This document shows positions 1 to 64,000 of a stretch of DNA of 64,000 nucleotides, in pieces. The stretch lies in assembly GCF_030013595.1 (NCBI RefSeq), contig NZ_CP122768.1; one strand, given 5' to 3'. Source of the DNA: Escherichia coli (lineage in GTDB: Bacteria > Pseudomonadota > Gammaproteobacteria > Enterobacterales > Enterobacteriaceae). Every line of letters starts with the position of its first letter. Positions within the stretch are counted from its first letter, which is position 1. Below the pieces are notes generated by a model. It was not told the origin of the DNA and made no database searches. It saw only the letters and a list, made by a program, of their open reading frames with translations. A program made the translations under genes and the position numbers.

Positions 1-103
1 ACTGTAATGCTCTGTTTGGTTCATTGCACCAGTTTAATGCTGCACTTTCGTTACCTTCAAAAAGATCAATAGCCTTTTGTATAACATCATTTTTTGTCAG
101 CAT
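1..103 (-). CDS. Partial ORF cut by window edge; N-terminal segment resembling DUF2384 (Xre/MbcA/ParS antitoxin C-terminal domain)
   Basis: Minus-strand translation from ATG at 101-103 reads MLTKNDVIQKAIDLFEGNESAALNWCNEPNRALQ, matching my recollection of the DUF2384 core (A..lFGg.e.A..WL..PnpaL). It overlaps the stop of the upstream Xre ORF in another frame and may be its frameshifted continuation. Confidence 0.35.
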   Translation of the reverse strand, partial: MLTKNDVIQKAIDLFEGNESAALNWCNEPNRALQ

Positions 104-419
104 GTTTTACACCTGAAGACGTTTTGAGTGCTTCGATAAGGCTACTTCGCTCTTCCTCTGTCATCCGAGATATGAGTAATGCAAGTTCTGCTGTTGTCTG
201 ATCATCACAAAAAAGGTAGTTCAACGGCACGTTTAACTCTGCTGCCATCCGTCGAAGCGTATCAATATCGGGGACATGGCGTCCTTTCTCATAATGATTC
301 ATACGACTGCTAGCCGATGCAGGATCAAAGCCAACAAGGAGACCCAGAGAGCGCTGTGATAAACCAGCCCTGCATCTCGCTTCCTTAAGTCGTTCTGGTA
401 TCGGATTTTTTTCAGACAC
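87..419 (-). CDS. Xre/Cro-C1 family helix-turn-helix transcriptional regulator (110 aa)
   Basis: ORF track; HTH_3-like segment LKEARCRAGLSQRSLGLLVGFDPASASSRMNHYEKGRHVPDIDTLRRMAAELNVPLNYLF. Does not match K-12 HipB from memory. The last codons run through an A6 tract (90-96) immediately before the stop. Confidence 0.8.
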   Translation of the reverse strand: MSEKNPIPERLKEARCRAGLSQRSLGLLVGFDPASASSRMNHYEKGRHVPDIDTLRRMAAELNVPLNYLFCDDQTTAELALLISRMTEEERSSLIEALKTSSGVKHADKK

Positions 420-503
420 TGATTCATCTTCATTGGCCTCGAATGCTTAGATTGTCTAAGTATCTGCCATTGTTGTATACTTAGCAATCCTAAGTTAATA
501 GCC

Positions 504-1076
504 TTGTTTTGTCATATGAATAGCCGAGTAACCAACCCTGAGTCGTACATATTTTCTGCAATCATCTTAATTGGCAAAGATAACTTCACCAGTAACGAAG
601 TAGCAAAAATTCTTATCGAGCGATTTTCACTTCCGAAAAATTATTTAAAGGCAAAAGCTTTTGCTTATAACCAAATTCAATCCCTGGTTAGAAAAGGATT
701 ATTAAACAAAGTAAGAAAAACAGGCGTGTATCAATATTTATACTCAGTCACAGCAGAATTCAATGTCGCAATAGAGTGCGTGAAATTAATTGAGGCAACC
801 CCAAAGTCTTCCTGTCAACTTGTTTCAAGTGCTACCAACCATGAACACAGAAATGTAAATATCCAAATAAAGTCTCTTATTGAAAAATACAGCAGTGAAT
901 TGGCGAAAGTATCAGGAGCAAAGGAGATTTATGAGGAATTGATAGTTGCTGTGCCGAGCAGGGAAAATGAATTCAGGAAGCTTTCTCTTGAACAAGAGAA
1001 AAAACACATCAAGATAAATGAAAAAATAAATACATTAATTGGAATTATTAATCAATCTCTTGCAGTAAGGCAATGA
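504..1076 (+). CDS. Hypothetical protein (190 aa), possible winged-helix DNA-binding N-terminus; divergent from the Xre gene
   Basis: ORF track; AT-rich codon usage; no recognisable catalytic motif. Alternative start at MNSRV (position 516). Confidence 0.5.
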   Translation: MFCHMNSRVTNPESYIFSAIILIGKDNFTSNEVAKILIERFSLPKNYLKAKAFAYNQIQSLVRKGLLNKVRKTGVYQYLYSVTAEFNVAIECVKLIEATPKSSCQLVSSATNHEHRNVNIQIKSLIEKYSSELAKVSGAKEIYEELIVAVPSRENEFRKLSLEQEKKHIKINEKINTLIGIINQSLAVRQ

Positions 1077-1110
1077 ATTTTAGCAAGTATTTGAAGCTAA
1101 ATGGAGTCAT

Positions 1111-1145
1111 GAAAAAGAGAGGGCAAAGCCGAACTCCGCCCTCTC
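1111..1145 (-). terminator. Candidate rho-independent terminator for minus-strand transcripts
   Basis: 8-bp stem GAGAGGGC/GCCCTCTC (1117-1124 / 1138-1145) with a 13-nt loop; on the minus strand it is followed by a U5 run (A-run 1112-1116 on plus). Loop is long, so weak. Confidence 0.3.
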
Positions 1146-1891
1146 CCGTCAAGCACTGATATATCTCATTAAAATGAGATTAACAGCGCGCACTCCTATA
1201 TGCTAGTCGTATATAAATATAATGTCAGCCAGTCCCGGATGCAACTCTTTAATGAAGTTCAGTACTCTCTTTTTTTAGTTATCGAAATGATAGTTGGTAC
1301 AAGGGAACACACGAAGAGGAAAATTGCGATGACTTTGACGCAGAGCATGTTGAGTCTATTATTGCGACCCTCGAAGCTCTGGATGCGTTAGATTTACGCC
1401 ACGGAAGATGGACTGTAAGTATCCCTCCAATAGTGCGACTCACTTACCCAGATTGTAAGTTCAAACGGTCGAAGGCACTAGATTCTGATAAGAATTTGAG
1501 GCGCATGAGTACAGGCATTCGATTGTCAGCTTCTGGGTAGTTGTGGGAATTCTGCTCAAAGTGCCGCTGGCCAAAACATATTGGGCGCTGGTCTGTGGCG
1601 GCAAAATGGTGTCACGTAAAAGATACAGATGTTCCAGTCTATTTTTGCCCAATAACGTGCCCCGGGTTCAGTTTTTTTGCTCGGGACTAAAACGCTTATC
1701 CAGATCAGCCGCCAGCTGTTCAATACTCTTCGTTGAGCCTTTATAAATATACCAATCAAACTGTTAAAAACTCGTTCAAATTCGACCAAATATTATTACT
1801 GGCTGATATTAGTTCGGTTAGGCAAAGCGCAACAAACAACTAAGAAGTGCGCCTCAAAAAATTAATTGTAAGGCGCCCCCCTAAAACACAT

Positions 1892-4219
1892 TTATTCTGT
1901 TATATTTCTTGGCAACATAGAAAAAGATGCTTGAGACAATCCTGCGCGCTTGAATTTATACCGTATATATGTTGACACTTCCATCTCATGGTTTGACAAC
2001 AAAATCTGACGATCTGAAAGCTCTACCCGTAACAAATCACTCAATGAAGCAATGTTAATCTCATCCATTGACTGTACTGGATCATCAATCAGTATAAATG
2101 GATTAAGCGCATATACCCTATTCAATGTTAGGAAAAATGCCAAACCTAATGATGCGATTTGCCCACTACTCATAGACAGGATTGCATCATGATCAGACTT
2201 CAGCGCAGTATTGAATTTGAGTATATCTCCTTTACCGCTCACTATAAACAAACCTAACCCACGCTGATAATTCTGTATGAGTCTTCCACTATATATATGG
2301 AATAACAGCTCTATATCACCAATAGTCTTTTTCGCATACTGTTTCGCAGTGTCGTCCAATTGCCGCCTAAGATTAACAATTTTTGCTTTTATTTTTTTGC
2401 CAGCTTCAATCCTAGAACTGAGCTTATCAAGCTCCGCTACTTTGGACTTGTACTCTTCGCTTTTGAATTTAGAATGAGCGGCTCTGAGATAGGATTCTTT
2501 ATTTTCAAAATCTGAAACACTAAGTGAGGTTATATCTGATGCGTTCAAGAAAGCCATCTCTAAGCTAGATGACCAGTCTAAAGGGAGCACATCCTTTTCT
2601 GGTTTTTTAGCTGTAGCAATAATCCCTTTTGCTTCATTAAACCGTAACAGCAGAGCTGCATCATCAGCCGTAAAACTAAGATCTTTTGATACGCCATAAT
2701 TTACCAACTGCAAAGCCACTTCACTTATGATTGAGAACTTAGATTCTGCTGCTGTGAGAGCCTTAAAAAGCACACTATCGAAATCTTTTGCAACTAGGTC
2801 ACGCTGCTGTGTGAATGCTGTTATCTGTAAATTTAGTAAGTCCTGTATTGACCTTACTGTCTCCTCCAACTTCTGGGCAGAAGCATCTATTTCAGATCGA
2901 ATTCTTTCCGCATTATTTACAGCGGCTTCCTCTAACGCAGCGTAAGTCGCCCATGATAACCCACAGAATGGACAACCGGAAATTTCCAAATCTTCACATT
3001 CTTGGTGTCGCCGCAGCAACTCTGCATGAGCATTTAGTAAATTTACAAGCTTTGCGTTCTTAGCTGCACTATCAGATTTAATTAGATCCCGTGCCTCAAT
3101 GAGACTATTTACACCAACCAAATCAGCAGCGTTCTTAAGACCGTTTAGGTCTACTTCATTTATCTCTGAAGCTGGCTTTCTGAATATCAAAAGATCATGA
3201 TCCAGCCCAACTAGCGTTGACTCCTTTACTTTCAGACCTTCATATCCAGCTACTTCAGAACCCAACTGAAGAGCCAACTTTATATCGACCTCTCTTTTTA
3301 AAAACGCATCAATATTACTATTAGCCTTTCTCGTCAGAACTTCATCAAAGTTCTGATATATTCTAAATATATTCCGTAATTCACGTATCAGAGTTTCAAT
3401 ATCTGTATCATTTACAGCCGATAGAGGCTGTTCAACATCCCAACCAGGTGACGGCGTCGCGGTACTTAACCGCTTGAAGTCAACGGAATTCTCGGCATCT
3501 TGAAACTGACCACTAAGCTGTTTAATTTTTTCATTCAACTCAGCCTGGAGGTCAGTATGCACTTTCCCCGTATAAGATTCCGTAATAATACTTTCTAACT
3601 CGGAGCAATATGATATCTGTCTCGTCAATTTATCGGTATTAATAAGATGCTCAATGCCTTTTTTTCTTTCAGTGGCATCCGTCGAGTACAGGTATCTATT
3701 CTGCCCTTGCTCAAGATAGTTCAATAAAGAGAAATTTTTTAAGAAGTTCTCTCCTAGAATACTCTCTAGTGCTTTAGAATCAAGACTCTCTCCAAACTTA
3801 TCGGAGTCTATACTGCTTATTTCGTAAAGCTTAAAAATAGAGAAGTTATCAGGTGCATTATTATCCGGGTTCGATAAATCCGCTATGGTAGCAACACGAG
3901 CTAGGAAAATTGACTCTCCTGAATCTTGATTTATGAGCTCAGCTCTAATAGCGATGTCGCCCTCTTTATTTCTATTCCAGTATATGTTTTCTTCAAATTG
4001 TTTTTTGCGCGAACGTTTTGCAACTGTTGCATCATTTGTATTGATAATTCTTTGTATAACGCCAGTAAACAAAAGCTCCAACGCATCAAATATGCTAGTT
4101 TTTCCAAAACCATTGGGGCCATCCAAGGTAATCATGGAGGCAGATCGAAAATCAATAGATGTATTTTCAAATGGCTTGAAATTTTCAATCTTGAGGCTGG
4201 ATATTTTCCATTTCTTCAT
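1892..4219 (-). CDS. SMC/Rad50-like ABC ATPase with coiled-coil and CxxC zinc-hook; candidate Lamassu LmuB-like (ABC-3C ATPase) component
   Basis: 775 aa. Walker A GPNGFGKTS (res 34-42), ABC signature MSSGQ, Walker B ILIDDP, H-loop LSNHE near the C-terminus; long central region with CPFC (res 416-419, nt 2963-2974) at about the midpoint. Start overlaps upstream gene stop by 35 nt. Confidence 0.85.
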   Translation of the reverse strand: MKKWKISSLKIENFKPFENTSIDFRSASMITLDGPNGFGKTSIFDALELLFTGVIQRIINTNDATVAKRSRKKQFEENIYWNRNKEGDIAIRAELINQDSGESIFLARVATIADLSNPDNNAPDNFSIFKLYEISSIDSDKFGESLDSKALESILGENFLKNFSLLNYLEQGQNRYLYSTDATERKKGIEHLINTDKLTRQISYCSELESIITESYTGKVHTDLQAELNEKIKQLSGQFQDAENSVDFKRLSTATPSPGWDVEQPLSAVNDTDIETLIRELRNIFRIYQNFDEVLTRKANSNIDAFLKREVDIKLALQLGSEVAGYEGLKVKESTLVGLDHDLLIFRKPASEINEVDLNGLKNAADLVGVNSLIEARDLIKSDSAAKNAKLVNLLNAHAELLRRHQECEDLEISGCPFCGLSWATYAALEEAAVNNAERIRSEIDASAQKLEETVRSIQDLLNLQITAFTQQRDLVAKDFDSVLFKALTAAESKFSIISEVALQLVNYGVSKDLSFTADDAALLLRFNEAKGIIATAKKPEKDVLPLDWSSSLEMAFLNASDITSLSVSDFENKESYLRAAHSKFKSEEYKSKVAELDKLSSRIEAGKKIKAKIVNLRRQLDDTAKQYAKKTIGDIELLFHIYSGRLIQNYQRGLGLFIVSGKGDILKFNTALKSDHDAILSMSSGQIASLGLAFFLTLNRVYALNPFILIDDPVQSMDEINIASLSDLLRVELSDRQILLSNHEMEVSTYIRYKFKRAGLSQASFSMLPRNITE

Positions 4220-4940
4220 GAATCAGAGTCTCGATTAGTTTGTCTGCTTCAATCCCAGATGCAGAAGCATTAAAGATTTTGAGATGAAGACCGGTCAATT
4301 TTTTCTCGGCGAGTGCTTCCTTTACATAAATATCAAGCGGCTTTAGTGAGCTTTCCTTAACAGGAACCTTTACAAATGGAAGCTTTATAAAAATTCTCGC
4401 CGCGACGCTATATAATGTAGGCGATAGTGGTTGATCTCGATATTCTGCAAACATCCTATCATCGACAACAATCGCTGAAACGCTTTCGAAGTTGTGCCCT
4501 TCTAACAACCTAAGCTCTTCCTCGCTGTAATAAAGAAAATATTTTTTAAAATAATATGGATTCTCTTCAATTCCAAACACCTTACTCTCAATTCCATTAA
4601 AATCAACTCGGTGCCTTAATTTATGCAAAATAATCAGATCGGTATTTTTATCGAAAGCAGGATCAGATTTGAATGTTTCAGGAGCATACAGTAACACTAA
4701 TTTATTCAGCACCTGCGGTGATGGTATATTTTCACACTCAACCACAGCGAGGAATCGCTTCCTATCTCCACTATCCTGACTAAAATAAGTCAAAGACTTA
4801 TAATCAACACCTTCAAGACCAGCTAAAGTTTCTCCTGCCGAATACTCTATGGTGACGTCATCTGCTTTAGAATAGTCGCCTGTATTAAACAAAGTAAACT
4901 CATGTTTCAAGGCAGCCTGTAGAACAATATCTTTAATCAT
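4185..4940 (-). CDS. Middle component (251 aa) of the three-gene ATPase operon; candidate LmuC/kleisin-like protein
   Basis: ORF track; overlaps the upstream gene by 8 nt and the downstream gene by 35 nt (translational coupling); AT-rich; no motif recognised by eye. Confidence 0.75.
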   Translation of the reverse strand: MIKDIVLQAALKHEFTLFNTGDYSKADDVTIEYSAGETLAGLEGVDYKSLTYFSQDSGDRKRFLAVVECENIPSPQVLNKLVLLYAPETFKSDPAFDKNTDLIILHKLRHRVDFNGIESKVFGIEENPYYFKKYFLYYSEEELRLLEGHNFESVSAIVVDDRMFAEYRDQPLSPTLYSVAARIFIKLPFVKVPVKESSLKPLDIYVKEALAEKKLTGLHLKIFNASASGIEADKLIETLIHEEMENIQPQD

Positions 4941-6195
4941 TCAACTTCACCCTCGCCTCTTCCTTTGAAATTATTTTTGCATCAAAGGCTTTAGTTATTT
5001 TGTTACGATCCTTACCCATCAATGAAAACTCATCTTCTACAGCATCCCGCGAAGCTCCGGTAGCTGCACAAAATCGCTCAGCGGGTGAAAAAATATTTGC
5101 TCTAGCTGCGATTAGCCATTGATATTCAACTAAGATATCTATCAGCTCTGGATCGCTTTTCAGCTGCTCTATTAGATCTTCAGCAAACCTATGCTCCCGT
5201 CGAGCATTGTCTGCCGAAATTGCTGTTGGCAAATAAAAATCTCCGGCAGAGCACCTATAGTAAGGAGGCTTTTGCTCACTCAGTGGCGCTTTATCTATAT
5301 CGTAGATCACATCCACATAATCATAAACACTGTTCTCACTCACGACCATTGTGGAAGATCCAAAACATAACGACTTCCACAACCATATAAATGGAGTATC
5401 ACCCAACTCTTTAATCTGATCGTAAACATTTGCAACTTTTTGAATAACAGTTCTATCTGCTGTTTTTTCCATTGTATTGGTATACCCATACAATGATTTA
5501 CAAACGGCCATCCTGGCTTGGAACATTTTGTATACAATGTCGTCTTCATGGGTAGCGGTGAGGCTTAATAACTCTACAATCTTCTCACTTTTTAAAGTTT
5601 GAGTAAACGCGGCTTGTGCGGCGCTCATTAACCCATCCTGATTGCACGCGTGTATATATATTACTTGAGCGGCAATATGACTCTGCAAAGCCTCGAACTT
5701 CAAATTCACTAAAAAATCACTGCAAGGTAACTCTTCGGAAACCAGGTACTTCTCAATTTTTGATTTCGTTTTTTCTTCAACATCTTGGAGATAGCAGTAA
5801 GGCAGTCCATCGTAAGTATAAAATTTAACGACATTCCCATTGCTGCCAACAAAATCAGAAGCATCATCAAGGCGCGCAGATGTATGAAAATATCTTTTGG
5901 TAGTCTTATCACACAACATATATGTAGATGCAGCTTTTTCGAGAGCCTCCCTATAGGCAGCTCTTTTATCATCTGCTAGCGCTTTTACCTGATGCGTAGA
6001 AACTGCAACTCCATTTTCAATTATCGAAAAATCATCAATGCTGTCGATTTGCAACTCAAACGACATTTTATTGAGCACACATTCTATGGAATGATAAAGC
6101 GCTAAATGCCCTTGATAAATAAACCCACTCCATGTAGGTGCAGCTGTATGAGGATGGGAGGAAGCCGATTTCGACATGCAATATGTCCTAGGCAA
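4933..6195 (-). CDS. Putative effector (420 aa) of the three-gene operon; candidate LmuA-like protein with possible N-terminal PD-(D/E)xK-type nuclease fold
   Basis: First gene of the minus-strand operon. N-terminal segment GFIYQGHLALYH...IDSIDDFSIIENGVAVSTHQVK contains a D...D...(E/Q)xK-like arrangement; assignment is by eye only. Alternative start at M7 (position 6177). Confidence 0.75.
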   Translation of the reverse strand: MPRTYCMSKSASSHPHTAAPTWSGFIYQGHLALYHSIECVLNKMSFELQIDSIDDFSIIENGVAVSTHQVKALADDKRAAYREALEKAASTYMLCDKTTKRYFHTSARLDDASDFVGSNGNVVKFYTYDGLPYCYLQDVEEKTKSKIEKYLVSEELPCSDFLVNLKFEALQSHIAAQVIYIHACNQDGLMSAAQAAFTQTLKSEKIVELLSLTATHEDDIVYKMFQARMAVCKSLYGYTNTMEKTADRTVIQKVANVYDQIKELGDTPFIWLWKSLCFGSSTMVVSENSVYDYVDVIYDIDKAPLSEQKPPYYRCSAGDFYLPTAISADNARREHRFAEDLIEQLKSDPELIDILVEYQWLIAARANIFSPAERFCAATGASRDAVEDEFSLMGKDRNKITKAFDAKIISKEEARVKLND

Positions 6196-6524
6196 ATTTA
6201 GAGACAGAGTCAGAAGTAACCTTCTAACTCAGTAGAATATGATCTTAATTTCTGTATCCGATGTTTATATTTTTTGTTGAACGCGCCCAGCGGCGTTATG
6301 AAAACTTCCTTGATTGTCATTTTTATGCATTCTCTTGATCGATAGGAATTTAAATCCCAAAAAGATTAAAAAAACACCCAAAAACGGATGTTTATTCGAC
6401 ACTGCCTGCGTGCCATGAGTGCACCGCCATCAATTAAATGGATCTTATCGAGTGATACTGTATATCACTGATGGTTTTTTACTCCATTCCCCTGAAAATG
6501 GACGCAACTTCCCCGATGCGGCTC

Positions 6525-7712
6525 TCAGCCGCACACCCGCTGTTGCGCCAGTGGCTCATGCATCAGGACCAGCTCTGTCAGACGGTAGCCCCGCTTCAGC
6601 CCCGTAAAACGCATCTGACATCCGCACAGGATGCACTTTAGCGGGTCAACCTTCAGTAACCGCTGATACATCCCTCTCCACCTGATTTGCATCGCCGTCT
6701 TTCTCACCGTCTCCGTTATGACGTACACAACATCTTCCAGTAACCGGCGCTTTACCGGACTCAGGAAACCGTAGTACCTCACCATACGGAACCCCTTATC
6801 CGCCACATGCCAGGAGAACCTTTCCATAAACTCATCACCACTCATCACCAGGTATTCTTCCCGTTTTGTCCGGTGACTGTTGTAACGCAGACCAATTTCA
6901 TCCTGACCAGCATAGTGCTCCAGACGGCTCATCGGCACCGGCGGTTTTTTCAGGTAAGAGCCGAAGTACACCGCCACATGTGTGGCGTTATCCATCACCC
7001 GGGATACGTTGACATTCCAGCCCCGCCGGTAATGACTGTCCAGGAAGCGATTCCAGTCCCGTCTGCTGCTTCCTTCAACTGCCAGCGCATCCGGTATCAC
7101 CAGCTCCGGGTATTTTCGTGACAGTAACCACGTTATCCTGTAACGCCACATGCTCATCACCTTACGGGCGTAAAAATGAAGGTTTTTCCAGGTGTGGTCT
7201 GGTGTCACGCCGCCGGCCGTTGTCGACAGGTGAATGTGCGGATGCCACTGCTGGTCACGTCCCCATGTGTGGATGACCGTGAATATCCCCGGCACCACAT
7301 CTGCCTGGCGGCAGATTTCCTGTATCACATCCGCAGCAATGCGGCTCATCTCTGCCAGTAACCACCGGTTGTGGAACACCAGGGACCAGTACTGGCAGGG
7401 AAGTGTGAACACAATATGCTGCCACGGACAGTCGGGAACCAGACTCAGCAGATACTGTATCCACTGTGCGCCAGCCTTCACTCCGCAGTGCGGGCAGGAG
7501 CGACTTTTACACCGGAAGCAGACCTTTTTTGTGTGGCAACAGTCCGGAGATGAACAGCACCACTGTGTGTACCCCATCAGCGTGGTTCCGCACGCCATGA
7601 TTTTTGTCACCGACTCAATGACTACCGGACGCACTGAACCTTCCGGTTGTTTCTCCAGCCAGTTAAGCCAGCGGTTTCCCTGCTGAAAAATGTCGGCAAA
7701 ACGGGGAAGCAT
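6525..7712 (-). CDS. tnpA: IS91-family transposase TnpA
   Basis: N-terminal Cys-rich zinc-binding region (CCSSPDCCH...CFRCKSRSCPHCG), HUH motif HPHIH, conserved Tyr-containing C-terminal region. Likely start at MLPRF (7712), sharing one nucleotide with the orf121 stop; ORF track extends to 7757. Confidence 0.85.
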   Translation of the reverse strand: MLPRFADIFQQGNRWLNWLEKQPEGSVRPVVIESVTKIMACGTTLMGYTQWCCSSPDCCHTKKVCFRCKSRSCPHCGVKAGAQWIQYLLSLVPDCPWQHIVFTLPCQYWSLVFHNRWLLAEMSRIAADVIQEICRQADVVPGIFTVIHTWGRDQQWHPHIHLSTTAGGVTPDHTWKNLHFYARKVMSMWRYRITWLLSRKYPELVIPDALAVEGSSRRDWNRFLDSHYRRGWNVNVSRVMDNATHVAVYFGSYLKKPPVPMSRLEHYAGQDEIGLRYNSHRTKREEYLVMSGDEFMERFSWHVADKGFRMVRYYGFLSPVKRRLLEDVVYVITETVRKTAMQIRWRGMYQRLLKVDPLKCILCGCQMRFTGLKRGYRLTELVLMHEPLAQQRVCG

Positions 7713-8077
7713 CAGAAGGGCGGGGGGACTCCGTCCGGCCAGTGAACCGTGCCACACTCCGGGCAGTACATGCCGCCGGCGCTGATACCGGCAAGAATGG
7801 TCGCAAACTCCCGCTCCGTGCAGCGGGCTATTTCAGGATACCCTTCGTCATCGACACGAACAAACCAGAAGACCAGCTTTTTGTTTCCGGCATCCACAAA
7901 GAAGGGAATATTCAGGTCTGCGCAGCACTCAACGGCATCGTCAAAATTATCAAAGCGCAGAGCTTCTGCGTCTTCTTCGTCAAAGAAGTCATCGTCGTGA
8001 AGCTTCACGACATAGCGGGGAAGTTTGCTTCTTTGAGGGGCAGGTTTTCGTTTACGGGGTTTAGCTGAACGGGACAT
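7712..8077 (-). CDS. IS91 accessory ORF (ORF121-like, 121 aa)
   Basis: 121-aa ORF immediately upstream of and overlapping tnpA, as in IS91. Confidence 0.65.
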   Translation of the reverse strand: MSRSAKPRKRKPAPQRSKLPRYVVKLHDDDFFDEEDAEALRFDNFDDAVECCADLNIPFFVDAGNKKLVFWFVRVDDEGYPEIARCTEREFATILAGISAGGMYCPECGTVHWPDGVPPPF

Positions 8078-8964
8078 ATAACTACCTGAAAGACAATGAT
8101 ATTGTCTGTTTTTATAACGGTAATTTCAGGCCATGACAAGCCGCAGCCGCCAAGCTGCCTACTCGAGCGATATCGCTATGATATCACCGAATGTAACATA
8201 CCTGTAGGGTCAAAAAAAGGGTCAGCCAAACATTCTGGAGTGTTCGGTATCGTTGGTACCATTCATGCAAAATGGACTTAAATCTTAAGAAAGACACTCC
8301 ATTAGCTTAAGCTTCCCTACCTTACCCTACCAATACACCTAGCCAGCCGTGAGAACGCTACCGCCATCAGAGGCATTAGTCCCGATTAAGTATCGATGCA
8401 ACCAAATGTTACCAAAATTCATGAATTGTTCAAGAAGGCAATCAGATAATCCCTAAAGCTTTATGGGCCTGGTTATGCGATTACATTGGGAAATGGTTCA
8501 TGAACAGAAGTAGAGCAAGCTGCCAAGAAATGCTCATAAGAGGCGAATTTCCTGTTAGTTCATGAAGCCACCTGGAAGTGAATTCATCTTTCTATTAAAA
8601 ATATTCATTTAAAGCAAAGAGATATGTCATCTGTGGTTTATGAACTGGATTCTCGCTCAACATAAGTTAAATGTGGTGGGTTTGTTCTTAAGTTCATGTG
8701 TTCCGCTCTTTCAGTAGCTTAACTGATGAATCAGTCAGCAGCTCTTGCCGTGCAAGCTACGCGGCGGTTCGTACCAGATTGGCCACCTCCATCTCCTGGT
8801 TCGCTTTCCCCTCCCCCCGGTAAACCTCACCCAACGTTAATTAATGATGTCAGTATGTGGGCGCTATCCTTGTATGTAAAATCCACTGACGATTATGCCC
8901 ATCTGTGAAAAAAACTCACAATGCCATTCGATGCATCTCCATACTGAACGAGGCGTTATCGTCT

Positions 8965-9864
8965 TTATCGCCCCGTAGTGGATATCAGAAAATCAATCAG
9001 GGCCTTCACTCTTTTCGTTTTACCCGCGTTTTTGGGGTAATAGAGATACACTGGCGGGTAGGTTTTCCAGTAGCTCTCCATCACCGGAATAAAGCGCTCC
9101 CTGTCCGGCTGTAACTGCCAGACAGGCTCAAACAAGCGCCCAATTCCCAGCCCGTTACGGATCCCGTCTGCCATAACGTCAATATCGTTGCTGATTAACT
9201 GCCCCGGCATCTCAACGGTCAACTGCTCACCGCGATCGTTCAGGAGCAGCGGAAGGATGCGGTTGTTGGTGATAAAACGGTAACCAATCAGCTGGTGATG
9301 ACAGAGATCTGCCGGCACTTCAGGCGTTCCATGTCGGGAGAGATACGCTGAGGATGCATATAATCCTTCACGAAACGGTTTCATTAACGGTCGGGCCACC
9401 ACCCCTCCCTCAAGAATATCGCCAAAACGGATCCCCAGATCAAAACGCTCTTTGATGATATTCACGGTACCGTCGTAGACCGAAATTTCTAACTGTATAC
9501 CCGGATATTGCTGACAGAATTCTGCCATCGCAGGCTTAAGAATTAACAGGTAGGCAAAACGCGAGAGCGTAATTCGCACCATCCCAGAGGGCTCCTGATG
9601 CTGGTCGCGAATGCTTTCAAGCGAGTTTTCCAGCGACTCCACCGCCGCAGCGGTCTGTTCCAGCAATAATTGACCGGTTTCCGTCAGCTCTATACGGCGG
9701 GTCGTACGCACAAAAAGCGGATGGCCGATATACTCTTCCAGCAGCTTTAGTGCATTGCTGACGGAGGGAGGCGTAATTTCCAGTTTCCTTGCGGCTGCCG
9801 AAATATTGCCCTCCCGCGCAATGCTCTGGAAGATGCGAATCTGGTTATAAAGAGCGTTATTCAT
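8965..9864 (-). CDS. LysR-family transcriptional regulator
   Basis: 299 aa; N-terminal HTH (ISAAARKLEITPPSVSNALKLLEE) and LysR substrate-binding domain; divergent from the downstream oxidoreductase operon. Confidence 0.9.
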   Translation of the reverse strand: MNNALYNQIRIFQSIAREGNISAAARKLEITPPSVSNALKLLEEYIGHPLFVRTTRRIELTETGQLLLEQTAAAVESLENSLESIRDQHQEPSGMVRITLSRFAYLLILKPAMAEFCQQYPGIQLEISVYDGTVNIIKERFDLGIRFGDILEGGVVARPLMKPFREGLYASSAYLSRHGTPEVPADLCHHQLIGYRFITNNRILPLLLNDRGEQLTVEMPGQLISNDIDVMADGIRNGLGIGRLFEPVWQLQPDRERFIPVMESYWKTYPPVYLYYPKNAGKTKRVKALIDFLISTTGR

Positions 9865-10000
9865 AATGTTTTCCTAAAGCAATTCTCGCCTGATTATTAA
9901 GTACAGTCTAAAAATGCTTAAGTCAATGACCCTCTAATCTTCCTGAAATACGCCTCTTATACTTTAGTCTCTTTCTACTACGACCTGAGTTCAGGAGACT

Positions 10001-10312
10001 ATGATGCGAATTTTATGTCTGGATATCCCTGCCCCTGGAGCATCGCTGGAGAAATATGCTCCGCACCTCAACGCTGAAGCGCTGCACGCCTGGGGATTGT
10101 ATAAATCAGGCTTCATCCGCGACATCTACTTCCGTCAGGACAGACCTGGCGTCGCTATTTTTCTTGAATGTGACTCTGTCGATGAAGCGATGAACGTTAT
10201 GGCCGAATTCCCGTTGGCAAAAGCAGGCTTACTAAGCTTCGAGTGTATACCGCTTGGCTCCTTTATTAACTGGGAAAATCTCTTCGCCGATGAATTTAAA
10301 AATAAAGAGTGA
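10001..10312 (+). CDS. Small alpha+beta-barrel protein (YciI/muconolactone isomerase/Dabb-like), 103 aa
   Basis: ORF track; size and operon position; product assignment is tentative. Stop overlaps the next gene start (ATGA-type). Confidence 0.55.
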   Translation: MMRILCLDIPAPGASLEKYAPHLNAEALHAWGLYKSGFIRDIYFRQDRPGVAIFLECDSVDEAMNVMAEFPLAKAGLLSFECIPLGSFINWENLFADEFKNKE

Positions 10313-11010
10313 GGACCGATATGAAACCTGCATATAAACCAGTGCTATGTGTCGTTTCCAGCCATCCGATTAAAGGCGCATCCGGTGTACCAACCGGTTT
10401 TTTCCTGGCCGAGCTGACTCATCCGCTGAAAGTACTGGAAGATGCCGGAATAAAAACAACAATAGCCAGTATTCGCGGGGGGCAGCCACCGGTGGATGGA
10501 TTTGACCTCAGCGACCCTGTTAACGCCTGGTACTGGAACGAAACCGATTTTCAGCAGCGCCTGGCAACAACACCTGCGTTATCCGAGCTGAAAGGTGCCG
10601 ATTACAGCGCAGTTTTCTTTGCAGGTGGTCATGGGACCATGTGGGATTTCCGTGATAATCAGGATGCCCAGCGTATTATCCGCGAAGTGTATGAAAGTGA
10701 TGGGATTGTCTCAGCCGTCTGCCACGGGCCTGCGGCATTGGTTGACGCAAAACTCAGTAGCGGCGAATACCTGATAAAAGGGAAAAATGTGGCGGCCTTT
10801 ACCAACAAGGAAGAGGAAGAAGTTCACACAACAGATGTGGTTCCCTTCCTGCTTGAAACCGCACTTCGCGAGCATGGTGCGCTTTATCATGAAGCTCCAA
10901 ACTGGTCTGAAAACGTGGTTACCGACGATCGCCTTATCACGGGGCAGAATCCCGCTTCAGCACATGGGGTTGGTGTGGCGCTGTTAAATGCACTCCGCCG
11001 GACAGCTTAA
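10309..11010 (+). CDS. DJ-1/PfpI (ThiJ) family type-1 glutamine amidotransferase-like protein
   Basis: 233 aa; nucleophile-elbow-like AVCHGPAAL motif typical of DJ-1/PfpI proteins. Confidence 0.75.
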   Translation: MRTDMKPAYKPVLCVVSSHPIKGASGVPTGFFLAELTHPLKVLEDAGIKTTIASIRGGQPPVDGFDLSDPVNAWYWNETDFQQRLATTPALSELKGADYSAVFFAGGHGTMWDFRDNQDAQRIIREVYESDGIVSAVCHGPAALVDAKLSSGEYLIKGKNVAAFTNKEEEEVHTTDVVPFLLETALREHGALYHEAPNWSENVVTDDRLITGQNPASAHGVGVALLNALRRTA

Positions 11011-11083
11011 TTAATTCATCGTTACTCACCTTACTTGGCCGGTTTAAGTCAGCCACGATCCGGCCTTTTTTCAGGAGCTGAAT

Positions 11084-12031
11084 ATGAAAACACTACCTCC
11101 AGTCGCACTAGGTACATGGTCCTGGAGCACAGGCTTTGCCGGCGGCGACACCGTCTTTGGTAATCATCTTTCTGATACTCAGATGGCAGAAGTGTTCACT
11201 GCGGCCATGAGTAAGGGCCTCAATCTCTGGGATACCGCAGCAGTATATGGTATGGGGAGTTCCGAGACTGTGCTGGGAGCATTAGTCCGTCAGTTTCCCC
11301 GCGAGAACATAATTTTATCCACCAAATTCACGCCGCAGATTGCGGACAAGCAGTCTGCGCAGCCTGTCAGCGATATGCTTGAGGCCAGCCTTGGGCGCCT
11401 GGGCGTGGACGCGATTGATATCTACTGGATCCATAATCCCCTCGACGTCGAAAAATGGACGCCAGGACTGATCCCACTTTTACAAAGCGGTAAGGTAAAA
11501 CGCGTAGGTGTTTCCAACCACAATCTGGCACAAATCAGACGCGCCAATGAAATCCTTAACGCTTCCGGTTATTCCCTCAGTGCAGTACAAAATCACTACA
11601 GCCTGCTCTATCGCGCTTCTGAAGAGGCCGGGATCCTTGATTATTGCCGACAAAATAACATCACGTTCTTTGCTTACATGGTCCTGGAGCAAGGCGCGCT
11701 CAGTGGTCGTTATGATTCAAATCATCCCATGCCTGCCGGGAGTGGCCGGGCCGAAAGTTATAACGCCGTACTGCCGCAGATAGAAAGACTAACCGCCGCC
11801 ATGAAAAAAATGGGAGCCGAAAGGAATGCCAGCGTGGCACAGATAGCCATCGCATGGGCTATTGCGAAAGGTACCCTTCCCCTCGTTGGTGCGACTAAAG
11901 TCCATCACGTTCTGGACGCCGCCTGCGCTTCAGACATCCAGTTACGCGATGAGGAAATCATCCTGCTGGAACAACTCGCCGCAGAGACCAGAGTGGATAC
12001 ACGAGGCGCCTGGGAAAAACCGATGGTGTAA
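11084..12031 (+). CDS. Aldo/keto reductase family oxidoreductase
   Basis: 315 aa; AKR-like sequence (LWDTAAVYGMGSSE..., ...GVSNHNLAQI...). Confidence 0.85.
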   Translation: MKTLPPVALGTWSWSTGFAGGDTVFGNHLSDTQMAEVFTAAMSKGLNLWDTAAVYGMGSSETVLGALVRQFPRENIILSTKFTPQIADKQSAQPVSDMLEASLGRLGVDAIDIYWIHNPLDVEKWTPGLIPLLQSGKVKRVGVSNHNLAQIRRANEILNASGYSLSAVQNHYSLLYRASEEAGILDYCRQNNITFFAYMVLEQGALSGRYDSNHPMPAGSGRAESYNAVLPQIERLTAAMKKMGAERNASVAQIAIAWAIAKGTLPLVGATKVHHVLDAACASDIQLRDEEIILLEQLAAETRVDTRGAWEKPMV

Positions 12032-12133
12032 AGCCCGTCCGGAACAGACTGTCATGAATGACACACACGAACGGGCTGTTCCGGGTGATTCTAATCTGTA
12101 TCACTTTTACTGCTTTGTATGAATGGTGAGAAT

Positions 12134-12812
12134 ATGAAAATCATTTGCCTCGAAGAAAATTATCTCGACAGCGAGTTAGGGCGAGCGTGTATGCCTGTTG
12201 CGCTTGAGCAGGCACCTTTCCTTGGCGACTGGGGGAAAACCGTCGCTGATGGTCATAATCCTGACCGACTCCCTGCTTTCCCGCTTTAATAAACTGAATG
12301 TGCCACTCTATCTTCATCCCGGGTTACCGCTTAAAAGCGTACAGCAGGCCTACTTCACGGGCTTCAGCGCAGAGGTCAACGCCAGGCTTTCTATGTTTGC
12401 CTGGGGCTGGCATCACGAAGCGGGGATCCATTTGTTGCGGCTGATGTTATCGGGTGCATTTGATAAATATCCCCACTTGCAGGTAATCAGTGGCCACTGG
12501 GGGGAGATGTTACCCTTCTGGCTCCAGCGTCTTGATGACAGCCTACCACTGGCTGCAACGGGTCTGTCACGCACGCTAACGAGAACCTTCCAGCAACACG
12601 TTTACGTTACCCCGTCAGGTATGCTGACACTGCCGCACTTCAAGTTTATCTACGCGTTAATGGGGGCTGAAAGGATCCTGTTCTCCGTCGATTATCCCTA
12701 TCAGACCCCTGGACGGTGTAAAAACCTTTATAGACAGTCTGCCCGTCAACAAGGCTGAAAAAGAGGCCATCGCGTTTCGCAATGCAGAACGTTTACTGGG
12801 CATCACGGTTTA
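12134..12812 (+). pseudogene. Disrupted amidohydrolase-2 family gene (frameshifted/truncated)
   Basis: Three consecutive frames carry pieces: MKIICLEENY... (12134-), the 186-aa ORF 12198-12758 (…ISGHWGEMLPFWLQRLDD…FSVDYPYQ…) and a C-terminal tail …KEAIAFRNAERLLGITV ending ~12812. No single intact ORF. Confidence 0.55.
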
Positions 12813-12963
12813 GTTCACCGTTTCATGATGACTGAGCACATTGTGATCAGCCGACAATTATTAGTTTTTGCCTAAAAGTGAATGAGCCTTTACTGCTCTA
12901 AAAAAATAATGTTGTCACTCTATACTGGATTTAATATTCACCAAAGATGTTTAACTGATTGAA

Positions 12964-13536
12964 ATGAAAAATATCCTTGTTATTTCAGGTCATCCTGAGC
13001 TTACCCATTCCGTCGCCAATGCCACTATTCTTGATGAAGTGGAGACCGCCCTTCCCGATGTTGAGATTCGTCGTCTGGACAGGCTCTATCCGGATGGCAA
13101 ATTCAACATCGCGGCGGAGCAGAAAAGCCTGCTCAGGGCCGATGTGATTGTCTGGCAGTTCCCTTTTTCCTGGTATGGGCTGCCAGGATTAATGAAAAAA
13201 TGGCTGGACGAGGTCTTTGTTCACGGCTTCGCGCATGGCTCAACGGCGAAACTGGGCGGTAAAAAGCTGATCCTCTCCTTTACAACGGGAGCGCCAGAGG
13301 AGCTCTATACCGTCGACAGTTTCTTTGGCCATACCATTGAAGAGTATCTTATTCCGTTCGAAACCACGGCAAGGCTGTGCAATCTTGAGCTGCTGGCGCC
13401 GGTTTATACCTGCGGTATCAGCTATGCCGACCGGGATGCCGACAAAATCGCGCAGCAAAAAACGCTTGCCCGGGAACACGCTTCAAGGCTTGTCGAACTG
13501 CTCAATTCCGTCGTGAATAATCCAGAGGGAGAATAA
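12964..13536 (+). CDS. Flavodoxin-like NAD(P)H dehydrogenase (quinone) family protein
   Basis: 190 aa; MKNILVISGHPE... N-terminus and size typical of NAD(P)H:quinone oxidoreductase / KefF-like proteins. Confidence 0.75.
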   Translation: MKNILVISGHPELTHSVANATILDEVETALPDVEIRRLDRLYPDGKFNIAAEQKSLLRADVIVWQFPFSWYGLPGLMKKWLDEVFVHGFAHGSTAKLGGKKLILSFTTGAPEELYTVDSFFGHTIEEYLIPFETTARLCNLELLAPVYTCGISYADRDADKIAQQKTLAREHASRLVELLNSVVNNPEGE

Positions 13537-13538
13537 CA

Positions 13539-14558
13539 ATGCAGTATACCCGGCTCGGTAAAAGTGACTTACTTGTTTCCCGCATCTGCATGGGATGCAT
13601 GGGGTTTGGCGATCCGTCGACGGGTCAGCATAGCTGGACGCTGGACGAAACAGCAAGCCGCGACATCATTCGCTATGGCCTTGAAAAGGGCATCAACTTT
13701 TACGATACCGCTATAGCCTACCAGAATGGCTCCAGTGAGCGATACGTTGGCCGGGCATTACGGGAGATGGCGAAACGCGATGATATCGTCCTGGCCACCA
13801 AGTTTCTGCCGCGAACCCCCGCACAAATTGCCGGAGGGATCAGCGGAAAAGAGGCAATCGCTCAATCCCTTGACCAGAGCCTGAAGAATCTGGGGATGGA
13901 CTATATCGACCTCTACATCTACCACATCTGGGATTACAACACGCCCATTATCGACGTGCTTGAAGCGTTACATACCGCTGTTACTGCTGGCAAAGTACGA
14001 GCTGTTGGTATTTCAAACTGCTATGCCTGGCAGCTGGCGAAGGCGAACGCCCTTGCTGAACGCGAAGGGCTGACGCCCTTTGTTTCCGTACAGAGCCACT
14101 ACAATCTAATTATGCGCGAAGATGAACGGGAGCTCTTCGGCCTGTGCACTGAGGATAATATCGCAATGACCCCCTATAGCGCGCTGGCCAGCGGCCGCCT
14201 CTCTCGTAAAGAAGGCTATACACGGCGAGCCACAGAGGATGACTATGCGCGTGGAAAATATGACAGCACGGCTGAACAGGATCGCAACATTATTGAGCGT
14301 GTAGCCGAACTGGCCGAACGTCATCTGGTGTCAATGACGGAAATATCTCTCGCTTGGCTGCTGACAAAAGTCACATCACCTGTCGTAGGGGCTACAAAAA
14401 AAGCTCATGTCGATGGCGCGGTAAACGCAGTAAATCTTCAACTAAGTCCGGAGGAAATTCAGTTTCTGGAAGAAACCTACCAGCCGCATGTTCTGACGGG
14501 GATCATGGCGCAAAATACGCCGCAAACGAAAGATGTTAAGCAGGTCTGGATGCGATAG
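13539..14558 (+). CDS. Aldo/keto reductase family oxidoreductase (Tas/YajO-like)
   Basis: 339 aa; AKR hallmarks (…INFYDTAIAYQNGSSE…, …GISNCYAWQ…). Confidence 0.85.
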   Translation: MQYTRLGKSDLLVSRICMGCMGFGDPSTGQHSWTLDETASRDIIRYGLEKGINFYDTAIAYQNGSSERYVGRALREMAKRDDIVLATKFLPRTPAQIAGGISGKEAIAQSLDQSLKNLGMDYIDLYIYHIWDYNTPIIDVLEALHTAVTAGKVRAVGISNCYAWQLAKANALAEREGLTPFVSVQSHYNLIMREDERELFGLCTEDNIAMTPYSALASGRLSRKEGYTRRATEDDYARGKYDSTAEQDRNIIERVAELAERHLVSMTEISLAWLLTKVTSPVVGATKKAHVDGAVNAVNLQLSPEEIQFLEETYQPHVLTGIMAQNTPQTKDVKQVWMR

Positions 14559-14673
14559 CCCTTATTCACTTTTCCTCCTCTCGTCTTTGAGAGCGCCAGT
14601 AGCGGTCGGTTACGTTCTTACCAGCACCAGTTGATCGAACGTCTTAAACAGTAATGTCAGTAAAAAGATCATC

Positions 14674-15399
14674 GTGAAAAAGACTTTTATGCTTTTAATT
14701 TGCATGCTAATAAGCAGCCCTGTCTTTGCAACAAAACCGGACGCGCCGAATAAGCCGGAGATGAATATCTTCGAGCTCGGCATCAGACCCGATCGGGACA
14801 ACGACTTTGCAGACGTGGCCAGACAGACGATTTCCGCTTCGGTTGATCATGAAGCTGGTACACTGGCGATGTATGCCCTGAAACGCAGCGACAATTCAGG
14901 TCAGGCATTCATGTTCGAACTCTATGAAAATGAGCGTGCTTATCGCAAACATCTCAATGCCGCCCCATACAAAGCATTCGCTGCTCGTGCACCTGACATT
15001 ATTGACAGGAAGAAGAAAATTACCCTGGAGCCACAGTTTCTGGGCGACAAACACATCATACCGAATGAACGAACTATCAATAATCTGGTGATCGTCGAAG
15101 TAAAGCCTGAATTTCAGAGCGAATTTAGAAACATCGTCCTTCCTGAAATGGTCGAGTCGCTCAAAGTAGAGAAAGGCGTGTTAGCCATGTATGCCGGTAC
15201 AGATTCAGAGACTCCAAAACGATGGTATTTCTATGAGATTTACGCCAGTGAGGAGGATTATCAACTGCACCGACAAACGCTGCACTTCCTGGATTACCTC
15301 AGGCAAACGGCGCATATGAGCGCCAGGAAGGACGCAATCCCGGTAAAACCGGTATTTCTTCGTAACAAAGGCGGAATCAAACAGGAGCCGCAACGTTGA
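14674..15399 (+). CDS. Secreted tandem ABM (antibiotic-biosynthesis-monooxygenase-like) domain protein
   Basis: 241 aa; N-terminal signal-peptide-like MKKTFMLLICMLISSPVFA; two repeats of similar length, each with an ...AMYAL/AMYAG...YE.Y...Y..H pattern. Confidence 0.65.
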   Translation: MKKTFMLLICMLISSPVFATKPDAPNKPEMNIFELGIRPDRDNDFADVARQTISASVDHEAGTLAMYALKRSDNSGQAFMFELYENERAYRKHLNAAPYKAFAARAPDIIDRKKKITLEPQFLGDKHIIPNERTINNLVIVEVKPEFQSEFRNIVLPEMVESLKVEKGVLAMYAGTDSETPKRWYFYEIYASEEDYQLHRQTLHFLDYLRQTAHMSARKDAIPVKPVFLRNKGGIKQEPQR

Positions 15400-15414
15400 C
15401 CAGTAAGGATTAAC

Positions 15415-16218
15415 ATGAAAAGCGTACTTGCAGCAGCGGCTATGTCGCTTGTTATTTCTGATTTTGCCAATGCTGAGGAAACAAGAGGTAAAGCTATGAT
15501 GAAAATAGAACCGTCAGCGATTTCGGAAGCTGATATTCGTTCCGTCTCACCGGCTCTCGCGCGCTTTGGTCGCGAAGCTATTACTGAAGATCTGTGGACA
15601 CGCGACGCCCTCTCACCGAGGGATCGTAGTGTGGTGACCGTCGCCATGCTGATTGCCCGCAACCAGCCTGCCGAGCTTAAGCACTATATTGACGTCGCTC
15701 TCGATAGCGGCGTGACGCCAGCGGAATTATCAGAAATCATTACCCATCTGGCGTTCTACTCAGGTTGGCCAAATGCAATGTCAGCCGTCAGCGTGACCAA
15801 AGCAGTATTTGAAACTCGTGGCGTCACGGCAGATGCACTTCCTGAAGCTTCTCCGGACCTGCTTCCTCTCAATCAGGAAGCAGAAAAGCAGCGTTCAGAG
15901 ACAGTGGAAAAAAATGTTGGCCCAATATCTCCAGGCCTGGTTAAATTCACTGCTGATCCACTCTTCCTGGATCTCTGGCAAAGACCCGCGCTGAAACCCC
16001 GCGACAGAAGCCTGATTACGGTCAGCGCCTTAATCGCATCCGGACAGAGCGCGCAGATTGGCTATCACCTCAATAGAGCAATGGATAATGGACTTTCTGT
16101 TGAGGAAGCTGGTGAGATCGTTACCCAGGCCGCCTTCTATGCTGGCTGGCCAAACGCATTTACCGCTGCTCCGGTTGTGGGAGAGGTGCTAAACAATCGA
16201 TCATCGAGTAAAAGGTAA
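15415..16218 (+). CDS. Tandem carboxymuconolactone-decarboxylase (CMD) family protein, possibly exported
   Basis: 267 aa; two repeats each with ...LW.R.ALSPRDRS..TVA.LIA... and ...HL.RA.D.G...E..E...H.AFY.GWPNA... motifs; hydrophobic N-terminus. Confidence 0.7.
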   Translation: MKSVLAAAAMSLVISDFANAEETRGKAMMKIEPSAISEADIRSVSPALARFGREAITEDLWTRDALSPRDRSVVTVAMLIARNQPAELKHYIDVALDSGVTPAELSEIITHLAFYSGWPNAMSAVSVTKAVFETRGVTADALPEASPDLLPLNQEAEKQRSETVEKNVGPISPGLVKFTADPLFLDLWQRPALKPRDRSLITVSALIASGQSAQIGYHLNRAMDNGLSVEEAGEIVTQAAFYAGWPNAFTAAPVVGEVLNNRSSSKR

Positions 16219-16632
16219 CATTACTGAACACTAAAACCTGACGCACATCACAAAATTAGAACGATCAGTTCATGAACCAACAGACGTGACATCGAGTGAT
16301 TTATGGACAGCGTTTAACACAGTTATGAACCAAAACTGAGTTCATAACTGTGAGTTTGAATCGTCATTTGATTAATATCCATTTAAAACAGTTTGTTATG
16401 CTGTTTCTGGTGCTGAAGTCAATTATGTATATCCCTCAAACCCAGAATAGTTAAATGGAATTTGAGTGATGCGAAGCGATTTTACGGTCGTCGTTATTAC
16501 TTCAGGGTTCCAGAACATAAAGCCTCTCCTCTTTCATGATTGGCCTGTGCATACCGGATATAGGCTGGCTGGTATGCAGGTTTGCCGTTTGCCGCATCTT
16601 CCCTGCGTTGAAGAGTCAGGCTGGCAAACCGC

Positions 16633-16887
16633 GTGCAAATGAACACCCCCTCTTTCCATCAACACTTCAGACAGCTTGCGGGAATGAGTCCACTCCGGTA
16701 TCAGAAATGGCTACGCCTCAATGAAGCCAGGCGACTGATGCTGAATGAACATTACGATGTCACCACTGCAGCCTATGCTGTCGGTTACGAAAGCTTATCC
16801 CATTTCAGTCGGGAATATTCGCGGATGTTTGGAGAGTCACCTAAGAGAGATATTGCCAGGTTAAGAAAGTCTGTCGGTCAGCTTTAA
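16633..16887 (+). pseudogene. yneL: AraC-family regulator remnant (C-terminal HTH only), yneL-like
   Basis: 84-aa ORF carrying only an AraC C-terminal HTH (…FHQHFRQLAGMSPLRYQKWLRLNEARRLML…LSHFSREYSRMFGESP…); no N-terminal domain upstream. Matches the position of the K-12 yneL remnant next to the yde fimbrial genes. Confidence 0.6.
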
Positions 16888-17320
16888 TAAACCCTGCACT
16901 TATCTGTTTAAAGCAATTCCGTGTTAGTTACACCAGGCAAACATTAACTATGGCTAATGATTTATAGCCATATAAACCATTGGTCGCTCTTGACCTTTCC
17001 TGACACTTCCCTTGTTCGCAATAATATTCTGTTTAGTCGCTGTTTATAAATAACATGCATAATGAAATCGTAATGTTATTTAGCGACATAAAATGTCTTT
17101 GCAAATACTCTCTACAACAAGTGCTGCAATAAACTTGTTGTGATTAGGTGTCCTTGTAATTTAAAGATATTATCGTTCTTCGTGAAATGTAATAACCCTG
17201 GAAACTATATTCTCAGGGCAATATCCCATCAAGAATGATTCTTGTTTTATAAGCAATAACAGAATGACTTAATTGTTAACTTTCTTTATTCAGCTACTTA
17301 AATATAAATTTTGGAGAATT

Positions 17321-27980: not shown

Positions 27981-29663
27981 ATGAAGTCTGCATTAAAGAA
28001 AAGTGTCGTAAGTACCTCGATATCTTTGATACTGGCATCTGGTATGGCTGCATTTGCTGCTCATGCGGCAGATGATGTAAAGCTGAAAGCAACCAAAACA
28101 AACGTTGCTTTCTCAGACTTTACGCCGACTGAATACAGTACCAAGGGAAAGCCAAATATTATCGTACTGACTATGGATGATCTTGGTTATGGACAACTTC
28201 CTTTTGATAAGGGATCTTTTGACCCAAAAACAATGGAAAATCGTGAAGTTGTCGATACCTACAAAATAGGGATAGATAAAGCCATTGAAGCTGCGCAAAA
28301 ATCAACGCCGACGCTCCTTTCATTAATGGATGAAGGCGTACGTTTTACTAACGGCTATGTGGCGCACGGTGTTTCCGGCCCCTCCCGCGCCGCAATAATG
28401 ACCGGTCGAGCGCCCGCCCGCTTTGGTGTCTATTCCAATACCGATGCTCAGGATGGTATTCCGCTAACAGAAACTTTCTTGCCTGAATTATTCCAGAATC
28501 ATGGTTATTACACTGCAGCAGTAGGTAAATGGCACTTGTCAAAAATCAGTAATGTGCCGGTACCGGAAGATAAACAAACGCGTGACTATCATGACAACTT
28601 CACCACATTTTCTGCGGAAGAATGGCAACCTCAAAACCGTGGCTTTGATTACTTTATGGGATTCCACGCTGCAGGAACGGCATATTACAACTCCCCTTCA
28701 CTGTTCAAAAACCGTGAACGCGTCCCCGCAAAAGGTTATATCAGCGATCAGTTAACCGATGAGGCAATTGGCGTTGTTGATCGTGCCAAAACACTTGACC
28801 AGCCTTTTATGCTTTACCTGGCTTATAATGCTCCGCACCTGCCAAATGATAATCCTGCACCGGAGCAATATCAGAAGCAATTTAATACTGGTAGTCAAAC
28901 AGCAGATAACTACTACGCTTCCGTTTATTCTGTTGATCAGGGTGTAAAACGCATTCTCGAACAACTGAAGAAGAACGGACAGTATGACAATACTATTATT
29001 CTCTTTACCTCCGATAATGGTGCGGTTATCGATGGTCCTCTGCCGCTGAACGGGGCGCAAAAAGGCTATAAGAGTCAGACCTATCCTGGCGGTACTCACA
29101 CCCCAATGTTTATGTGGTGGAAAGGAAAACTTCAACCCGGTAATTATGACAAGCTGATTTCCGCAATGGATTTCTACCCGACAGCTCTTGATGCAGCCGA
29201 TATCAGCATTCCAAAAGACCTTAAGCTGGATGGCGTTTCCTTGCTGCCCTGGTTGCAAGATAAGAAACAAGGTGAGCCACATAAAAATCTGACCTGGATA
29301 ACCTCTTATTCTCACTGGTTTGATGAGGAAAATATTCCCTTCTGGGATAATTACCACAAATTTGTCCGCCATCAGTCAGACGATTACCCGCATAACCCCA
29401 ACACCGAGGATTTAAGCCAATTCTCTTATACGGTGAGAAATAACGATTATTCGCTAGTCTATACAGTAGAAAACAATCAGTTAGGTCTCTACAAACTGAC
29501 GGATCTACAGCAAAAAGATAACCTTGCCTCCGCGAATCCGCAGGTCGTTAAAGAGATGCAAGGCGTGGTAAGAGAGTTTATCGACAACAGCCAGCCACCG
29601 CTTAGCGAGGTAAATCAGGAGAAGTTTAACAATATCAAGAAAGCACTAAGCGAAGCGAAATAA
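27981..29663 (+). CDS. ydeN: Sulfatase YdeN
   Basis: 560 aa from MKSALKK; signal peptide; sulfatase motif region …VSGPSRAAIMTGR… (site of the formylglycine-forming residue). Confidence 0.9.
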   Translation: MKSALKKSVVSTSISLILASGMAAFAAHAADDVKLKATKTNVAFSDFTPTEYSTKGKPNIIVLTMDDLGYGQLPFDKGSFDPKTMENREVVDTYKIGIDKAIEAAQKSTPTLLSLMDEGVRFTNGYVAHGVSGPSRAAIMTGRAPARFGVYSNTDAQDGIPLTETFLPELFQNHGYYTAAVGKWHLSKISNVPVPEDKQTRDYHDNFTTFSAEEWQPQNRGFDYFMGFHAAGTAYYNSPSLFKNRERVPAKGYISDQLTDEAIGVVDRAKTLDQPFMLYLAYNAPHLPNDNPAPEQYQKQFNTGSQTADNYYASVYSVDQGVKRILEQLKKNGQYDNTIILFTSDNGAVIDGPLPLNGAQKGYKSQTYPGGTHTPMFMWWKGKLQPGNYDKLISAMDFYPTALDAADISIPKDLKLDGVSLLPWLQDKKQGEPHKNLTWITSYSHWFDEENIPFWDNYHKFVRHQSDDYPHNPNTEDLSQFSYTVRNNDYSLVYTVENNQLGLYKLTDLQQKDNLASANPQVVKEMQGVVREFIDNSQPPLSEVNQEKFNNIKKALSEAK

Positions 29664-29675
29664 CTAAACCTTCAT

Positions 29676-29699
29676 GCGGCGGATTTTTCCGCCGCCTTA
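29676..29699 (+). other. Hairpin between ydeN and ydeM
   Basis: GCGGCGGA-tttt-TCCGCCGC stem-loop, weak U tract; 16 bp upstream of the ydeM start. Confidence 0.35.
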
Positions 29700-29714
29700 T
29701 TGAGCGAGATAGCG

Positions 29715-30872
29715 ATGCACGTTACAGCCAAGCCCTCCAGTTTTCAATGTAATCTCAAATGTGATTACTGTTTTTACCTTGAAAAAGAGTCGCAGTTTAC
29801 TCATGAAAAATGGATGGATGACAGCACTCTGAAAGAGTTCATCAAACAATATATCGCAGCGTCTGGCAATCAGGTCTATTTTACCTGGCAAGGCGGTGAA
29901 CCCACTCTGGCTGGCCTGGATTTTTTCCGTAAAGTTATTCACTATCAACAACGCTATGCCGGCCAAAAACGAATTTTTAATGCATTACAAACGAATGGCA
30001 TTTTATTGAATAATGAATGGTGTGCCTTTCTCAAAGAACATGAGTTTCTGGTTGGTATCTCGATCGATGGCCCCCAGGAGCTACATGACCGCTACAGACG
30101 CAGTAATTCAGGTAACGGTACTTTTGCAAAAGTGATAGCAGCCATCGAGCGTCTGAAATCATATCAAATAGAGTTTAATACGTTAACCGTCATTAATAAC
30201 ATTAATGTCCATTACCCTCTTGAGGTTTATCATTTTTTAAAATCTATCGGCAGTAAACATATGCAATTTATCGAATTGCTCGAAACCGGGACGCCGAATA
30301 TTGATTTCAGTGGTCATAGTGAGAACACATTCCGTATCATTGATTTTTCTGTGCCTCCTACGGCTTATGGCAAGTTTATGTCGACCATTTTTATGCAATG
30401 GGTTAAAAACGATGTGGGTGAAATTTTCATCCGTCAGTTTGAAAGCTTTGCCAGCCGTTTTTTGGGGAATGGGCATACCAGTTGTATTTTCCAGGAGTCC
30501 TGCAAGGATAATCTGGTTGTTGAAAGTAATGGAGACATTTACGAATGCGACCATTTTGTCTATCCACAGTACAAAATTGGAAACATTAATAAATCTGAAC
30601 TTAAAACGATGAACAGTGTACAACTGACAGCGCAAAAAAAACGGATTTCAGCGAAATGTCAGCAATGTGCATATAAACCTATCTGCAATGGCGGTTGCCC
30701 TAAGCATCGTATTACTAAAGTAAACAATGAGACTGTTTCCTATTTTTGCGAAGGTTATAAAATCCTTTTTTCAACCATGGTACCTTATATGAACGCCATG
30801 GTGGAGTTAGCCAAGAACAGAGTACCGCTTTACCACATCATGGATGTTGCAAGACAAATGGAGAATAATTAA
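29715..30872 (+). CDS. ydeM: Anaerobic sulfatase-maturating radical SAM enzyme YdeM
   Basis: 385 aa from MHVTAKPSS; CxxxCxxC radical-SAM motif (CNLKCDYC) and C-terminal Cys clusters. Confidence 0.9.
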
Positions 30873-31162
30873 TAACGCTCCCTCTTTGCTCCAGTCTTAG
30901 CTTCGTTCTTATGGCCTTAACAAGACACCCGACATAAATTACTGTTGGGTGTTTCGTCATCATCATCTTCCCTTGCGAAAATTCTGACTTACGTGGTATG
31001 CGTCAGGGCATTAGCAATACCCTTGATTATCAATAGCATAACCATAACCACTGAAAATTAAAAAATTCTTTATATTTCATATTGTTAAATGATACTTAAA
31101 TAAATTTCATCAGTAAATCATTGCCATAGATAATCATTGGATGGCACAATCAATTTTCGCTA

Positions 31163-32848
31163 ATGATAACCATTCCCATTACGTTTCGTATGTTGATAGC
31201 AAAGTATCTCTGTCTGCTGAAGCCCTTTTGGCTGCGTAAGAATAATAAAACTTCAGTGCTGTTAATCATTATTATCCTCGCCATGATCCTTGGCGTTGTT
31301 AAAATTCAGGTCTGGTTAAACGACTGGAATAATGATTTTTTCAATGCGCTAAGCCAGAAAGAAACCGATAAGCTTTGGCAGCTTGTTCTTTGGTTCCCTG
31401 CCCTGCTGGGGATCTTTGTATTAATATCCGTAAACAAAACATGGTTAATTAAACTACTGACAATTCGCTGGCGCGAATGGTTAACAGATTACTACCTTAA
31501 TCGCTGGTTTGCAGATAAAAACTACTACTTCACGCAGATCTACGGTGAGCATAAAAATACAGATAACCCTGACCAACGTATCGCTGAAGACATTCTCTTA
31601 CTGATCAGCAAAACGCTCAGCCTTTCATTTGGCTTCATCCAGTCACTTAGCATGCTGATCACCTTTACCGTTATTCTTTGGCAAAGCGCGGGTACGCTCT
31701 CATTCACTGTTGGTGGAACTGAATGGAATATCCAGGGGTATATGGTCTATACCGTCGTGCTCATTGTGATCGGTGGAACTTTATTTACCCATAAGGTTGG
31801 CAAACGTATTCGTCCGCTTAATGTGGAAAAACAACGTAGCGAAGCGACATTTCGAACTAATCTTGTGCAGCATAATAAGCAGGCAGAACTGATTGCGCTA
31901 AGCAATGCTGAGTCTTTACAACGCCAGGAGTTGAGCGACAATTTTCATACCATTAAAGAGAACTGGCATCGTTTAATGAATCGTCAGCGCTGGCTTGATT
32001 ACTGGCAGAATATTTATTCGCGCTCGCTTAGCGTTCTTCCCTACTTTCTGTTATTGCCACAGTTTATTAGCGGACAGATCAATCTGGGCGGACTGATGAA
32101 ATCGCGCCAGGCATTTATGCTGGTATCGAACAATTTAAGCTGGTTTATTTATAAATATGACGAACTCGCTGAACTGGCTGCGGTTATCGATCGCTTGTAT
32201 GAGTTCCATCAACTCACCGAACAGCGCCCTACGAATAAGCCAAAAAATTGCCAACATGCGGTTCAAGTGGCTGACGCGAGTATTCGTACTCCTGATAATA
32301 AGGTTATATTAGAGAACCTGAACTTTCATGTTTCGCCAGGCAAATGGCTCTTACTGAAAGGTTACTCTGGTGCGGGAAAAACCACACTGCTTAAAACATT
32401 ATCCCACTGCTGGCCGTGGTTTAAAGGTGATATTTCGTCTCCTGCTGACAGTTGGTATGTGTCACAAACACCGTTAATCAAAACCGGCTTACTGAAAGAG
32501 ATAATTTGTAAAGCACTTCCCTTGTCCGTAGACGATAAATCGTTGAGCGAAGTACTGCATCAGGTTGGTCTGGGGAAATTGGCTGCGCGTATTCATGACC
32601 ACGATCGCTGGGGAGATATTCTTTCCAGCGGCGAAAAACAACGTATCGCCCTGGCACGATTAATTTTACGACGTCCGAAATGGATATTTCTTGACGAAAC
32701 TACCTCTCATCTTGAGGAACAAGAGGCTATCCGCTTACTGCGTTTAGTGCGTGAAAAACTACCCACAAGCGGCGTCATTATGGTTACACATCAACCCGGT
32801 GTCTGGAACCTGGCTGATGATATTTGTGACATTAGCGCGGTTTTATAA
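31163..32848 (+). CDS. yddA: ABC transporter fused permease/ATPase YddA
   Basis: 561 aa; N-terminal TM segments plus C-terminal ABC ATPase (GYSGAGKTT Walker A, LSSGEKQR signature). Confidence 0.9.
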   Translation: MITIPITFRMLIAKYLCLLKPFWLRKNNKTSVLLIIIILAMILGVVKIQVWLNDWNNDFFNALSQKETDKLWQLVLWFPALLGIFVLISVNKTWLIKLLTIRWREWLTDYYLNRWFADKNYYFTQIYGEHKNTDNPDQRIAEDILLLISKTLSLSFGFIQSLSMLITFTVILWQSAGTLSFTVGGTEWNIQGYMVYTVVLIVIGGTLFTHKVGKRIRPLNVEKQRSEATFRTNLVQHNKQAELIALSNAESLQRQELSDNFHTIKENWHRLMNRQRWLDYWQNIYSRSLSVLPYFLLLPQFISGQINLGGLMKSRQAFMLVSNNLSWFIYKYDELAELAAVIDRLYEFHQLTEQRPTNKPKNCQHAVQVADASIRTPDNKVILENLNFHVSPGKWLLLKGYSGAGKTTLLKTLSHCWPWFKGDISSPADSWYVSQTPLIKTGLLKEIICKALPLSVDDKSLSEVLHQVGLGKLAARIHDHDRWGDILSSGEKQRIALARLILRRPKWIFLDETTSHLEEQEAIRLLRLVREKLPTSGVIMVTHQPGVWNLADDICDISAVL

Positions 32849-32885
32849 AAACAATAAAAGCCCTGCTGTACGGAGATAAAAATAA

Positions 32886-35258
32886 ATGAAGCGAGTTCTT
32901 ATTCCTGGCGTCATTTTATGTGGCGCTGATGTGGCGCAGGCCGTCGATGACAAAAACATGTACATGCATGTTTTTGAAGAGATGACGGTCTATGCTCCTG
33001 TCCCTGTACCCGTAAACGGCAATACGCATTACACCAGTGAAAGCATCGAGCGTTTACCGACCGGGAATGGCAATATCAGCGATCTGCTGAGAACCAACCC
33101 TGCTGTGCGCATGGATTCAACGCAAAGTACCTCGTTGAACTAGGGAGATATTCGCCCGGAGAAAATCTCTATTCACGGTGCGTCGCCCTACCAGAATGCC
33201 TATTTGATTGATGGTATTAGTGCAACTAATAACCTGAACCCAGCGAATGAGTCCGATGCCAGTAGTGCAACCAATATTAGCGGGATGTCACAGGGGTATT
33301 ATCTAGATGTCAGCTTACTTGACAATGTGACGCTTTATGACAGTTTTGTGCCGGTTGAATTTGGTCGCTTCAATGGCGGGGTAATTGATGCAAAGATCAA
33401 ACGCTTCAATGCTGATGATAGCAGCGTGAAACTGGGTTATCGCACTACGCGTTCGGACTGGTTAACATCGCATATCGATGAGAATAACAAGAGCGCATTT
33501 AATCAAGGTTCTTCAGGAAGTACTTATTACTCTCCAGATTTTAAAAAGAACTTTTATACCTTGTCGTTTAATCAGGAACTGGCTGATAACTTCGGCGTTA
33601 CCGCCGGTTTATCGCGCCGCCAGTCTGATATCACCCGCGCGGATTATGTTTCGAATGACGGCATTGTCGCCGGTCGGGCACAGTATAAAAACGTTATCGA
33701 TACCGCAGTGAGCAAATTTACCTGGTTTGCCAGCGACCGCTTTACCCACGATTTAACATTAAAATATACCGGCTCCAGTCGTGATTATAATACCAGCACC
33801 TTCCCGCAGTCTGATCGTGAAATGGGTAATAAATCCTACGGTCTGGCATGGGATATGGATACGCAGCTCGCAAGGGCCAAACTACGTACCACCGTTGGTT
33901 GGGATCATATTAGTGATTATACCCGTCACGATCATGACATCTGGTACACCGAACTTTCATGTACATATGGTGATATTACAGGGCGTTGCACCCGTGGCGG
34001 ATTAGGACACATTTCCCAGGCTGTAGATAATTACACCTTCAAAACACGCCTGGACTGGCAAAAATTCACCGTGGGTAATGTTTCGCATCAACCCTACTTC
34101 GGCGCGGAATACATCTATTCCGATGCATGGACTGAACGCCATAACCAGTCTGAATCCTATGTGATTAATGCTGCCGGAAAGAAAACTAACCATACCATTT
34201 ACCATAAAGGTAAAGGCAGCCTGGGAATTGACAACTACACGCTGTATATGGCGGATCGCATTAGCTGGCGTAATGTGTCATTAATGCCCGGCGTGCGGTA
34301 TGACTATGACAACTATCTGTCAAACCACAATATCTCCCCGCGCTTTATGACGGAATGGGATATTTTTGCTGATCAAACCTCAATGATTACCGCCGGTTAT
34401 AACCGTTACTATGGCGGGAATATTCTTGATATGGGATTACGTGATATCCGCAATAGCTGGACGGAATCGGTATCAGGAAATAAAACCCTGACGCGTTATC
34501 AGGATTTGAAAACACCTTATAACGATGAACTGGCAATGGGGTTGCAGCAGAAAATCGGTAAGAACGTTATTGCGCGTGCAAACTATGTTTATCGTGAAGC
34601 GCATGATCAAATCAGTAAAAGCAGTCGTACCGACAGCGCGACTAAAACCACCATTACTGAATATAACAACGACGGCAAAACCAAAACGCATTCGTTCAAC
34701 CTCAGTTTTGAACTGGCCGAACCCCTGCATATCAGCCAGGTAGATATTAACCCGCAAATTGTCTTTAGCTATATCAAGAGCAAGGGCAACTTGTCGTTAA
34801 ACAATGGTTATGAGGAAAGCAATACCGGCGATAACCAGGTGGTTTATAACGGTAATCTGGTCTCTTACGATAGCGTTCCAGTGGCAGATTTTAATAACCC
34901 ATTAAAGATCTCCTTAAACATGGATTTCACGCATCAACCGAGCGGGTTGGTGTGGGCGAATACGCTGGCCTGGCAAGAAGCGCGTAAAGCTCGCATTATC
35001 CTGGGTAAGACGAATGCGCAATACATCAGCGAATATTCAGATTACAAGCAGTATGTTGACGAAAAACTGGATAGCAGCCTGACCTGGGACACCCGCTTGT
35101 CCTGGACGCCACAATTTCTGAAACAACAAAACCTGACGATCAGTGCCGATATTCTCAATGTACTGGATAGCAAAACCGCGGTTGATACAACGAATACCGG
35201 TGTGGCGACCTACGCCAGTGGCCGTACTTTCTGGCTTGATGTCAGCATGAAATTTTAA
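32886..35258 (+). pseudogene. yddB: TonB-dependent outer-membrane receptor YddB interrupted by an in-frame amber codon
   Basis: N-terminal 85-aa ORF (signal peptide) ends at a stop at 33141-33143; the same frame continues (GDIRPEKISIHGASPYQNAYLIDG…) into the 684-aa ORF 33204-35258. Single in-frame nonsense codon rather than a frameshift. Confidence 0.8.
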
Positions 35259-35302
35259 TAGTTCGGATTTTACTTAACCGGGTAAATTTGCCCGGTTTTC
35301 GC

Positions 35303-38098
35303 ATGGAGATAATTATGAGAAACCTCTGTTTCTTACTGACGTTAGTGGCAACTCTGTTGCTCCCCGGGCGACTGATTGCCGCCGCCTTACCGCAGGATGA
35401 AAAGTTAATTACCGGGCAACTGGACAATGGCTTGCGATATATGATTTATCCGCATGCTCAACCAAAGGATCAGGTAAATTTATGGCTGCAAATTCATACG
35501 GGTTCATTGCAGGAAGAAGACAATGAGCGCGGCGTGGCTCATTTTGTAGAACATATGATGTTTAACGGCACAAAAACATGGCCGGGTAATAAAGTCATCG
35601 AAACATTTGAGTCAATGGGCCTGCGCTTTGGTCGCGATGTTAATGCCTATACCAGCTATGACGAAACGGTGTATCAGGTAAGTTTGCCGACTACGCAGAA
35701 ACAAAATCTGCAACAAGTGATGGCAATATTCAGTGAATGGGGTAATGCCGCAACCTTTGATAAACTCGAAGTAGACGCTGAACGCGGCGTAATTACTGAG
35801 GAATGGCGTGCCCATCAGGATGCGAAATGGCGCACCTCTCAGGCGCGCCGCCCTTTCCTGCTGGCAAATACCCGTAATTTAGAGCGTGAACCTATCGGCC
35901 TGATGGATACTGTCGCCACGGTCACACCGGCACAATTGCGCCAATTTTATCAACGCTGGTATCAACCAAATAATATGACCTTTATCGTGGTCGGCGATAT
36001 CGACAGTAAAGAAGCGCTGGCGCTGATTAAGGATAATTTAAGTAAGCTTCCGGCTAACAAAGCAGCTGAAAATCGCGTCTGGCCGACAAAAGCCGAAAAT
36101 CACCTGCGCTTTAATATCATTAATGATAAAGAAAACCGGGTGAACGGCATCGCACTCTATTATCGCCTGCCAATGGTACAAGTGAACGATGAGCAAAGCT
36201 TTATCGAACAAGCTGAATGGAGCATGTTAGTTCAGCTGTTCAATCAACGTCTGCAGGAACGCATACAGTCGGGCGAGTTGAAGACTATTTCTGGCGGCAC
36301 TGCGCGCAGCGTTAAAATTGCACCCGATTATCAGTCGCTGTTTTTCCGTGTAAATGCACGAGACGATAATATGCAGGATGCTGCGAATGCATTAATGGCA
36401 GAGTTGGCAACTATTGATCAGCATGGTTTTTCTGCTGAAGAACTCGATGATGTCAAATCTACCCGCCTCACCTGGCTGAAAAATGCGGTTGATCAGCAAG
36501 CTGAACGTGATTTACGTATGCTGACCAGTCGCCTGGCATCCAGCTCATTAAATAATACGCCGTTCTTGTCGCCGGAAGAGACATATCAACTTTCGAAACG
36601 TCTGTGGCAGCAAATTACCGTGCAAAGTCTGGCGGAAAAATGGCAGCAGTTAAGAAAGAACCAGGATGCATTTTGGGAGCAAATGGTAAAAAATGAGGTT
36701 GCTGCCAAAAAAGCATTGTCTCCTGCGGCTATCCTGGCGCTGGAAAAAGAGTACGCCAACAAAAAGCTGGCGGCTTACATCTTCCCAGGCAGAAATTTAT
36801 CGTTAACAGTAGACGCTGACCCACAGGCGGAAATTAGCAGCAAAGAAACGCTGGCTGAGAATCTGACATCATTAACACTTTCCAATGGTGCCAGGGTTAT
36901 TCTGGCAAAATCCGCGGGTGAAGAGCAAAAGCTACAAATTACTGCCGTATCTAATAAAGGCGATTTAAGTTTCCCTGCGCAGCAAAAATCACTTATCGCG
37001 CTGGCAAATAAAGCAGTAAGCGGAAGCGGCGTTGGTGAACTCTCCTCTTCCAGCCTGAAACGCTGGAGTGCGGAAAACTCGGTAACCATGAGCAGTAAAG
37101 TCAGTGGCATGAATACGTTGCTCTCCGTTAGCGCGCGGGCTAATAACCCTGAACCTGGTTTCCAGTTGATTAACCAGCGAATCCCCCACAGCACGATTAA
37201 CAACAATATTTGGGCATCGCTACAAAATGCTCAAATTCAGGCGTTGAAAACGCTCGACCAGCGTCCAGCGGAGAAATTCGCCCAGCAGATGTATGAGACG
37301 CGCTATGCTGATGACCGCACGAAATTACTGCAAGAAAATCAGATTGCACAGTTTACTGCCGCAGATGCGCTGGCTGCCGATCGCCAGTTGTTTTCATCTC
37401 CAGCGGATATCACGTTTGTCATTGTCGGTAATGTCGCAGAAGACAAACTCGTGGCGTTAATTACGCGTTACTTAGGATCAATCAAACACTCTGATTCGCC
37501 ATTAGCCGCAGGTAAACCATTAACTCGCGCGACGGACAACGCATCGGTTACTGTAAAAGAACAAAATGAACCTGTGGCACAGGTTTCACAGTGGAAGCGT
37601 TATGATTCCCGGACACCGGTTAATCTGGCGACGCGTATGGCGCTCGATGCTTTTAACGTCGCACTGGCAAAAGATCTACGCATTAATATTCGTGAACAGG
37701 CCTCTGGGGCATACAGCGTTTCTTCTCGCCTCTCGGTTGATCCTCAGGCCAAAGATATCAGTCATTTGCTGGCTTTTACTTGTCAACCGGAACGACATGA
37801 TGAACTGTTAACGTTAGCGAATGAAGTGATGGTTAAGCGTCTGGCTAAAGGGATCAGTGAGCAAGAACTGAACGAATACCAGCAAAACGTTCAGCGCAGC
37901 CTCGATATCCAACAGCGTAGCGTTCAACAATTAGCGAACACCATTGTAAATAGTCTTATTCAATATGACGATCCTGCAGCATGGACTGAGCAGGAGCAAT
38001 TGTTGAAACAAATGACGGTAGAGAATGTTAACACTGCCGTTAAACAATATCTTTCTCATCCGGTGAATACCTATACCGGAGTATTATTGCCAAAATAA
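35303..38098 (+). CDS. pqqL: Periplasmic M16-family zinc protease PqqL
   Basis: About 931 aa; HFVEH inverted zinc-binding motif; signal peptide; K-12 synteny. Start 35303 (MEIIM) versus 35315 (MRNL) not resolved. Confidence 0.9.
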   Translation: MEIIMRNLCFLLTLVATLLLPGRLIAAALPQDEKLITGQLDNGLRYMIYPHAQPKDQVNLWLQIHTGSLQEEDNERGVAHFVEHMMFNGTKTWPGNKVIETFESMGLRFGRDVNAYTSYDETVYQVSLPTTQKQNLQQVMAIFSEWGNAATFDKLEVDAERGVITEEWRAHQDAKWRTSQARRPFLLANTRNLEREPIGLMDTVATVTPAQLRQFYQRWYQPNNMTFIVVGDIDSKEALALIKDNLSKLPANKAAENRVWPTKAENHLRFNIINDKENRVNGIALYYRLPMVQVNDEQSFIEQAEWSMLVQLFNQRLQERIQSGELKTISGGTARSVKIAPDYQSLFFRVNARDDNMQDAANALMAELATIDQHGFSAEELDDVKSTRLTWLKNAVDQQAERDLRMLTSRLASSSLNNTPFLSPEETYQLSKRLWQQITVQSLAEKWQQLRKNQDAFWEQMVKNEVAAKKALSPAAILALEKEYANKKLAAYIFPGRNLSLTVDADPQAEISSKETLAENLTSLTLSNGARVILAKSAGEEQKLQITAVSNKGDLSFPAQQKSLIALANKAVSGSGVGELSSSSLKRWSAENSVTMSSKVSGMNTLLSVSARANNPEPGFQLINQRIPHSTINNNIWASLQNAQIQALKTLDQRPAEKFAQQMYETRYADDRTKLLQENQIAQFTAADALAADRQLFSSPADITFVIVGNVAEDKLVALITRYLGSIKHSDSPLAAGKPLTRATDNASVTVKEQNEPVAQVSQWKRYDSRTPVNLATRMALDAFNVALAKDLRINIREQASGAYSVSSRLSVDPQAKDISHLLAFTCQPERHDELLTLANEVMVKRLAKGISEQELNEYQQNVQRSLDIQQRSVQQLANTIVNSLIQYDDPAAWTEQEQLLKQMTVENVNTAVKQYLSHPVNTYTGVLLPK

Positions 38099-38360
38099 TA
38101 ACAGCCCCGTCAACACCTCGTTGGCGGGGATTTTAGCAATATTCGCTATTTTTATGTAATAATTTTATAAATGCGTTCAAAATAATAACCAAGTACTAAT
38201 AGTGATATTTTAAGGACTGATTTTTACGTGATAATTCAGGAGGCGTAGAAAGCGCATAAAAATAACAACATAAAACACTTTACCACCACCAAAAAATTCT
38301 CTATTGCATTGTTTTTTAATGAAAAAGCATTATTCTCGTAATATTTCACGATAAATAACA

Positions 38361-38380
38361 TTAGGATTTTGTTATTTAAA
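38361..38380 (+). promoter_or_regulatory. GAD box (GadE/GadX-RcsB binding site) upstream of gadB
   Basis: Exact TTAGGATTTTGTTATTTAAA, the 20-bp gad box as I recall it, ~80 bp upstream of the gadB start. Confidence 0.7.
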
Positions 38381-38459
38381 CCCGAGTCCTTTGCACTTGC
38401 TTACTTTATCGATAAATCCTACTTTTTTAATGCGATCCAATCATTTTAAGGAGTTTAAA

Positions 38460-39860
38460 ATGGATAAGAAGCAAGTAACGGATTTAAGGTCGGAACTACT
38501 CGATTCACGTTTTGGTGCGAAGTCTATTTCCACTATCGCAGAATCAAAACGATTTCCGCTGCACGAAATGCGCGATGATGTCGCATTCCAGATTATCAAT
38601 GACGAATTATATCTTGATGGCAACGCTCGTCAGAACCTGGCCACTTTCTGCCAGACCTGGGACGACGAAAATGTCCATAAGTTGATGGATTTATCCATTA
38701 ACAAAAACTGGATCGACAAAGAAGAATATCCGCAATCTGCAGCAATCGACCTGCGTTGCGTAAACATGGTTGCCGATCTGTGGCATGCGCCTGCGCCGAA
38801 AAATGGTCAGGCCGTTGGCACCAACACCATTGGTTCTTCCGAGGCCTGTATGCTCGGCGGGATGGCGATGAAATGGCGTTGGCGCAAGCGTATGGAAGCT
38901 GCAGGCAAACCAACGGATAAACCAAACCTGGTGTGCGGTCCGGTGCAAATCTGCTGGCATAAATTCGCCCGCTACTGGGATGTGGAGCTGCGTGAGATCC
39001 CTATGCGCCCCGGTCAGTTGTTTATGGACCCGAAACGCATGATTGAAGCCTGCGACGAAAACACCATCGGCGTGGTGCCGACTTTCGGCGTGACCTACAC
39101 CGGTAACTATGAGTTCCCGCAACCGCTGCACGATGCGCTGGATAAATTCCAGGCCGACACCGGTATCGACATCGACATGCACATCGACGCCGCCAGCGGT
39201 GGCTTCCTGGCACCGTTCGTCGCCCCGGATATCGTCTGGGACTTCCGCCTGCCGCGTGTGAAATCGATCAGTGCTTCAGGCCATAAATTCGGTCTGGCTC
39301 CGCTGGGCTGCGGCTGGGTTATCTGGCGTGATGAAGAAGCGCTGCCGCAGGAACTGGTGTTCAACGTTGACTACCTCGGTGGTCAGATTGGGACTTTCGC
39401 CATCAACTTCTCCCGCCCGGCGGGTCAGGTAATTGCACAGTACTATGAATTCCTGCGCCTCGGTCGTGAAGGCTATACCAAAGTACAGAACGCCTCTTAC
39501 CAGGTTGCCGCTTATCTGGCGGATGAAATCGCCAAACTGGGGCCGTATGAGTTCATCTGTACCGGTCGCCCGGACGAAGGCATCCCGGCGGTTTGCTTCA
39601 AACTGAAAGATGGTGAAGATCCGGGATACACCCTGTACGACCTCTCTGAACGTCTGCGTCTGCGCGGCTGGCAGGTTCCGGCCTTCACTCTTGGCGGTGA
39701 AGCTACCGACATCGTGGTGATGCGCATTATGTGTCGTCGCGGCTTCGAAATGGACTTTGCTGAACTGTTGCTGGAAGACTACAAAGCCTCCCTGAAATAT
39801 CTCAGCGACCACCCGAAACTGCAGGGTATTGCCCAGCAGAACAGCTTTAAACATACCTGA
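38460..39860 (+). CDS. gadB: Glutamate decarboxylase beta
   Basis: 466 aa from [26 protein letters not shown]-dependent decarboxylase; identified as gadB rather than gadA by gadC immediately downstream. Confidence 0.95.
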
Positions 39861-39880
39861 TAACGTTTAACGGTAACGGT

Positions 39881-39913
39881 GTCCCGAAACGAACCCGTTT
39901 CGGGACAATTTCC
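39881..39913 (+). terminator. Hairpin/terminator between gadB and gadC
   Basis: Perfect 10-bp stem GTCCCGAAAC / GTTTCGGGAC with 6-nt loop, followed by AATTTCC. Confidence 0.55.
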
Positions 39914-40015
39914 AAAGTCTGTTCACTGGCATTAGCAACGGAAAATATTGTTCTGAATACGCTTCAGAACAAAACAGGTGCGGTTCCGACAGGAATACCG
40001 TTTTAGGGGGATAAT

Positions 40016-41551
40016 ATGGCTACATCAGTACAGACAGGTAAAGCTAAGCAGCTCACATTACTCGGATTCTTTGCCATAACGGCATCGATGGTAATGGCTG
40101 TTTATGAATACCCTACCTTCGCAACATCGGGCTTTTCATTAGTCTTCTTCCTGCTATTAGGCGGGATTTTATGGTTTATTCCCGTGGGACTTTGTGCTGC
40201 GGAAATGGCCACCGTCGACGGCTGGGAAGAAGGTGGTGTCTTCGCCTGGGTATCAAATACTCTGGGGCCGAGATGGGGATTTGCAGCGATCTCATTTGGC
40301 TATCTGCAAATCGCCATTGGTTTTATTCCGATGCTCTATTTCGTGTTAGGGGCACTCTCCTACATCCTGAAATGGCCAGCGCTGAATGAAGACCCCATTA
40401 CCAAAACTATTGCAGCACTCATCATTCTTTGGGCGCTGGCATTAACGCAGTTTGGTGGCACGAAATACACGGCGCGAATTGCTAAAGTTGGCTTCTTCGC
40501 CGGTATCCTGTTACCTGCATTTATTTTGATCGCATTAGCGGCTATTTATTTGCACTCCGGTGCCCCCGTTGCTATCGAAATGGATGCGAAGACCTTCTTC
40601 CCTGACTTCTCTAAAGTGGGCACCCTGGTTGTATTTGTTGCCTTCATTTTGAGTTATATGGGGGTAGAAGCATCTGCAACCCACGTCAATGAAATGAGCA
40701 ACCCAGGGCGCGACTATCCGTTGGCTATGTTATTGCTGATGGTGGCGGCAATCTGCTTAAGCTCTGTTGGCGGTTTGTCTATTGCGATGGTCATTCCGGG
40801 TAATGAAATCAACCTCTCCGCAGGGGTAATGCAAACCTTTACCGTTCTGATGTCCCATGTGGCACCGGAAATTGAGTGGACGGTTCGCGTGATCTCCGCA
40901 CTGCTGTTGCTGGGTGTTCTGGCGGAAATCGCCTCCTGGATTGTTGGTCCTTCTCGCGGGATGTATGTCACAGCGCAGAAAAACCTGCTGCCAGCGGCAT
41001 TCGCTAAAATGAACAAAAATGGCGTACCGGTAACGCTGGTCATTTCGCAGCTGGTGATTACTTCTATCGCGTTGATCATCCTCACCAATACCGGTGGCGG
41101 TAACAACATGTCCTTCCTGATCGCACTGGCGCTGACGGTGGTGATTTATCTGTGTGCTTATTTCATGCTGTTTATTGGCTACATTGTGTTGGTTCTTAAA
41201 CATCCTGACTTAAAACGCACATTTAATATCCCTGGTGGTAAAGGGGTGAAACTGGTCGTGGCTGTTGTCGGTCTGCTGACTTCAATTATGGCGTTTATTG
41301 TTTCCTTCCTGCCGCCGGATAACATCCAGGGTGACTCTACCGATATGTATGTTGAATTACTGGTCGTTAGTTTCCTGGTGGTACTTGCCCTGCCCTTTAT
41401 TCTCTATGCTGTTCATGATCGTAAAGGCAAAGGGAATACCGGCGTCACTCTGGAGCCAATCAACAGTCAGAACGCACCAAAAGGTCACTTCTTCCTGCAC
41501 CCGCGTGCACGTTCACCACACTATATTGTGATGAATGACAAGAAACACTAA
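40016..41551 (+). CDS. gadC: Glutamate:GABA antiporter
   Basis: 511 aa; multi-TM APC-family transporter; K-12 synteny. Confidence 0.95.
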
Positions 41552-41575
41552 CCATGTCTGAATGGTTATAAGATA

Positions 41576-41606
41576 AGGGAGCGATAATTCATCGCTCCCT
41601 TTTTCG
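41576..41606 (+). terminator. Rho-independent terminator after gadC
   Basis: AGGGAGCGAT-aattc-ATCGCTCCCT followed by TTTTTCG. Confidence 0.7.
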
Positions 41607-41681
41607 TGCTTGCTGTCGTATTGACTTAACCGGGATAAGTACGAGAATGAGCGCACATCTGTTTACCGGAAACCAGCACAT

Positions 41682-43001
41682 ATGGATATCTGCTCCCGAA
41701 ACGAGAAATTAGCGATTAGAAGACCAGCGATACTGGTTGCACTGGCACTTTTACTGTGTAGTTGTAAAAACACGCCTCCAGAGTCCATGGTGACACCACC
41801 AGCGGGTTCAAAGCCACCAGCCACGACGCAACAATCGTCACAACCGATGCGTGGCATCTGGCTGGCCACGGTGTCTCGCCTCGACTGGCCACCGGTTTCC
41901 TCGGTTAACATTAGTAACCCCACCAGCCGGGCCCGTGTACAACAACAGGCGATGATCGACAAACTGGATCATCTGCAACGTCTCGGCATAAACACGGTCT
42001 TTTTCCAGGTCAAGCCGGACGGTACCGCCCTGTGGCCATCAAAAATTTTGCCGTGGTCCGATCTTATGACCGGAAAGATTGGTGAAAATCCAGGTTACGA
42101 TCCGCTGCAATTTATGCTCGACGAAGCCCACAAGCGTGGGATGAAAGTACACGCCTGGTTTAACCCCTATCGTGTATCGGTTAATACGAAGCCCGGTACT
42201 ATCAGGGAACTGAATAGCACCCTGTCTCAACAACCAGCGAGCGTCTATGTGCAACACCGCGACTGGATCAGAACGTCCGGCGATCGCTTTGTCCTCGACC
42301 CGGGCATCCCTGAAGTTCAGGACTGGATCACATCAATAGTCGCGGAAGTGGTTTCCCGCTATCCGGTAGATGGCGTGCAGTTTGACGACTATTTCTATAC
42401 TGAGTCACCAGGTTCACGGCTAAATGATAACGAAACGTACCGCAAATACGGAGGCGCATTTGCGTCAAAAGCAGACTGGCGGCGCAACAATACTCAGCAG
42501 TTAATTGCGAAGGTATCGCACACCATTAAAAGCATTAAGCCGGAAGTCGAATTTGGCGTTAGCCCGGCAGGCGTGTGGCGTAACCGATCACACGATCCGC
42601 TCGGTTCCGATACCCGAGGCGCGGCAGCCTATGACGAATCCTACGCTGACACCCGTCGATGGGTGGAACAAGGATTGCTGGATTACATTGCTCCCCAAAT
42701 TTACTGGCCGTTCTCACGGAGTGCCGCACGTTATGACGTTTTGGCAAAATGGTGGGCGGATGTCGTTAAACCGACCAGGACCCGCCTGTATATCGGTATC
42801 GCCTTCTATAAAGTGGGTGAACCTTCAAAGATAGAGCCAGACTGGATGATTAACGGCGGCGTACCGGAACTGAAAAAGCAGCTCGATCTTAACGATGCTG
42901 TACCCGAAATTAGCGGCACCATCTTGTTCCGTGAGGACTATCTGAATAAACCGCAGACTCAACAAGCGGTCAGCTATCTGCAAAGTCGTTGGGGCAGTTA
43001 A
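41682..43001 (+). CDS. yddW: Glycoside-hydrolase-family lipoprotein YddW (DigH)
   Basis: 439 aa; lipobox-like LLLCSC; K-12 synteny. Confidence 0.9.
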   Translation: MDICSRNEKLAIRRPAILVALALLLCSCKNTPPESMVTPPAGSKPPATTQQSSQPMRGIWLATVSRLDWPPVSSVNISNPTSRARVQQQAMIDKLDHLQRLGINTVFFQVKPDGTALWPSKILPWSDLMTGKIGENPGYDPLQFMLDEAHKRGMKVHAWFNPYRVSVNTKPGTIRELNSTLSQQPASVYVQHRDWIRTSGDRFVLDPGIPEVQDWITSIVAEVVSRYPVDGVQFDDYFYTESPGSRLNDNETYRKYGGAFASKADWRRNNTQQLIAKVSHTIKSIKPEVEFGVSPAGVWRNRSHDPLGSDTRGAAAYDESYADTRRWVEQGLLDYIAPQIYWPFSRSAARYDVLAKWWADVVKPTRTRLYIGIAFYKVGEPSKIEPDWMINGGVPELKKQLDLNDAVPEISGTILFREDYLNKPQTQQAVSYLQSRWGS

Positions 43002-43377
43002 ATTCCCATTCTTACTTTGTAACAAGCCGGTGCTTTACCCACTGGCTTGTTACCCTCGTGAAATATCCCACTAGCAATCATGCTTACATAAGTCAAATTA
43101 ACCACACAATTAACCACACTTAGTTAAACAGCCATAATTCCCCTAATAAAAATGTATGAATATGAAAAAACATACGATATTCGCTGTCACCGAAAAATAA
43201 TTACGATGGGCTATACTCTTCTGAAGAACAGTAGCGTAGATTGAAACTGTCCTAAGTCGCTTATTTGTTTTCAGTATATCTTCATATTTCAGGAGAATAT
43301 GGTGCAGTTAGTCGATCTCGCACGTTGCGTTTCGTTTTGATTCCGTCTGCTTTTCCAGCCTTATAAGGGTGTGAATT

Positions 43378-44760
43378 ATGGAGATGTATTTTAAAAGAAT
43401 GAAAGATGAGTGGACCGGGCTTGTCGAACAAGCAGATCCGCTCATTCGTGCTAAAGCCGCGGAAATTGCCGTTGCGCATGCCCATTATCTGAGTATTGAG
43501 TTTTACCGAATTGTCCGTATCGACCCGCATGCCGAAGAATTCTTGAGTAATGAACAAGTTGAGCGGCAGTTGAAAAGTGCGATGGAACGCTGGATTATTA
43601 ACGTGCTTTCTGCCCAGGTTGACGATGTCGAAAGGCTAATACAAATCCAGCATACCGTTGCGGAAGTGCATGCCCGCATAGGAATCCCGGTAGAAATTGT
43701 CGAGATGGGGTTTCGGGTGCTGAAAAAAATCCTCTATCCAGTCATCTTCTCTTCGGATTATTCCGCCGCAGAAAAACTTCAGGTCTACCATTTCTCTATT
43801 AACAGTATTGATATCGCGATGGAAGTGATGACCCGCGCGTTTACCTTTAGTGACAGTAGTGCCTCAAAGGAAGATGAAAACTATCGTATCTTCTCGTTAC
43901 TGGAAAACGCCGAAGAAGAAAAAGAACGGCAAATAGCCTCAATACTTTCATGGGAAATAGATATTATCTATAAAGTCCTGCTGGATTCTGATTTAGGCAG
44001 TAGTTTGCCTTTAAGCCAGGCTGATTTTGGCCTGTGGTTTAACCATAAAGGTCGACATTATTTTAGCGGCATAGCCGAAGTGGGCCATATCTCCCGTTTG
44101 ATTCAGGATTTCGACGGTATTTTCAATCAAACCATGCGTAACACCAGGAATTTGAATAACAGAAGTCTGCGGGTGAAATTTTTATTACAGATAAGAAATA
44201 CCGTATCGCAAATTATTACCTTGCTGCGTGAATTGTTTGAAGAAGTATCGCGCCACGAAGTCGGTATGGATGTACTGACGAAATTACTTAACCGCCGTTT
44301 CCTGCCGACTATCTTCAAACGCGAAATTGCCCATGCCAACCGGACCGGTACATCGCTGTCAGTGCTGATTATTGACGTTGATAAATTCAAAGAGATCAAC
44401 GATACGTGGGGCCATAACACTGGCGATGAAATTCTGCGTAAAGTCTCTCAGGCCTTTTATGACAACGTCCGCAGTAGTGATTATGTTTTCCGCTACGGGG
44501 GCGATGAATTTATCATTGTTTTGACTGAAGCTTCGGAAAACGAAACGTTACGTACCGCAGAACGTATTCGCAGTCGGGTGGAGAAAACCAAACTGAAAGC
44601 CGCAAACGGCGAAGATATTGCCCTCTCACTTTCCATCGGTGCCGCCATGTTTAATGGTCATCCTGACTATGAGCGCCTCATTCAAATAGCCGATGAAGCT
44701 CTGTATATCGCCAAAAGACGAGGTAGAAACCGTGTTGAACTCTGGAAAGCCAGTCTTTAG
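43378..44760 (+). CDS. dosC: Globin-coupled diguanylate cyclase DosC
   Basis: 460 aa; C-terminal GGDEF domain (RYGGDEF); K-12 synteny. Confidence 0.95.
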   Translation: MEMYFKRMKDEWTGLVEQADPLIRAKAAEIAVAHAHYLSIEFYRIVRIDPHAEEFLSNEQVERQLKSAMERWIINVLSAQVDDVERLIQIQHTVAEVHARIGIPVEIVEMGFRVLKKILYPVIFSSDYSAAEKLQVYHFSINSIDIAMEVMTRAFTFSDSSASKEDENYRIFSLLENAEEEKERQIASILSWEIDIIYKVLLDSDLGSSLPLSQADFGLWFNHKGRHYFSGIAEVGHISRLIQDFDGIFNQTMRNTRNLNNRSLRVKFLLQIRNTVSQIITLLRELFEEVSRHEVGMDVLTKLLNRRFLPTIFKREIAHANRTGTSLSVLIIDVDKFKEINDTWGHNTGDEILRKVSQAFYDNVRSSDYVFRYGGDEFIIVLTEASENETLRTAERIRSRVEKTKLKAANGEDIALSLSIGAAMFNGHPDYERLIQIADEALYIAKRRGRNRVELWKASL

Positions 44761-44784
44761 ATGCGCCAGGATGCAGAGGTAATC

Positions 44785-47184
44785 ATGAAGCTAACCGATG
44801 CGGATAATGCCGCCGATGGCATTTTTTTCCCCGCCCTTGAGCAAAATATGATGGGCGCGGTGTTAATTAACGAAAATGATGAAGTGATGTTTTTCAACCC
44901 CGCCGCAGAGAAGCTCTGGGGGTACAAACGTGAAGAAGTCATTGGCAATAACATTGATATGCTGATTCCGCGGGATTTGCGTCCTGCGCATCCTGAATAC
45001 ATTCGTCATAACCGTGAAGGCGGTAAAGCGCGCGTCGAGGGGATGAGTCGGGAGCTGCAGCTGGAGAAAAAAGACGGCAGTAAAATCTGGACCCGTTTTG
45101 CGCTATCGAAAGTGAGCGCCGAGGGGAAAGTTTATTACCTGGCGCTGGTACGGGATGCCAGCGTAGAAATGGCGCAAAAAGAACAGACCCGACAATTGAT
45201 TATTGCCGTTGACCATCTCGACCGACCAGTGATTGTCCTCGATCCGGAACGCCATATTGTGCAGTGCAATCGTGCATTTACCGAAATGTTTGGTTACTGC
45301 ATTAGCGAAGCCAGCGGTATGCAGCCCGATACACTCCTGAACATTCCAGAATTCCCTGCCGATAACCGCATTCGTTTACAACAGTTGCTTTGGAAAACCG
45401 CCCGCGATCAGGACGAATTTCTGCTATTGACGCGCACCGGTGAAAAAATCTGGATTAAAGCCTCTATCAGCCCGGTTTATGACGTGCTCGCGCATCTGCA
45501 GAACCTGGTAATGACTTTCTCGGATATCACCGAAGAACGGCAAATCCGCCAGCTTGAAGGCAATATTCTCGCCGCCATGTGCAGCAGCCCGCCATTTCAT
45601 GAAATGGGGGAAATCATTTGTCGTAACATCGAATCTGTACTCAACGAATCGCATGTTTCGCTGTTCGCGCTGCGCAACGGGATGCCGATACACTGGGCGT
45701 CATCTTCGCACGGTACAGAAGTTCAAAATGCGCAAAGCTGGTCAGCGACCATTCGTCAGCGTGATGGCGCGCCGGCGGGGATCCTGCAAATTAAAACCTC
45801 GTCAGGAGCAGAAACCAGCGCCTTTATCGAACGCGTGGCAGATATCAGCCAGCATATGGCCGCGCTGGCGCTGGAACAGGAAAAAAGCCGTCAGCATATT
45901 GAACAACTCATCCAATTTGATCCGATGACCGGTCTGCCAAATCGCAATAACCTGCACAATTACCTCGATGACCTGGTCGACAAAGCCGTCTCTCCGGTGG
46001 TCTATCTCATCGGTGTTGACCATATTCAGGATGTGATTGATAGCCTTGGCTATGCGTGGGCCGATCAGGCATTGCTGGAAGTGGTCAATCGCTTTCGTGA
46101 AAAACTCAAACCGGATCAGTATCTCTGTCGTATCGAAGGTACGCAGTTTGTCCTCGTGAGCCTCGAAAACGACGTCAGTAACATTACCCAGATCGCCGAT
46201 GAGCTACGGAATGTGGTCAGCAAGCCGATAATGATTGACGATAAACCATTCCCGCTTACCTTGAGTATTGGCATCAGCTACGACGTGGGTAAAAACCGCG
46301 ATTACCTGCTCTCCACTGCTCACAATGCAATGGATTATATTCGCAAAAATGGCGGTAACGGCTGGCAGTTCTTCAGCCCGGCGATGAACGAAATGGTAAA
46401 AGAGCGTTTGGTTTTAGGCGCGGCGCTGAAAGAAGCAATTAGCAATAACCAACTGAAACTGGTTTACCAGCCACAAATCTTCGCAGAAACGGGTGAACTG
46501 TACGGCATCGAAGCCCTTGCTCGCTGGCACGATCCCCTGCATGGTCATGTGCCCCCTTCACGGTTTATTCCTCTCGCAGAAGAGATCGGTGAAATCGAAA
46601 ATATTGGACGCTGGGTCATCGCGGAAGCTTGCCGTCAGTTAGCAGAATGGCGTAGCCAGAATATTCATATCCCGGCGTTATCCGTTAACTTGTCGGCGTT
46701 GCACTTTCGCAGTAATCAGCTGCCTAATCAGGTGTCTGATGCAATGCACGCCTGGGGTATTGACGGCCACCAGCTGACGGTGGAAATCACGGAAAGCATG
46801 ATGATGGAACACGATACCGAAATCTTTAAGCGCATTCAGATCCTGCGCGATATGGGCGTGGGTTTATCGGTAGATGATTTTGGCACGGGCTTTTCCGGAT
46901 TATCCCGCTTAGTCAGTCTTCCGGTAACGGAAATCAAAATTGACAAAAGTTTTGTCGATCGTTGTCTGACCGAAAAACGCATCCTTGCCTTACTTGAAGC
47001 CATTACCAGCATTGGGCAAAGCCTTAATTTAACCGTCGTGGCGGAAGGCGTCGAAACCAAAGAGCAATTTGAGATGCTACGCAAGATCCACTGTCGCGTT
47101 ATTCAGGGATATTTCTTTTCCCGCCCCCTGCCCGCCGAAGAAATTCCAGGCTGGATGAGCAGTGTGTTACCGCTGAAAATCTGA
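44785..47184 (+). CDS. dosP: Haem-PAS c-di-GMP phosphodiesterase DosP
   Basis: 799 aa from MKLTDADNAADG; PAS domains, degenerate GGDEF and EAL domain. ORF track extends 24 nt upstream. Confidence 0.95.
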   Translation: MKLTDADNAADGIFFPALEQNMMGAVLINENDEVMFFNPAAEKLWGYKREEVIGNNIDMLIPRDLRPAHPEYIRHNREGGKARVEGMSRELQLEKKDGSKIWTRFALSKVSAEGKVYYLALVRDASVEMAQKEQTRQLIIAVDHLDRPVIVLDPERHIVQCNRAFTEMFGYCISEASGMQPDTLLNIPEFPADNRIRLQQLLWKTARDQDEFLLLTRTGEKIWIKASISPVYDVLAHLQNLVMTFSDITEERQIRQLEGNILAAMCSSPPFHEMGEIICRNIESVLNESHVSLFALRNGMPIHWASSSHGTEVQNAQSWSATIRQRDGAPAGILQIKTSSGAETSAFIERVADISQHMAALALEQEKSRQHIEQLIQFDPMTGLPNRNNLHNYLDDLVDKAVSPVVYLIGVDHIQDVIDSLGYAWADQALLEVVNRFREKLKPDQYLCRIEGTQFVLVSLENDVSNITQIADELRNVVSKPIMIDDKPFPLTLSIGISYDVGKNRDYLLSTAHNAMDYIRKNGGNGWQFFSPAMNEMVKERLVLGAALKEAISNNQLKLVYQPQIFAETGELYGIEALARWHDPLHGHVPPSRFIPLAEEIGEIENIGRWVIAEACRQLAEWRSQNIHIPALSVNLSALHFRSNQLPNQVSDAMHAWGIDGHQLTVEITESMMMEHDTEIFKRIQILRDMGVGLSVDDFGTGFSGLSRLVSLPVTEIKIDKSFVDRCLTEKRILALLEAITSIGQSLNLTVVAEGVETKEQFEMLRKIHCRVIQGYFFSRPLPAEEIPGWMSSVLPLKI

Positions 47185-47197
47185 CAAATTCCTCTCG

Positions 47198-47217
47198 CCC
47201 GCACTCGCGGGTTTTCA
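47198..47217 (+). terminator. Candidate terminator after dosP
   Basis: CCCGC-actc-GCGGG short stem followed by TTTTCATTT. Confidence 0.4.
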
Positions 47218-47441
47218 TTTAACGTGACACTGTCACTTAAATACTGTGATTTCAGCTACGATTCCGGGAGATTCCTTCCTTAACTTCCCCTCTTGCACCA
47301 AAACTGCACTACGCTGCACAAATGTTGATCAAAAGTTAAAAAATATAACTTTAAGCCAGCATTCTGGCGCTTATCCCGGCATGGCATGAGATCTGCATAA
47401 GCGGAAAGCGCAGCAATTTTTGTCTTATACAGGAACTGTTT

Positions 47442-48023
47442 ATGTCGGATACCACCGAACTGGTTGATTTAGCCGTGATCTTCCCTGATCTGGAGATCGA
47501 ACTGAAATACGCCTGCGCTGATAACATCACAGGTAAAGCTATTTATCAGCAAGCGCGTTGTCTGTTACACAAGGATGCGATTACCGCGCTGGCGAAAAGT
47601 ATCAGTATCGCCCAGCTGTCAGGCTTACAACTGGTGATTTACGATGCGTATCGCCCACAACAAGCACAGGCGATGTTGTGGCAAGCCTGCCCAGACCCGC
47701 AATATGTTGTTGATGTGGCGGTCGGTTCTAATCACAGCCGTGGCACGGCGATCGACCTGACGCTTCGTGATGAGCACGGGAACATCCTGGATATGGGCGC
47801 AGAGTTCGATGAAATGCACGAACGTTCCCATGCATATCACCCTTCCGTTCCACCCGCCGCTCAGCGCAATCGGCTGTTGCTGAATGCGATTATGACTGGT
47901 GGCGGTTTTGTCGGTATCTCCAGCGAATGGTGGCACTTCGAATTACCCCAGGCAGCGAGTTACCCACTGCTCGCTGATCAATTCACCTGTTTTATATCCC
48001 CAGGCACACAGCACGCCAGTTAA
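47442..48023 (+). CDS. ddpX: D-Ala-D-Ala dipeptidase
   Basis: 193 aa; VanX-like zinc dipeptidase (SxHxxGxAxD pattern in …SNHSRGTAIDL…). Confidence 0.95.
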   Translation: MSDTTELVDLAVIFPDLEIELKYACADNITGKAIYQQARCLLHKDAITALAKSISIAQLSGLQLVIYDAYRPQQAQAMLWQACPDPQYVVDVAVGSNHSRGTAIDLTLRDEHGNILDMGAEFDEMHERSHAYHPSVPPAAQRNRLLLNAIMTGGGFVGISSEWWHFELPQAASYPLLADQFTCFISPGTQHAS

Positions 48024-48036
48024 TCAGGAAACTGCC

Positions 48037-49587
48037 ATGAAGAGATCGATACCGTTTCGTCCTACATTGCTCGCGATCGTCCTTGCCACAACAATGCCGG
48101 TTGCGCACGCCGCCGTACCAAAAGATATGCTGGTGATTGGTAAGGCCGCCGATCCACAAACCCTCGACCCAGCGGTGACAATTGATAATAACGACTGGAC
48201 AGTGACCTACCCGTCTTATCAGCGACTGGTTCAGTACAAAACGGACGGTGATAAAGGCTCAACCGACGTTGAAGGCGATCTGGCGAGTAGCTGGAAAGCG
48301 TCTGACGATCAAAAAGAGTGGACGTTCACCCTGAAGGACAATGCTAAATTTGCCGATGGCACACCTGTCACTGCCGAAGCAGTAAAACTCTCTTTTGAGC
48401 GGTTACTAAAAATCGGCCAGGGGCCAGCAGAAGCATTTCCCAAAGATTTAAAGATTGATGCTCCCGACGAACATACAGTGAGGTTTACCCTTAGCCAGCC
48501 ATTCGCACCGTTCCTCTACACGCTGGCGAATGACGGTGCATCCATTATCAATCCGGCGGTCTTAAAGGAGCATGCGGCGGATGATGCCCGTGGTTTCCTC
48601 GCGCAAAATACCGCTGGCTCCGGACCGTTTATGCTGAAAAGCTGGCAAAAAGGTCAGCAATTAGTTCTGGTGCCAAATCCGCATTACCCCGGCAATAAAC
48701 CGAATTTCAAACGGGTATCGGTAAAAATTATCGGTGAAAGTGCCTCCCGTCGCCTGCAGCTCTCCCGTGGCGACATTGACATTGCCGATGCGCTGCCGGT
48801 GGATCAACTCAACGCACTGAAGCAGGAAAACAAAGTCAATGTGGCAGAGTATCCGTCACTGCGCGTCACCTATCTGTATCTGAATAACAGCAAAGCGCCA
48901 CTTAATCAGGCGGATTTGCGTCGGGCCATTTCCTGGTCTACCGATTATCAGGGCATGGTTAACGGCATTCTGAGTGGTAACGGAAAACAGATGCGCGGCC
49001 CGATTCCGGAAGGCATGTGGGGATACGATGCGACGGCAATGCAATACAACCATGACGAAACGAAAGCCAAAGCCGAATGGGATAAAGTGACGAGCAAACC
49101 CACCAGCCTGACGTTTCTCTATTCTGATAATGATCCGAACTGGGAGCCTATTGCTCTGGCGACACAATCCAGTCTCAACAAGCTGGGCATCAATGTGAAG
49201 CTGGAAAAGCTGGCGAACGCCACCATGCGCGACAGAGTGGGTAAAGGTGATTACGACATCGCGATTGGCAACTGGAGTCCGGATTTTGCCGACCCGTATA
49301 TGTTTATGAATTACTGGTTTGAGTCAGACAAAAAAGGTCTGCCGGGTAACCGCTCGTTCTATGAAAACAGTGAGGTCGATAAGCTACTGCGCAATGCGCT
49401 AGCGACCACCGACCAGACGCAGCGTACCCGGGACTACCAGCAGGCACAGAAAATCGTCATTGATGACGCTGCTTATGTGTACCTGTTCCAGAAAAACTAC
49501 CAACTGGCGATGAACAAAGAGGTGAAAGGCTTTGTGTTCAATCCCATGCTGGAACAGGTCTTCAATATCAATACCATGAGTAAATAA
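48037..49587 (+). CDS. ddpA: D-Ala-D-Ala ABC transporter periplasmic binding protein
   Basis: 516 aa from MKRSIPFRP with signal peptide; family-5 SBP; ORF track extends upstream. Confidence 0.9.
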   Translation: MKRSIPFRPTLLAIVLATTMPVAHAAVPKDMLVIGKAADPQTLDPAVTIDNNDWTVTYPSYQRLVQYKTDGDKGSTDVEGDLASSWKASDDQKEWTFTLKDNAKFADGTPVTAEAVKLSFERLLKIGQGPAEAFPKDLKIDAPDEHTVRFTLSQPFAPFLYTLANDGASIINPAVLKEHAADDARGFLAQNTAGSGPFMLKSWQKGQQLVLVPNPHYPGNKPNFKRVSVKIIGESASRRLQLSRGDIDIADALPVDQLNALKQENKVNVAEYPSLRVTYLYLNNSKAPLNQADLRRAISWSTDYQGMVNGILSGNGKQMRGPIPEGMWGYDATAMQYNHDETKAKAEWDKVTSKPTSLTFLYSDNDPNWEPIALATQSSLNKLGINVKLEKLANATMRDRVGKGDYDIAIGNWSPDFADPYMFMNYWFESDKKGLPGNRSFYENSEVDKLLRNALATTDQTQRTRDYQQAQKIVIDDAAYVYLFQKNYQLAMNKEVKGFVFNPMLEQVFNINTMSK

Positions 49588-49588
49588 C

Positions 49589-50611
49589 GTGACCTTCTGG
49601 AGCATTTTACGCCAACGCTGCTGGGGGCTGGTGCTCGTGGTGGCGGGCGTCTGCGTGATTACGTTTATTATCTCGCACCTGATCCCCGGCGATCCGGCGC
49701 GGTTACTGGCGGGTGACCGCGCCAGCGATGCTATCGTGGATAATATTCGCCAGCAACTGGGACTGGACCAGCCACTGTATGTACAGTTTTACCGCTACGT
49801 CAGCGACCTGTTTCAGGGTGACCTGGGAACATCCATTCGTACCGGGCGTCCGGTGCTGGAAGAGTTGCGCATATTTTTCCCGGCGACGCTGGAACTGGCT
49901 TTTTGTGCCCTGCTGCTGGCACTCCTGATTGGCATCCCGCTGGGCATACTCTCTGCAGTCTGGCGAAATCGCTGGCTGGATCATCTGGTGCGAATAATGG
50001 CCATTACCGGAATCTCCACACCTGCGTTCTGGCTTGGGCTGGGCGTCATTGTGCTGTTTTATGGTCATCTGCAAATTCTTCCCGGCGGCGGAAGGCTTGA
50101 TGACTGGCTGGATCCACCAACGCACGTTACCGGCTTTTATCTGCTCGATGCGCTGCTTGAAGGTAACGGTGAAGTCTTCTTCAATGTGCTGCAACATCTC
50201 ATCTTACCGGCATTAACGCTGGCGTTCGTTCACCTGGGGATTGTCGCCCGCCAGATCCGCTCAGCGATGCTGGAACAATTGAGTGAAGATTACATTCGTA
50301 CCGCCCGGGCCAGCGGCTTGCCCGGCTGGTATATCGTTTTATGTTATGCGCTACCCAATGCGTTGATCCCCTCGATTACCGTATTGGGTCTGGCGCTGGG
50401 CGATTTGTTGTATGGCGCAGTGCTCACCGAAACCGTTTTTGCCTGGCCCGGAATGGGTGCATGGGTAGTAACATCAATACAGGCGCTCGACTTCCCGGCA
50501 GTGATGGGCTTTGCCGTCGTGGTTTCATTTGCTTATGTGCTGGTCAACCTGGTGGTGGATTTGCTCTATTTGTGGATTGATCCGCGTATCGGACGTGGAG
50601 GTGGTGAATGA
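49589..50611 (+). CDS. ddpB: D-Ala-D-Ala ABC transporter permease
   Basis: 340 aa; DppB-like permease; GTG start per ORF track. Confidence 0.9.
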   Translation: MTFWSILRQRCWGLVLVVAGVCVITFIISHLIPGDPARLLAGDRASDAIVDNIRQQLGLDQPLYVQFYRYVSDLFQGDLGTSIRTGRPVLEELRIFFPATLELAFCALLLALLIGIPLGILSAVWRNRWLDHLVRIMAITGISTPAFWLGLGVIVLFYGHLQILPGGGRLDDWLDPPTHVTGFYLLDALLEGNGEVFFNVLQHLILPALTLAFVHLGIVARQIRSAMLEQLSEDYIRTARASGLPGWYIVLCYALPNALIPSITVLGLALGDLLYGAVLTETVFAWPGMGAWVVTSIQALDFPAVMGFAVVVSFAYVLVNLVVDLLYLWIDPRIGRGGGE

Positions 50612-51504
50612 TGCTAAGCGAGGAAACGTCCGCCGTACGCCCACAAAAACAAACGCGATTTAACGGTGCAAAACTGGTATGGATGCTGAAAGGCAGTCCG
50701 CTCACCGTGACCGGCGCAGTCATCATTGTATTAATGCTACTGATGATGATTTTTTCACCGTGGCTGGCGACGCATGATCCCAACGCCATTGATTTAACCG
50801 CCCGCCTTTTGCCGCCTTCTGCGGCGCACTGGTTTGGCACCGATGAAGTGGGACGCGATCTGTTTAGCCGCGTACTGGTCGGCAGTCAGCAATCAATTCT
50901 CGCCGGATTAGTGGTGGTCGCCATTGCAGGTATGATGGGGTCGCTACTCGGGTGTCTATCCGGTGTGCTTGGCGGACGCGCAGACGCGATTATCATGCGC
51001 ATCATGGACATTATGCTGTCGATTCCTTCGCTGGTGCTGACAATGGCACTGGCAGCCGCTCTCGGGCCGAGTTTGTTTAACGCCATGCTGGCGATTGCTA
51101 TTGTGCGAATTCCCTTTTATGTGCGCCTGGCGCGGGGGCAAACATTAGTTGTTCGCCAGTACACTTACGTTCAGGCGGCGAAAACCTTTGGTGCGTCGCG
51201 TTGGCATCTGATCAACTGGCATATTTTACGTAACTCCCTGCCGCCGCTGATTGTGCAGGCATCGCTGGATATCGGTAGCGCGATTTTAATGGCCGCCACG
51301 TTGGGATTTATTGGCCTGGGTGCTCAACAACCGAGTGCTGAATGGGGGGCGATGGTGGCGAATGGTCGCAACTATGTGCTCGATCAATGGTGGTATTGCG
51401 CATTTCCGGGGGCAGCGATTTTGCTTACCGCCGTCGGGTTTAATCTCTTTGGCGATGGTATTCGCGATCTGCTTGACCCGAAAGCAGGAGGAAAGCAGTC
51501 ATGA
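50608..51504 (+). CDS. ddpC: D-Ala-D-Ala ABC transporter permease
   Basis: 298 aa; DppC-like permease; 4-nt overlap with ddpB. Confidence 0.9.
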   Translation: MMLSEETSAVRPQKQTRFNGAKLVWMLKGSPLTVTGAVIIVLMLLMMIFSPWLATHDPNAIDLTARLLPPSAAHWFGTDEVGRDLFSRVLVGSQQSILAGLVVVAIAGMMGSLLGCLSGVLGGRADAIIMRIMDIMLSIPSLVLTMALAAALGPSLFNAMLAIAIVRIPFYVRLARGQTLVVRQYTYVQAAKTFGASRWHLINWHILRNSLPPLIVQASLDIGSAILMAATLGFIGLGAQQPSAEWGAMVANGRNYVLDQWWYCAFPGAAILLTAVGFNLFGDGIRDLLDPKAGGKQS

Positions 51505-52487
51505 CCCAACCCGTTCTGGACATTCAACAGCTGCATTTGAGTTTCCCCGGTTTTAACGGCGACGTTCACGCGCTCAACAATGTGTCATTGAAAATCAACC
51601 GCGGTGAAATTGTCGGTCTGGTGGGAGAATCCGGCTCGGGTAAATCAGTCACTGCAATGTTGATTATGCGTCTGTTACCGACGGGCAGTTATTGCGTACA
51701 TCGGGGACATATTTCACTGCTGGGAGAAGATGCTCTTAACGCTCGGGAAAAGCAGCTTCGTCAGTGGCGCGGCGCACGAGTGGCGATGATCTTTCAGGAA
51801 CCGATGACCACCCTTAATCCGACACGTCGAATAGGTCTTCAGATGATGGACGTGATCCGCCATCATCAACCAATAAGTCGTCGGGAAGCCAGAGCTAAAG
51901 CGATTGCCCTGCTGGAAGAGATGCAAATCCCGGATGCCGTGGAAGTTATGTCGCGCTATCCGTTTGAGCTTTCAGGTGGTATGCGCCAGCGGGTAATGAT
52001 TGCACTGGCATTCTCCTGCGAGCCGCAGTTGATTATTGCCGACGAACCGACTACGGCGCTGGACGTCACGGTACAGTTGCAGGTACTGCGTCTGCTTAAA
52101 CATAAAGCCCGCGCCAGTGGAACTGCGGTACTGTTCATCAGCCATGATATGGCCGTGGTGTCGCAACTGTGCGATAGCGTTTACGTGATGTATGCCGGAA
52201 GCGTGATTGAAAGCGGCGTGACGGCAGACGTTATCCATCATCCCCGGCATCCGTATACCATTGGTTTGCTGCAATGCGCACCGGAACATGGAATACCGCG
52301 CCAGCCATTACCCGCTATTCCGGGGACGGTACCAAACCTCACCCATTTGCCTGACGGCTGCGCTTTTCGCGATCGTTGCTATGCGGCAGGTGCACAGTGT
52401 GAAAACGTCCCGGCGCTGACAGCGTGTGGTGACAACAACCACCGCTGCGCCTGTTGGTATCCTCAGCAGGAGGTCATTAGTGTCTGA
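51501..52487 (+). CDS. ddpD: D-Ala-D-Ala ABC transporter ATP-binding protein
   Basis: 328 aa; Walker A GESGSGKS, signature LSGGMRQR. Confidence 0.9.
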   Translation: MTQPVLDIQQLHLSFPGFNGDVHALNNVSLKINRGEIVGLVGESGSGKSVTAMLIMRLLPTGSYCVHRGHISLLGEDALNAREKQLRQWRGARVAMIFQEPMTTLNPTRRIGLQMMDVIRHHQPISRREARAKAIALLEEMQIPDAVEVMSRYPFELSGGMRQRVMIALAFSCEPQLIIADEPTTALDVTVQLQVLRLLKHKARASGTAVLFISHDMAVVSQLCDSVYVMYAGSVIESGVTADVIHHPRHPYTIGLLQCAPEHGIPRQPLPAIPGTVPNLTHLPDGCAFRDRCYAAGAQCENVPALTACGDNNHRCACWYPQQEVISV

Positions 52488-53406
52488 CACGTTATTAACG
52501 TTACGCGACGTCCATATCAATTTCCCGGCCCGAAAAAACTGGCTTGGTAAAACTACGGAACATGTTCATGCCATCAATGGTATTGATTTACAGATCCGTC
52601 GTGGTGAAACCTTAGGGATCGTCGGTGAGTCAGGCTGCGGCAAAAGCACCCTCGCACAGCTTTTAATGGGTATGCTGCAACCGAGCCACGGGCAGTACAT
52701 CTGTTCAGGATCACAACGCATTATGCAGATGGTGTTTCAGGACCCGCTCTCTTCGCTTAATCCGCGCTTACCGGTGTGGCGCATCATCACGGAACCGCTC
52801 TGGATTGCTAAGCGTAGTAGTGAACAACAGCGGCGAGCGTTGGCAGAGGAGCTGGCTGTGCAGGTGGGTATTCGTCCGGAGTATCTCGACCGCTTGCCTC
52901 ATGCGTTCTCAGGCGGGCAGCGGCAACGTATCGCCATTGCCAGAGCACTCTCTTCGCAGCCTGACGTGATTGTGCTTGATGAACCAACCTCGGCGCTGGA
53001 TATCTCCGTGCAGGCGCAGATCCTCAATTTACTGGTAACGCTACAGGAAAATCGCGAGCTGACTTATGTGCTGATTTCACACAATGTCTCCGTGATACGT
53101 CATATGAGCGATCGGGTGGCGGTGATGTATCTCGGACAGATTGTGGAACTAGGAGACGCGCAACAGGTGCTGACAGCTCCGGCACATCCATACACCCGAT
53201 TATTGCTGGATTCCCTCCCCGCCATTGATAAACCGCTGGAGGAAGAATGGGCATTACGTAAAACGGATCTACCAGGAAACCGCACGTTGCCACAAGGCTG
53301 TTTTTTCCGCGAACGCTGCCCTCTGGCAACCCACGGATGTGAAGTCCGGCAATCATTAACAATAAGTGAGGACGGACGTGAGATCCGGTGCTGGCGGGCG
53401 CTGTAG
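52480..53406 (+). CDS. ddpF: D-Ala-D-Ala ABC transporter ATP-binding protein
   Basis: 308 aa from GTG (VSDTLLTLRD) overlapping the ddpD stop; Walker A GESGCGKS, signature FSGGQRQR. Confidence 0.9.
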   Translation: MSDTLLTLRDVHINFPARKNWLGKTTEHVHAINGIDLQIRRGETLGIVGESGCGKSTLAQLLMGMLQPSHGQYICSGSQRIMQMVFQDPLSSLNPRLPVWRIITEPLWIAKRSSEQQRRALAEELAVQVGIRPEYLDRLPHAFSGGQRQRIAIARALSSQPDVIVLDEPTSALDISVQAQILNLLVTLQENRELTYVLISHNVSVIRHMSDRVAVMYLGQIVELGDAQQVLTAPAHPYTRLLLDSLPAIDKPLEEEWALRKTDLPGNRTLPQGCFFRERCPLATHGCEVRQSLTISEDGREIRCWRAL

Positions 53407-53461
53407 AGACGCTAACAACGCATCAGGCAATCACGCGCCTGACGCGTCATCCGGCAACGCT

Positions 53462-53893
53462 TTACGATTTCAACTGGTAATCCAGCGTAATTTCCGCTTT
53501 CAGTACCTGTGAAACCGGACATCCTGCTTTTGCTTTCTGGATGATGCCGTCAAAGGTAGAGGCATCAATACCCGGCACCGCAACTTCGATCTTCAGTGCG
53601 ATTTTAGTAATCGCAAAACCGGCATCCACTTTATCCAGCGACACATCGGCGGTGGTATCAATCGATGTTGGCGTGAATCCCGCTTCCCCCAGCATTAATG
53701 AAAGCGCCATTGAGAAACATGCGGCATGCGCTGCGCCAATCAGTTCTTCAGGGTTGGTTCCTTTTTCGCCTTCAAAACGCGTGTTAAATCCATACGGCTG
53801 TTGGTTCAGCACGCCGCTCTCGGTGGATACTGTTCCCTTCCCGCGTTTGATATCGCCTTCCCAGTGTGCCTGACCTTTCTTATGGATTGTCAT
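53462..53893 (-). CDS. osmC: Osmotically inducible peroxiredoxin OsmC
   Basis: 143 aa; OsmC/Ohr family; convergent with ddpF as in K-12. Confidence 0.95.
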   Translation of the reverse strand: MTIHKKGQAHWEGDIKRGKGTVSTESGVLNQQPYGFNTRFEGEKGTNPEELIGAAHAACFSMALSLMLGEAGFTPTSIDTTADVSLDKVDAGFAITKIALKIEVAVPGIDASTFDGIIQKAKAGCPVSQVLKAEITLDYQLKS

Positions 53894-54237
53894 TGTTGCT
53901 CTCCTGTGGGCTTAAAAAGGAAATTATAGACTACGTGAGAAACAGCACGAGGATAAGCAGGATATTCCGAATAAAATCCGGCGAAAACATTATATCTGTA
54001 CTTAAATTAAATTCCCACAATAGATAACAGGAAATATATGACTCAAAAGATATTGTATCAATATTAATCGATTCACACCAATAACAATCCCTATCAATAT
54101 CATAGTGTTAAAATATAAAACTCATCAACCAGGACTAATCTTAACAACGAAGCGGCAAATATTTGCCATGCTGAATGTGCTTTATAAATCTGCGATCCGT
54201 AGCAGACGCCATAAATACACAGACACGGAGAATCACT

Positions 54238-54453
54238 ATGTTTACTTATTATCAGGCAGAAAATTCAACAGCAGAACCCGCTCTGGTTAATGCCATTGAG
54301 CAAGGCCTTCGGGCAGAGCACGGTGTTGTCACTGAAGATGACATTCTCATGGAGCTGACCAAATGGGTGGAAGCTTCTGATAACGACATCCTCAGTGATA
54401 TCTACCAGCAAACGATCAATTATGTGGTCAGTGGCCAGCACCCTACGCTTTAA
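54238..54453 (+). CDS. bdm: Biofilm-dependent modulation protein
   Basis: 71 aa from MFTYYQAENSTAEPALV; matches recalled K-12 Bdm. Confidence 0.9.
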   Translation: MFTYYQAENSTAEPALVNAIEQGLRAEHGVVTEDDILMELTKWVEASDNDILSDIYQQTINYVVSGQHPTL

Positions 54454-54554
54454 GGTGCTATGCTTGATCGGCAACCTAATTTAGGGGTTTAGCACGTGTT
54501 TCTTCGCTACGGCGATGTTGTCCTTAAAACTAGCAACAGGATTGAGGAGTTAAA

Positions 54555-54692
54555 ATGAAATCGAACCGTCAGGCACGTCATATTCTTGGACTGGACCATA
54601 AAATTTCTAACCAGCGCAAAATAGTTACCGAAGGTGACAAATCCAGCGTGGTAAATAACCCAACCGGCAGAAAACGCCCCGCTGAAAAGTAA
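54555..54692 (+). CDS. sra: Stationary-phase ribosome-associated protein Sra (RpsV)
   Basis: 45 aa [45 protein letters not shown]; below the 60-aa ORF track cut-off; GGAG RBS upstream. Confidence 0.9.
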
Positions 54693-54721
54693 TTCATAAC
54701 CATCAGTCCTCAATGACGATT

Positions 54722-54757
54722 AAACACCATTGCCTGCGCAATGGTGTTTTTGTTTTT
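54722..54757 (+). terminator. Rho-independent terminator after sra
   Basis: AAACACCATTG-cctgcg-CAATGGTGTTT followed by TTTGTTTTT. Confidence 0.7.
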
Positions 54758-54848
54758 ATCTGCTTTATACTTGGGGCCGACGCCCTGGCGGTAAAGCAAA
54801 GACGATAAAAGCGTGCCAGGGATGGATATTCAAAAAAGAGTGAGTGAC

Positions 54849-56546
54849 ATGGAACCAAAAACAAAAAAACAGCGTTCGCTTTATATTCCTTACGCTGGCC
54901 CTGTACTGCTGGAATTTCCGTTGTTGAATAAAGGCAGTGCCTTCAGCATGGAAGAACGCCGTAACTTCAACCTGCTGGGGTTACTGCCGGAAGTGGTCGA
55001 AACCATCGAAGAACAAGCGGAACGAGCATGGATCCAGTATCAGGGATTCAAAACCGAAATCGACAAACACATCTACCTGCGTAACATCCAGGACACCAAC
55101 GAAACCCTCTTCTACCGTCTGGTAAACAATCATCTTGATGAGATGATGCCTGTTATTTATACCCCAACCGTCGGCGCAGCCTGCGAGCGTTTTTCTGAGA
55201 TCTACCGCCGTTCACGCGGCGTGTTTATCTCTTACCAGAACCGCCACAATATGGACGATATTCTGCAAAACGTGCCGAACCATAATATTAAAGTGATTGT
55301 GGTGACTGACGGCGAACGTATTCTGGGGCTTGGTGACCAGGGCATCGGCGGGATGGGCATTCCGATCGGTAAACTGTCGCTCTATACCGCTTGTGGCGGC
55401 ATCAGCCCAGCGTATACCCTTCCGGTGGTGCTGGATGTCGGGACGAATAACCAACAGCTGCTTAACGATCCGCTGTATATGGGCTGGCGTAATCCGCGTA
55501 TCACTGACGACGAATACTATGAATTCGTTGATGAATTTATCCAGGCTGTGAAACAACGCTGGCCGGACGTACTGTTGCAGTTTGAAGACTTCGCACAAAA
55601 AAATGCGATGCCGTTACTTAACCGCTATCGCAATGAAATTTGTTCTTTTAACGATGACATTCAGGGCACCGCGGCGGTAACGGTCGGCACACTGATCGCA
55701 GCCAGCCGCGCGGCGGGTGGTCAGTTAAGCGAGAAAAAAATCGTCTTCCTTGGCGCAGGTTCAGCGGGATGCGGCATTGCCGAAATGATCATCGCCCAGA
55801 CCCAGCGCGAAGGATTAAGCGAGGAAGCGGCGCGGCAGAAAGTCTTTATGGTCGATCGCTTTGGCCTGCTGACGGACAAGATGCCGAACCTGCTGCCTTT
55901 CCAGACCAAACTGGTGCAGAAACGCGAAAACCTCAGTGACTGGGATACCGACAGCGATGTGCTGTCACTGCTGGATGTGGTGCGCAATGTAAAACCAGAT
56001 ATTCTGATTGGCGTCTCAGGACAGACCGGGCTGTTTACGGAAGAGATCATCCGTGAGATGCATAAACACTGTCCGCGTCCGATCGTGATGCCGCTGTCTA
56101 ACCCGACGTCACGCGTGGAAGCCACACCGCAGGACATTATCGCCTGGACCGAAGGTAACGCGCTGGTCGCCACTGGCAGTCCGTTTAACCCAGTGGTATG
56201 GAAAGATAAAATCTACCCTATCGCCCAGTGTAACAACGCCTTTATTTTCCCGGGCATCGGGCTGGGCGTTATTGCTTCCGGCGCGTCACGTATCACCGAT
56301 GAGATGCTGATGTCGGCAAGTGAAACGCTTGCTCAGTATTCGCCGCTGGTCCTGAACGGCGAAGGTCTGGTACTACCGGAACTGAAAGATATTCAGAAAG
56401 TCTCCCGCGCAATTGCCTTTGCGGTTGGCAAAATGGCGCAGCAGCAAGGCGTGGCTGTGAAAACGTCTGCCGAAGCTCTGCAACAGGCCATTGATGATAA
56501 TTTCTGGCACGCCGAATACCGCGACTACCGCCGTACCTCCATCTAA
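54849..56546 (+). CDS. maeA: NAD-dependent malic enzyme
   Basis: 565 aa from [18 protein letters not shown]; malic enzyme family; ORF track extends 12 codons upstream. Confidence 0.95.
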
Positions 56547-56679
56547 GCCTGCGCCCGGTGGTGAAAGCTGCCGGGCAATGTTCCTCTCCCTTTTTCAGAT
56601 CTCATCCATACTGGGTAGTGGCGAATAAATCTCATTTGCCTCACCTGCTATGCAGAACATCATCCGAAAAGGAGGAACT

Positions 56680-57690
56680 ATGAAGGCTGCGGTTGTTACG
56701 AAGGATCATCATGTTGACGTTACGGATAAAACACTGCGCTCACTGAAACATGGCGAAGCCCTGCTGAAAATGGAGTGTTGTGGTGTATGTCATACCGATC
56801 TTCATGTTAAGAATGGCGATTTTGGTGACAAAACCGGCGTAATTCTGGGCCATGAAGGCATCGGTGTGGTGGCAGAAGTTGGCCCAGGTGTCACCTCATT
56901 AAAACCAGGCGATCGTGCCAGCGTGGCGTGGTTTTACGAAGGATGCGGTCATTGCGAATACTGTAACAGTGGTAACGAAACGCTCTGCCGTTCAGTTAAA
57001 AATGCCGGATACAGCGTTGATGGCGGGATGGCGGAAGAGTGCATCGTGGTGGCGGATTACGCGGTAAAAGTGCCAGATGGCCTGGACTCGGCGGCGGCCA
57101 GCAGCATTACCTGTGCAGGGGTCACCACCTACAAAGCCGTTAAGCTGTCAAAAATTCGTCCAGGGCAGTGGATTGCTATCTACGGTCTTGGCGGTCTGGG
57201 TAACCTCGCCCTGCAATACGCGAAGAATGTCTTTAACGCGAAAGTGATCGCCATTGATGTCAATGATGAGCAGTTAAAACTGGCAACCGAAATGGGCGCT
57301 GATTTAGCGATTAACTCACGCACTGAAGACGCCGCCAAAATTGTGCAGGAAAAAACCGGTGGCGCTCACGCCGCGGTGGTGACAGCGGTAGCTAAAGCTG
57401 CGTTTAACTCGGCGGTTGATGCTGTACGAGCAGGCGGTCGTGTTGTGGCTGTCGGTCTGCCGCCGGAGTCTATGAGCCTGGACATCCCACGCCTTGTGCT
57501 GGATGGTATTGAAGTGGTCGGTTCGCTGGTCGGCACGCGCCAGGATCTCACCGAAGCCTTCCAGTTTGCCGCCGAAGGCAAAGTGGTACCGAAGGTCGCC
57601 CTGCGTCCGTTAGCGGACATCAACACCATCTTTACTGAGATGGAAGAAGGCAAAATCCGTGGCCGTATGGTGATTGATTTCCGCCGCTAA
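56680..57690 (+). CDS. adhP: Alcohol dehydrogenase, propanol-preferring
   Basis: 336 aa from [11 protein letters not shown]; zinc-ADH motifs (GHEGIG, CxxCxxC); K-12 synteny. Confidence 0.95.
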
Positions 57691-57835
57691 GAGGCCTTTG
57701 CTGCGACTGCCATGTTCGGGTCGCAGCATCGCACACTCTCCAACATGAAATGGCTAAATGGATTATTGTTGCGTAGGAAGGAACAATAATGATAGTGTTC
57801 CTGGTGAAGGAACGCTACTGAGAGTAAAGACACTA

Positions 57836-58120
57836 ATGAAAATGGCCAATCATCCCCGCCCGGGGGACATTATTCAGGAATCACTGGACGAACTTAATGT
57901 CAGCCTGCGCGAGTTTGCCAGAGCAATGGAAATTGCGCCCTCAACGGCAAGCCGATTGCTGACCGGAAAAGCAGCTTTGACACCAGAAATGGCGATTAAA
58001 CTTTCCGTGGTGATCGGCAGTTCGCCGCAAATGTGGCTGAATCTGCAAAACGCCTGGAGTCTGGCAGAGGCAGAAAAAACGGTGGATGTGTCGCGATTAC
58101 GCCGTCTGGTTACGCAATAA
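57836..58120 (+). CDS. yddM: HigA-like Xre-family antitoxin homologue YddM
   Basis: 94 aa from [14 protein letters not shown] region; no HigB-sized ORF fits in the 145 bp upstream. Confidence 0.85.
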
Positions 58121-58150
58121 AAAAATGGCGCTTCTTAAAGCGCCATTTTC
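58121..58150. terminator. Bidirectional rho-independent terminator between convergent yddM and fdnI
   Basis: AAAAA-TGGCGCTT-ctta-AAGCGCCA-TTTTC: stem flanked by an A-run and a T-run. Confidence 0.65.
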
Positions 58151-58170
58151 AGCTTAAAGTTCAAAAGAGA

Positions 58171-58824
58171 TTATATCCCTTCTTCACTCTCTTTTTTCGC
58201 TTCTGCCTTCTCGATTTCACGATACCAGCGCGGATGGTGTTTCTTCGCCCAGCGACGGCTCACCTTTCCTTCGATCATCCCTTTAATCGATCCTTTCACC
58301 CAGAATGCCATATACATATGGATCAGGATGGCGTGGATCAGGATGATACCCGCAGCCGCGTGGATCAGCAGGCTATAACGGACAACCTGTATCGGGAAGT
58401 ACTGCGCAAAGTACGGACGCCAGATAATCACCCCGGTCACCAGCAGCACGAAAATCATGCTCATGATCGACCAGAACATCATCTTTTGCCCGGCGTTGTA
58501 CTTACCAACATCCGCCACTTTGTGCTCATTGCCTTTTAATACTTCGACAATGTTCAACAGCCACGGAATATCTTTCTTATCCGGGATGTTGTGATGCACA
58601 AAACGCACAAACATAAACATCAGCGCGACGAAAATCGCAATGCCGAAGAACGGGTGCAAAATGCGCCCCATCTGCGGCGTACCGAAGGTTTGCGTCAGCC
58701 ATTGCAGCGTCGGGAAGAAGAACGAAATCCCGGACAGCGCCACCAGGAAGAAGCAAATCACCACGGTCCAGTGACAGGCGCGATCAATAAATTTGGTGCG
58801 CACAATCATTTTCGACTTACTCAT
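58171..58824 (-). CDS. fdnI: Formate dehydrogenase-N cytochrome b556 subunit
   Basis: 217 aa from [12 protein letters not shown]; 4 TM helices with haem-ligand His; overlaps fdnH by 8 nt. Confidence 0.95.
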
Positions 58825-59701
58825 GATGATCCTCCTCGTCATCGTCCACTTCCTTATTCGGGCCAATACCGATGTAGTGGAAAATCAACCCGGCAAAAGT
58901 GGCAATAAAGCCAGCCGCTGCCAGCGGTTTCAACGCGCCTTTCCACAGGCTTACCGAGGTGTCGATCTTCGGATCTTTCGGCAGACCGTGATACAGCTCC
59001 GGCTGATCGGCATGATGCAGCACGTACATGACATGCGTACCACCGACCCCTTCCGGGTTGTAGACGCCAGCATGTTCGTAACCACGCGCTTTCAGTTTCG
59101 CCACGCGCTGTTCCGCCAGCTCCAGCATCTCCTTCTTGGTACCGAAGTGGATAGCCCCGGTCGGACAGGTTTTCACACAAGCCGGTTCCTGGCCGACGCT
59201 GACGCGATCGACGCAGAGCGTGCATTTATATACCCGGTTATCCTCTTTGTTGAGGCGCGGAATATTAAACGGACACCCGGCAATGCAGTAACCACAGCCG
59301 ATGCAGTTTTCCGACTGGAAATCGACAATCCCGTTAGCGTACTGAATGATTGCACCAGCAGACGGGCACGCCTTCAGGCAGCCCGGAGCTTCACAGTGCA
59401 TACAGCCGTCTTTACGGATCAGCCACTCCAGCTTGCCGTTCTGTTCGGTTTCGCTAAAGCGCATCACCGTCCAGGACTTGGCGCTCAGATCGGCGGGGTT
59501 ATCGTAAACCCCGACGCAGTGCCCCACTTCATCACGGATGTCGTTCCACTCCGAACACGCCACCTGACAGGCTTTACAACCGATACAGGTGGAAACGTCG
59601 ATAAGTTTCGCGACTTCTGCTTTGTAATCACGCACCTGAGAAGGCGGCGTGATGGAGTTAGTTGCGGACCTTTTGATAATGTCCTGCGTTTCCATAGCCA
59701 T
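58817..59701 (-). CDS. fdnH: Formate dehydrogenase-N iron-sulfur subunit
   Basis: 294 aa; four CxxCxxCxxxC ferredoxin-type clusters; C-terminal TM anchor. Confidence 0.95.
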
Positions 59702-59713
59702 CTGTTCGCCCCC

Positions 59714-62700
59714 TTACGCCTTCTCAATGTTGACTAAGAACGCTTTATATTCCGGCGTTTGCGAGTTTGCATCACCGACATTCGGCGTCAGAGTGTTAGC
59801 GATATAACCTTTACGCGCGACACCCTCAAAGCCCCAGTGGATTGGAATACCCACCGTTTCAACCTGCTGACCGTTTACATTCAGCGGCTTCAGACGGCGC
59901 GTTACCACAGCCACCGCGCGGATAAAGCCACGCTTGCTGGATACGGTGACACGGTCGCCATTGGCGATGCCTTTCGCCGCCGCCAGCGTTTCGCTGATTT
60001 CCACAAACTGTTCCGGCTGAGCAATGGCGTTGAGCAATGCATGCTTAGTCCAGGTGTGGAAGTGCTCGGTCAAACGATAGGTCGTACCCACATACGGGAA
60101 CTGCTCTTTTTTACCCATCCGCAGCGCGTCTTGTTCATACAGACGAACGACCGGGTTAGACACCACGTTCGGATGCAGCGGGTTAGTGCCCAGCGGCGTT
60201 TCAATTGGCTCGTAGTGTTCCGGGAACGGACCTTCCGCCATTTTGTTGATGGCAAACAGGCGTCCCATCCCTTCCGGCTGCATGATAAACGGTCCGGTTG
60301 GCGTACCTGGCGCGGCATTGCCGAAGTCAGGAATATCGTTACCCGTCCACTTGCTGCCGTTCCACTGGATCAGCATCCGTTTCGGATCCCACGGTTTACC
60401 GTTGATATCCGCCGAAGCACGGTTGTAGAGTACGCGACGGTTGAGCGGCCACGCCCAGGCCCATCCCAGCGTATTCCCCAGACCGGACGGGTCGGAGTTA
60501 TCGCGGTTAGCCATCTGGTTGCCCTGCTCTGTCCAGCTACCGGTGTAGATCCAGCAAGACGATGCGGTTGTACCGTCATCACGCAGATGCGCAAAGCTAC
60601 TCAGCAACTGACCTTTCTTCGCAATCAGCACGCCATTAGCATCATAGAGATCTTCCAGCGCATAGCCGTTATTCTCTTTCGCCACTTCGTCAGACTGCGG
60701 TTCGTGCGGCTGCTTGTAGTTCCAGCTCATCTTCATCAGCGGTTCTACGCCTTTACCACCTTCGGCCTGGTACAGCTCGCGCAGATGATGGTAGATACCC
60801 GCCAGAATTTCGCCGTCGTTACGCGCTTCGCCCGGCGCGTCCTGACCTTTCCAGTGCCACTGCAACCAGCGACCGGAGTTAGCAATAGAACCATCTTCTT
60901 CAGCAAAGCAGGTCGAAGGCAGACGGAATACTTCAGTCTGAATAGACGCCGGATCGACATCGTTCGACTCGCCGTGGTTCTGCCAGAAGGTAGAAGTTTC
61001 AGTCACCAGCGGATCGATTACCACCATGTACTTCAGCTTGCTCAGGCAGCTCACCACTTTGTTTTTGTCCGGGAAGGACGCAACCGGGTTAAAGCCCTGG
61101 CAGAAATAACCGGTGACTTTGCCTTCGTCCATCATGTTGAAATACTTGATGACGTCGTAGGTCTGGTCCCACTTCGGCAGCCAGTCGTAGCCCCAGTTGT
61201 TCTCTTTTTGCGCGGCATCGCCGTAGAAAGATTTCATCAGGCTAACGAAGAACTTCGGATAGTTGCTCCAGTAGTTCACCTGATCAGCCAGCGTCGCTTT
61301 CGGCGTATTCGCTTCCAGATACGACTGCAAATCAACCTGTTTTTCTGACGGCAGCGTCAGATAACCCGGCAGGCTGGTTGAGAGCAGACCTAAGTCGGTC
61401 AGGCCCTGAATGTTGGAGTGACCACGCAATGCGTTCACGCCGCCACCAGCCATACCCATGTTACCGAGCAGCAATTGGATCATCGCCATGGTGCGGATGT
61501 TCTGCGCACCCACGGTGTGCTGCGTCCAGCCCAGCGCGTACAGGAAGGTGGTAGTGCGATCCGGCGCGCTGGTGGAGGCCAGCACTTCACACACTTTCAG
61601 GAAGTCGGCTTTTGGCGTACCGCAGATGTTTTCAACGACGTCCGGCGTGTAGCGGGAAACGTGCTCTTTCAGCAAGTTCCACACACAGCGCGGATGAGTC
61701 AGTGTTTCATCGCGTTTCGCATAGCCGTTTTCATCGAACTGATAGTTCCAGGACGATTTATCGTACTGGCGTTTTTCAGCGTCATAACCGCTGAACAGGC
61801 CATCTTCGAAAGCAAAATCATCACGCACCAGCAGGCTGGCGTTGGTGTAATGCTTAACGTATTCGGCGTTGATTTTGTTGTTTTCGATCAGGTAGCGCAA
61901 AACGCCAGACAGGAACGTAATGTCCGTACCGGAACGAATAGGTGCGTAAATATCCGCCACAGAAGCGGTACGCGTAAAACGGGGATCGACAACGATCAAG
62001 GTTGCATCGTTGTTGTTTTTCGCTTCCATCGCCCAGCGGAAACCGACGGGATGCGCTTCCGCAGCGTTACCACCCATCACCATTACGACGTTAGCGTTTT
62101 TGATATCCACCCAGTGGTTGGTCATCGCACCGCGACCAAATGTTGGAGCAAGACTTGCTACCGTTGGTCCGTGTCAGACGCGCGCCTGGTTGTCTACCGC
62201 CAGCATCCCGAGGGAGCGGGCAAATTTTTGAGTCAGCATCCCGGTTTCGTTGCTGGCACCGGAGGCACACAGCATACCGGTAGAAAGCCAACGGTTTACC
62301 GTTACGCCCTGCTCGTTCTTTTCAATAAAGTTAGCGTCACGGTCAGCTTTCATCAGCTTCGCAATACGGGAGAATGCTTCTTCCCAGCTAATGCGCTGCC
62401 ATTTGTCAGAACCTGGCGCACGATATTCCGGGTAGCGCAGACGGTTTTCGCTGTTGACGTAATCCAGCAAACCGGCCCCTTTCGGGCACAGCGCACCACG
62501 GCTTACCGGATGATCCGGGTCACCTTCAATGTGATAAATCGCTTCTCTGGCGTTTTTCGCGCCATCACCCAGGCTATACATCAATAGCCCGCAACCTACG
62601 GAACAATATGTGCAGGTGTTACGGATCTCTTTAGCGCGTAATAATTTGTAGTTTCGCGCCTGAGCCAGTGCTTGCTTCGGGGCAAAGCCCAATGCCGCTA

Positions 62701-62761
62701 CCGTTGTTCCAGCCATACCGCCCGCGCAGATTTTAAAAAATTGTCTGCGACTGACGTCCAT
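59714..62761 (-). CDS. fdnG: Formate dehydrogenase-N catalytic selenoprotein subunit (Sec codon read-through)
   Basis: Two ORFs (62174-62761 and 59714-62125) in the same frame joined by an in-frame TGA at 62174-62176; Tat signal (SRRQFFK); joined product ~1015 aa matches recalled FdnG (…DNQARV-U-HGPTVASLAPTFGRGAMTNHW…). Confidence 0.95.
62128..62176 (-). other. Selenocysteine UGA codon (62174-62176) with downstream SECIS-type hairpin region
   Basis: In-frame TGA followed on the mRNA by CACGGACCAACGGUAGCAAGUCUUGCUCC…, which can form a stem-loop immediately 3' of the UGA as expected for a bacterial SECIS. Confidence 0.8.
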
Positions 62762-62992
62762 TGCTTTCCTCTTTTTTCAGGGGTATTACTGCGCGAGGAA
62801 ACTAACAGTAAAATTCTGAATCTTTTTGCGCGAAATCAAAAAGAACACGTGTTTGCCACAAAATAATCCGCCTGCGCAAATTGACCTACCTCAATAGCGG
62901 TAGAAAAACGCACCACTGCCTGACAGGCCAGTTAAAAAAATGCTATAAAATTCAGCTTAATTTTTAACGGCAAGAGAGACAAAACAGCGAGC

Positions 62993-64000: not shown

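Follow-up and report, generated by a model that had tools for sequence, protein, structure and literature searches.

The stretch of DNA analysed here, which we call the window, comprises 64,000 nucleotides of Escherichia coli NZ_CP122768.1, and its start falls inside a genomic island. AT-rich foreign DNA occupies positions 1–6337 and 8166–8672 and is split by an intact IS91 element (Table 1). The segments of this block have a GC content of 39–41%, compared with about 0.5 in the adjoining DNA, and values per 500 bp remain at 0.36–0.42 across positions 1–6500. Its genes have a GC3 of 0.32–0.36, versus 0.48–0.58 for the genes of the LysR cluster that follows. An AT-rich accessory block had been placed at 1–8300 in the initial annotation; composition and rarity (see below) both bear out such a block, but its right end lies at 8672 and its left part extends beyond position 1. 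No RNA family was found by Rfam in positions 1–17500, including the spacer at 1077–1791. Homology to Enterobacter begins at 1792, and this spacer is thus outside the shared cassette described below.

Table 1. Features of the AT-rich block and of the IS91 element that interrupts it (window coordinates)
Feature	Coordinates	Strand	Basis or remark
MbcA/ParS/Xre-antitoxin-like (DUF2384-type) ORF, 5' part	1..103	-	annotation in relatives L001, L021, L022; NCBIfam
Xre-family HTH regulator, 110 aa	87..419	-	NCBIfam RstR, PADLOC, PHROG
ORF186, hypothetical, no recognisable domain	516..1076	+	longest ORF from TTG 504
AT-rich spacer, GInt cargo region	1077..1791		no gene annotated in L001, L020, L021
lmuB, 775-aa SMC/Rad50-like ABC ATPase	1892..4219	-	PADLOC, Pfam, motifs
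lmuC, 251-aa ABC-3C middle component 1	4185..4940	-	Pfam MComp1, PADLOC LmuC
lmuA, 414-aa effector	4933..6177	-	ATG at 6177; longest ORF from TTG 6195
Proximal 160 bp upstream of lmuA	6178..6337	-	compared with uninterrupted L001 copy
IS91, 1,828 bp, intact	6338..8165	-	junctions versus L001
Distal lmuA upstream region (8166–8231) and non-coding GInt 3' end	8166..8672		shared end base

Judged by its sequence, the three-gene ATPase operon (1892–6177, minus strand) is a long-type Lamassu, or ABC-3C, system in the order lmuA-lmuC-lmuB, and all three genes are full-length ORFs. LmuB matches the PADLOC model LmuB PDLC03859 over its full length (E=7e-69), and its two ends match Pfam AAA_23, AAA_15 and SMC_N. 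It carries a Walker A motif (G34-x4-G-K40-T), a signature SSGQ at 684, a Walker B motif (FILIDD, 708–713), H744 and a single CxxC zinc hook at 416–419, motifs that are kept in a Pseudomonas orthologue of 55% identity. Long-type Lamassu systems are defined by an LmuB close to 800 aa in length that has a single CxxC zinc hook and a Walker B of the form hhhhDD (PMC12663957); the protein encoded here has 775 aa, one CxxC and FILIDD. LmuC, whose gene shares 8 nt with lmuA and 35 nt with lmuB, matches Pfam MComp1 (E=2.5e-9) and PADLOC LmuC (E=2.8e-14). LmuA combines an N-terminal Cap4-type PD-(D/E)xK nuclease with a C-terminal ABC-3C CTD1 domain (Pfam Cap4_nuclease and CTD1; PADLOC E=7e-21). Its residues D55 and H68-Q69-V70-K71 are invariant across 20 homologues, down to 21% identity, and the motif, rather than a structural superposition, suggests that K71 is equivalent to K57 of Vibrio cholerae LmuA. 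The clade to which LmuA belongs is small, numbering 84 clusters at E<=1e-10 in a set of 1.84 billion representatives. RefSeq names these proteins ABC-three component system, and NCBIfam holds no model for LmuA or LmuC.

The operon resembles known Lamassu/ABC-3C systems, such as DdmABC of V. cholerae and Salmonella LmuACB (PDB 9hqx/9hr5), in consisting of an effector, a middle component and an SMC-like ATPase encoded by three translationally coupled genes in the same order. K40 of the LmuB Walker A occupies the same position as in V. cholerae LmuB, a coiled coil is common to both, and the pairing of a Cap4-type nuclease and an ABC-3C C-terminal domain in LmuA, together with an MComp1-type LmuC, is as in known Lamassu. 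The resemblance stops at the clade: the LmuB described here (775 aa, one CxxC, DD in Walker B) is of the long type, whereas the structurally solved systems are short, with an LmuB of about 600 aa. Moreover, a single long-type Lamassu has been validated to date, and its effector is a hydrolase-protease and not Cap4 (PMC12663957). In a long-type Lamassu that pairs a zinc hook with a Cap4 effector, sensing could differ from that of the solved short systems. Sequence searches with LmuA, LmuB and LmuC, as well as a profile of the 20 LmuA homologues, returned nothing significant among PDB chains. The predicted LmuA fold, with low confidence in its C-terminal half, comes closest to those of Cap4 and solved LmuA, the latter by a weak Foldseek match.

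The Lamassu cassette is rare in E. coli, being found complete in 14 and partially in a further 3 of the 5,426 complete genomes. A copy of 97.5% identity in Enterobacter lies beside TacAT and is accompanied by neither the HTH gene nor ORF186, and copies of 55–64% identity in Pseudomonas lie beside a restriction-modification (RM) system; both share the order lmuA-lmuC-lmuB. As these copies in other contexts show, the cassette moves as a unit. Over 4,546 bp it is 100% identical to copies on Klebsiella plasmids, and the identical cassette is found on 17 large plasmids, 15 of which are conjugative.

The carrier of the cassette is best understood from its complete copies. The full set ginA-ginB-ginC-ginD plus cargo is present on the K. 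pneumoniae plasmid pMH15-269M_1, at 99.8–99.9% identity to both the window and the closest chromosomal relative (L001), and the complete element is carried by Klebsiella IncFIB/IncHI1B conjugative plasmids. It is a recombinase-driven element of about 13 kb. The gin genes, which lie outside the window, encode proteins of 453–463, 516–517, 787–788 and 144–147 aa; GinA and GinB match tyrosine recombinase models, and integrase signals in GinC are weak (PHROG E=3e-4, Pfam E=3.6), as has been described for GinC (PMC5385486). The element ends at the identical base on the Klebsiella plasmid, in two E. coli relatives (L001 and L020) and in the window, where the attR core ...CATAAGTTAAAT terminates at 8672. 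The Klebsiella plasmid and E. coli chromosomal sites have a target of about 24 bp in common (CGCATAATGTAyrTTATGTTAAAT), with attL reading ...TTATGTTAAAT and attR ...ATAAGTTAAAT. The flanks of the element overlap by 11 bp when compared with an empty site (L004), which constitutes an imperfect direct repeat.

These features point to a GInt, or ‘genomic island with three integrases’, a class defined by three tyrosine-recombinase-like genes and one small gene (ginABCD), by imperfect direct repeats of 10–11 nt and by a 3' end that is rich in AT and poorly conserved (PMC5385486). The complete copies have ginABCD at the 5' end and cargo directly after ginD, and the element shares with GInts the AT-rich 3' end (GC 0.41 at 8166–8672), the 10–11-nt repeats, site-specific insertion and defence cargo. 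The enterobacterial lineage differs from the published accounts consulted in a conserved pair of genes, the HTH gene and ORF186, between ginD and the cargo. The assignment is made by gin gene layout, ends and repeats. We thus consider it highly probable that positions 1–8672 represent the cargo half and right end of a GInt-type (Tn6571-family) site-specific integrative element, inserted 105 bp downstream of hipA at a known defence hotspot, carrying a long-type Lamassu as cargo and later interrupted by IS91. The left end, which in the window strain would lie beyond position 1, is presumably that seen in the relatives. In L001, a deletion of 1.47 kb has joined ginA to ginB, and because of this the element in the window strain may also be immobile.

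At the left edge, the 64-aa ORF, of which about 34 codons lie in the window, is cut at the window start and shares 17 nt with the end of the HTH gene. It is annotated as WP_047668632.1 in L001, L021 and L022 and matches NCBIfam Xre_ParS_antitoxin (E=1.7e-12) over the C-terminal half of the model alone. An Xre_ParS-like ORF with an Xre HTH gene directly upstream is reminiscent of a type II RES/Xre toxin–antitoxin system (ParST, MbcTA). The resemblance ends there, in that the ORF is followed by ginD on the opposite strand and other GInts carry the HTH gene without the 64-aa ORF; no RES toxin gene lies beside the ORF in L001 or L021, which rules such a system out. The HTH protein matches NCBIfam RstR (E=2e-10), PADLOC ‘Control_protein’ (E=3e-25) and PHROG transcriptional repressors. 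Its gene is divergent from ORF186 and sits after ginD also in Salmonella and in other E. coli GInts with different cargo. ORF186 has no significant match in Pfam, NCBIfam or PHROG, and a weak PADLOC match to AbiEi (E=0.004) was not accepted as evidence; the protein occurs in 91 clusters across Enterobacteriaceae. The HTH–ORF186 module is present in 276 of the 5,426 E. coli genomes and is followed by varied defence cargo (Gabija, type I RM, retron-like, HEPN). Taken together, the gene order across genomes identifies the two as a conserved GInt backbone pair at the boundary between backbone and cargo, and not as parts of Lamassu. The Xre regulator, hypothetical gene, three-gene ATPase operon and IS91 listed in the initial annotation are all present, but the first two belong to the backbone of the carrier.

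The interval between hipA and ydeT has been catalogued as E. coli defence hotspot #20 (Hochhauser et al. 2023, PMC10121019, S1 Table). GInts are known as carriers of defence genes in E. coli from the same study. In 14 of 5,426 complete E. coli chromosomes, the element lies at the site downstream of hipA and is flanked by the imperfect repeats. Other GInts at this same site carry Gabija, HEPN or other cargo, and tandem GInt arrays are seen in strain H7; GInts compete for the same att site, and 99%-identical cargo is found behind gin operons that are only 68–74% identical. To the right, the LysR oxidoreductase cluster runs from 8673 to about 16450 (GC 0.50), followed by a yneL fragment and the F9 fimbrial genes. 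Being present in about 450 of the 5,426 genomes (about 8%), it is a separate, non-AT-rich accessory segment of 7.8 kb. yneL itself is a fragment lacking its N-terminal part in all arrangements inspected, and L001 has a LysR pseudogene. The earlier description of a horizontally acquired defence island at a variable hotspot thus holds, with a Lamassu operon, a mobile carrier and a published hotspot to support it. Its proposal that hipBA had been replaced does not, as hipB-hipA is kept directly left of the element in each chromosomal relative inspected (L001, L002, L020, L030–L032). Nor do the LysR cluster, IS91 and the AT-rich module form one island: they differ in frequency, and the cluster lies outside the 1–8300 proposed for it. 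The locus instead consists of three independent layers: the LysR segment (about 8% of genomes), the GInt (about 0.3%) and IS91 (the window strain only).

IS91 is inserted 161 bp upstream of the lmuA start codon and in the same orientation as the gene, within a conserved cassette upstream region of about 227 bp that continues at 8166–8231. IS91 elements are characterized by overlapping orf121 and tnpA and by an HUH transposase; they target CTTG/GTTC next to oriIS, have CTCG at terIS and do not duplicate the target (PMC13181058). Here, the oriIS end abuts CTTG (6334–6337), terIS ends in CTCG (8162–8165) and the target is not duplicated; tnpA (6525–7712, minus strand) and orf121 (7712–8077, minus strand) overlap by 1 nt (TGATG), and TnpA has the HxH motif HPHIH at residue 158. 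The flanks rejoin exactly in L001, and the element is 99.5–99.9% identical to plasmid IS91 copies. An apparent extension of IS91 homology by 11–19 bp into the flanks is alignment run-on through the shared CTTG context and not part of the element. Compared with known IS91 (rolling-circle HUH, about 1.83 kb), its position alone differs: none of the 5,426 genomes and 72,556 plasmids searched has IS91 at this position. The insertion is later than GInt integration and may have altered expression of the operon, whose three genes are intact. When the uninterrupted element was scanned for promoters and terminators, it yielded fewer sites than shuffled sequence did, with no site upstream of lmuA.

By homology to the solved short systems, the operon would likely act by the Lamassu mechanism, an extrapolation given that the proteins have no significant match to solved structures and that the Foldseek match of LmuA is weak. 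A LmuB dimer, joined via the zinc hook, would together with LmuC keep LmuA monomers inactive. On meeting the ends of phage or plasmid DNA, or replication structures, the SMC-like sensor would bind and hydrolyse ATP, and LmuA would be freed to oligomerize via its CTD. Its Cap4-type nuclease would finally degrade DNA indiscriminately, and the infected cell would die (abortive infection).

It is rather unlikely that the operon is instead a silenced or decaying passenger, either severed from its promoter by IS91 or silenced by H-NS acting on AT-rich DNA. The insertion does fall within the conserved upstream region, and decay does occur at this locus, because two relatives carry a 2.7-kb deletion truncating lmuB and one retains only part of lmuA; the ginA/ginB deletion and LysR pseudogene of L001 are in line with it. 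However, the window copy has three full-length ORFs and its cassette is identical to that on Klebsiella plasmids, while orf121-tnpA read towards lmuA, so that read-through could replace a lost promoter; the promoter scan located none on either side of IS91. We regard as improbable an operon directed mainly against plasmids and other mobile DNA, or one serving as a GInt addiction or competition module, rather than against phages. V. cholerae DdmABC targets plasmids as well as phages (PMC12663957; bioRxiv 2022.05.11.491447), and competition for the att site, with tandem arrays in H7, also speaks for such a role. General plasmid elimination is nevertheless difficult to reconcile with an identical cassette residing stably on 17 large plasmids, and the RM and TA systems that adjoin the cassette elsewhere are of the kind usual in anti-phage islands.

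IS91 and a phage-repressor-like HTH gene (RstR-like, PHROG repressor) speak for a remnant of a prophage, ICE or ordinary transposon, but such an origin is very improbable: neither the window nor the complete element contains genes for phage structure, replication or conjugation; complete copies carry all four gin genes, have defined ends and use a common target sequence at two unrelated sites; and IS91 is absent from all other copies. As for the block being ancestral E. coli DNA, with K-12 as the deletion outlier, nothing favours it for the AT-rich module. The neighbouring LysR cluster may be either an insertion or an ancestral segment that most lineages have lost, and yneL beside it is truncated in all arrangements inspected. 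An ancestral origin of positions 1–8672 is refuted by the K-12-like hipA-yneL junction, which is the majority state (2,966 of 5,426 genomes), by the rarity of the cassette (14–17 of 5,426) and by the same element on Klebsiella plasmids, and the low GC3 also opposes it.

The Lamassu family, GInt carriers and hotspot #20 have all been published already, and current understanding is unchanged; the only thing unique to the window strain is IS91 at this position. The GInt with its Lamassu cargo nonetheless provides a clean, fully delimited case of immunity gene gain in E. coli, in which an element of about 13 kb brings one defence operon. It links conjugative Klebsiella plasmids with one specific chromosomal site, beside other accessory layers, and exact att sequences are now given for an enterobacterial GInt lineage. 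The natural IS91 insertion upstream of lmuA could serve as a handle for asking whether Lamassu is expressed or tolerated. Finally, and tentatively, the recurrence of the HTH–ORF186 pair ahead of different cargo raises the possibility that it is an uncharacterized docking or control module, with downstream defence systems being exchanged between GInt backbones. If true, the hipA-adjacent att site would be a tandem accretion platform for defence cargo, which would also shuttle via conjugative plasmids.

The region is made up of three independent layers at a known chromosomal hotspot: a LysR-regulated oxidoreductase segment present in ~8% of genomes, a GInt (a Tn6571-family genomic island with three integrases) with Lamassu cargo in ~0.3%, and a strain-specific IS91. 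The initial annotation had treated these as a single strain-specific island, a view that their different distributions do not allow. The gene content, on the other hand, was read correctly, every ORF claimed being there, and the sliding-window GC check also agrees: the first 6.5 kb are AT-rich (0.36–0.42 per 500 bp), followed by 0.54–0.57 in the IS91 stretch and ~0.5 farther right. By segment, GC is 0.40 (1-1791), 0.39 (1792-6344), 0.53 (IS91), 0.41 (8162-8662) and 0.50 (LysR cluster), while third-position GC is 0.32–0.36 in island genes versus 0.48–0.58 in LysR-cluster genes. Strain specificity holds for the IS91 junction, found in none of the other genomes among 5,426 E. coli genomes and 72,556 plasmids searched, but not for the AT-rich module, which without IS91 occurs at 99.2–99.9% identity in 14 other chromosomes; in two more it is shortened by an internal 2.7-kb deletion. 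A search with just the Lamassu cassette found it complete in 14 of 5,426 genomes and partial in 3, always on the chromosome.

Features of the accessory region (window coordinates)
Feature	Position	Strand	Remarks
Xre-type HTH gene	87-419	-	
Hypothetical gene (ORF186)	504/516-1076	+	
Three overlapping genes (lmuB, lmuC, lmuA)	1892-4219, 4185-4940, 4933-6195	-	
IS91-family transposase	6525-7757	-	
121-aa ORF	7712-8077	-	upstream of IS91 transposase
LysR-regulated oxidoreductase cluster	8673-16450		GC 0.50
LysR regulator	8965-9864	-	divergent from DJ-1/PfpI, aldo-keto reductase and NAD(P)H oxidoreductase genes

The gene order in K-12 is lsrK, yneO, hipB, hipA, yneL', ydeT, and alignment of the window with it starts only at 16678 (yneL), from where the two are collinear to the end at ~97.7%, except for 3.3 kb of F9 fimbrial genes missing in K-12. 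These genes (17142-20425) comprise the major subunit, the chaperone and the 5' part of the usher; K-12 is without them, its ydeT is truncated, and collinearity at ~97.7% identity runs from 20425 to the window end. Within that stretch, ~320 bp of K-12 between fdnI and yddM (K-12 1552047-1552370) are missing at ~58115-58148, where the alignment blocks on either side share 34 bp, which probably reflects a small indel mediated by a repeat. In strain PKF4, whose site is empty, the LysR cluster comes directly after hipA and the match to the window begins at 8663, and K-12 and PKF4 diverge at one common point, ~105 bp past the hipA stop codon. Of the 5,426 complete E. coli genomes surveyed, 2,966 have a contiguous, K-12-like hipA-yneL, 212 have hipA joined straight to LysR, and 450 have the LysR cluster plus F9 region at a coverage of at least 80%; further states are BL21 without yneL and APEC O18 with a small SDR module. 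The proposed variable hotspot stands: the hipA-ydeT interval appears in the literature as defence-island hotspot #20, with 783 detections and 62 occupied cases among the analysed genomes (PMC10121019, S1 Table). It had also been supposed that hipBA is replaced here. The window begins within the island, and in the chromosomal relatives whose left flank was inspected the order from left to right is hipB-hipA, integrase genes, AT-rich module; hipBA is thus kept in them, and the replacement proposed for this strain is not supported.

The left border of the LysR cluster is the GInt att point, 105 bp past hipA. The cluster encodes LysR, a 103-aa protein, DJ-1/PfpI, two aldo-keto reductases, an NAD(P)H oxidoreductase, an ABM monooxygenase and a carboxymuconolactone-decarboxylase-family protein; an amidohydrolase gene within it (~12198-12758) is fragmented as in PKF4. 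The LysR gene is an intact ORF in the window, whereas it has an internal stop (19138-20037) in L001 (NZ_CM149870), the closest chromosomal relative, which carries the element uninterrupted.

Comparison of the occupied site of L001 with the empty one of PKF4 gives an 11-bp overlap, an imperfect direct repeat (...TTATGTTAAAT / ...ATAAGTTAAAT). A complete copy of the element lies on the K. pneumoniae plasmid pMH15-269M_1 (IncFIB/IncHI1B, conjugative), where four leading genes of 463, 517, 788 and 144 aa precede the exact gene set of the window at 99.8–99.9% identity. Both copies end at the same base, window 8672, which displaces the right border earlier put at 8300. Integration is site-specific, as is shown by CGCATAATGTAyrTTATGTTAAAT, common to plasmid and chromosomal targets immediately left of the element. 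The carrier, with the gin genes read in relatives, matches the published definition of a GInt (PMC5385486) and is assigned to that class on these sequence features: two clear tyrosine recombinases, a large protein whose resemblance to integrases is only faint, a small domain-less protein with the cargo starting right after its gene, an AT-rich non-coding 3' end and 10–11-nt imperfect repeats. Several E. coli hotspots were already known to house defence-carrying GInts (PMC10121019).

In L001, a 1.47-kb deletion (at 8277) fuses ginA and ginB, and its element is thus probably immobilised. E. coli H7 (NZ_CP010171, 3149-19517) has two GInts in tandem at the hipA site, the second integrated into attR of the first. 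The Lamassu cargo of the first is 99% identical, and its intact gin operon is only 68–74% identical to the plasmid/L001 type, a combination which suggests that cargo may be exchanged between GInt backbones. A urinary E. coli isolate (NZ_CP104681, 3994-9653) has an unrelated ABC-3C system (795-aa effector, 181-aa middle component, 905-aa ATPase), together with a PNP/MTA-nucleosidase and response-regulator pair, close to a GInt whose integrases are of the same type.

At an identity of at least 99%, the cassette is found in 17 of 72,556 plasmids, mostly from Klebsiella, and 15 of the 18 plasmids matching it are predicted to be conjugative. In one record labelled as an E. coli NDM-4 IncFIB/IncFIC plasmid (NZ_CP050167.1, 8116-24546), HTH, ORF186 and Lamassu, flanked by IS1 on their left, are connected to the F9 fimbrial operon and ydeP of the chromosome; this reflects either the capture of a large chromosomal segment by an F-type plasmid or an assembly artefact. 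The core of the original reading, a horizontally acquired defence island at a hotspot, stands, given the Lamassu cargo, the GInt carrier and the complete element on a Klebsiella plasmid.

As a pair, HTH and ORF186 are found in 276 of 5,426 E. coli genomes and are widespread in Enterobacteriaceae. In inspected GInts the pair comes straight after the gin module, before varied cargo: type I RM in Salmonella; HNH/methylase genes at the dcm-vsr locus, with a four-gene gin-like module of other gene sizes in front; and, at the E. coli hipA site, Gabija-like GajA/GajB plus large ATPases, or a HEPN/Toprim-associated protein. Citrobacter freundii (L028/L029) has retron-type cargo, made up of a reverse transcriptase, an SMC-like ATPase and a 216-aa gene, behind an ORF186 homologue; the locus lies downstream of tam, in synteny with tam/hipBA of E. 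coli, and no gin genes are visible at it. The pair is absent beside the 97.5% identical Enterobacter cassette, where the DNA shared with the window (1792-6344 and 8162-8231) adjoins a TacAT module. Because it is absent there and precedes different cargo elsewhere, the pair belongs to the GInt backbone and not to Lamassu. In Enterobacter hormaechei and relatives (L011-L016) the cassette stands alone next to the TacA/TacT toxin-antitoxin pair. The GInt 3' end (window 8337-8672) shows 68% similarity to ~330 bp adjoining tacT, with transposase fragments farther downstream; this locus is possibly a decayed GInt. No recognisable domain was found in ORF186. The window start cuts a 64-aa ORF that is similar to the C-terminal half of ParS/Xre antitoxins, and neither L001 nor the plasmid copy has a toxin partner for it.

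The three-gene ATPase operon, earlier proposed as defence cargo, is identified by PADLOC and Pfam as a predicted Lamassu system. PADLOC assigns LmuB (E=7e-69, full length), LmuC (E=3e-14) and LmuA (E=7e-21); Pfam finds CTD1 of ABC-3C systems (E=3e-25) and a partial Cap4 nuclease (E=8e-5) in LmuA, MComp1 in LmuC, and AAA_23, AAA_15 and SMC_N in LmuB, and RefSeq labels all three as ABC-three component system. The overlaps between the genes measure 8 and 35 nt, and all three are intact, since the cassette is 100% identical to plasmid copies over 4,546 bp. LmuB has Walker A (G34-x4-GK40T), one CxxC (416-419), the signature SSGQ, Walker B (FILIDD) and an H-loop, all kept in a 55% identical Pseudomonas orthologue. 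In the long Lamassu clade, which is less common than the short one, LmuB by definition has ~800 aa, one zinc hook and a DD Walker B, and validation of the clade so far extends only to a hydrolase-protease system (PMC12663957); the window LmuB likewise has a single CxxC zinc hook and the DD Walker B. The LmuA clade is small, with 30 clusters at 90% identity and 84 clusters at E<=1e-10 among 1.84 billion representatives searched. By extrapolation from V. cholerae and Salmonella Lamassu to this long-type system, LmuB2-LmuC would hold monomeric LmuA sequestered; sensing of DNA ends or replication structures, with ATP hydrolysis, would release LmuA, which would tetramerise via its CTD, thereby activating the Cap4 nuclease to degrade DNA and abort infection.

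The limits of IS91 were set by comparing the window with the uninterrupted element and two plasmid copies, which places it at 6338-8165 (1,828 bp), with CTTG directly before ATCGATAGG at one end and CCTACTCG at the other; no target duplication was seen at its ends in this comparison. orf121 and tnpA overlap in TGATG, and the published hallmarks of IS91 are an adjoining CTTG, no duplication and a TGATG orf121-tnpA overlap (PMC13181058). The insertion, in the same orientation as lmuA, lies 161 bp upstream of its ATG, inside an upstream region conserved with Enterobacter.

Every component of the region is of a described kind, and what is new here is therefore limited to a further, predicted Lamassu-Cap4 system of the long clade and to a GInt whose borders are well defined.

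Follow-up and report, generated by a model that had tools for sequence, protein, structure and literature searches.

The first part of the E. coli DNA analyzed here (contig NZ_CP122768.1; the whole stretch of 64,000 nucleotides is called the window) contains a small, AT-rich open reading frame (ORF) that stands between a gene for an Xre-type regulator and a three-gene operon. The gene is labeled "hypothetical protein" in public records of E. coli, Salmonella and Klebsiella, NDM-1 IncC plasmids among them. An earlier note, made from the letters of the sequence alone, had proposed that its product could be either a regulator or an extra component of a genomic island. The question raised by this locus is therefore which of the two it is, and if it is a regulator, to which family it belongs and what it may control. 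In this paper we looked at the gene call, the protein family, the predicted structure, the control region and the island in which the gene is found.

Gene call and conservation

In the list of open reading frames of the window, the ORF is 190 amino acids long and runs on the plus strand from a TTG at 504 to a stop codon at 1076. No competing ORF of 40 amino acids or more was found on the other frames inside this interval. The start in all homologues, as well as in the RefSeq annotation of the identical gene (WP_064226057.1), is the ATG at 516, and the homologue N-termini all begin with MN(S/N)R(V/I). Based on these starts, the true product is likely a 186 amino acid protein translated from the ATG at 516 rather than from the TTG at 504. 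The ORF has a GC content of 34.4%; that of the whole window is 47.1%, while the Xre gene has 45.6% and the three-gene operon 38.9%. The earlier description of an AT-rich, 190 amino acid ORF that diverges from the Xre gene and lies between this gene and the operon was thus accurate; the spacer to the Xre gene is 96 bp (Table 1).

The ORF at 516-1076 is a real gene that is conserved across Enterobacterales. A search of 5.8 billion proteins gave 91 homologous protein clusters at E ≤ 1e-3, nearly all of them 170-190 amino acids long and with identities of 48-97%, from Escherichia, Salmonella, Citrobacter, Enterobacter, Klebsiella/Raoultella, Pectobacterium, Lelliottia and Scandinavium. Their alignment shows two conserved blocks, at residues 1-85 and 115-180, with a variable linker between them. 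Comparison with the K. oxytoca orthologue gives a dN/dS of 0.21, which indicates purifying selection. The earlier note had named the absence of conserved homologues in similar islands as one finding that would speak against its reading; conserved homologues were found in these 91 clusters, and the enterobacterial ones whose contexts were examined lie in similar islands. Nothing points to a phage origin, since tblastn gave no match to the ORF among 50,697 phage records.

Table 1. Positions of the ORF and of neighboring features in the window
Feature	Position	Strand	Description and basis
MbcA/ParS/Xre C-terminal (toxin-binding) domain gene	1-103	-	Lone domain, 64 aa, 5' part; RefSeq annotation of identical locus; Pfam Xre_MbcA_ParS_C, E 1.3e-7
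Xre/HTH regulator gene	87-419	-	VC0176-type, 110 aa; Pfam HTH_3/HTH_19; PADLOC Control_protein
Divergent control region	420-515		96 bp between Xre gene and ORF
Operator O1	446-460		CTTAGATTGTCTAAG; holds predicted -35 (TTGTCT, 452-457) of ORF promoter
Operator O2	480-494		CTTAGCAATCCTAAG; abuts predicted -10 (TATACT, 476-481) of ORF promoter
ORF, likely extent	516-1076	+	186 aa; homologue and RefSeq starts
Terminator-like hairpin with UUUUU	1111-1147	-	35 bp past ORF stop; RNA fold -24.8 kcal/mol, z = -3.2
Copy of the 5' end of ginA (first integrase gene)	1438-1489	+	52 bp, from another GInt lineage; alignments
Lamassu (ABC-3C) operon	1892-6195	-	Cargo; Pfam and PADLOC
LmuB	1892-4219	-	SMC-like ATPase, 775 aa; PADLOC LmuB 7e-69
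LmuC	4185-4940	-	MComp1, 251 aa; Pfam, PADLOC
LmuA	4933-6195	-	Cap4_nuclease + CTD1, 420 aa; Pfam, PADLOC
IS91-family insertion	6345-8161		1.8 kb (transposase 6525-7757, -); alignment with HCP5S3_I2 island
Island right end (attR)	8662-8671		Imperfect direct repeat ATAAGTTAAA; empty-site comparison

Family and predicted structure

The earlier note had seen no recognizable domain in the ORF. For the ORF itself this stands: scans of Pfam-A, NCBIfam and PADLOC gave sub-threshold and unrelated matches alone (IFT57, EarA, AbiEi, YcaO), the Pfam-A copy that was scanned gave neither VspR_N nor VspR_C, and a profile search of PDB sequences gave nothing useful (best 3qyf, E 0.57). It does not stand for the relatives of the ORF, some of which carry precomputed Pfam matches to VspR_N (PF27213) and VspR_C (PF27192). 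An enterobacterial-only profile was searched exhaustively by HMM against 1.84 billion representative proteins and matched 50 proteins in total at E ≤ 1e-3. The remote full-length matches come from marine Gammaproteobacteria (Photobacterium, Psychromonas, metagenomes) and have both VspR domains precomputed; among these two-domain proteins, P0118 was matched over its full length with an E-value of 1.7e-6 and P0131 and P0133 with E-values of about 4e-4 (range to 5e-4). No VspR match is precomputed for the cluster of the ORF itself or for most enterobacterial relatives. VspR_N is precomputed on one 80%-identical relative (P0035) and VspR_C on one remote relative (P0109).

For direct comparison, the V. 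cholerae VSP-1 island was retrieved by an exact look-up of the DncV protein, the sequence of which was verified against PDB chains. BLASTP between the ORF and V. cholerae VspR (VC0177) gives 23% identity over 128 amino acids with an E-value of 0.001, which is a weak pairwise value. With hhalign, the profile of the ORF family matches the single VspR sequence with an E-value of 2.9e-5 and a 23-member alignment of the VspR family with a probability of 98.8% and an E-value of 4.8e-17, over 180 columns that span both domains.

An AlphaFold2 model was built from 26 homologues and has a mean pLDDT of 83. It predicts a winged helix-turn-helix at residues 8-86, composed of three helices (8-19, 26-37 and 43-59), a β hairpin (63-68/73-78) and a short helix (80-86), so that the winged helix that had been guessed for the N-terminal third of the protein appears in the model. 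A linker (98-111), modeled as disordered, is followed by two long antiparallel helices (109-145 and 147-185) that form a helical hairpin (109-185). The layout that is expected of the VspR family, a winged HTH and a C-terminal helical domain in ~185 amino acids, is thus present in the model. The earlier note had proposed HHpred or structure prediction as a check; here, profile comparison with hhalign gave a VspR-family match and AlphaFold2 a winged HTH fold. Based on the profile match over both domains, the architecture and the divergent Xre context, we assign the ORF product to the VspR family, in which it represents a divergent branch from enterobacteria.

The best full-length Foldseek matches of the model are PadR-type regulators (E about 2e-4, TM-scores about 0.3-0.37). 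Members of the PadR family, such as B. subtilis PadR, VanR and V. cholerae AphA, have an N-terminal winged HTH and a C-terminal helical dimerization domain in about 180 amino acids, a layout like that of the ORF product. Unlike in the PadR family, the C-terminal domain of the ORF product is modeled as a long two-helix hairpin after a disordered linker, and there is no Pfam PadR match to the ORF at E ≤ 1. Judged from the model, the ORF product is PadR-like in its working mode and is not a member of the PadR family. By analogy with PadR-type regulators, its C-terminal hairpin most likely makes the dimer.

In V. cholerae, VspR is a repressor of the VSP-1 CBASS operon dncV/capV and works without a helicase (PMC10653837). 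The extent of its control is debated even there. The CBASS-dependent sensitivity to sulfamethoxazole was found to be unaffected in a vspR mutant (PMC10653837), and PepA represses vspR with CBASS transcripts unchanged (PMC9674212). VspR and the ORF product differ by one residue in length (187 and 186 amino acids) and share the two domains, a divergent Xre partner of the VC0176 type and a pair of operators with a 34-bp spacing; both islands are integrative and both carry anti-phage systems. There are also differences: the two proteins have only 23% identity, and the VSP-1 cargo (CBASS) lies downstream of vspR on the same strand whereas the cargo in the ORF's island (Lamassu) is convergent.

The Xre partner and its probable operators

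The divergent gene encodes a small Xre protein that matches the PADLOC "Control_protein" model at 3.1e-25 over 92 of 101 profile positions and shares 59% of its residues with VC0176 of V. cholerae (E 1e-43). This is far better conservation than that of the VspR-like partner (59% versus 23% identity to the V. cholerae counterparts). The layout in VSP-1 is the same, with VspR divergent from VC0176. VC0176 was described as an HTH regulator that is required for full mouse colonization and has a promoter region bound by ToxR and H-NS (PMC4829181).

The 3' end of the Xre gene has 17 nt in common with a gene for a lone ParS-type domain, which begins at 103 and continues past the start of the window. 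With such an antitoxin-domain gene nearby, and with the weak PADLOC match of the ORF to AbiEi (E 0.0036, 15 bits, residues 29-110), one can ask whether the ORF product is the antitoxin in a toxin-antitoxin or abortive-infection pair, as a winged-helix protein of the AbiEi kind. We consider this highly improbable. The AbiEi match is limited to the generic winged helix, the C-terminal domain is modeled as a helical hairpin and not as the AbiEi C-domain, and in none of the contexts examined is there an adjacent gene for the AbiEii nucleotidyltransferase or for another toxin. With the winged helix alone matched and no AbiEii neighbor at any locus examined, this candidate was rejected.

The control region between Xre and the ORF contains two perfect 15-bp palindromes, CTTAG-N5-CTAAG, which are 34 bp apart start to start (O1 and O2, Table 1). 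A consensus scan predicts a sigma-70-like promoter for the ORF, whose -35 and -10 elements fall at these palindromes, and a weaker candidate promoter for Xre with a -10 element (TAGGAT, 492-487) within O2. The operator pair is found with the same spacing in E. coli, Klebsiella, Lelliottia, Photobacterium, metagenomic loci and V. cholerae VSP-1. Of the first 15 related loci, for which 8-25 kb of flanking DNA was scanned, 13 have exactly two such sites each, and these lie in the intergenic region only. No further O1/O2-like sites were found elsewhere in these 15 loci, and none beyond chance elsewhere in the 64-kb window, so the sites reveal no wider regulon.

The Xre alignment was also scanned against one genome per species (100,044 species). 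This gave at least 290 loci with a relative, of which the best 80 were retained; these come from 78 species of Enterobacterales, Vibrionales, Alteromonadales and Oceanospirillales, two species having two loci each. Among these best 80 of the 290 loci, the operator pair is present in 76; upstream sequence is available for 78, and 70 of these have a divergent ORF matching the VspR-family profile. Across 71 distinct sequences from 76 species, conservation is high in a block of ~55 bp (ACTTAGATTGTCTAAGTTTTACTnATTTnTGTATACTTAGCAATCCTAAGTTTT) but not in its flanks. No motif common to the loci compared was found downstream of the vspR-like genes, so this comparison gives no clue to the binding site of VspR itself.

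The two V. cholerae operators both read CTAAG-N5-CTTAG, with the central base of each half-site swapped, and relative to the Xre of the window VC0176 carries H42Q and R47K, which match this swap. The same pairing is seen across the survey, where the recognition helix RMNHYEKGRH goes with CTTAG/CTAAG sites (71 of 71 loci) and RMNQYEKGKH with CTAAG/CTTAG sites (five of five, plus V. cholerae), although this co-variation may come from a single clade, in which case the counts are not independent events. Two loci that have an unrelated 74 amino acid Xre keep the VspR gene and lack O1/O2-type palindromes, with other palindromes in their place. Since the half-site co-varies with the recognition helix of Xre and the loci with an unrelated Xre lack these palindromes, it is probable that Xre, and not the VspR-like protein, recognizes O1 and O2. 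The pair, together with its natural specificity swap, is a concrete and testable operator. It also offers a candidate target for VC0176, a colonization factor without a known DNA target.

The Xre locus resembles those of the controller (C) proteins of restriction-modification (R-M) systems, which are small Xre-type HTH proteins with two adjacent palindromic operators over the promoter of the controlled gene. Here we find the Control_protein match and two palindromes at the predicted promoter, where binding is itself a prediction. The putative controlled neighbor of Xre is a second regulator gene, whereas in R-M systems it is the restriction endonuclease gene, and the operator CTTAG-N5-CTAAG is peculiar to the present Xre family as compared with R-M C proteins.

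The island and its cargo

All enterobacterial contexts examined begin with one or two tyrosine-recombinase genes, which are followed by a gene for a 700-790 amino acid protein, a gene for a ~145 amino acid protein, sometimes the ParS-domain gene, the oppositely oriented Xre gene, the VspR-like gene and finally variable DNA. In the ORF's island the upstream genes, which lie outside the window, encode two Phage_integrase proteins, a 787 amino acid protein and a protein of 144/147 amino acids. The 787 amino acid protein has 34% identity to its Photobacterium counterpart and no match in Pfam, NCBIfam or PDB sequences. The 703 and 143 amino acid proteins of VSP-1 show no BLASTP similarity to the enterobacterial 787 and 147 amino acid proteins; the VSP-1 and E. 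coli islands thus have the regulator cassette in common but not a detectably homologous recombination module.

This is the layout of GInts (genomic islands that have three integrases; Tn6571 family; Bardaji et al., 2017), which consist of ginABCD, cargo and a short AT-rich 3' end, flanked by imperfect direct repeats of 10-17 nt (PMC5385486), and which are reported to carry defence systems in E. coli hotspots (PMC10121019). The ORF's island has integrase genes at one end, the ginABCD order, variable cargo, an AT-rich 3' end and 10-nt imperfect flanking repeats; the likeness of the 787 and 144 amino acid genes to ginC and ginD is one of position in the ginABCD order. By the GInt definition everything after ginD is cargo, whereas here, in the enterobacterial subfamily, ginD is directly followed by the Xre/VspR-like pair as a conserved block.

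The ends of the island were located by comparison with the unoccupied site of E. coli 19KM1831, which lies between hipA and a LysR gene and has the sequence TATTATGTTAAATGTGG. In the occupied genome TATGTTAAA precedes the island at the left, downstream of hipA and outside the window, and TAAGTTAAA follows it at the right, as 10-nt imperfect direct repeats. Another repeat, ACTGGATTCTC, was considered for the island ends and was ruled out by the empty-site alignment. From these sequence comparisons the ORF's island is a GInt-type integrative island inserted downstream of hipA, and since its right end is at about 8671, the ORF and Lamassu lie in the same element.

Another question is whether the ORF product might be an accessory or regulatory subunit of Lamassu, given that the ORF adjoins lmuB in the window, in 14 E. 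coli genomes and in an NDM-1 IncC plasmid with the same island; Lamassu is the cargo in strain HCP5S3_I2 as well. Several observations make this very unlikely. The ORF is convergent with the Lamassu operon across a gap of 815 bp, and no PADLOC Lamassu model matches it, whereas its three neighbors match LmuA, LmuC and LmuB. The cargo beside the VspR-like gene also varies without Lamassu: it consists of IS elements and a DEAD-box helicase in p99COLEC-1, of chromate/nickel resistance in a K. oxytoca IncF plasmid and of other genes in a Lelliottia plasmid, and the VspR-like genes that stand with the chromate/nickel or helicase cargo are 78-97% identical to the ORF. On metagenomic contigs a remote VspR-like relative (E 9.4e-17 to the family profile) stands beside arsenic resistance. 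In the window, the relic of an integrase 5' end (1438-1489) separates the backbone from Lamassu. With no component-model match and with homologues that lack Lamassu, this candidate was rejected. As the cassette keeps its place after the recombinase genes while the cargo varies, the comparison of loci indicates that the ORF is part of the island backbone, and that its product is an island regulator and not a part of Lamassu. Of the two roles offered in the earlier note, that of a regulator is thus supported by profile and fold, and that of an extra component fails insofar as Lamassu is meant.

The junction between backbone and cargo can be placed closely. The backbone that is common to other islands ends at 1250-1409, the latter position being that of the comparison with p99COLEC-1, and the ginA copy lies 29 bp beyond 1409, before the Lamassu cargo. 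This copy is 96% identical to the Lelliottia element (L005 7503-7554) and 88% to p99COLEC-1 (L002 2830-2881), and it ends exactly at the annotated integrase starts. We read it, from these alignments, as a relic of the event that joined the Lamassu segment to the backbone. The hairpin past the ORF stop is partly common to the K. oxytoca locus and, as folded, would stop convergent read-through from the Lamassu side into the ORF gene. The IS91-family insertion is missing from the otherwise identical island of strain HCP5S3_I2. An Rfam scan of positions 1-9000 gave nothing but a chance sub-threshold riboswitch match within the IS transposase.

Possible function of the Xre/VspR-like cassette

The explanation that best fits the data as a whole, and which we consider probable, is that the ORF product is a VspR-family regulator in an Xre-gated cassette that represses other island genes. 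The ORF and the divergent VC0176-type Xre gene would form a conserved two-regulator cassette between the recombinase genes and the Lamassu cargo. R-M controller proteins bind their operators as two dimers, and Xre may bind O1 and O2 in the same fashion. By binding over the predicted -35 and -10/+1 it would set the timing and strength of expression of the VspR-like gene, and it would probably also gate its own promoter. The ORF product, in turn, would dimerize via the helical hairpin, contact DNA via the winged helix and repress other island genes; its candidate targets are the Lamassu promoter upstream of 6195, the gin operon and its own cassette. We infer the DNA binding by Xre and by the ORF product, the promoter positions, the binder of O1 and O2 and the repressor activity from the sequences and models described above. 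Since the cargo differs between islands, repression of cargo promoters by sequence is hard to square with the conserved backbone position of the gene.

The Lamassu operon is convergent here and 815 bp away, an arrangement that counts against repression of a cargo promoter.

A wider, more tentative possibility is that the Xre/VspR cassette, usually as Xre/VspR-helicase, is a widespread control module of gammaproteobacterial integrative islands, several of which carry anti-phage systems. In such a module Xre, acting on the two operators in the manner of an R-M C protein, might time the production of VspR once the island has entered a new cell, and VspR might silence potentially toxic cargo (such as CBASS or Lamassu) or the recombination genes of the island, so that VSP-1 and the E. 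coli GInts would share the same logic. No description of the cassette as such a module was found in the literature that was searched. If the cassette controls toxic defence cargo or island excision, this would help to explain how such islands are safely established in new hosts. The VspR placement of the ORF and the likeness of its Xre partner to VC0176 also tie a common enterobacterial type of defence and resistance island to the VSP-1 regulatory pair of pandemic cholera. The ORF product itself appears to be an ordinary small transcription factor, and the interest lies more in the cassette, the operator swap, the link between GInts and VSP-1 and the helicase partner.

This partner is the basis for another hypothesis, in which the ORF product is mainly a DNA-targeting accessory for mobile-element functions such as replication, recombination or loading of an SF2 helicase, with repression as a secondary role and with the enterobacterial and VSP-1 versions as remnants that have lost the helicase. 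In 46 of 68 loci the VspR gene is followed in the same orientation by a gene that overlaps it by 4 nt and whose product is an SF2 helicase of ~458 amino acids (ResIII, weakly RadD-like), and with phmmer this helicase was found in 50 of the best 80 Xre loci; it is present neither in the window nor in VSP-1. The VspR-like gene also adjoins recombinase modules in enterobacteria, in Photobacterium and in VSP-1. However, VspR, the only member that has been studied, acts as a transcriptional repressor without a helicase (PMC10653837), a minimal synthetic GInt of ginABCD with a suicide vector as its sole cargo integrates and excises (PMC5385486), and the fold of the ORF product resembles transcription factors in the Foldseek search. 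We therefore regard an accessory function of this kind as unlikely to be the main role of the ORF product and prefer the Xre-gated repressor. For the family as a whole, the frequent overlap with the ~458 amino acid helicase gene suggests that VspR proteins may have, or may once have had, a helicase-linked role beyond simple repression.

Backbone–cargo junction and island ends

Between the backbone and the Lamassu cargo of the island lies a 52-bp segment copied from the 5' end of ginA, the first integrase gene of GInt islands, of another GInt lineage. It begins 29 bp past position 1409, where the backbone common to p99COLEC-1 ends, and ahead of the cargo. The copy looks like a scar, left either by a tandem GInt insertion or by the capture of cargo. 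On the backbone side of 1409, UUUUU comes directly after a strong hairpin rich in GC, which was overlooked by the terminator scan because of its 13-nt loop; this predicted hairpin would stop transcripts coming from the convergent Lamassu side.

At the right end of the island, TGGTTTATG and ACTGGATTCTC are found immediately inside attR, and both recur in the chromosomal target, immediately left of attL. The first codons of ginA are similar to ACTGGATTCT/CTCGCTCAAC. One explanation is that these motifs may be recombinase-binding sites; another is that they may reflect a likeness between the target and the element end. An in-frame ATG that lies 18 codons 5' of the annotated ginA start (MYSL(T/N)Q...WILMD) is kept across divergent GInts, and this conservation suggests that the integrase starts as annotated may be too short.

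An IS91-family element, with a 410-aa transposase gene and a 121-aa ORF, is inserted between lmuA and the right end; the otherwise 99.9%-identical island of E. coli HCP5S3_I2 is without it. An Rfam match to the 2dG-II riboswitch within the transposase gene is sub-threshold (21 bits where the gathering score is 60; E 0.33) and is almost certainly a chance match.

Features of the island and of related loci (window coordinates unless a locus is named)
Feature	Location	Strand	Remarks
ParS-domain gene, 64 aa	1-103, extends past window start	minus	MbcA/ParS/Xre C-terminal toxin-binding domain alone
Hairpin	1111-1147	minus	-24.8 kcal/mol, z = -3.2
ginA 5'-end copy	1438-1489		identity 96% to Lelliottia plasmid element, 88% to p99COLEC-1
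IS91-family element	6345-8161
Transposase gene	6525-7757
2dG-II match	7246-7319	minus
121-aa ORF	7712-8077
Motifs at island end and target	8634-8671; L001 (HCP5S3_I2) 7285-7345
Upstream ginA ATG	L005 (Lelliottia element) ~7499-7553; L001 ~7488-7543
SF2 helicase gene, ~458 aa	L013 10549-11925; L011 10561-11979		also ~50 of L017-L096 (best 80 of 290 Xre-relative loci)
Operator palindromes, Pseudoalteromonas	L037 9824-9965; L039 9825-9966; L089 9825-9932
VSP-1 far end	L015 (V. cholerae) 13539-20717		400-aa integrase, IS (in this strain), 703-aa protein, 143-aa protein

Variants of the Xre|VspR cassette

The small ParS-domain gene beside Xre, which shares 17 nt with the end of the Xre gene including its stop codon, is missing from some E. 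coli loci of otherwise similar make-up. No RES/ParT-type toxin gene was found near it; an orphan domain and a split antitoxin are both candidate readings.

In most marine loci and some enterobacterial ones (Citrobacter sp. NCU1, Buttiauxella), the VspR gene is overlapped by 4 nt by the gene of an SF2 helicase (ResIII, with weak similarity to RadD/PbeA), and type I R-M, CBASS, GmrSD or SIR2 genes often come after this Xre|VspR-helicase module. Two Pseudoalteromonas loci (L037 and L039) have two tandem operator pairs, that is four palindromes, instead of one pair between Xre and the VspR-like gene; a third (L089) has three palindromes by exact pattern.

The far end of VSP-1, with its order of integrase, large protein and small protein, recalls the core of a GInt or SE element. 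Four other species (L029, L055, L059 and L094) encode a homologue of its 703-aa protein close to their Xre|VspR cassette.

Follow-up and report, generated by a model that had tools for sequence, protein, structure and literature searches.

Relics of three unrelated genes where a GInt-type island of Escherichia coli joins its backbone to a Lamassu defence operon

The unannotated DNA beside the 3' end of a Lamassu operon in a 64,000-nucleotide stretch of Escherichia coli DNA (contig NZ_CP122768.1; hereafter the window) is, very probably, non-functional debris left where a GInt-type island joins its conserved backbone to variable defence cargo. Judged by sequence comparison, positions 1300-1632 consist of three unrelated gene pieces, all on the plus strand, lying head to tail and spaced by 0-28 bp; each piece is truncated, start-less or interrupted by stops, and the edges coincide with the points at which related islands diverge. 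The tract is not random DNA, its segments matching known genes with E-values of 7e-25 and 5e-14 (blastn against 7.3 Gb of plasmids) and 4.5e-14 (PADLOC profile). A first-pass annotation of this region had proposed, at 1390-1891, the remnant of an unrelated gene left by a rearrangement, an idea that the present results support, with three relics, and perhaps four, in place of one. The view that all of the tract is debris is extrapolated from about 60% of its length, and some 230 bp (1411-1437 and 1633-1839) lie outside that base. The tract is an already known kind of feature, ordinary genomic debris, and not a new element.

The gap that contains the tract measures 815 bp and separates a hypothetical gene of 186 aa (516-1076, plus strand), conserved after ginD in related islands, from lmuB, which runs on the minus strand and has its stop at 1892. 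RefSeq/PGAP annotation places no gene in this gap in any of the records inspected, and the overlapping reading frames found there on both strands are all of 77 aa or less, which bears out the earlier description of the region as ORF-poor. To the left of the 186-aa gene there is an HTH 'control protein'-like gene on the minus strand (419 to 87; PADLOC Control_protein, 3.1e-25; Pfam HTH_3/HTH_19), likewise conserved in relatives after ginD. On the other side of the gap lies the Lamassu/ABC-three-component operon (6177 to 1892, minus strand; PADLOC and RefSeq names), composed of lmuA (6177 to 4933; PADLOC LmuA, 7.7e-21), an lmuC-like middle component (4940 to 4185; LmuC, 2.8e-14) and lmuB (4219 to 1892; LmuB, 7.2e-69), for which RefSeq uses the names 'ABC-three component system protein', 'middle component 1' and 'AAA family ATPase'. 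The operon thus combines the LmuA effector, the SMC-like LmuB ATPase and the LmuC component that define Lamassu/ABC-3C systems; the tract is no part of the system, to which it plausibly contributes only a hairpin at 1840-1884, as a terminator. Where a second copy was sought to see if 1633-1891 could be the native 3' flank of the operon, the closest other plasmid-borne LmuB was only 47% identical, and IMG/VR yielded no relative.

GInts are laid out with a four-gene gin operon at the 5' end (PMC5385486). The window begins downstream of ginD, and the gin operon was read in relatives alone: in E. coli H7 (NZ_CP010171) and in the K. pneumoniae plasmid pMH15-269M_1, the block shared with the window is preceded by four genes of 453, 516, 787 and 147 aa, in this order, to be compared with a ginABCD set, which encodes a pair of catalytic tyrosine recombinases, then a protein that is recombinase-like and lastly a small one. 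The 453- and 516-aa proteins, 'site-specific integrases' in RefSeq, scored above the cut-off for Pfam Phage_integrase, and the 787- and 147-aa proteins had no match in Pfam, NCBIfam or PDB sequences. All four gin genes are required for excision of a GInt as a circle. Hochhauser et al., in 2023, reportedly described GInts as defence carriers in E. coli. The island resembles GInts in its variable cargo (R-M and other defence systems), its site-specific insertion and its imperfect direct repeats, and the four-gene operon of its relatives is ginABCD-like, with a putative recombinase in the place of GinC; it differs in having, in this enterobacterial lineage, a conserved backbone of about 1.3 kb between ginD and the cargo, formed by the HTH gene, the 186-aa gene, a module of 165 bp and often a second HTH gene. 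Comparison of the empty K-12 site with the occupied one revealed the short repeats at the ends of the element, with the core (T)GTTAAAT at attB and attL, adjoining hipA, and the same core at attR (GTTAAAT, 8666-8672, plus strand), which is the right end of the tract-bearing GInt. Identity among the window, H7 (L006) and the Klebsiella plasmid (L010) persists through GTTAAAT and ends directly after it, where each has its own continuation.

The first-pass annotation had also described 1390-1891 as GC-richer than the surrounding island. The excess is real and small: this segment has 43.6% GC against 39.2% for the AT-rich island (window 1-6344), in which 502-bp windows average 39.1% (sd 2.3), so that it falls within the top 5% of them, and it stays under the 47.1% of the entire 64-kb window. 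It is also shifted with respect to the description. The GC-rich core spans 1300-1700 (46.9% GC), the ten 300-bp windows with the highest GC in the island start mostly at 1301-1441 (maximum, 48.0%), and 1761-1891, with 38.2%, equals the flanking operon; about 190 bp of the described segment (1700-1891) are not GC-rich, and the relic tract begins at about 1300, the GC-rich part lying some 90 bp further to the left. The bump would stem from the origin of the relics in genes of about 48-50% GC, as seen in the intact counterparts of the ATPase (49.6%) and of the Klebsiella HEC-08 gene (47.8%), against 38-40% for the Lamassu genes beside the tract.

The leftmost relic (relic 1; 1301-1410, plus strand; blastn and tblastn) is the end of a gene for an SMC/RecF-N LmuB-like ATPase. 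With blastn it aligns at 84.5% identity (E = 7e-25) with the terminal 110 bp of a gene carried by a Rahnella plasmid (L007 6464-9112), whose 882-aa product, an 'AAA family ATPase' in RefSeq, is assigned to SMC_N/AAA_23 by Pfam and is LmuB-like by PADLOC. Positions 1301-1408 are the last 36 codons, and their translation KGTHEEENCDDFDAEHVESIIATLEALDALDLRHGR is identical to residues 847-882 of the ATPase at 29 of 36 positions (tblastn, E = 6e-16). No other part of the ATPase, beyond residues 847-882, was found in the window, and the relic lacks the intact reading frame, with Walker A N-terminal head, coiled coil and C-terminal head, of an SMC/LmuB-like ATPase. It comes from an ATPase other than that of the neighbouring Lamassu. 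Its TAG stop is destroyed at the 1410/1411 junction, where only the T remains. The decay of this gene can be followed from the intact copy in Rahnella, through the E. coli plasmid pEC2_1-4 (L016), where the TAG stop survives together with the native 3' flank, and through L003 and L005, which retain TAG and CACTC (the stop and 5 nt) up to an IS3 end, to the window with just the T of the stop. In L016, scrambled ATPase pieces were found at 9277-9700, residues 847-882 being followed by 776-826 (plus strand) and then by 566-609 in inverted orientation, an arrangement that reads as a snapshot of decay in progress. A gapped tblastn alignment with L016, in which relic 1 seemed to reach into the 165-bp backbone module, was discarded as spurious, the module being present without the relic in L004 and in copy 1 of L013.

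Relic 2 (1438-1489, plus strand; blastn) corresponds to codons 2-18 of a ginA-type tyrosine recombinase gene. It is identical at 50 of 52 positions to a GInt on a Citrobacter plasmid (L011 12001-12052; E = 5e-14, blastn against plasmids) and at 46 of 52 to the ginA start of p99COLEC-1 (L003). Its left edge coincides with the ginA start codon; the ATG itself is lost, and the frame reads DSLTQIVSSNGRRH, a stop and then IL, as compared with MYSLTQIVSSNGRRHWILM in ginA, Trp16 having become TAG (1479-1481). Five GinA proteins used as tblastn queries detected no further part of ginA in the window, nine Gin proteins gave noise only over the tract, and the left end of about 150 bp that normally stands 5' of ginA in GInts is absent before the relic. 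The piece has neither the intact reading frame nor the catalytic RHRY core of a GinA, and it derives from a GInt lineage other than that of the resident gin operon. In the L003 and L011 (12001-12052) elements, ginA starts in RefSeq at an internal ATG, and an upstream in-frame ATG adds 18 codons (MYSLTQIVSSNGRRHWIL); as these added codons align with annotated GinA N-termini, the RefSeq starts are probably too short.

Just 2 bp past relic 2 begins relic 3 (1492-1629, plus strand; PADLOC profile and tblastn), a fragment from the N-proximal interior of a HEC-08/DUF3644 gene, with similarity that ends at about 1632. The translation EFEAHEYRHSIVSFWVVVGILLKVPLAKTYWALVCGGKMVSRKRYRC matched positions 33-78 of the 358 of the PADLOC HEC-08 profile (E = 4.5e-14) and also DUF3644 (E = 4.5e-9), and was 55-56% identical (tblastn) to two intact genes (L009 428-1486 and L008 8903-9985). 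These intact counterparts, from Serratia and Klebsiella plasmids, encode 352-360 aa and matched HEC-08 with E-values of 1e-145 to 1e-154. In PADLOC, HEC-08 is a candidate defence system made of a single gene; its full-length protein, about 355 aa long, has an N-terminal HEPN-like DUF3644 and C-terminal zinc ribbons, and of this gene the window keeps 46 codons, without start, HEPN-type RxxxxH region or zinc ribbons; about 32 N-terminal and about 280 C-terminal codons are missing, and two in-frame stops stand upstream. By its sequence this piece, short of full length, is a relic of HEC-08 and not a member of the family.

The 27-bp filler between relics 1 and 2 (1411-1437) had no match and 1633-1839 has no assignable origin, blastn of both against E. 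coli genomes, plasmids and phages returning only identical self copies. The filler was considered as the decayed left end or att core of a GInt and rejected, its best local alignment being equalled or beaten by 155 of 500 shuffles. The longer segment yielded a weak DUF4145-like lead on the minus strand, where the peptide IYKGSTKSIEQLAADLDKRFSPEQKN (1748 to 1671, followed by a stop at 1668-1670) is identical at 13 of 26 residues to a DUF4145 C-terminus. DUF4145 appeared in nine out of the ten non-self tblastn matches of this peptide, each with an E-value of 1-6 in the plasmid database, and no homologue sharing even three 5-mers with it was found in a set of 5.8 billion proteins; a DUF4145-like tail as a fourth relic is a lead only. 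Pfam and PADLOC searches over the other ORFs and frames of 1460-1975 gave nothing beyond the relic.

Within the tract region, only two hairpins, both on the minus strand, are likely to be functional, as predicted terminators. The hairpin at 1840-1884, a candidate lmuB terminator detected by folding (-20.4 kcal/mol, z = -3.92, none of 200 shuffles as stable), begins 8 nt past the lmuB stop, has a U-rich tail at 1830-1839 (UUGUUUGUUG) and is probably the intrinsic terminator of the Lamassu operon. The other one, at 1115-1147, consists of a 15-bp stem (-26.5 kcal/mol, z = -3.85, again none of 200 shuffles as stable) with its U-run (UUUUU) at 1112-1116, in agreement with the minus-strand hairpin that the first reading had picked out at 1111-1145; its stem is kept, with compensatory changes, in 10 diverged copies. 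Both possess the G+C-rich stem-loop and the U-tract of rho-independent terminators, so that termination is predicted for both from sequence, and a simple, stricter pattern scan for terminators called neither of them.

The 851 bp around the tract were 99.6-99.9% identical in 14 complete E. coli genomes, and 17 plasmids, from Klebsiella, E. coli, Raoultella and Citrobacter, carried the tract itself at 99.8-100% identity. With all 31 known copies at 99.8-100% identity, purifying selection, or its absence, is not measurable, and the outcome that had been named as evidence against a remnant, namely ordinary intergenic DNA conserved together with its flanks, applies only in the trivial sense that the tract travels with its flanks, in a spread too recent to bear on constraint. 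The stubs break sharply where related islands diverge, at 1299/1300, at 1410/1411 and at 1489-1491. Homology with the G3/10 island (L004) covers ginABCD, is interrupted over the HTH and 186-aa genes, and is found again from 1092 to 1298/1299; past that point it returns only near the right end of the island, a type I R-M operon replacing Lamassu in between. In L002, L003, L005 and L016, homology with the window extends to 1409, and the sequence past 1410 occurs only with this Lamassu operon. Between the conserved flanks the cargo varies, as is characteristic of GInts: Lamassu in the window, type I R-M plus M48 and YecA in G3/10, and DEAD/DEAH helicase plus Avs4, DUF4145 or ThiF/MPN genes in other islands. 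GInts are known to carry defence systems at several E. coli hotspots (PMC10121019; also PMC5385486). Scars described at the cargo boundaries of mobile islands are likewise made of truncated, start-less and stop-interrupted defence or mobility genes placed between a conserved backbone and a variable defence operon, and sister lineages of this island carry IS remnants at the same cargo-boundary point, as such scars do; nothing essential sets the tract apart from them, and what is unusual is the presence of three unrelated stubs within 330 bp on one strand.

Other observations concern the mobility of the block and its surroundings. In a comparison of window 1-6344 with the K. pneumoniae plasmid pMH15-269M_1 (L010) and with E. 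coli H7 (L001), the backbone tail, relics and Lamassu operon show 99.9% identity whether they lie on E. coli chromosomes or on conjugative plasmids of Klebsiella, Citrobacter and Raoultella. The gin operons that precede this shared block are only about 68-79% identical, and in strain 2018-18.25PC the block stands behind an IS1 inside the cargo of another GInt; on these comparisons, the cargo end of GInts has evidently been exchanged between diverged GInts. Positions 6345-8161 are an insertion with respect to H7 and the plasmid copy, located just after CTTG, with 52-60% GC, and encode a 410-aa IS91-family transposase (Pfam Y2_Tnp, 5.6e-39; Zn_Tnp_IS91, 8.5e-19) and a 121-aa ORF. Collinearity with H7 breaks past 6344, and the window is without the second GInt of that strain, in which another ginA-ginB-ginC' set follows the attR of the first element, indicating that tandem GInts occur at this locus. 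Past attR, the window contains a segment of about 7.8 kb (8673-16456) with aldo/keto reductase, LysR and similar genes, which terminates at a second att-like core (AGTTAAATGGAAT, 16450) where K-12 homology restarts; this segment may represent what is left, without gin genes, of an older element that occupied the same hipA-yneL site. Window positions 6000-21000, a range that takes in this segment and the flank past it, are present to 80% or more in at least 414 E. coli genomes.

More curious than the relic tract is the neighbouring 165-bp module at 1085-1250 (minus strand), a conserved backbone module of this GInt lineage delimited by comparison with relatives (L003, L004, L013 and L017-L022). 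It is 78-100% identical in many islands and plasmids, and its position is after the 186-aa gene or, in L004, directly after ginD. On the minus strand it carries an invariant TTGCAT-17 nt-TATATT, then about 100 nt with a long hairpin around the palindrome ATCTCATTAAAATGAGAT, and then the terminator at 1115-1147. RNAalifold analysis of 10 copies of the module (78-100% identical) detected 4 pairs with compensatory changes and one further pair inserted symmetrically, and the module had no Rfam match. An sRNA gene is one candidate identity for it; the other is the operator/promoter of a second HTH gene, lost from the window. Most relatives have a 98-aa HTH_3 (Xre/HipB-like) gene about 135 bp past the module and before the cargo (at about 2795-3095 in L017-L021 and at 2682-2978 in L013); the lineage of the window has lost it without trace, neither tblastn nor blastn finding a relic of it in the window. 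The cargo operons of this GInt lineage (Lamassu, type I R-M, DEAD/DEAH helicase, Avs4, DUF4145) lie mostly on the strand opposite to ginABCD, and a minus-strand terminator is conserved at the edge of the backbone.

Could the tract nevertheless be functional? The first-pass annotation had offered an unrecognised non-coding element as an alternative, which might take the form of a long 3' UTR or a processed sRNA from Lamassu on the minus strand, or of a plus-strand antisense RNA that dampens lmuB. The tract is indeed bracketed by two stable hairpins, it is always co-inherited with the operon, and a promoter-like sequence (TTGACG-16-TATTAT, 1335-1362, plus strand) that matches at 10 of 12 positions lies inside relic 1, facing the 3' end of lmuB, where an antisense transcript could start. 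However, the region contains three promoter-like sites where shuffles predict 3.0, and the co-inheritance is explained by the very recent spread of nearly identical copies. Folding of the whole tract was no better than that of shuffled sequences on either strand (z = +0.36 and +1.07), an Rfam scan of window 1-8000 at E <= 1 left the tract empty (the sole match, weak and riboswitch-like, at 7246-7319, is irrelevant here), and broken coding sequence from unrelated genes demonstrably makes up more than half of the tract. We found no support for such an element in 1390-1839 and consider it very unlikely. That the tract encodes small proteins seems highly improbable. The candidates are a 67-aa ORF with a GTG start (1543-1746), in which 29 residues of the N-terminal domain of HEC-08 persist (part of a HEPN-like DUF3644 segment), and a 77-aa ORF with a TTG start (1789 to 1556). 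Both exist, yet neither starts with ATG, no family matches them except for the relic itself, and PGAP called no gene there in the inspected records; the similarity to HEC-08 ends after 46 residues, with unrelated sequence beyond, and the best minus-frame peptide is the one that lacked homologues among the 5.8 billion proteins.

It is also conceivable that the ginA stub and its neighbours form a cis-acting site for the capture or exchange of cargo by Gin proteins, a functional 'cargo-swap' junction. Bardaji et al. speculate that the Gin integrase might help to acquire foreign DNA (PMC5385486), several lineages break at the same few positions (1299/1300 and 1409-1411), and the stub starts exactly at the ginA start codon. 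Against this, the att core GTTAAAT is absent from 1300-1891, the 27-bp filler is unlike GInt ends, the shared breakpoint at 1409 is explained by common descent and an IS3 insertion in one branch, and the stub belongs to a GInt lineage other than that of the resident operon. Moreover, the 5' end of ginA is conserved between GInts at 48 of 52 positions, no better than the rest of the gene (90.6% overall), which argues against a hidden cis-site. Taken together, these data make a junction of this kind very improbable. The broader notion that this GInt lineage exchanges its cargo at one fixed point, marked by the tract and lying just downstream of the sRNA-like/terminator module at 1085-1250, we hold to be decidedly unlikely; if true, Gin recombinases or a backbone factor would repeatedly cut and rejoin the DNA there, and defence cassettes would be swapped at one address with their stubs stacked.

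Under the preferred explanation, debris at the junction of backbone and cargo, successive gains and losses of cargo would each have deleted most of the prior occupant and left a stub. We infer the order and the mechanism of these events, for which illegitimate recombination or IS-mediated deletion would be the means; tandem GInts were possibly involved, one conceivable route being a tandem insertion from which the inner gin operon was later lost. The present minus-strand Lamassu would have come with, or after, the last stub-forming event. Its transcript would end at the 1840-1884 terminator, and the terminator at 1115-1147 would halt read-through before it entered the backbone and gin genes in antisense, so that the two bracketing minus-strand terminators probably keep cargo transcription out of backbone antisense.

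An unannotated gap of 815 bp and its small GC anomaly are thus explained by decayed gene fragments, which annotators could mark as pseudogene remnants. The tract adds no new principle to the published view of GInts as shuttles for defence systems, with which it fits, and provides a small concrete record of the turnover of GInt cargo, in which Lamassu would be the successor, at one and the same junction, to at least three previous occupants: an SMC-like ATPase system, the integrase of another GInt and a HEC-08 gene.

Follow-up and report, generated by a model that had tools for sequence, protein, structure and literature searches.

We asked what is encoded by three genes that occupy an AT-rich segment of an Escherichia coli chromosome and are missing at the same place in K-12. 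The analysis covered a stretch of 64,000 nt (the window), in which the genes are flanked by hipBA on one side and the ydeT/ydeS fimbrial genes on the other, on an island whose integrases are found just left of the window. The initial annotation had described the genes as tightly coupled and AT-rich, and both descriptions hold: the list of open reading frames gives overlaps of 35 nt (lmuB/lmuC) and 8 nt (lmuC/lmuA), and the GC content is 0.36–0.42 between 1751 and 6250 compared to about 0.45–0.55 in the flanking core genes. All three reading frames are intact. The genes and the motifs within their products are located as follows.

4933..6177, minus strand: lmuA, effector of 414 aa from the ATG at 6177 (420 aa from the mechanical TTG at 6195), with an N-terminal Cap4-type PD-(D/E)xK nuclease domain and a C-terminal ABC-3C CTD1
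5608..6177 (approximate extent), minus strand: Cap4 nuclease domain of LmuA, aa 1 to about 190
5983..6033, minus strand: predicted active-site residues of LmuA, D49 (6031–6033) and Q63-x-K65 (5983–5991)
4936..5607, minus strand: CTD1 of LmuA, aa about 191–414, covering Pfam CTD1 model positions 1–241 of 243
4185..4940, minus strand: lmuC, MC1-type middle component of 251 aa (ATG start)
1892..4219, minus strand: lmuB, Rad50/SMC-like ABC ATPase of 775 aa (ATG start)
4097..4120, minus strand: LmuB Walker A, GPNGFGKT, aa 34–41, including K40
2963..2974, minus strand: LmuB CxxC zinc hook, CPFC, aa 416–419, halfway along the coiled coil
2159–2170, minus strand: LmuB ABC signature, SSGQ, aa 684–687
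2081–2098, minus strand: LmuB Walker B, FILIDD, aa 708–713

For the effector, whose length had been given as about 420 aa, the open reading frame is present, but translation almost certainly begins with the ATG of 6177, because this is the RefSeq start, agrees with the starts of homologues and is preceded by AGGA 8 nt upstream.

All three proteins match Lamassu profiles of PADLOC: LmuA with 7.4e-21, LmuC with 2.8e-14 (LmuC PDLC03870) and LmuB with 7.2e-69 (LmuB PDLC03859, residues 3–762 on profile positions 2–601 of 611). In RefSeq the genes are annotated as ABC-three-component proteins, LmuC as ‘ABC-three component system middle component 1’; the ABC-3C classification reportedly goes back to Krishnan et al. 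in 2020. The effector and the middle protein, which could not be named from the sequence by eye, are both named by Pfam, as Cap4_nuclease plus CTD1 and as MComp1 (2.5e-9, the same match being found in 20 of 20 LmuC homologues), while LmuB matches AAA_23, AAA_15 and SMC_N, divided between its N- and C-termini. The order, the sizes and the overlapping junctions of lmuA-lmuC-lmuB recur in Pseudomonas aeruginosa and Vibrio at 37% LmuB identity, and this sequence comparison excludes a chance arrangement of open reading frames. Together with the position of these relatives in defence islands, the profile matches uphold the call of a Lamassu (ABC-three-component) system with the order effector, middle protein, SMC-like ATPase. 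The call was correct, and the system is of a known kind, already recognised by PADLOC and by NCBI's annotation pipeline PGAP.

The LmuB motif set is intact. The Walker A lysine K40 and the CxxC pointed out in the initial annotation are both present, the latter as C416/C419, and in the alignment of LmuB homologues the Walker A, both cysteines, the signature and the Walker B are invariant. By hhalign, the segment with the signature and Walker B (2081..2170) aligns to the C-terminal head of SbcC, and the zinc hook of P. furiosus Rad50 (1l8d) gives a weak profile alignment at the position of the CPFC motif (E 0.66). More than 400 homologues of LmuB were found, which among the matches listed are mostly 770–788 aa long; some source databases call homologues ‘exonuclease SbcC’ or ‘recombinase RecF’.

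The nuclease motif of LmuA is likewise intact: D49, H62, Q63, V64 and K65 do not vary among 19 homologues with identities down to 29%, and the predicted active site coincides in position with the catalytic lysine that was replaced in VcLmuA K57A and SalEnt LmuA K68A (PMC12663957; 10.1101/2025.03.14.643221). In fold and sequence searches against the PDB, no match to LmuA reaches past the N-terminal domain. By analogy with CTD7 of short Lamassus, CTD1 is presumed to be the module for docking to LmuB/LmuC and for oligomerisation.

We then compared the proteins with the subfamilies described by Haudiquet et al. (PNAS 2025, PMC12663957) and Li et al. (bioRxiv 10.1101/2025.03.14.643221). According to these studies, the long subfamily is characterised by a LmuB of about 800 aa with a single CxxC and the Walker B hhhhDD (the ‘long Lamassu’ consensus of PMC12663957), an MC1-type LmuC and a LmuA with a CTD of the CTD1-5 group. 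Here we observed a LmuB of 775 aa with one invariant CxxC and hhhhDD, together with MC1, CTD1 and the lmuA-lmuC-lmuB order, so that every diagnostic feature is shared. For long systems the same authors predicted an extra small domain of LmuC after a linker and a LmuA CTD of helices and a beta-sheet, and the AF2 models agree with both: LmuC (pLDDT 83.5) consists of an alpha/beta core, a linker at 186–201 and a C-terminal three-helix mini-domain, and the LmuA CTD of helices and a small beta-sheet. Instead of a divergent or uncharacterised subtype, as had been considered, the operon thus represents the catalogued ‘long’ or Rad50-like subfamily, of which only one validated member has been reported and for which we found no structure. 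The proposed likeness to DdmABC stands at the level of the family, but the CTD, the middle component and the LmuB clade all differ. DdmABC of V. cholerae and LmuACB of Salmonella enterica are short type II Lamassus (Cap4-CTD7, MC3, LmuB of ∼600 aa) that have in common with our operon the three-gene order, a Cap4-type nuclease with catalytic lysine, K40 of the LmuB Walker A and, probably, DNA-end sensing followed by nuclease activation. In contrast, LmuB is here about 175 aa longer with a canonical DD Walker B and a single zinc hook (there is none in V. cholerae LmuB), and CTD1 and MC1 take the place of CTD7 and MC3. Sequence similarity of the three proteins to the solved DdmABC/LmuACB chains was not detectable, and fold similarity was restricted to the nuclease domain; likewise, neither sequence nor fold searches detected any similarity of CTD1 and MC1 to the solved CTD7, CTD12 and MC3 proteins.

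Two further systems share single components. A zinc-hook coiled-coil ABC ATPase is also found in SbcCD and Mre11-Rad50, and in the literature Lamassu has been proposed to descend from SbcCD, and LmuC from the C-terminus of SbcD; the hhalign comparison of LmuC with E. coli SbcD was not significant. Unlike the core gene SbcCD, the operon is mobile, rare and AT-rich, its LmuB has 775 aa compared to 1,048 aa, and its nuclease is an unrelated PD-(D/E)xK (Cap4) enzyme in place of the Mre11/SbcD phosphoesterase. Cap4 of CBASS is activated by a cyclic oligonucleotide bound to its SAVED domain, whereas the nuclease here carries CTD1, presumably controlled by LmuB-LmuC, and a CD-NTase gene is absent nearby.

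Very probably, the three genes form a complete Lamassu system of the long Rad50/SbcC-like subfamily that works as in the short Lamassus, for whose Cap4 members release and tetramerisation of the nuclease are experimentally established. The individual steps are most likely those inferred by analogy with V. cholerae DdmABC and Salmonella LmuACB, which belong to a different subfamily. A LmuB dimer folded at the zinc hook would, together with LmuC, dock the CTD of one LmuA and hold the nuclease monomeric and inactive. LmuB heads and LmuC would recognise DNA ends or hairpin/replication intermediates produced by phages or plasmids, and ATP-dependent head engagement would free or reposition LmuA. Oligomerisation through the CTD would then bring two Cap4 domains together, and the active site so formed (D49, Q63-x-K65) would cleave dsDNA non-specifically, so that the infected cell would be killed or arrested before the invader spreads (abortive infection).

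Three other readings differ from this one in mechanism, in target or in the family itself. Li et al. state only for the short subfamily that it departs from the Rad50/Mre11 principle, and confine the release model to it (10.1101/2025.03.14.643221), so the long type could keep its nuclease tethered: LmuA would not leave the LmuB heads, LmuC would act as the C-terminal region of Mre11/SbcD, and a local cut at the recognised end or hairpin would degrade the invader directly, without free tetramer or abortive infection. In line with this, the best PDB sequence matches of the LmuB profile are Rad50 heads, with none of the solved short LmuBs among the best 60 of 70 matches (E ≤ 10); the canonical single hook and hhhhDD Walker B are retained, the fold search shows CTD1 to be unrelated to the tetramerising CTD7, and in published AF3 models of long systems LmuA and LmuC surround the heads of LmuB in an SbcCD-like arrangement (PMC12663957). 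However, activation by oligomerisation is reported for those Cap4 nucleases that have been studied (Cap4 of CBASS and LmuA of short Lamassus), the Lamassu members tested behave as abortive-infection systems and tethered cleavage is without direct evidence in any Lamassu, so we consider it rather improbable. A housekeeping or accessory repair ATPase of the SbcCD/RecN/RecF type with unrelated neighbours, against which the initial annotation had set its call, is effectively refuted. The weak N-terminal matches of LmuB to RecF, SbcC, Rad50 and SMC and the database names of some of its homologues would fit it, but the matches fall far short of the curated cutoffs (35.5 bits against 172 for RecF, 18.6 against 478.5 for SbcC) and cover the Walker A region only, no Mre11/SbcD phosphoesterase gene lies alongside, and the neighbours are ABC-3C partners in conserved synteny. 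The operon, located on mobile AT-rich DNA, is moreover present in only 17 of the 5,426 E. coli genomes. K-12 MG1655 was in the searched collection and is not among these 17, in agreement with the initial annotation.

Carriage on mobile DNA is evident from the 6.3-kb block containing the operon. Of 5,426 complete E. coli genomes, 14 carry this block; it is also present, with ≥99.5% identity, on 17 large enterobacterial plasmids from four genera, most of them conjugative, and was absent from 50,697 phage records. The plasmid and phage results, like the discovery of DdmABC through plasmid elimination, would suit an operon that serves mainly in plasmid–plasmid or plasmid–host conflict (by excluding rival replicons or by stabilisation of an addiction-like kind), with the chromosomal copy a recent passenger and phage defence secondary. 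The relatives, however, are found in chromosomal defence islands, in P. aeruginosa flanked by a type III R-M system and by Gabija and in Vibrio next to a NERD-helicase gene; moreover, activity against plasmids does not preclude activity against phages in DdmABC or SalEnt LmuACB. We regard a mainly plasmid-directed role as unlikely, and it differs from the defence reading in emphasis, not in molecular mechanism. A question of another kind, whether this copy is expressed, arises from the IS91 element that had been noted beside the operon and is genuine (transposase 287 bits against transpos_IS91, cutoff 125, with the companion 121-aa ORF). The upstream region is arranged as follows.

6178..6338, minus strand: retained native upstream sequence of 161 nt, with the ribosome-binding site and the probable promoter region
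6339..8164, minus strand: IS91 insertion (tnpA 6525–7757, orf121 7712–8077; transpos_IS91 1.7e-85), adjacent and not part of the system
8165..8210, minus strand: conserved upstream element displaced by IS91, containing a GATATC-N5-GATATC palindrome and normally about 165–205 nt upstream of lmuA

Comparison with an uninterrupted copy set the bounds of IS91 and placed its insertion after CTTG. Expression is uncertain because the insertion separates the operon from the element of ∼45 nt with the palindrome, which is conserved in an alignment of the upstream regions of E. coli LR-48, the 88%-identical homologue L011 and the window, and which may be an operator or promoter. That the copy is silent or misregulated through loss of its native control region is a possibility we take seriously but hold to be the less probable outcome by a clear measure, and the absence of IS91 from all 14 other intact copies is consistent with it. 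Against it, the three reading frames are intact and positions 1800–6300 are 100% identical to an uninterrupted copy. The remaining 161 nt, identical to LR-48 up to the IS91 junction and conserved in the 88%-identical homologue, could contain the promoter, although the promoter scan of the lmuA upstream sequence assigned none. In addition, tnpA of IS91 is co-oriented with the operon, which makes read-through possible.

The three genes that the initial annotation proposed as a candidate Lamassu-family (ABC-three-component, ABC-3C) defence operon appear in the ORF list exactly as claimed, all on the minus strand and joined by overlaps of 35 nt (1892-4219 and 4185-4940) and 8 nt (4185-4940 and 4933-6195). 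The open reading frames of this operon, lmuACB, are the following:

1892-4219, minus strand, 775 aa, lmuB (Rad50/SMC-like ABC ATPase)
4185-4940, minus strand, 251 aa, lmuC (middle component), lying between lmuA and lmuB and overlapping both
4933-6195, minus strand, 420 aa from a TTG codon, lmuA (effector)

Translation of lmuA very probably begins with the ATG at 6177, giving a protein of 414 aa, because this is the RefSeq start in identical copies, fits the N-termini of the homologues and has an AGGA 8 nt upstream. We observed a GC content of 0.36-0.42 for the operon compared to about 0.45-0.55 for the surrounding core genes, in agreement with the AT-richness noted before. The operon is flanked by hipBA and the ydeT-ydeO region, and integrase genes of the same island are located just left of the window. 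Of the 5,426 complete E. coli genomes searched, 17 contain it, 14 as intact and 3 as truncated copies; MG1655, which belongs to this collection, does not carry it, as had been stated for K-12. In RefSeq the genes are named 'ABC-three component system protein', 'ABC-three component system middle component 1' and 'AAA family ATPase'. An Rfam scan detected no RNA family within or close to the operon.

Profile searches upheld the assignment to the Lamassu (ABC-3C) family for all three proteins. The PADLOC LmuB profile was matched over the full length of LmuB (residues 3-762, E-value 7.2e-69), the LmuA profile over the full length of LmuA (7.4e-21) and the LmuC profile by LmuC (2.8e-14). According to Pfam, LmuA consists of an N-terminal effector domain, Cap4_nuclease (8.3e-5), fused to an ABC-3C C-terminal domain of type CTD1 (3.3e-25), an architecture that characterizes the family. 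LmuC matches ABC-3C Middle Component 1 (MComp1, 2.5e-9), as do all 20 of 20 homologues, and LmuB contains AAA_23, AAA_15 and a split SMC_N domain with halves at residues 6-52 and 185-748, which corresponds to the split head with intervening coiled coil of an SMC/Rad50-like ABC ATPase. The initial annotation had seen no nameable domain in the effector and the middle protein and had considered an uncharacterised subtype; its family call stands, but both proteins carry named domains and the subtype is already catalogued. The system belongs to a known subtype of a well-known family; it is detected by existing profile libraries and annotated in RefSeq.

The catalytic motifs of the ATPase are intact. 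Among 21 LmuB homologues the Walker A motif GPNGFGKT (K40), the LEQGQ region, the SSGQ signature, the Walker B motif FILIDD (residues 708-713, with D712 and D713) and H744 of the H-loop are invariant, and so are C416 and C419, which form the only CxxC (residues 416-419) in the centre of a coiled-coil region of roughly 430 residues. Most of the listed homologues measure 770-788 aa. Placement of the ATPase in a housekeeping repair family had been named as an outcome that would speak against a defence system; LmuB remains far below the NCBIfam equivalog cutoffs for RecF (35.5 bits versus 172) and SbcC (18.6 bits versus 478.5), and its neighbours are LmuC and LmuA rather than Mre11/SbcD, so that SbcCD, RecF and RecN were rejected. 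Aligning LmuB and SbcC by hhalign gave a match confined to the segment of the signature and Walker B. Related ATPases of other defence systems (Gabija GajA, Septu PtuA, PARIS AriA and MADS MAD3) were also dismissed, with E-values between 1e-6 and 3e-12 compared to 7e-69 for LmuB; most of these matches are limited to the N-terminal ~100 residues around Walker A, and the longer ones to mad3 and AriA are weak. No TOPRIM, HNH or AriB partner gene was found beside the operon.

For the effector, we compared 19 LmuA homologues and observed that D49 and H62-Q63-V64-K65 are invariant down to 29% identity. Judged from the sequence, this motif is an intact D...QxK version of a PD-(D/E)xK site, and K65 corresponds to the lysine mutated in VcLmuA K57A and SalEnt K68A. 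Each fold match of LmuA in the PDB spans only about 170-200 residues, i.e. the nuclease domain, and for the C-terminal half, composed of helices and a small sheet, no PDB counterpart was found; the AF2 model of this part places strands at 306-317, 354-357 and 401-404 amid helices. The Cap4-CTD1 LmuA family comprises 672 cluster representatives (50% identity, 1.84 billion proteins), 418 of them with E<=1e-10. The AF2 monomer model of LmuC (pLDDT 83.5) shows an alpha/beta core, a linker of low pLDDT at 186-201 and a C-terminal mini-domain of three helices (202-247). Residues R62, D101, E125/E126 and K132/K133 of LmuC are conserved. The core has a (D/E)59-x-K61 motif, which is kept in close homologues and lost from the MC1 proteins of P. 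aeruginosa and Vibrio. For this reason we rejected LmuC as an active second PD-(D/E)xK nuclease, and its core is probably a non-catalytic fold relative. A comparison of LmuC with E. coli SbcD by hhalign was not significant.

The best-studied and solved Lamassu systems are short ones, namely V. cholerae DdmABC and Salmonella LmuACB, both of the Cap4-CTD7/MC3 type, and the Bacillus type I Lamassu (Cap4-CTD12, lacking LmuC). Here the CTD and MC nomenclature follows Pfam and papers that cite the ABC-3C classification of Krishnan et al. 2020. Short LmuB proteins have about 600 aa and a deviant Walker B (hhhhD[Q/S/T/E] in the short type II systems), whereas in the 'long' clade defined by Haudiquet et al., which comprises 536 of 3,829 systems, LmuB reaches about 800 aa, contains a single CxxC and has the Walker B hhhhDD, and both LmuC and the LmuA CTD are longer; their AF3 models of long systems display an extra LmuC domain and a beta-sheet in the CTD (PMC12663957). 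The Rad50/Mre11-like subfamily of Li et al., which combines CTD1-5 with MC1 and a larger LmuB, represents the same split (10.1101/2025.03.14.643221). In the operon studied here, LmuB has 775 aa, a single invariant CxxC zinc hook and a Walker B, FILIDD, that fits hhhhDD; LmuC is of the MC1 type and, according to Pfam and AF2, bears a small extra domain behind an unstructured linker; and the LmuA CTD is a CTD1, a member of the CTD1-5 group, with helices and a beta-sheet. Compared to the short type II systems (DdmABC and SalEnt LmuACB), the CTD is not CTD7, the middle component is MComp1 and not MC3, and LmuB is a 775-aa protein with a DD Walker B. Because every long-type trait listed above is present, the system belongs to the long subfamily of Lamassu and not to the DdmABC subtype. 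Searching the PDB with the LmuB profile, we found Rad50 heads as the best matches (7e-5), while solved short LmuB proteins were absent from the 60 best of 70 matches at E<=10; sequence and profile searches with LmuA and LmuC matched no solved Lamassu chain. These negative PDB searches are informative only as a gauge of the distance from the short systems.

Regarding the mode of action, we infer a mechanism by analogy with the short Lamassu systems. A LmuB dimer together with LmuC would grip one LmuA via its CTD and thereby hold it in a monomeric, inactive state. The LmuB heads would sense DNA ends or hairpin/replication intermediates, and their ATP-dependent engagement would free LmuA, whose CTD would then mediate oligomerisation and pair the Cap4 domains into an active site; the resulting non-specific cutting of dsDNA would abort the infection. 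It is highly likely that the operon encodes a long Lamassu that functions in immunity, with a Cap4 DNase as its effector under the control of LmuB and LmuC. There is less certainty about the step of release and oligomerisation, since neither CTD1 nor MC1 is related to its counterpart in the solved systems (CTD7 and MC3, respectively). The main alternative, explicitly left open by Li et al. for the Rad50-like subfamily (10.1101/2025.03.14.643221), is that the nuclease stays tethered and acts according to the Mre11-Rad50 principle. A further reading combines this mode of action with a middle component of endonuclease fold; we consider both rather improbable for this operon.

For genome annotation the operon offers nothing new, as PADLOC profiles and NCBI's PGAP flag the system and identical proteins are deposited in RefSeq. 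Its value is that of an intact, E. coli-native representative of the long Rad50-like Lamassu with a Cap4 effector; in the literature searched, the single validated member of the long subfamily is a non-Cap4 system. Since this literature contained neither a report testing the operon nor an experimental structure of a long Lamassu, the operon should be of some worth as a model system. It would be convenient for asking whether the nuclease of a long Lamassu is released or tethered like Mre11-Rad50, and how a plasmid-borne suicide system that senses DNA ends coexists with the replicon carrying it and influences the dissemination of resistance plasmids.

The three-gene arrangement is conserved in distant relatives: at 37% LmuB identity the order is still Cap4-CTD1 (407 aa), MComp1 (224 aa) and LmuB (775 aa) with overlapping junctions. 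As is typical of the family, the operon is tied to defence islands and mobile elements, here to an integrase-bearing island and to conjugative plasmids. The relative in P. aeruginosa has a type III R-M system on one side and Gabija on the other, and the one in Vibrio alginolyticus adjoins a NERD-helicase gene. A search of a phage collection gave no LmuB homologue. Positions 1-6338 of the window form a block composed of an Xre/MbcA-like gene (incomplete at the edge of the window), a C-protein-like HTH gene, a 190-aa ORF and lmuACB. Copies with at least 99.5% identity to this block reside on 17 plasmids, 150-337 kb in size, of Klebsiella, E. coli, Raoultella and Citrobacter, which are mostly conjugative and include an NDM-4 IncF plasmid. 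Transfer of the block between E. coli chromosomes and such large plasmids is thus recent. Within the block, the HTH gene (87-419, minus strand, 110 aa) matches the PADLOC 'Control_protein' profile (3e-25; R-M C-protein-like regulator) as well as RstR-type repressors, and the divergent ORF (504-1076, plus strand, 190 aa) has a faint AbiEi-like (winged-helix) match alone. The module at 1-1409 is probably an independent unit, because other plasmids of E. coli, devoid of Lamassu, carry it as well (97% identity).

The IS91 element reported next to the operon was confirmed by its transposase (287 bits versus a cutoff of 125). It occupies 6339-8164, 161 nt upstream of lmuA, with tnpA at 6525-7757 and orf121, the companion ORF of 121 aa, at 7712-8077. 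Compared to an uninterrupted copy of the operon, it was placed after CTTG and caused no duplication; in E. coli, the other 14 intact copies are all free of it. Plasmid NZ_CP050167.1 likewise has an uninterrupted upstream region. The insertion parts the operon from an upstream element of roughly 45 nt (8165-8210), which shows conservation in a homologue of 88% identity; the element carries a GATATC-N5-GATATC palindrome, a possible operator. A promoter and terminator scan was uninformative, as promoter-like sites were less frequent than in shuffled sequence and missing upstream of lmuA; a promoter was accordingly not assigned.

In the remaining part of the window, the segment 8965-16218 is a variable insert with genes for LysR, DJ-1/PfpI-like, aldo-keto reductase, KefF-like and PcaC-like proteins; in E. 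coli LR-48, a strain with a copy of the operon uninterrupted by IS91, the ydeT fimbrial region follows directly after the island in place of this segment. The LysR-family regulator gene (8965-9864, minus strand) is intact with 299 aa, while in the closest complete genome, strain HCP5S3_I2, it is annotated as a pseudogene because of an internal stop. The fimbrial usher ORF at 19387-21651 (754 aa; region 18958-21651) aligns only to usher profile positions 141-877 and the about 430 nt upstream contain no long ORF, so its N-terminus seems to be missing or frameshifted, possibly making it a pseudogene like ydeT in K-12. An Rfam SECIS_3 match at 62121-62179 (minus strand; 84 bits, E 1e-18), between the ORFs 59714-62125 and 62174-62761, marks the expected in-frame selenocysteine UGA of an fdnG-like formate dehydrogenase large subunit, which is an ordinary feature.

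What the first reader, a model, noticed from the sequence alone, without database searches (positions are those of the whole stretch)
2963..2974. Central CPFC zinc-hook-like motif in the 775-aa ATPase
A CxxC motif (CPFC, residues 416-419) sits near the midpoint of the protein between the N-terminal Walker A half and the C-terminal signature/Walker B half. This is where Rad50/SbcC-type zinc hooks sit at the apex of the coiled coil, implying hook-mediated dimerisation or DNA bridging.
Basis: seen in the sequence. Interest (0 to 1): 0.5.

Follow-up and report, generated by a model that had tools for sequence, protein, structure and literature searches.

The report
Zinc hook of a Lamassu ATPase
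The CPFC motif is real and strictly conserved, and it is the expected Rad50/SbcC-type zinc hook at the coiled-coil tip of LmuB, the SMC-like ATPase of a "long" Lamassu anti-phage system in E. coli; this hallmark is already described for the family, so the finding is correct but ordinary.

Summary
Window 2963-2974 (- strand) encodes C416-P-F-C419 of a 775-aa ORF (1892-4219). The ORF is LmuB, the last gene of a lmuA (Cap4 nuclease + CTD1), lmuC (MComp1), lmuB Lamassu / ABC-3C operon.

- **Conservation.** Both cysteines are invariant in 121/121 close homologues (34-84% identity). They are also invariant in 144/144 full-length sequences from 50%-identity clusters (20-48% identity, median 26%). Each of those proteins has exactly one central CxxC, at relative position 0.532±0.007. 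The consensus is CPxCG, the same pentapeptide as E. coli SbcC (CPLCG).
- **Structure.** AlphaFold2 (pLDDT 84) puts the motif in a 16-residue loop between two long helices (370-406 and 423-478). The loop lies midway between the two ATPase head halves, with arms of 234 and 228 aa. The best solved-structure match is Rad50.
- **In-trans site.** No third or fourth conserved ligand exists in cis, and LmuA and LmuC have no CxxC. A 2+2 site across two LmuB protomers is the simplest reading.
- **Literature.** Published work already says long LmuB (~800 aa, Walker B hhhhDD) always carries one CxxC hook. In short LmuB the hooks are juxtaposed in cryo-EM dimers and are needed for defence.

Dimerisation and zinc binding were not shown here. 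A linker-fused hook-dimer model was inconclusive. Low interest; already known.

The parts
2963..2974 (-). CPFC (C416-C419), the CxxC of the zinc hook. With G420 (2960-2962) it forms the CPxCG consensus.
   Evidence: Translation. Both Cys invariant in 121/121 and 144/144 homologues. P417 is conserved in 119/144 and G420 in 141/144.
2954..3001 (-). Hook loop, residues 407-422: the non-helical turn that carries CPFC
   Evidence: DSSP of the AF2 model. pLDDT is 63-74 here, lower than in the flanking helices, as expected for a monomer modelled without partner or metal.
3002..3112 (-). Ascending hook-proximal helix, residues 370-406. Contains L401, invariant among close homologues.
   Evidence: The 3.5-residue hydrophobic periodicity is among the strongest of the arms across residues ~380-505, which span the hook.
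2786..2953 (-). Descending hook-proximal helix, residues 423-478. It starts at W423, which is invariant in close homologues and W/Y/F in 139/144 distant ones.
1892..4219 (-). lmuB: a 775-aa SMC/Rad50-like ABC ATPase of a long-type Lamassu system. Walker A is at 4097-4120, the signature motif at 2159-2170 and Walker B (FILIDD) at 2081-2098.
   Evidence: PADLOC LmuB model PDLC03859, E = 7e-69. Pfam AAA_23, AAA_15 and SMC_N. Foldseek best hit is Rad50 7zr1_D at 5e-14, with Salmonella LmuB 9hqx_f at 1.4e-8. Motif coordinates.
4185..4940 (-). lmuC: 251-aa ABC-3C middle component 1
   Evidence: PADLOC LmuC, E = 2.8e-14. Pfam MComp1 PF20289, E = 2.5e-9. RefSeq name. It has one Cys and no CxxC.
4933..6195 (-). 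lmuA: effector with an N-terminal Cap4-type nuclease and an ABC-3C CTD1. RefSeq starts the gene at 6177 (414 aa).
   Evidence: PADLOC LmuA, E = 7e-21. Pfam CTD1, E = 3e-25, and Cap4_nuclease, E = 8e-5. No CxxC.

Best explanation
CPFC(G) is the zinc hook of LmuB, the SMC/Rad50-like sensor ATPase of a long-type Lamassu (ABC-3C) defence operon, lmuA(Cap4-CTD1)-lmuC(MC1)-lmuB.

Proposed mechanism:
1. Each LmuB chain folds back on itself. Its N- and C-terminal halves form one ABC head, and the ~230-residue arms form an antiparallel coiled coil.
2. The CxxC sits at the turn of that coiled coil.
3. Two protomers each contribute two cysteines to one tetrahedral Zn2+ site. This locks LmuB into the head-distal homodimer that the complex needs.
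4. By analogy with solved short Lamassu complexes, the LmuB2 scaffold holds LmuA inactive. DNA ends or aberrant DNA structures are then sensed, and ATP-driven head movements release LmuA.
5. Released LmuA oligomerises into an active Cap4 nuclease and aborts the infection.

Shown here: the motif, its invariance, its helix-loop-helix midpoint location, and the family assignment.
Inferred: zinc binding, dimerisation and the downstream activation steps.
For: - **Family.** PADLOC LmuB/LmuC/LmuA hits on three consecutive, overlapping genes. Pfam CTD1 + Cap4 and MComp1. RefSeq 'ABC-three component system' names for the neighbours.
- **Long clade.** The protein is 775 aa, and its Walker B hhhhDD has D712 and D713 invariant. 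This matches the published definition: ~800 aa, hhhhDD, always one CxxC (PMC12663957).
- **Conservation.** C416 and C419 invariant in 121/121 and 144/144 sequences. Each of the 143 distant homologues has exactly one central CxxC, at 0.532±0.007 of its length. The consensus is CPxCG.
- **Position.** AF2 model with pLDDT 84 shows helix 370-406, loop 407-422, helix 423-478. Inter-head arms are 234 and 228 aa.
- **Fold.** Rad50 is the best PDB match at 5e-14, and solved LmuB chains are also hit.
- **No ligands in cis.** C408 and H405 are not conserved, and LmuA and LmuC lack CxxC. A 2+2 site between two LmuB chains is the simplest way to complete the coordination.
- **Same motif in SbcC.** E. coli SbcC has CPLCG at 0.483 of its length.
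- **Literature on relatives.** Hooks are juxtaposed in cryo-EM LmuB dimers, and a hook mutant loses phage defence (10.1101/2025.03.14.643221). BcLmuB has a CQYC hook (10.1101/2025.06.23.660979). CPxCG was noted in a review (PMC10586767).
Against: - No direct evidence for zinc or dimerisation in this protein or in any long LmuB. All solved structures are of short LmuB, and even there the zinc density was not resolved.
- My linker-fused hook-dimer AF2 model was low confidence: pLDDT 58.9, pTM 0.48, with the hook loops no better than in the monomer.
- Arm-arm covariation gave no antiparallel signal (Meff 185, dominated by gap artefacts).
- The hook region shows no profile-level homology to SbcC or to PDB hooks. 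Only the heads align.
- Some Lamassu systems, such as V. cholerae DdmC, work without a hook (PMC12663957), so the hook is not universally indispensable.
- I could not read model coordinates, so the apex position rests on secondary structure and arm symmetry, not on measured 3D distances.
Confidence: 0.85

Rival explanations
1. The CxxC is conserved because it forms a docking or mixed metal site with LmuA-CTD1 or LmuC, not a LmuB-LmuB hook. In short Lamassu, LmuA-CTD and LmuC do sit at the hook region.
For: In Salmonella and V. cholerae complexes, LmuC and LmuA-CTD contact the hook-proximal coiled coil (PMC12663957). W423 and L401 are conserved next to the motif.
Against: LmuA and LmuC of this operon have no CxxC or C/H-xx-C/H pair to complete a metal site. 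For long Lamassu, published AF3 complexes place LmuA and LmuC at the heads, as in SbcD-SbcC, not at the hook.
Confidence: 0.07
2. The hooks act between complexes, as in Rad50-type tethering or bridging of two DNA-bound LmuB assemblies, rather than dimerising LmuB within one complex.
For: This is a debated mode for Rad50 hooks (background knowledge). In long Lamassu the apex is predicted to be free of LmuA and LmuC, so it would be available.
Against: Every solved Lamassu complex has a single LmuB2 dimer joined at the hook or apex. Nothing in the papers read reports DNA bridging. The arms are short (~230 aa) compared with SbcC or Rad50.
Confidence: 0.05
3. The CxxC is an intramolecular feature, either a redox-active disulfide or a small in-cis zinc knuckle, or it is a vestigial motif inherited from SbcC with no present role.
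For: CxxC motifs also occur in thiol-disulfide oxidoreductases and zinc knuckles (background knowledge). C408 lies nearby in this particular protein.
Against: C408 and H405 are not conserved, so no in-cis four-ligand site exists across the family. There is no thioredoxin-like fold; the motif lies in a helix-loop-helix turn. Invariance in 144/144 sequences at 20-48% identity, inside otherwise fast-evolving arms (mean column entropy ~1.8 bits in the arms against zero at the two Cys), argues against a relic. Chance is excluded.
Confidence: 0.03

Closest known systems
Long-type Lamassu LmuB (ABC-3C coiled-coil ATPase; Haudiquet et al., PNAS 2025, PMC12663957; Krishnan et al. 2020 as cited there)
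   Same: About 800 aa, Walker B hhhhDD, a single central CxxC, a longer LmuC and LmuA-CTD, and a Cap4 effector. The operon order lmuA-lmuC-lmuB also matches. All of these were verified here.
   Different: Nothing substantive. This E. coli copy is simply uncharacterised. No long LmuB has a solved structure or a hook mutant, and the only validated long system cited is B. cereus B4077, which has a different effector.
Short Lamassu LmuB with a zinc hook: Salmonella enterica LmuACB (PDB 9hqx) and Bacillus cellulasensis LmuAB (CQYC; probably PDB 9ux7, which the search lists only as an 'LmuAB-DNA complex')
   Same: SMC-like head, coiled coil and CxxC apex. Hooks of the two protomers are juxtaposed, and the hook is required for defence in Salmonella. 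Foldseek detects both entries (1.4e-8 and 1e-6).
   Different: They are about 560-630 residues with shorter arms and a Walker B of type D[Q/S/T/E]. LmuA and LmuC dock at the hook region. Sequence similarity is too low for phmmer or a profile search to find them.
SbcC/Rad50 zinc hook (E. coli SbcC C506-PLC-G)
   Same: The same CPxCG pentapeptide at the midpoint of an antiparallel coiled coil that joins the two halves of an ABC head. Rad50 is the best structural match to the model. The literature places long LmuB closest to SbcC.
   Different: SbcC is 1048 aa with longer arms, a canonical DE Walker B and the SbcD nuclease as partner. Profile alignment matches only the C-terminal head, not the hook region. 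LmuB adds a conserved aromatic residue four positions after the second Cys (CPxCGxxW).
V. cholerae DdmC (LmuB of DdmABC)
   Same: A Lamassu SMC-like ATPase with a Cap4 LmuA partner.
   Different: It is reported to have lost the CxxC hook and to dimerise by other apex contacts (PMC12663957). It is therefore a poor reference for this motif.

Membership tests
Lamassu / ABC-3C system (LmuA-LmuC-LmuB) | Three adjacent co-oriented genes matching the LmuA, LmuC and LmuB models | tested here: met
   PADLOC LmuB 7e-69, LmuC 2.8e-14, LmuA 7e-21. Pfam CTD1 + Cap4_nuclease and MComp1. The genes overlap by 8 and 35 nt.
Lamassu / ABC-3C system (LmuA-LmuC-LmuB) | LmuB is an SMC/Rad50-like ABC ATPase whose head halves are separated by a coiled coil | tested here: met
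   Walker A, Q-loop, signature, Walker B and H-loop are all invariant. The AF2 model shows helical arms across 182-647. Foldseek hits Rad50, SMC and LmuB chains.
Lamassu / ABC-3C system (LmuA-LmuC-LmuB) | Confers anti-phage or anti-plasmid defence | not testable with these tools
   This needs plaque or plasmid-stability assays.
Long-type LmuB clade | Length about 800 aa and Walker B hhhhDD (not D[Q/S/T/E]) | tested here: met
   775 aa with FILIDD. D712 and D713 are invariant in 119 and 144 sequences. Definition from PMC12663957.
Long-type LmuB clade | Exactly one central CxxC | tested here: met
   One CxxC in the query. One central CxxC in each of 143/143 distant full-length homologues.
Rad50/SbcC-type zinc hook | Conserved CxxC (typically CPxCG) at the turn of an antiparallel coiled-coil hairpin, midway between the head halves | tested here: met
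   CPFCG, with family consensus CPxCG. Helix 370-406, loop, helix 423-478. Arms of 234 and 228 aa. Caveat: model coordinates could not be inspected, so the 3D apex is inferred from secondary structure and symmetry.
Rad50/SbcC-type zinc hook | Hook-mediated homodimerisation | tested here: inconclusive
   A linker-fused double hook fragment modelled with AF2 gave pLDDT 58.9 and pTM 0.48, with no gain at the hook loops. Homologous short LmuB dimers do show juxtaposed hooks.
Rad50/SbcC-type zinc hook | One Zn2+ coordinated by four Cys, two from each protomer | not testable with these tools
   This needs metal analysis or a high-resolution structure. Indirect support: there is no conserved third or fourth ligand in cis and no CxxC in LmuA or LmuC.
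Rad50/SbcC-type zinc hook | Detectable sequence homology of the hook region to SbcC/Rad50 hooks | tested here: not met
   hhalign of A1 against E. coli SbcC aligns only residues 676-751 of the head. phmmer of the hook fragment against the PDB finds no hook. The resemblance is at the level of motif and architecture only.

The most novel reading that the evidence does not exclude
In long Lamassu the LmuA and LmuC partners are predicted to sit at the heads, which would leave the hook apex free. The invariant CPxCGxxW hook of this clade might then do more than hold one dimer together. It could pair hooks between complexes, Rad50-style, to tether two DNA ends. Or it could act as a zinc- or redox-sensitive switch that controls release of the Cap4 effector.
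Probability: 0.08. Interest if true: 0.45.

Novelty: already known. Interest (0 to 1): 0.12.

Why it matters
The result confirms that this E. coli island carries a complete long-type Lamassu defence system with an intact sensor: all ATPase motifs and the hook are present. That is useful for annotation, because RefSeq calls the protein only 'AAA family ATPase'.

It adds no new biology. The CxxC hook is a published hallmark of LmuB, and specifically of the long clade. The open point is experimental: no long LmuB has a solved structure or a hook mutant. This rare E. coli system (16 of 5,426 complete genomes) could serve as a convenient model for that work.

Tried and rejected
1. **Sequence searches of the PDB.** I used the full protein, the 119-sequence profile and the 86-aa hook fragment. 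Only Rad50/SMC head matches came back, with no LmuB chain and no hook. Fold comparison was needed to reach the LmuB structures.
2. **Profile-profile alignment with E. coli SbcC.** Only the C-terminal head aligns, so homology of the hook cannot be claimed at sequence level.
3. **Linker-fused double hook fragment, 2 x residues 376-452 joined by a (GGGGS)8 linker, with a 28-row alignment, modelled by AF2.** Confidence was low (pLDDT 58.9, pTM 0.48). The result is inconclusive, neither supporting nor refuting dimerisation.
4. **Mean-field DCA on the coiled-coil arms, to detect antiparallel pairing centred on the CxxC.** Meff was only 185, the top pairs were indel artefacts, and no anti-diagonal peak appeared near i+j = 835. 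Uninformative.
5. **Looking for this exact system in the supplement of PMC12663957.** No supplementary files are held.
6. **Rejected readings.** Chance motif. In-cis zinc knuckle using C408 or H405, because neither is conserved. A mixed site with LmuA or LmuC, because neither has a CxxC. The antisense 82-aa ORF at 2815-3063 (+), listed, overlaps the site. I did not test it and treat it as a by-product of the lmuB frame.

Full report
**Observation.** The ORF at window 1892-4219 on the - strand encodes 775 aa. Window 2963-2974 read on the - strand is TGTCCATTCTGT, which is CPFC, residues 416-419. The protein has only four cysteines (205, 408, 416, 419). The motif lies at 0.537 of the length, between Walker A (GPNGFGKT, 34-41) and the signature (SSGQ, 684-687) plus Walker B (FILIDD, 708-713). 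If four Cys are placed at random in 775 positions, a CxxC arises in 1.5% of trials, and one within ±40 residues of the midpoint in 0.16%.

**What the gene is.** PADLOC models identify three consecutive, overlapping - strand genes. They are LmuA (4933-6195, E = 7e-21), LmuC (4185-4940, E = 2.8e-14) and LmuB (1892-4219, E = 7e-69).
- Pfam finds AAA_23, AAA_15 and SMC_N in LmuB.
- Pfam finds a Cap4 nuclease N-terminus plus ABC-3C CTD1 in LmuA.
- Pfam finds ABC-3C Middle Component 1 in LmuC.
- RefSeq names the neighbours 'ABC-three component system protein' and 'middle component 1', but names LmuB only 'AAA family ATPase'.

The window is E. coli. An identical protein is in RefSeq. The gene is present in 16 of 5,426 complete E. 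coli genomes, always on the chromosome.

**Conservation.** In 120 database homologues (34-84% identity), C416, C419, W423 and L401 are invariant in 121/121 sequences. P417 is present in 112/121 and G420 in 90/121.

A profile search of 1.84 billion cluster representatives found 5,350 relatives. Among the 143 full-length proteins in the top 150 (20-48% identity to the query, median 26%):
- both Cys are invariant (144/144 with the query), G420 is present in 141/144 and P417 in 119/144;
- every protein has exactly one central CxxC, at relative position 0.532±0.007;
- the commonest pentapeptides are CPLCG (59), CPFCG (21) and CPYCG (16).

The surrounding coiled-coil arms are the least conserved part of the protein, with mean column entropy about 1.8 bits against 0.6-1.1 in the heads. 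The invariance of the two Cys therefore reflects selection on the motif itself. C408 and H405 are not conserved, so the family has no third or fourth ligand in cis.

**Structure.** AlphaFold2 with the 119-sequence alignment gave mean pLDDT 84.1 and pTM 0.54.
- The N-terminal head is roughly 1-180 and the C-terminal head roughly 648-770.
- Between them is a mostly helical region, with helix 370-406, a loop at 407-422 carrying CPFC, and helix 423-478.
- The arms from head exit to the motif are 234 aa (182-415) and 228 aa (420-647). The motif is thus at the midpoint of the inter-head region, as required for the apex of an antiparallel coiled coil.
- Hydrophobic periodicity at 3.5-3.6 residues is among the strongest of the arms across residues ~380-505, which span the hook.

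Foldseek against the PDB gives Rad50 (7zr1_D, E = 5e-14) as the best match. SMC-family chains follow, then solved Lamassu chains: Salmonella LmuB 9hqx_f at 1.4e-8 and an LmuAB-DNA complex, 9ux7_A, at 1e-6. I could not read model coordinates, so the apex position is inferred from secondary structure and symmetry rather than measured.

**Comparison with known hooks.** E. coli SbcC carries CPLCG at C506-C509, at 0.483 of its length. This is the same pentapeptide consensus as the LmuB family. Homology of the hook region is not detectable by sequence. hhalign of the LmuB profile against SbcC aligns only the C-terminal head, and the hook fragment finds nothing relevant in the PDB. The resemblance is in motif and architecture.

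**Literature.**
- The Salmonella LmuACB cryo-EM study shows the two hooks closely juxtaposed. Zinc was not resolved. Phage protection required the LmuB zinc hook (10.1101/2025.03.14.643221).
- B. cellulasensis LmuB has a canonical hook, 285-CQYC-288, at the most head-distal point of the dimer (10.1101/2025.06.23.660979).
- Haudiquet et al. divide LmuB into short (~600 aa; Walker B hhhhD[Q/S/T/E]; zero, one or two CxxC) and long (~800 aa; Walker B hhhhDD; consistently one CxxC). They place long LmuB closest to SbcC. Their AF3 models put long LmuA and LmuC at the LmuB heads, as in SbcD-SbcC (PMC12663957; preprint version). They also report that V. cholerae DdmC has lost the hook.

The protein here meets every long-clade criterion: 775 aa, FILIDD with invariant DD, a single CxxC, a 251-aa LmuC and a Cap4 effector.

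**Mechanism.** The best-supported reading has the following steps.
1. Each LmuB folds into one ABC head and an antiparallel coiled coil whose turn carries C416 and C419.
2. Two protomers supply 2+2 cysteines to one Zn2+, forming the head-distal dimer interface.
3. By analogy with the solved short systems, LmuB2 with LmuC keeps LmuA inactive until DNA ends or aberrant DNA structures are sensed.
4. ATP-dependent head movements then release LmuA, which oligomerises into an active Cap4 nuclease and aborts infection.

Shown here: motif, invariance, position and family. Inferred: zinc binding, dimerisation and activation. The 2+2 in-trans site is favoured because no conserved cis ligands exist and LmuA and LmuC have no CxxC.

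**Attempts that did not help.** A linker-fused double hook fragment modelled with AF2 was low confidence (pLDDT 58.9, pTM 0.48). Mean-field DCA on the arms was dominated by indel artefacts at Meff 185 and showed no anti-diagonal signal. Neither result bears on the conclusion.

**Verdict.** The feature is a documented hallmark of LmuB, and specifically of the long Lamassu clade. This is an ordinary, already-known feature in an uncharacterised but typical family member. Interest is low. The residual value is better annotation, and the fact that long-clade hooks remain experimentally untested.

Noticed in passing
window ~6345-8100 (IS91-family transposase ORF 6525-7757, - strand; 121-aa ORF 7712-8077, - strand): An IS91-family transposase (NCBIfam NF033538, E = 1.7e-85) lies about 150 bp upstream of the lmuA start. 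Other E. coli carriers of the island lack it, and their sequence diverges from the window at about 6345. The insertion could have displaced or replaced the operon's native promoter.
   Followed up: partly
window 2081-2098 (- strand; LmuB residues 708-713): Walker B is FILIDD followed by P, with DD where the canonical motif has DE. D712, D713 and P714 are invariant in all homologues. This matches the published 'long Lamassu' signature. Its effect on ATP hydrolysis is untested.
   Followed up: partly
window 2951-2953 and 3017-3019 (- strand; W423 and L401): The hook has a family-specific extension. An aromatic residue sits four positions after the second Cys (CPxCGxxW). It is W in 121/121 close homologues, and W, Y or F in 139/144 distant ones. 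L401 is also invariant in close homologues. This extension is not part of the SbcC hook (CPLCGSTSH).
   Followed up: partly
window ~3401-3511 (- strand; LmuB residues 237-273): A ~37-residue non-helical stretch interrupts the N-terminal coiled-coil arm in the AF2 model. It contains the invariant pair W260-D261. It may be an elbow or joint, or a partner-docking element. I did not investigate it.
   Followed up: no
window 4185-4219 and 4933-4940: lmuC overlaps lmuB by 35 nt and lmuA overlaps lmuC by 8 nt. This suggests translational coupling of the three subunits.
   Followed up: no
window 4933-6195 (- strand; LmuA): The nuclease module ahead of CTD1 is short (about residues 1-122). It matches Pfam Cap4_nuclease only over residues 21-80, at E = 8e-5. 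A candidate D...QxK-type catalytic stretch, 'DSIDDFSII...THQVK', lies around residues ~50-71. I did not check whether this truncated-looking domain is a complete nuclease.
   Followed up: no
window 87-1076; L001 1-7076: Downstream of lmuB lie an RstR-like HTH repressor (87-419, - strand; NCBIfam E = 2.3e-10) and a 190-aa ORF with no family match (504-1076, + strand). In other strains the island continues with an Xre-type antitoxin, a 788-aa hypothetical protein, site-specific integrase genes and hipA. This suggests a small integrative defence island. The island is rare in E. coli: lmuB is in 16 of 5,426 complete genomes.
   Followed up: partly

Follow-up and report, generated by a model that had tools for sequence, protein, structure and literature searches.

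The question raised by this locus is whether the protein encoded at positions 4933–6195 of a 64,000-nucleotide window of Escherichia coli chromosome is the toxic nuclease of a defence system, and if so, of which system. The open reading frame proposed there by the first-pass annotation is real: a minus-strand frame of 420 aa runs in the window from a TTG at 6195 to 4933, and all of the peptides quoted for it (GFIYQGHLALYH, IDSIDDFSIIENG and THQVK) are present in its translation. Translation most likely begins somewhat further downstream. RefSeq/PGAP annotates a 99.9%-identical gene of other E. coli as 414 aa, and an ATG at 6177 has the sequence AGGA 8 nt upstream, so the coding region of the gene, lmuA, most likely occupies 4933..6177 on the minus strand (414 aa, with the stop codon at 4933–4935) rather than starting from the TTG at 6195. 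Residues are numbered here on the 414-aa protein; adding 6 converts them to the 420-aa frame of the earlier annotation.

The gene lmuA is the first of a three-gene minus-strand operon with the order lmuA-lmuC-lmuB. The second gene, lmuC (4185..4940, minus strand, 251 aa), overlaps the 3' end of lmuA by 8 bp and encodes a middle component of the MC1 type, and lmuB (1892..4219, minus strand, 775 aa), which encodes an SMC/Rad50-like ABC ATPase, overlaps lmuC by 35 bp. The GC content of the operon is 38–40% compared with ~50% in its flanks. All three products match PADLOC profiles of the corresponding Lamassu proteins (LmuA: PDLC03848, E=7e-21, aa 14-370; LmuC: E=3e-14; LmuB: PDLC03859, E=7e-69, aa 3-762). 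In Pfam, LmuA matches Cap4_nuclease (E=8e-5, aa 21-80) and CTD1 (PF20276, E=3e-25, aa 123-364; both ranges in the 420-aa frame), LmuC matches MComp1 (PF20289, E=2.5e-9), and LmuB matches AAA_23, AAA_15 and a split SMC_N, while the NCBIfam search returned no model for LmuA or LmuC. The names given by PGAP/RefSeq, in operon order, are ABC-three component system protein, ABC-three component system middle component 1 and AAA family ATPase.

The organization of the operon is that of a Lamassu, or ABC-3C, system. LmuB possesses Walker A, signature and Walker B motifs with an intervening coiled coil, LmuA combines an N-terminal effector domain with a C-terminal ABC-3C domain, and the small lmuC gene characteristic of type II systems lies between lmuA and lmuB in the same operon. 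No second effector domain was detected in the operon by PADLOC and Pfam searches of the three proteins. The same order of a CTD1 protein, MComp1 and an SMC-like ATPase recurs at five distant loci (an Amylibacter genome, Bacillus cereus and three metagenome contigs), where the LmuA-family members have ~20–32% identity to the query. The ATPase is 777–790 aa long at all four of these loci with a complete gene, the B. cereus contig ending inside the gene. We conclude with high confidence from the protein sequences that the operon is a Lamassu/ABC-3C system of the anti-phage and anti-plasmid defence family with LmuA as its predicted nuclease effector. The Lamassu family has already been described and is already annotated in public genomes, and the operon is a further member of it, which makes this an ordinary finding in that respect.

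Lamassu systems with long LmuB proteins have been defined by an LmuB of ~800 aa, a Walker B motif of the form hhhhDD, a single CxxC hook, and a longer LmuC and LmuA C-terminal domain (10.1101/2025.04.02.646746). The LmuB encoded here carries the Walker A motif GPNGFGKTS, a zinc hook CPFC (C416, C419), the signature SSGQ, the Walker B motif ILIDD (D712, D713) and the H-loop histidine H744, and these motifs are invariant in five distant homologues. With its MC1-type LmuC of 251 aa, its LmuB of 775 aa, the DD Walker B and the single CxxC, the operon belongs by its sequence features to long Lamassu. The comparison of LmuB with PDB sequences yielded no match at E<=1e-3. The sole experimentally validated long Lamassu carries Hydrolase-Protease effectors and not Cap4 (Haudiquet et al. 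2025, 10.1101/2025.04.02.646746), and our literature search found neither a solved structure nor a published functional test for a long Lamassu with a Cap4 effector, nor a paper naming the RefSeq accessions of the three proteins from the E. coli, Enterobacter and Klebsiella clade.

The nuclease assignment was evaluated with a family alignment and a structural model. A search of 1.84 billion proteins gave 755 cluster representatives of the LmuA family at E<=1e-3, of which 141 full-length sequences were aligned, with a mean column identity of 20%. The AlphaFold2 model of LmuA built on this alignment (pLDDT 93.2, pTM 0.82) has a core with the canonical PD-(D/E)xK order of elements: a helix at 13-35, strands at 41-44, 50-54 and 57-65, a helix at 72-84 and a strand at 94-99. 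Long helices extend after the last strand to about residue 195, so that the model combines a restriction-endonuclease-like alpha-beta-beta-beta-alpha-beta core with a Cap4-type helical extension. For this model Foldseek ranked the S. enterica LmuA tetramer first (9hr5_A, probability 0.99). In pairwise fold comparisons the model scored 13.2 against AbCap4 (196 residues aligned), 11.7 against the Type I LmuA 9ux8_C (192 residues), 11.2 against HamA-Cap4 (8zue, 202 residues), 10.0 against S. enterica LmuA (9hqx_A, 177 residues), 9.8 against SeAvs3 (195 residues) and 9.1 against EcCap4 (182 residues), and classical restriction enzymes rank below all of these. No confident match to a non-nuclease fold was found by Foldseek or fold comparison. 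The proposal of a Cap4/DUF4297-type (PF14130) N-terminus as in LmuA is thus borne out by the profiles, the fold comparison and the conservation described below. Its extent of ~70 residues is not: because ~190–200 residues align to Cap4 nucleases, the nuclease domain comprises approximately aa 1-195 (5587..6177 on the minus strand for aa 1-197), and the Pfam CTD1 model covers its back half.

The putative catalytic motif is D49-(x13)-Q63-V64-K65, contained in the peptide DFSIIENGVAVSTHQVK (5983..6033, minus strand; D55/Q69/K71 in the 420-aa numbering) and located from the translation, the conservation and the alignment to AbpA. D49, Q63 and K65 are invariant in all 141 homologues, as are H62, H98 and H176, and W16, G18, Y21, Q22, G23, F50, V64, Y120, Y122, C128 and P317 are near-invariant. 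The fold and the lysine expected of a PD-(D/E)xK enzyme are present, but the acidic residue of (D/E)xK is not, its position being occupied by Gln. A comparison of the LmuA family profile with E. coli K-12 AbpA (HamA-Cap4) by hhalign (E=3.4e-6) places D49/Q63/K65 on AbpA D45/Q58/K60, which are the active-site residues of a Cap4 nuclease in which D45A or K60A abolishes nuclease activity and defence (PMC11914072). The active-site residues of HerA-DUF4297 are D41/E59/K61, and K65 of LmuA lies at a position comparable to the catalytic lysines of the LmuA proteins studied (DdmA K57, BcLmuA K59, SalEnt K68). Taken together, active AbpA with D45/Q58/K60 and HerA-DUF4297 with D41/E59/K61 indicate that QxK is a normal active variant of the Cap4 site and not a sign of decay. 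The Cap4-type nuclease domain of LmuA is complete, its D..QxK site is intact and invariant, and catalysis is predicted from sequence and model. The profiles, the fold comparison and the conserved triad also uphold the suggestion that this protein is the likely toxic output of a system that includes an ATPase and a middle protein. The invariant H62, H98 and H176, together with C128, which is near-invariant, may be ligands of a metal site, structural or regulatory, with no counterpart in other Cap4 nucleases.

The remainder of the protein had been described as ~330 residues without a recognisable match, but it does match the Pfam domain CTD1 of ABC-3C systems. The true C-terminal domain, the core of Pfam CTD1, extends over aa 198-414 (4936..5586, minus strand). 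The model shows an alpha/beta fold in the CTD1 region, with a conserved YLPT motif at aa 315-318 and an acidic loop at about aa 376-386, and aa 198-414 modelled alone reach a pLDDT of 93.6. A profile of aa 198-414 produced zero matches in the PDB, and the CTD1 model shows no resemblance in fold to CTD7 or CTD12, the domains found in LmuA proteins of known structure; judged from the model, the domain is without a solved structural relative. The lack of a PDB match agrees with the report of Haudiquet et al. (10.1101/2025.04.02.646746) that the C-terminal domains of LmuA proteins are without similarity to known domains. The same authors describe long-type C-terminal domains as having a more complex fold and a conserved acidic loop, for which binding to LmuB is predicted.

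The operon is rare in E. coli and found in mobile settings. Of 5426 complete E. coli genomes, 14 carry it, at 99.9% identity. In strain LR-48 the island that harbours it is located between hipBA and a truncated ydeT and also contains tyrosine recombinases and IS1. A module of ~6.8 kb, 99.4% identical by blastn, is carried by the conjugative IncC plasmid pEC-13-49-NDM-1, adjoining mph(E)-msr(E), ISCR1, sul1 and aph(3')-VI. An LmuA of 100% identity is encoded by 17 large plasmids from E. coli, Klebsiella, Raoultella and Citrobacter, relatives with <60% identity occur on 39 Vibrio plasmids, and none were found in phage records. Two divergent genes located downstream of lmuB, an XRE/RstR-like HTH gene (87-419, minus strand; NCBIfam RstR-like, E=2e-10) and a hypothetical gene of 190 aa (504-1076, plus strand), travel with the operon: the pair (87..1076) flanks both the LR-48 chromosome copy and the pEC-13-49-NDM-1 copy.

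On the other side, an IS91-family insertion sequence (6345..8161, minus strand; NCBIfam transpos_IS91, E=2e-85) is located upstream of lmuA, at a distance of 167 bp from its start. This element is missing at the same site in the LR-48 chromosome and the IncC plasmid, as seen by blastn, and is not part of the Lamassu system. An 11-bp target duplication around the element was considered and dropped, the flanks agreeing at only 9 of 11 positions. A promoter scan between the element and lmuA gave no convincing sigma-70 site, with fewer matches than the shuffled expectation. With the IS91 element 167 bp upstream and no consensus promoter in the remaining stretch, expression of lmuACB in the source strain is uncertain.

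The mechanism that we propose takes as templates the short Lamassu systems, namely S. enterica LmuACB, V. cholerae DdmABC and B. cellulasensis LmuAB, whose mode of sequestration, release and tetramerisation is documented (10.1101/2025.03.14.643221, 10.1101/2025.04.02.646746, 10.1101/2025.06.23.660979). By analogy, in the uninfected cell a dimer of LmuB together with LmuC would hold one LmuA as an inactive monomer via its C-terminal domain. LmuB would recognise phage or plasmid DNA by its ends, hairpins or replication intermediates, and an ATP-dependent rearrangement would then free LmuA. The freed protein could oligomerise through its C-terminal domain, so that two Cap4 domains would pair into a site cleaving double-stranded DNA, and the ensuing indiscriminate DNA degradation would kill or arrest the infected cell (abortive infection). 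A three-gene long-type Lamassu (Cap4-CTD1 LmuA, MC1 LmuC, LmuB of ~775 aa) that has LmuA as its nuclease effector and works by sequestration, release and oligomerisation is in our judgement a quite probable reading. For the release-and-oligomerise step itself our confidence is moderate: sequestration and tetramerisation are functions of CTD7 and CTD12, which CTD1 does not resemble, and the step is therefore extrapolated. In addition, published AlphaFold3 models of long Lamassu have LmuA and LmuC sitting close to the LmuB heads, in the manner of SbcD on SbcC (10.1101/2025.04.02.646746), and the docking geometry thus probably differs from that of the short systems. The kinetics of the ATPase may differ as well, given the DD Walker B of LmuB versus DQ in the short systems studied.

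The head-docked placement is the starting point of a different account, in which CTD1 and LmuC keep the Cap4 domain attached to the LmuB heads, where it cuts in cis the DNA that the ATP-engaged heads hold, much as SbcD/Mre11 acts on SbcC/Rad50, with the same components and with neither release nor tetramer. In favour of this account, the long LmuB is phylogenetically closest to SbcC, the long LmuC (MC1) is similar to the C-terminal part of SbcD that binds SbcC, and the AlphaFold3 models put LmuA and LmuC at the heads (10.1101/2025.04.02.646746, 10.1101/2025.03.14.643221); the absence of fold similarity between CTD1 and the tetramerising CTD7 points the same way. However, the Cap4-type nucleases studied to date (Cap4, HamA-Cap4 with HamB, HerA-DUF4297 and LmuA) need dimerisation or oligomerisation for activity, and the characterised complexes hold only one LmuA per LmuB dimer. 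Moreover, release and a tetramer are common to Lamassu of type I (CTD12) and type II (CTD7), whose C-terminal domains are unrelated. We consider cutting in cis unlikely. The broader proposition that long (CTD1) effectors are controlled unlike those of the short systems, be it by head-docked cutting in cis or by another oligomer, possibly with a metal site at H62/H98/H176/C128, has a little more in its favour and can be entertained as a speculation, though a doubtful one.

Two further readings deny, respectively, that the domain is catalytic and that the operon serves defence. If the substitution of Gln for Glu had left the Cap4-like domain catalytically dead, it would be only a DNA-binding or sensor module and the toxicity would have to come from elsewhere. 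The QxK motif in place of (D/E)xK and the partial Pfam match, in which just 60 of the 200 positions of the Cap4_nuclease model are aligned (E=8e-5), are compatible with such a loss. Yet D..QxK is native to Cap4 and active in HamA-Cap4, the invariance of the triad and its neighbours over 141 divergent homologues points to selection for catalysis, the full fold is kept, and PADLOC and Pfam detected no other effector domain in the operon. QxK as the mark of a dead nuclease was considered and dropped, D/Q/K being the validated Cap4 active site (PMC11914072); a dead domain now seems highly improbable. Still less credible is that the operon encodes a housekeeping or repair SMC-nuclease complex, or is an inert remnant. 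The LmuB of the plasmid copy carries the GO term double-strand break repair, and long Lamassu derives from SbcCD, both of which would suit a repair function. A housekeeping role is nonetheless difficult to reconcile with presence in so few E. coli genomes, with a GC content below that of the flanks, with residence on conjugative IncC plasmids and in an island that also contains integrases and IS elements, or with the OLD/PIN and HerA-NurA/methyltransferase genes that adjoin the distant homologues, and the open reading frames, intact and 99.4–99.9% identical between carriers, do not suggest a remnant.

For annotation, the gene can be settled as a predicted Lamassu nuclease effector, and the residues to mutate are D49, Q63 and K65 of the 414-aa protein. 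Of modest wider interest is the long-type Cap4-CTD1 Lamassu, with unexplained invariant His and Cys in its nuclease domain, for which the E. coli operon would be a convenient model in a native host. The operon occurs both in chromosomal islands and within the resistance region carried by conjugative IncC NDM-1 plasmids, so that a system from a plasmid-restricting family is itself plasmid-borne, and a plasmid-borne Lamassu beside antibiotic-resistance genes bears on plasmid competition and the spread of resistance.

Several known systems share the nuclease fold and differ in the rest. Solved Lamassu structures are either Cap4-CTD7-MC3 (V. cholerae DdmABC, S. enterica) or type I with CTD12. Compared with the short Cap4-CTD7-MC3 systems (DdmABC and S. 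enterica LmuACB; 9hr5, 9hqx, 9nxx), LmuA here has CTD1 in place of the helical-bundle CTD7, LmuC is MC1 and not MC3, and LmuB is ~175 aa longer (~600 aa in the short systems), with DD instead of D[Q/S/T/E] in Walker B and with a zinc hook. At the sequence level there is no match to the PDB chains of these short systems even at E<=10. HamA-Cap4 (AbpA) of type I-B Hachiman (8zue; abpA in E. coli K-12) carries a C-terminal DUF1837, has Val where the CTD1 family has the invariant H62, and works with the helicase HamB as sensor, a role taken here by the SMC-like LmuB and LmuC. The Cap4 proteins of CBASS (AbCap4, 6vm6; EcCap4, 7yib) are activated via a SAVED domain that binds cyclic oligonucleotides, and SeAvs3 is activated by assembly of its STAND NTPase on phage terminase; both domains are absent here. 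An ABC-3C architecture equivalent to the present one (Cap4/REase-CTD1, MC1 and 3C-ABC) is attributed to Krishnan et al. 2020. With the long-type Cap4 Lamassu of Haudiquet et al. (2025, 10.1101/2025.04.02.646746) there is no architectural difference, as all of the parts, the A-C-B gene order and the gene overlaps are alike.

The Lamassu module of the window has a close relative on a plasmid. A segment of the IncC plasmid pEC-13-49-NDM-1 (NZ_MZ836799.1, 138042-155283) matches positions 32-6344 and 8162-8673 of the window, and the entire module (HTH gene, hypothetical gene, lmuB, lmuC and lmuA) is 99.4% identical between the two. The plasmid is conjugative and carries NDM-1; its copy of the module is located in the multidrug-resistance region, where the neighbours are mph(E)-msr(E), ISCR1, sul1 and aph(3')-VI. 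An LmuA of 100% identity is carried by 17 large plasmids from enterobacteria. This defence family, which restricts plasmids, thus has a member that is itself plasmid-borne.

The chromosomal and plasmid copies of the operon alike are accompanied by two genes in opposite orientations (87-1076): an RstR/XRE-like HTH gene on the minus strand (87-419) and, on the plus strand, a 190-aa ORF without a family match (504-1076). It is possible that these genes have a regulatory or accessory role for the Lamassu operon. Upstream of lmuA, at a distance of 167 bp from its start, is an IS91-family insertion sequence (6345-8161), whose transposase ORF runs from 7757 to 6525 (NCBIfam E = 2e-85). Because this element is missing from the corresponding site in both the E. 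coli LR-48 chromosome and pEC-13-49-NDM-1, the insertion is particular to this strain, and it may alter expression of lmuACB. No exact duplication was found in the sequences flanking the element.

The block of about 8 kb at 8673-16677 is missing at the matching position in LR-48 and thus looks like a second accessory insertion adjoining the defence module. Its products are two aldo-keto reductases, a KefF-like oxidoreductase and a tandem-domain monooxygenase-like protein, together with a LysR/YafC-like regulator, a DJ-1/PfpI-type protein and a double PcaC-like decarboxylase. In LR-48 itself, the operon-carrying island opens with two tandem tyrosine recombinase genes and a third ORF truncated by IS1 (2883-6242 of the LR-48 locus, outside the window), an arrangement reminiscent of recombinase-trio mobile elements. 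The window also contains a SECIS_3 selenocysteine insertion element (Rfam, 84 bits, E = 1e-18) on the minus strand at 62121-62179, presumably within a formate dehydrogenase gene and unrelated to the Lamassu finding.

Distant homologues of the operon adjoin other defence-type genes. In Bacillus cereus (L004, 2517-5546) these code for an OLD-family ATPase/TOPRIM and a PIN_8 protein, and on a metagenome contig (L008, 83-3461) for DUF87 (HerA-like), NurA and a D12 methyltransferase. These neighbourhoods are consistent with defence islands.

Within LmuA, H62, H98 and H176 are present in 141 of 141 CTD1 family sequences, and C128, Y120 and Y122 are near-invariant (the six residues span 5650-5992). 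This set is specific to the subfamily, since the position of H62 is Val in AbpA/HamA-Cap4. H62 should face away from the catalytic side with Q63 and K65, and the conserved residues could make up either a metal site of the His3-Cys type or a polar cluster buried in the protein. In LmuB (1892-4219), the Walker B motif ILIDD and the single CPFC zinc hook are unchanged in all five distant homologues. The motif has Asp where the catalytic Glu is expected, which suggests that ATP hydrolysis may be slow or altered, and it fits the consensus hhhhDD published for "long Lamassu".

Follow-up and report, generated by a model that had tools for sequence, protein, structure and literature searches.

An intact IS91-group insertion sequence in the non-coding leader of a chromosomal Lamassu operon of Escherichia coli

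Genes and features at the locus

The window analysed here, a 64,000-nucleotide stretch of the E. coli contig NZ_CP122768.1, holds a single copy of an IS91-type insertion sequence (IS) next to a three-gene operon, both with their genes on the minus strand (Table 1). The product of the larger IS gene, tnpA, matches the Pfam families Y2_Tnp (E 5.6e-39) and Zn_Tnp_IS91 (E 8.5e-19), and scores 287 bits against the NCBIfam equivalog transpos_IS91, for which the cut-off is 125. CxxC motifs at residues 65 and 73 lie in the N-terminal zinc-binding domain, followed by HPHIH at 157-161 and the tyrosine pair Y249/Y253 (YFGSY), i.e. the HUH/Y2 transposase with an N-terminal zinc-binding domain that is expected in the IS91 family. 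The first-pass annotation of this DNA, which had called an IS91-type rolling-circle element with orf121, is therefore supported in its family assignment by Pfam, NCBIfam and the motifs alike, and the observation behind it is real and far beyond chance.

The smaller gene, orf121, gave no family match in Pfam or NCBIfam. In IS91, Orf121 inhibits transposition, sharpens terIS cleavage and lowers the number of one-ended events (PMC13181058). Its TGA stop and the ATG of tnpA have one base (A) in common, in the sequence TGATG at 7714..7710, as had been pointed out before. An orf121 placed upstream of tnpA with this one-base overlap, together with a CTCG site at terIS, is the arrangement of IS91 proper, and both are present here. 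The -35 box of PtnpA published for IS91, TTGCCG, is found at 7794..7789.

Table 1. Features of the IS and of its neighbourhood (window coordinates).
Feature	Position	Strand or state	Remarks
Complete IS91-group IS	6338..8165, 1828 bp	genes on -	limits set by 26 empty loci and by independent copies
Target tetranucleotide 5'-CTTG	6334..6337	+	host DNA, outside the IS; adjoins the oriIS end directly
oriIS region	6338..6524	-	187 bp, non-coding, downstream of tnpA
tnpA	6525..7712	-	395 aa from ATG; HUH/Y2 rolling-circle transposase
orf121	7712..8077	-	121 aa; named 'IS91 orf2' in one public source
terIS region	8078..8165	-	Porf121 -10 box TATAAA at 8116..8111; subterminal hairpin 8143-8158
Private base	8153	A here, G in plasmid copies (+ strand)	loop-closing pair of the terIS hairpin
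Island non-coding tail	8166..8671, 506 bp		neighbour, outside the IS; contiguous with 6337 in IS-free genomes
Lamassu operon lmuA-lmuC-lmuB	1892..6177	-	neighbour, outside the IS
lmuA	6177..4933	-	PADLOC LmuA, E 7.7e-21; Pfam CTD1 / Cap4_nuclease
lmuC	4940..4185	-	PADLOC LmuC, E 2.8e-14; Pfam MComp1
lmuB	4219..1892	-	PADLOC LmuB, E 7.2e-69; Pfam SMC-type ATPase (SMC_N/AAA_23)

The products of the neighbouring operon match Pfam ABC-3C families. With an LmuA effector, an LmuC middle component and an LmuB SMC-like ATPase encoded in one operon, the three genes are classed by their sequence as a Lamassu system, a putative anti-phage/anti-plasmid operon. The distance from the tnpA stop (6525) to the first defence gene had been put at about 330 bp, and it is indeed 330 bp if lmuA is read from a TTG start at 6195; to the ATG at 6177, the start in the RefSeq annotation, it is 348 bp. 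Once the IS is removed, the leader of the operon is a non-coding stretch of 666 bp that always travels with the cassette.

Ends, target site and distribution of the IS

Two sources, the empty site of genomes that lack the IS and independent copies of it, give the limits of the IS and place it at 6338-8165, not at 6440-8280 as first annotated: the operon-side end lies about 100 bp nearer the operon than 6440, and the far end 115 bp short of 8280. In IS-free loci the empty site reads ...CATTCTCTTG/AGCGATATC... (slash, insertion point), or in a longer read ...CATTCTCTTG/AGCGATATCGC..., which may be shortened to CTCTTG/AGCG or written CTCTTG/AGCGATATC. Comparison with this site shows neither a target duplication nor any extra DNA, the insert being exactly the 1828-bp IS. 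A one-base ambiguity at the junction (a shared A) is settled by the other IS copies. In the copies on the ETEC plasmid NZ_CP031548.1, CTTG, GTTC or the CTCG of another copy stands before the end ATCGATAGG, and the opposite end always finishes with ...CCTACTCG. The ori and ter ends and the CTTG/GTTC target, whose definition the first-pass annotation had called for, are thus fixed by the empty site and the other copies, with CTTG at 6334-6337. CTTG and GTTC are the IS91 targets determined by experiment (PMC13181058), and insertion 3' of such a tetranucleotide, on the oriIS side and with no target-site duplication, is as expected for the family.

The transferred ('bottom') strand of the IS, from ori to ter, corresponds to the plus strand of the window, on which the CTTG target and the terminal CTCG are both found, i.e. 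on the bottom strand relative to tnpA. This strand starts with the oriIS terminus, ATCGATAGG, and finishes with the cleavage tetranucleotide 5'-CTCG at 8162-8165. In agreement with this layout, IS91 has its CTTG or GTTC target adjoining oriIS, is cleaved at terIS after CTCG and carries Porf121 in the terIS region (PMC13181058), and oriIS is located downstream of the transposase gene (PMC5737581). The two ends are dissimilar, oriIS lying downstream and terIS upstream of tnpA, and have subterminal palindromes but no classical terminal inverted repeats, again as in the IS91 family. In oriIS the palindromes are subterminal at 6345-6358 and 6372-6393, with a further one at 6452-6468; that at 6393..6372, with a T-run after it on the minus strand, is terminator-like. 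When the ori and ter single strands were folded, small hairpins were obtained as expected, with energies no better than those of shuffled sequence (z -1.4 to +0.3); hence the support for the ends comes from their conservation and not from folding energy alone. The last ~60 nt of oriIS are conserved with IS91 proper.

One position at the ter end is peculiar to this copy. The A at 8153 on the transferred strand reduces the predicted stem of the terIS hairpin from 6 to 5 pairs. The exact 70-nt terIS end was found in 0 of 598 E. coli records (1348 places), the best match being 69/70.

To place the insertion among other genomes, two queries were compared with public sequences. The first, window 6200-8600, gave thousands of matches in 5,426 complete E. 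coli genomes and 72,556 plasmids, and no place in either set reached a cover of at least 80%; hence no place searched joins the full IS to both flanks of the window. Full-length matches end near window positions 6332-6338 and 8165-8172. Among the matches listed, all start at 6319 or later, the few bases preceding the IS being chance resemblance. We considered whether the apparent extensions past the IS ends, to 6319 or 8172, might be meaningful, and rejected this, as they reflect chance similarity of the flanks or tandem IS copies. The second query was the empty-site junction itself, both flanks joined without the IS (1000 nt); it is matched over its full length, at 99.5-99.9%, in 16 complete E. 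coli chromosomes. A further 10 contigs with identical LmuA are also IS-free, at ~99.9% over the flanks, giving 26 empty loci in all. These contigs come from an exact LmuA look-up in 2,107 blocks of a public collection, for which the empty site was scored in the 10 distinct places listed. Three of the 10 share the right flank of the window (genes for a LysR-type regulator, a DJ-1/PfpI protein and an aldo-keto reductase) at 99.6-100%, and in these the spacing from LysR to lmuA is 960 bp, compared with 2788 bp in the window, a difference of exactly 1828 bp.

The IS itself is an ordinary, widespread and already known element. Copies with at least 99% identity occur in 75 E. coli records and 104 plasmids, and 2,999 of the 3,475 matching places are on plasmids. 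In public data, 309 contigs encode a TnpA identical to this one, and at least 1000 an identical Orf121. The copies on NZ_CP031548.1 differ from that in the window at 1 of 1828 positions, and are found in other contexts without the operon. A single base of divergence and a strain-specific site together point, at the level of sequence, to a very recent jump.

Polarity, island context and interpretation

Insertion of IS91 uses only a bottom-strand single-stranded circle as the functional intermediate, and failure to terminate at terIS gives one-ended transposition, in which adjacent DNA is mobilised (PMC13181058). In the window the oriIS end is turned towards lmuA, with 160 bp left to the ATG and 142 bp to the TTG, and the terIS end towards the LysR side. 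In the published model of IS91, read-through runs from ori past ter; strand displacement would start at 6338 and proceed towards 8165. Since oriIS is the end that faces the operon, read-through from this IS would carry the LysR-side DNA to the right of 8165 and never the Lamassu operon. The DNA in its path is the 506-bp tail of the island, followed by the gene for the LysR-type regulator and its neighbours. For IS91-type elements in general, polarity decides which neighbour can be co-mobilised, and closeness alone is no evidence of capture.

A separate vehicle for the operon can be recognised. The right boundary of the region is sharp, at 8671/8672, with at least 6 different sequences beyond it in other genomes. 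Strains LR-48 and MB06231, whose genomes are complete, have the island between hipA and a yneL/ydeT remnant, and in both it starts with two overlapping (tandem) tyrosine-recombinase genes and a third ORF. What MB06231 has in common with the window is limited to the backbone (window 1-1409, 97%) and to the right end (8480-8672, 90%), with ~17 kb of different cargo in between. From the sharp boundary, the recombinase genes and the different cargo of MB06231 we conclude that the defence operon is exchangeable cargo of an integrase-bearing island. The inverted repeats that a search of 8166-8760 brought up, around TTCATGAA-like motifs, were all short and weak, insufficient to define recombinase-binding sites at the island end. 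For work on the spread of this Lamassu variant, the island next to hipA is the more useful unit.

Based on these analyses and on the published biology of IS91, we propose the following course of events. TnpA, with its HUH motif and two catalytic tyrosines, would nick the bottom strand where oriIS meets the flanking tetranucleotide. Peeling of this strand would proceed from ori to ter and end with a cut after CTCG at terIS, and the resulting single-stranded circle would join 3' of a CTTG or GTTC, leaving no target duplication. Orf121, presumably coupled translationally to tnpA via TGATG, would damp transposition and make cleavage at ter more accurate. At the present locus the circle probably integrated after the CTTG at 6334-6337, which would have left oriIS towards lmuA and terIS towards the LysR side. 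The Lamassu operon would have come separately, as cargo of the integrative island, with the IS as a later passenger. We are thus highly confident that an intact IS91-group IS has inserted, simply and recently, into non-coding leader DNA of a Lamassu island on the chromosome, and that the operon arrived by another route.

Compatible with such an insertion, although on present evidence unlikely, is an effect on the defence system, in that the IS may sever promoter or regulatory DNA upstream of the operon or may feed transcription into it. The insertion point is in the leader that is kept with the cassette, 160 bp upstream of the ATG of lmuA, and the IS genes are co-directional with the operon; in ISCR1, moreover, the oriIS end has outward promoters (PMC13393415). 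Sources of incoming transcription could be read-through from Porf121/PtnpA or an outward oriIS promoter of the ISCR1 kind. In a promoter scan over 6000-8800 the interval from the IS to lmuA had no consensus sigma-70 site, so that the native promoter may be located further upstream; however, the scan was equally empty in 8166-8672, and the terminator-like hairpin and T-run inside oriIS (6393..6372) may limit read-through from tnpA. No known RNA element was detected in the Lamassu leader by an Rfam search of 5900-9100 (E<=1), the sole match being a sub-threshold chance hit to 2dG-II inside tnpA (21 bits, compared with 60). Beyond annotation, the biological point raised by this insertion is a possible effect on Lamassu expression.

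A more elaborate version of the insertion is improbable in our assessment. It holds that the IS jumped from an incoming plasmid and switched Lamassu off, and that the insertion was selected since the plasmid was thereby kept; in a smaller variant, the mutation at 8153 raises read-through. The reading takes its start from the predominance of plasmid-borne copies of the IS. Lamassu systems reportedly eliminate plasmids as well as phages, according to work on DdmABC of Vibrio. Should the substitution in terIS indeed raise read-through, this copy would be prone to carrying off genes on the LysR side.

The same private substitution in the terIS hairpin could be taken as a sign that the copy is a dead relic, unable to transpose. 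We judge this quite improbable, as both ORFs are full length and neither contains the one base that sets this copy apart from those on the plasmid, the exact proteins are widely distributed (TnpA on 309 contigs, Orf121 on at least 1000), the promoter boxes and the two termini are preserved, and the single-base divergence together with the strain-specific site points to a very recent jump.

According to the first-pass annotation, the defence operon may have been brought in by the IS through one-ended (read-through) transposition, or may still be mobilised by it. The general premise of this proposal is correct, as IS91-type elements can move adjacent DNA by read-through (PMC13181058); termination in IS91 fails often, in 1-10% of events in earlier work and in up to ~50% without Orf121 (PMC13181058), and the IS and the operon are only 142-160 bp apart in the same orientation. 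Applied to this locus the proposal is contradicted by the polarity, the exact empty sites, the cargo-free copies and the separate island vehicle. Delivery of this kind would place the cargo beyond terIS, contiguous in the transposed unit, and would leave the same junction in other replicons or contexts; here the unit is the IS alone, the operon lies beyond oriIS, and the IS-cargo junction, which was to be looked for elsewhere, was found at no place in the E. coli genomes and plasmids searched (5,426 and 72,556), and 26 of 26 other examined loci with this Lamassu cassette are without the IS. An IS whose clear termini leave out the genes on either side, with copies elsewhere that lack the cargo, had been named beforehand as the outcome that would speak against delivery, and this is what was found. 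As read-through moves ter-side DNA, and as moving the ori side by read-through on a chromosome would amount to copying the whole replicon, we regard delivery or mobilisation of the operon by the IS as extremely improbable. The annotation should read 6338-8165, an IS91-group IS, and not the vehicle of the Lamassu operon.

Relation to known elements

By sequence the IS is best classed as a sibling of IS91 within the IS91 group, and not as an isoform. Isoforms of IS91 have been defined by at least 95% identity of both TnpA and the whole IS to the reference X17114 (PMC13181058). The values obtained here, 90.2% for DNA, 94.4% for TnpA and 94.2% for Orf121, fall below 95%, and were measured against copies labelled 'IS91-like element IS91' in RefSeq and not against X17114 itself; the IS is for this reason not assigned as an IS91 isoform. 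The two elements nevertheless share their whole design, with the order terIS, Porf121, orf121, TGATG overlap, tnpA, oriIS, the same terminal sequences (on the tnpA strand, CGAGTAGGCAGC... at ter and ...TTCCTATCGAT at ori), the same CTCG tetranucleotide for cleavage at ter, the CTTG target and the lack of a target duplication. Their lengths are 1829-1830 bp for IS91 and 1828 bp here, and the part that diverges most is the interior of the ori-side non-coding region, where identity is 66% in one 100-nt bin.

ISEc37, also of the IS91 family, has a transposase of the same length (395 aa) in the same 90% protein cluster, and a protein labelled ISEc37 is 94% identical (371/395) in a comparison made at the protein level only. 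ISEc37 was considered as a name for the IS and rejected, the protein identity being only 94%, and we give no ISfinder-style name.

IS801, IS1294 and IS1294b belong to the same family, sharing the HUH/Y2 transposase, distinct ori and ter ends, a tetranucleotide target and one-ended transposition (PMC13181058). By the description in the same work, however, they lack orf121 and have GTTC at terIS, whereas the IS in the window has orf121 and CTCG. ISCR1 encodes a related rolling-circle transposase, and the genes beside its oriIS end are driven by outward promoters (PMC13393415). It has no recognised terIS and is associated with class 1 integrons; in the window, by contrast, both ends of the IS are intact and the operon beside oriIS is older than the insertion.

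Island boundaries, setting and cargo

The Lamassu operon (lmuA-lmuC-lmuB) is cargo of an integrative island with sharp bounds, whose integrase end is out of view because the window starts within the island. Other E. coli genomes have this island between hipA on one side and the yneL/ydeT remnant on the other; there it begins with two overlapping tyrosine-recombinase genes and a third ORF. Its backbone genes, namely an MbcA/Xre-type antitoxin gene, an HTH gene and a 186-aa ORF, are shared, together with the final ~190 bp of the Lamassu island, with a second island carrying ~17 kb of other cargo, which may be defence-related as well.

Coordinates of the island, its neighbouring segment, related loci and IS arrays
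Feature	Location	Remark
Lamassu island, part inside the window	window 1-8671	right boundary 8671/8672
Loci related to the window's island	L013:15684-26845; L014:3932-29052	
Variable segment, ~8.2 kb	window 8739-16913	between island and ydeT
Arrays of IS91-group copies	L002 (NZ_CP031548.1) 14017-19503, 24052-29537 and repeats of these	

Variable segment right of the island

The variable segment encodes a LysR-type regulator, a DJ-1/PfpI protein, aldo-keto reductases and a flavodoxin-like oxidoreductase; strain 2018-18.25PC lacks this block, and an IS1 together with a short hypothetical gene takes its place there. Two overlapping ORFs of 56 aa and 186 aa (window 12119-12758, + strand) look like one amidohydrolase-type gene split by a frameshift.

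IS termini and head-to-tail arrays

At the IS end upstream of orf121 (terIS), a private G-to-A change (window 8153, + strand) affects the loop-closing pair of the hairpin; it was found in none of the 1348 places (598 E. coli records) having this IS end, and might affect the accuracy of termination.

On the pig ETEC plasmid NZ_CP031548.1, each array comprises three head-to-tail IS91-group copies. Both the window-type IS (differing at one of 1828 positions) and IS91 proper (90% identity) are found in the arrays, and the CTCG terminus of one copy is followed immediately by the ATCGATAGG origin end of its neighbour. This arrangement fits insertion at the CTCG of another copy, or read-through forming multimers.
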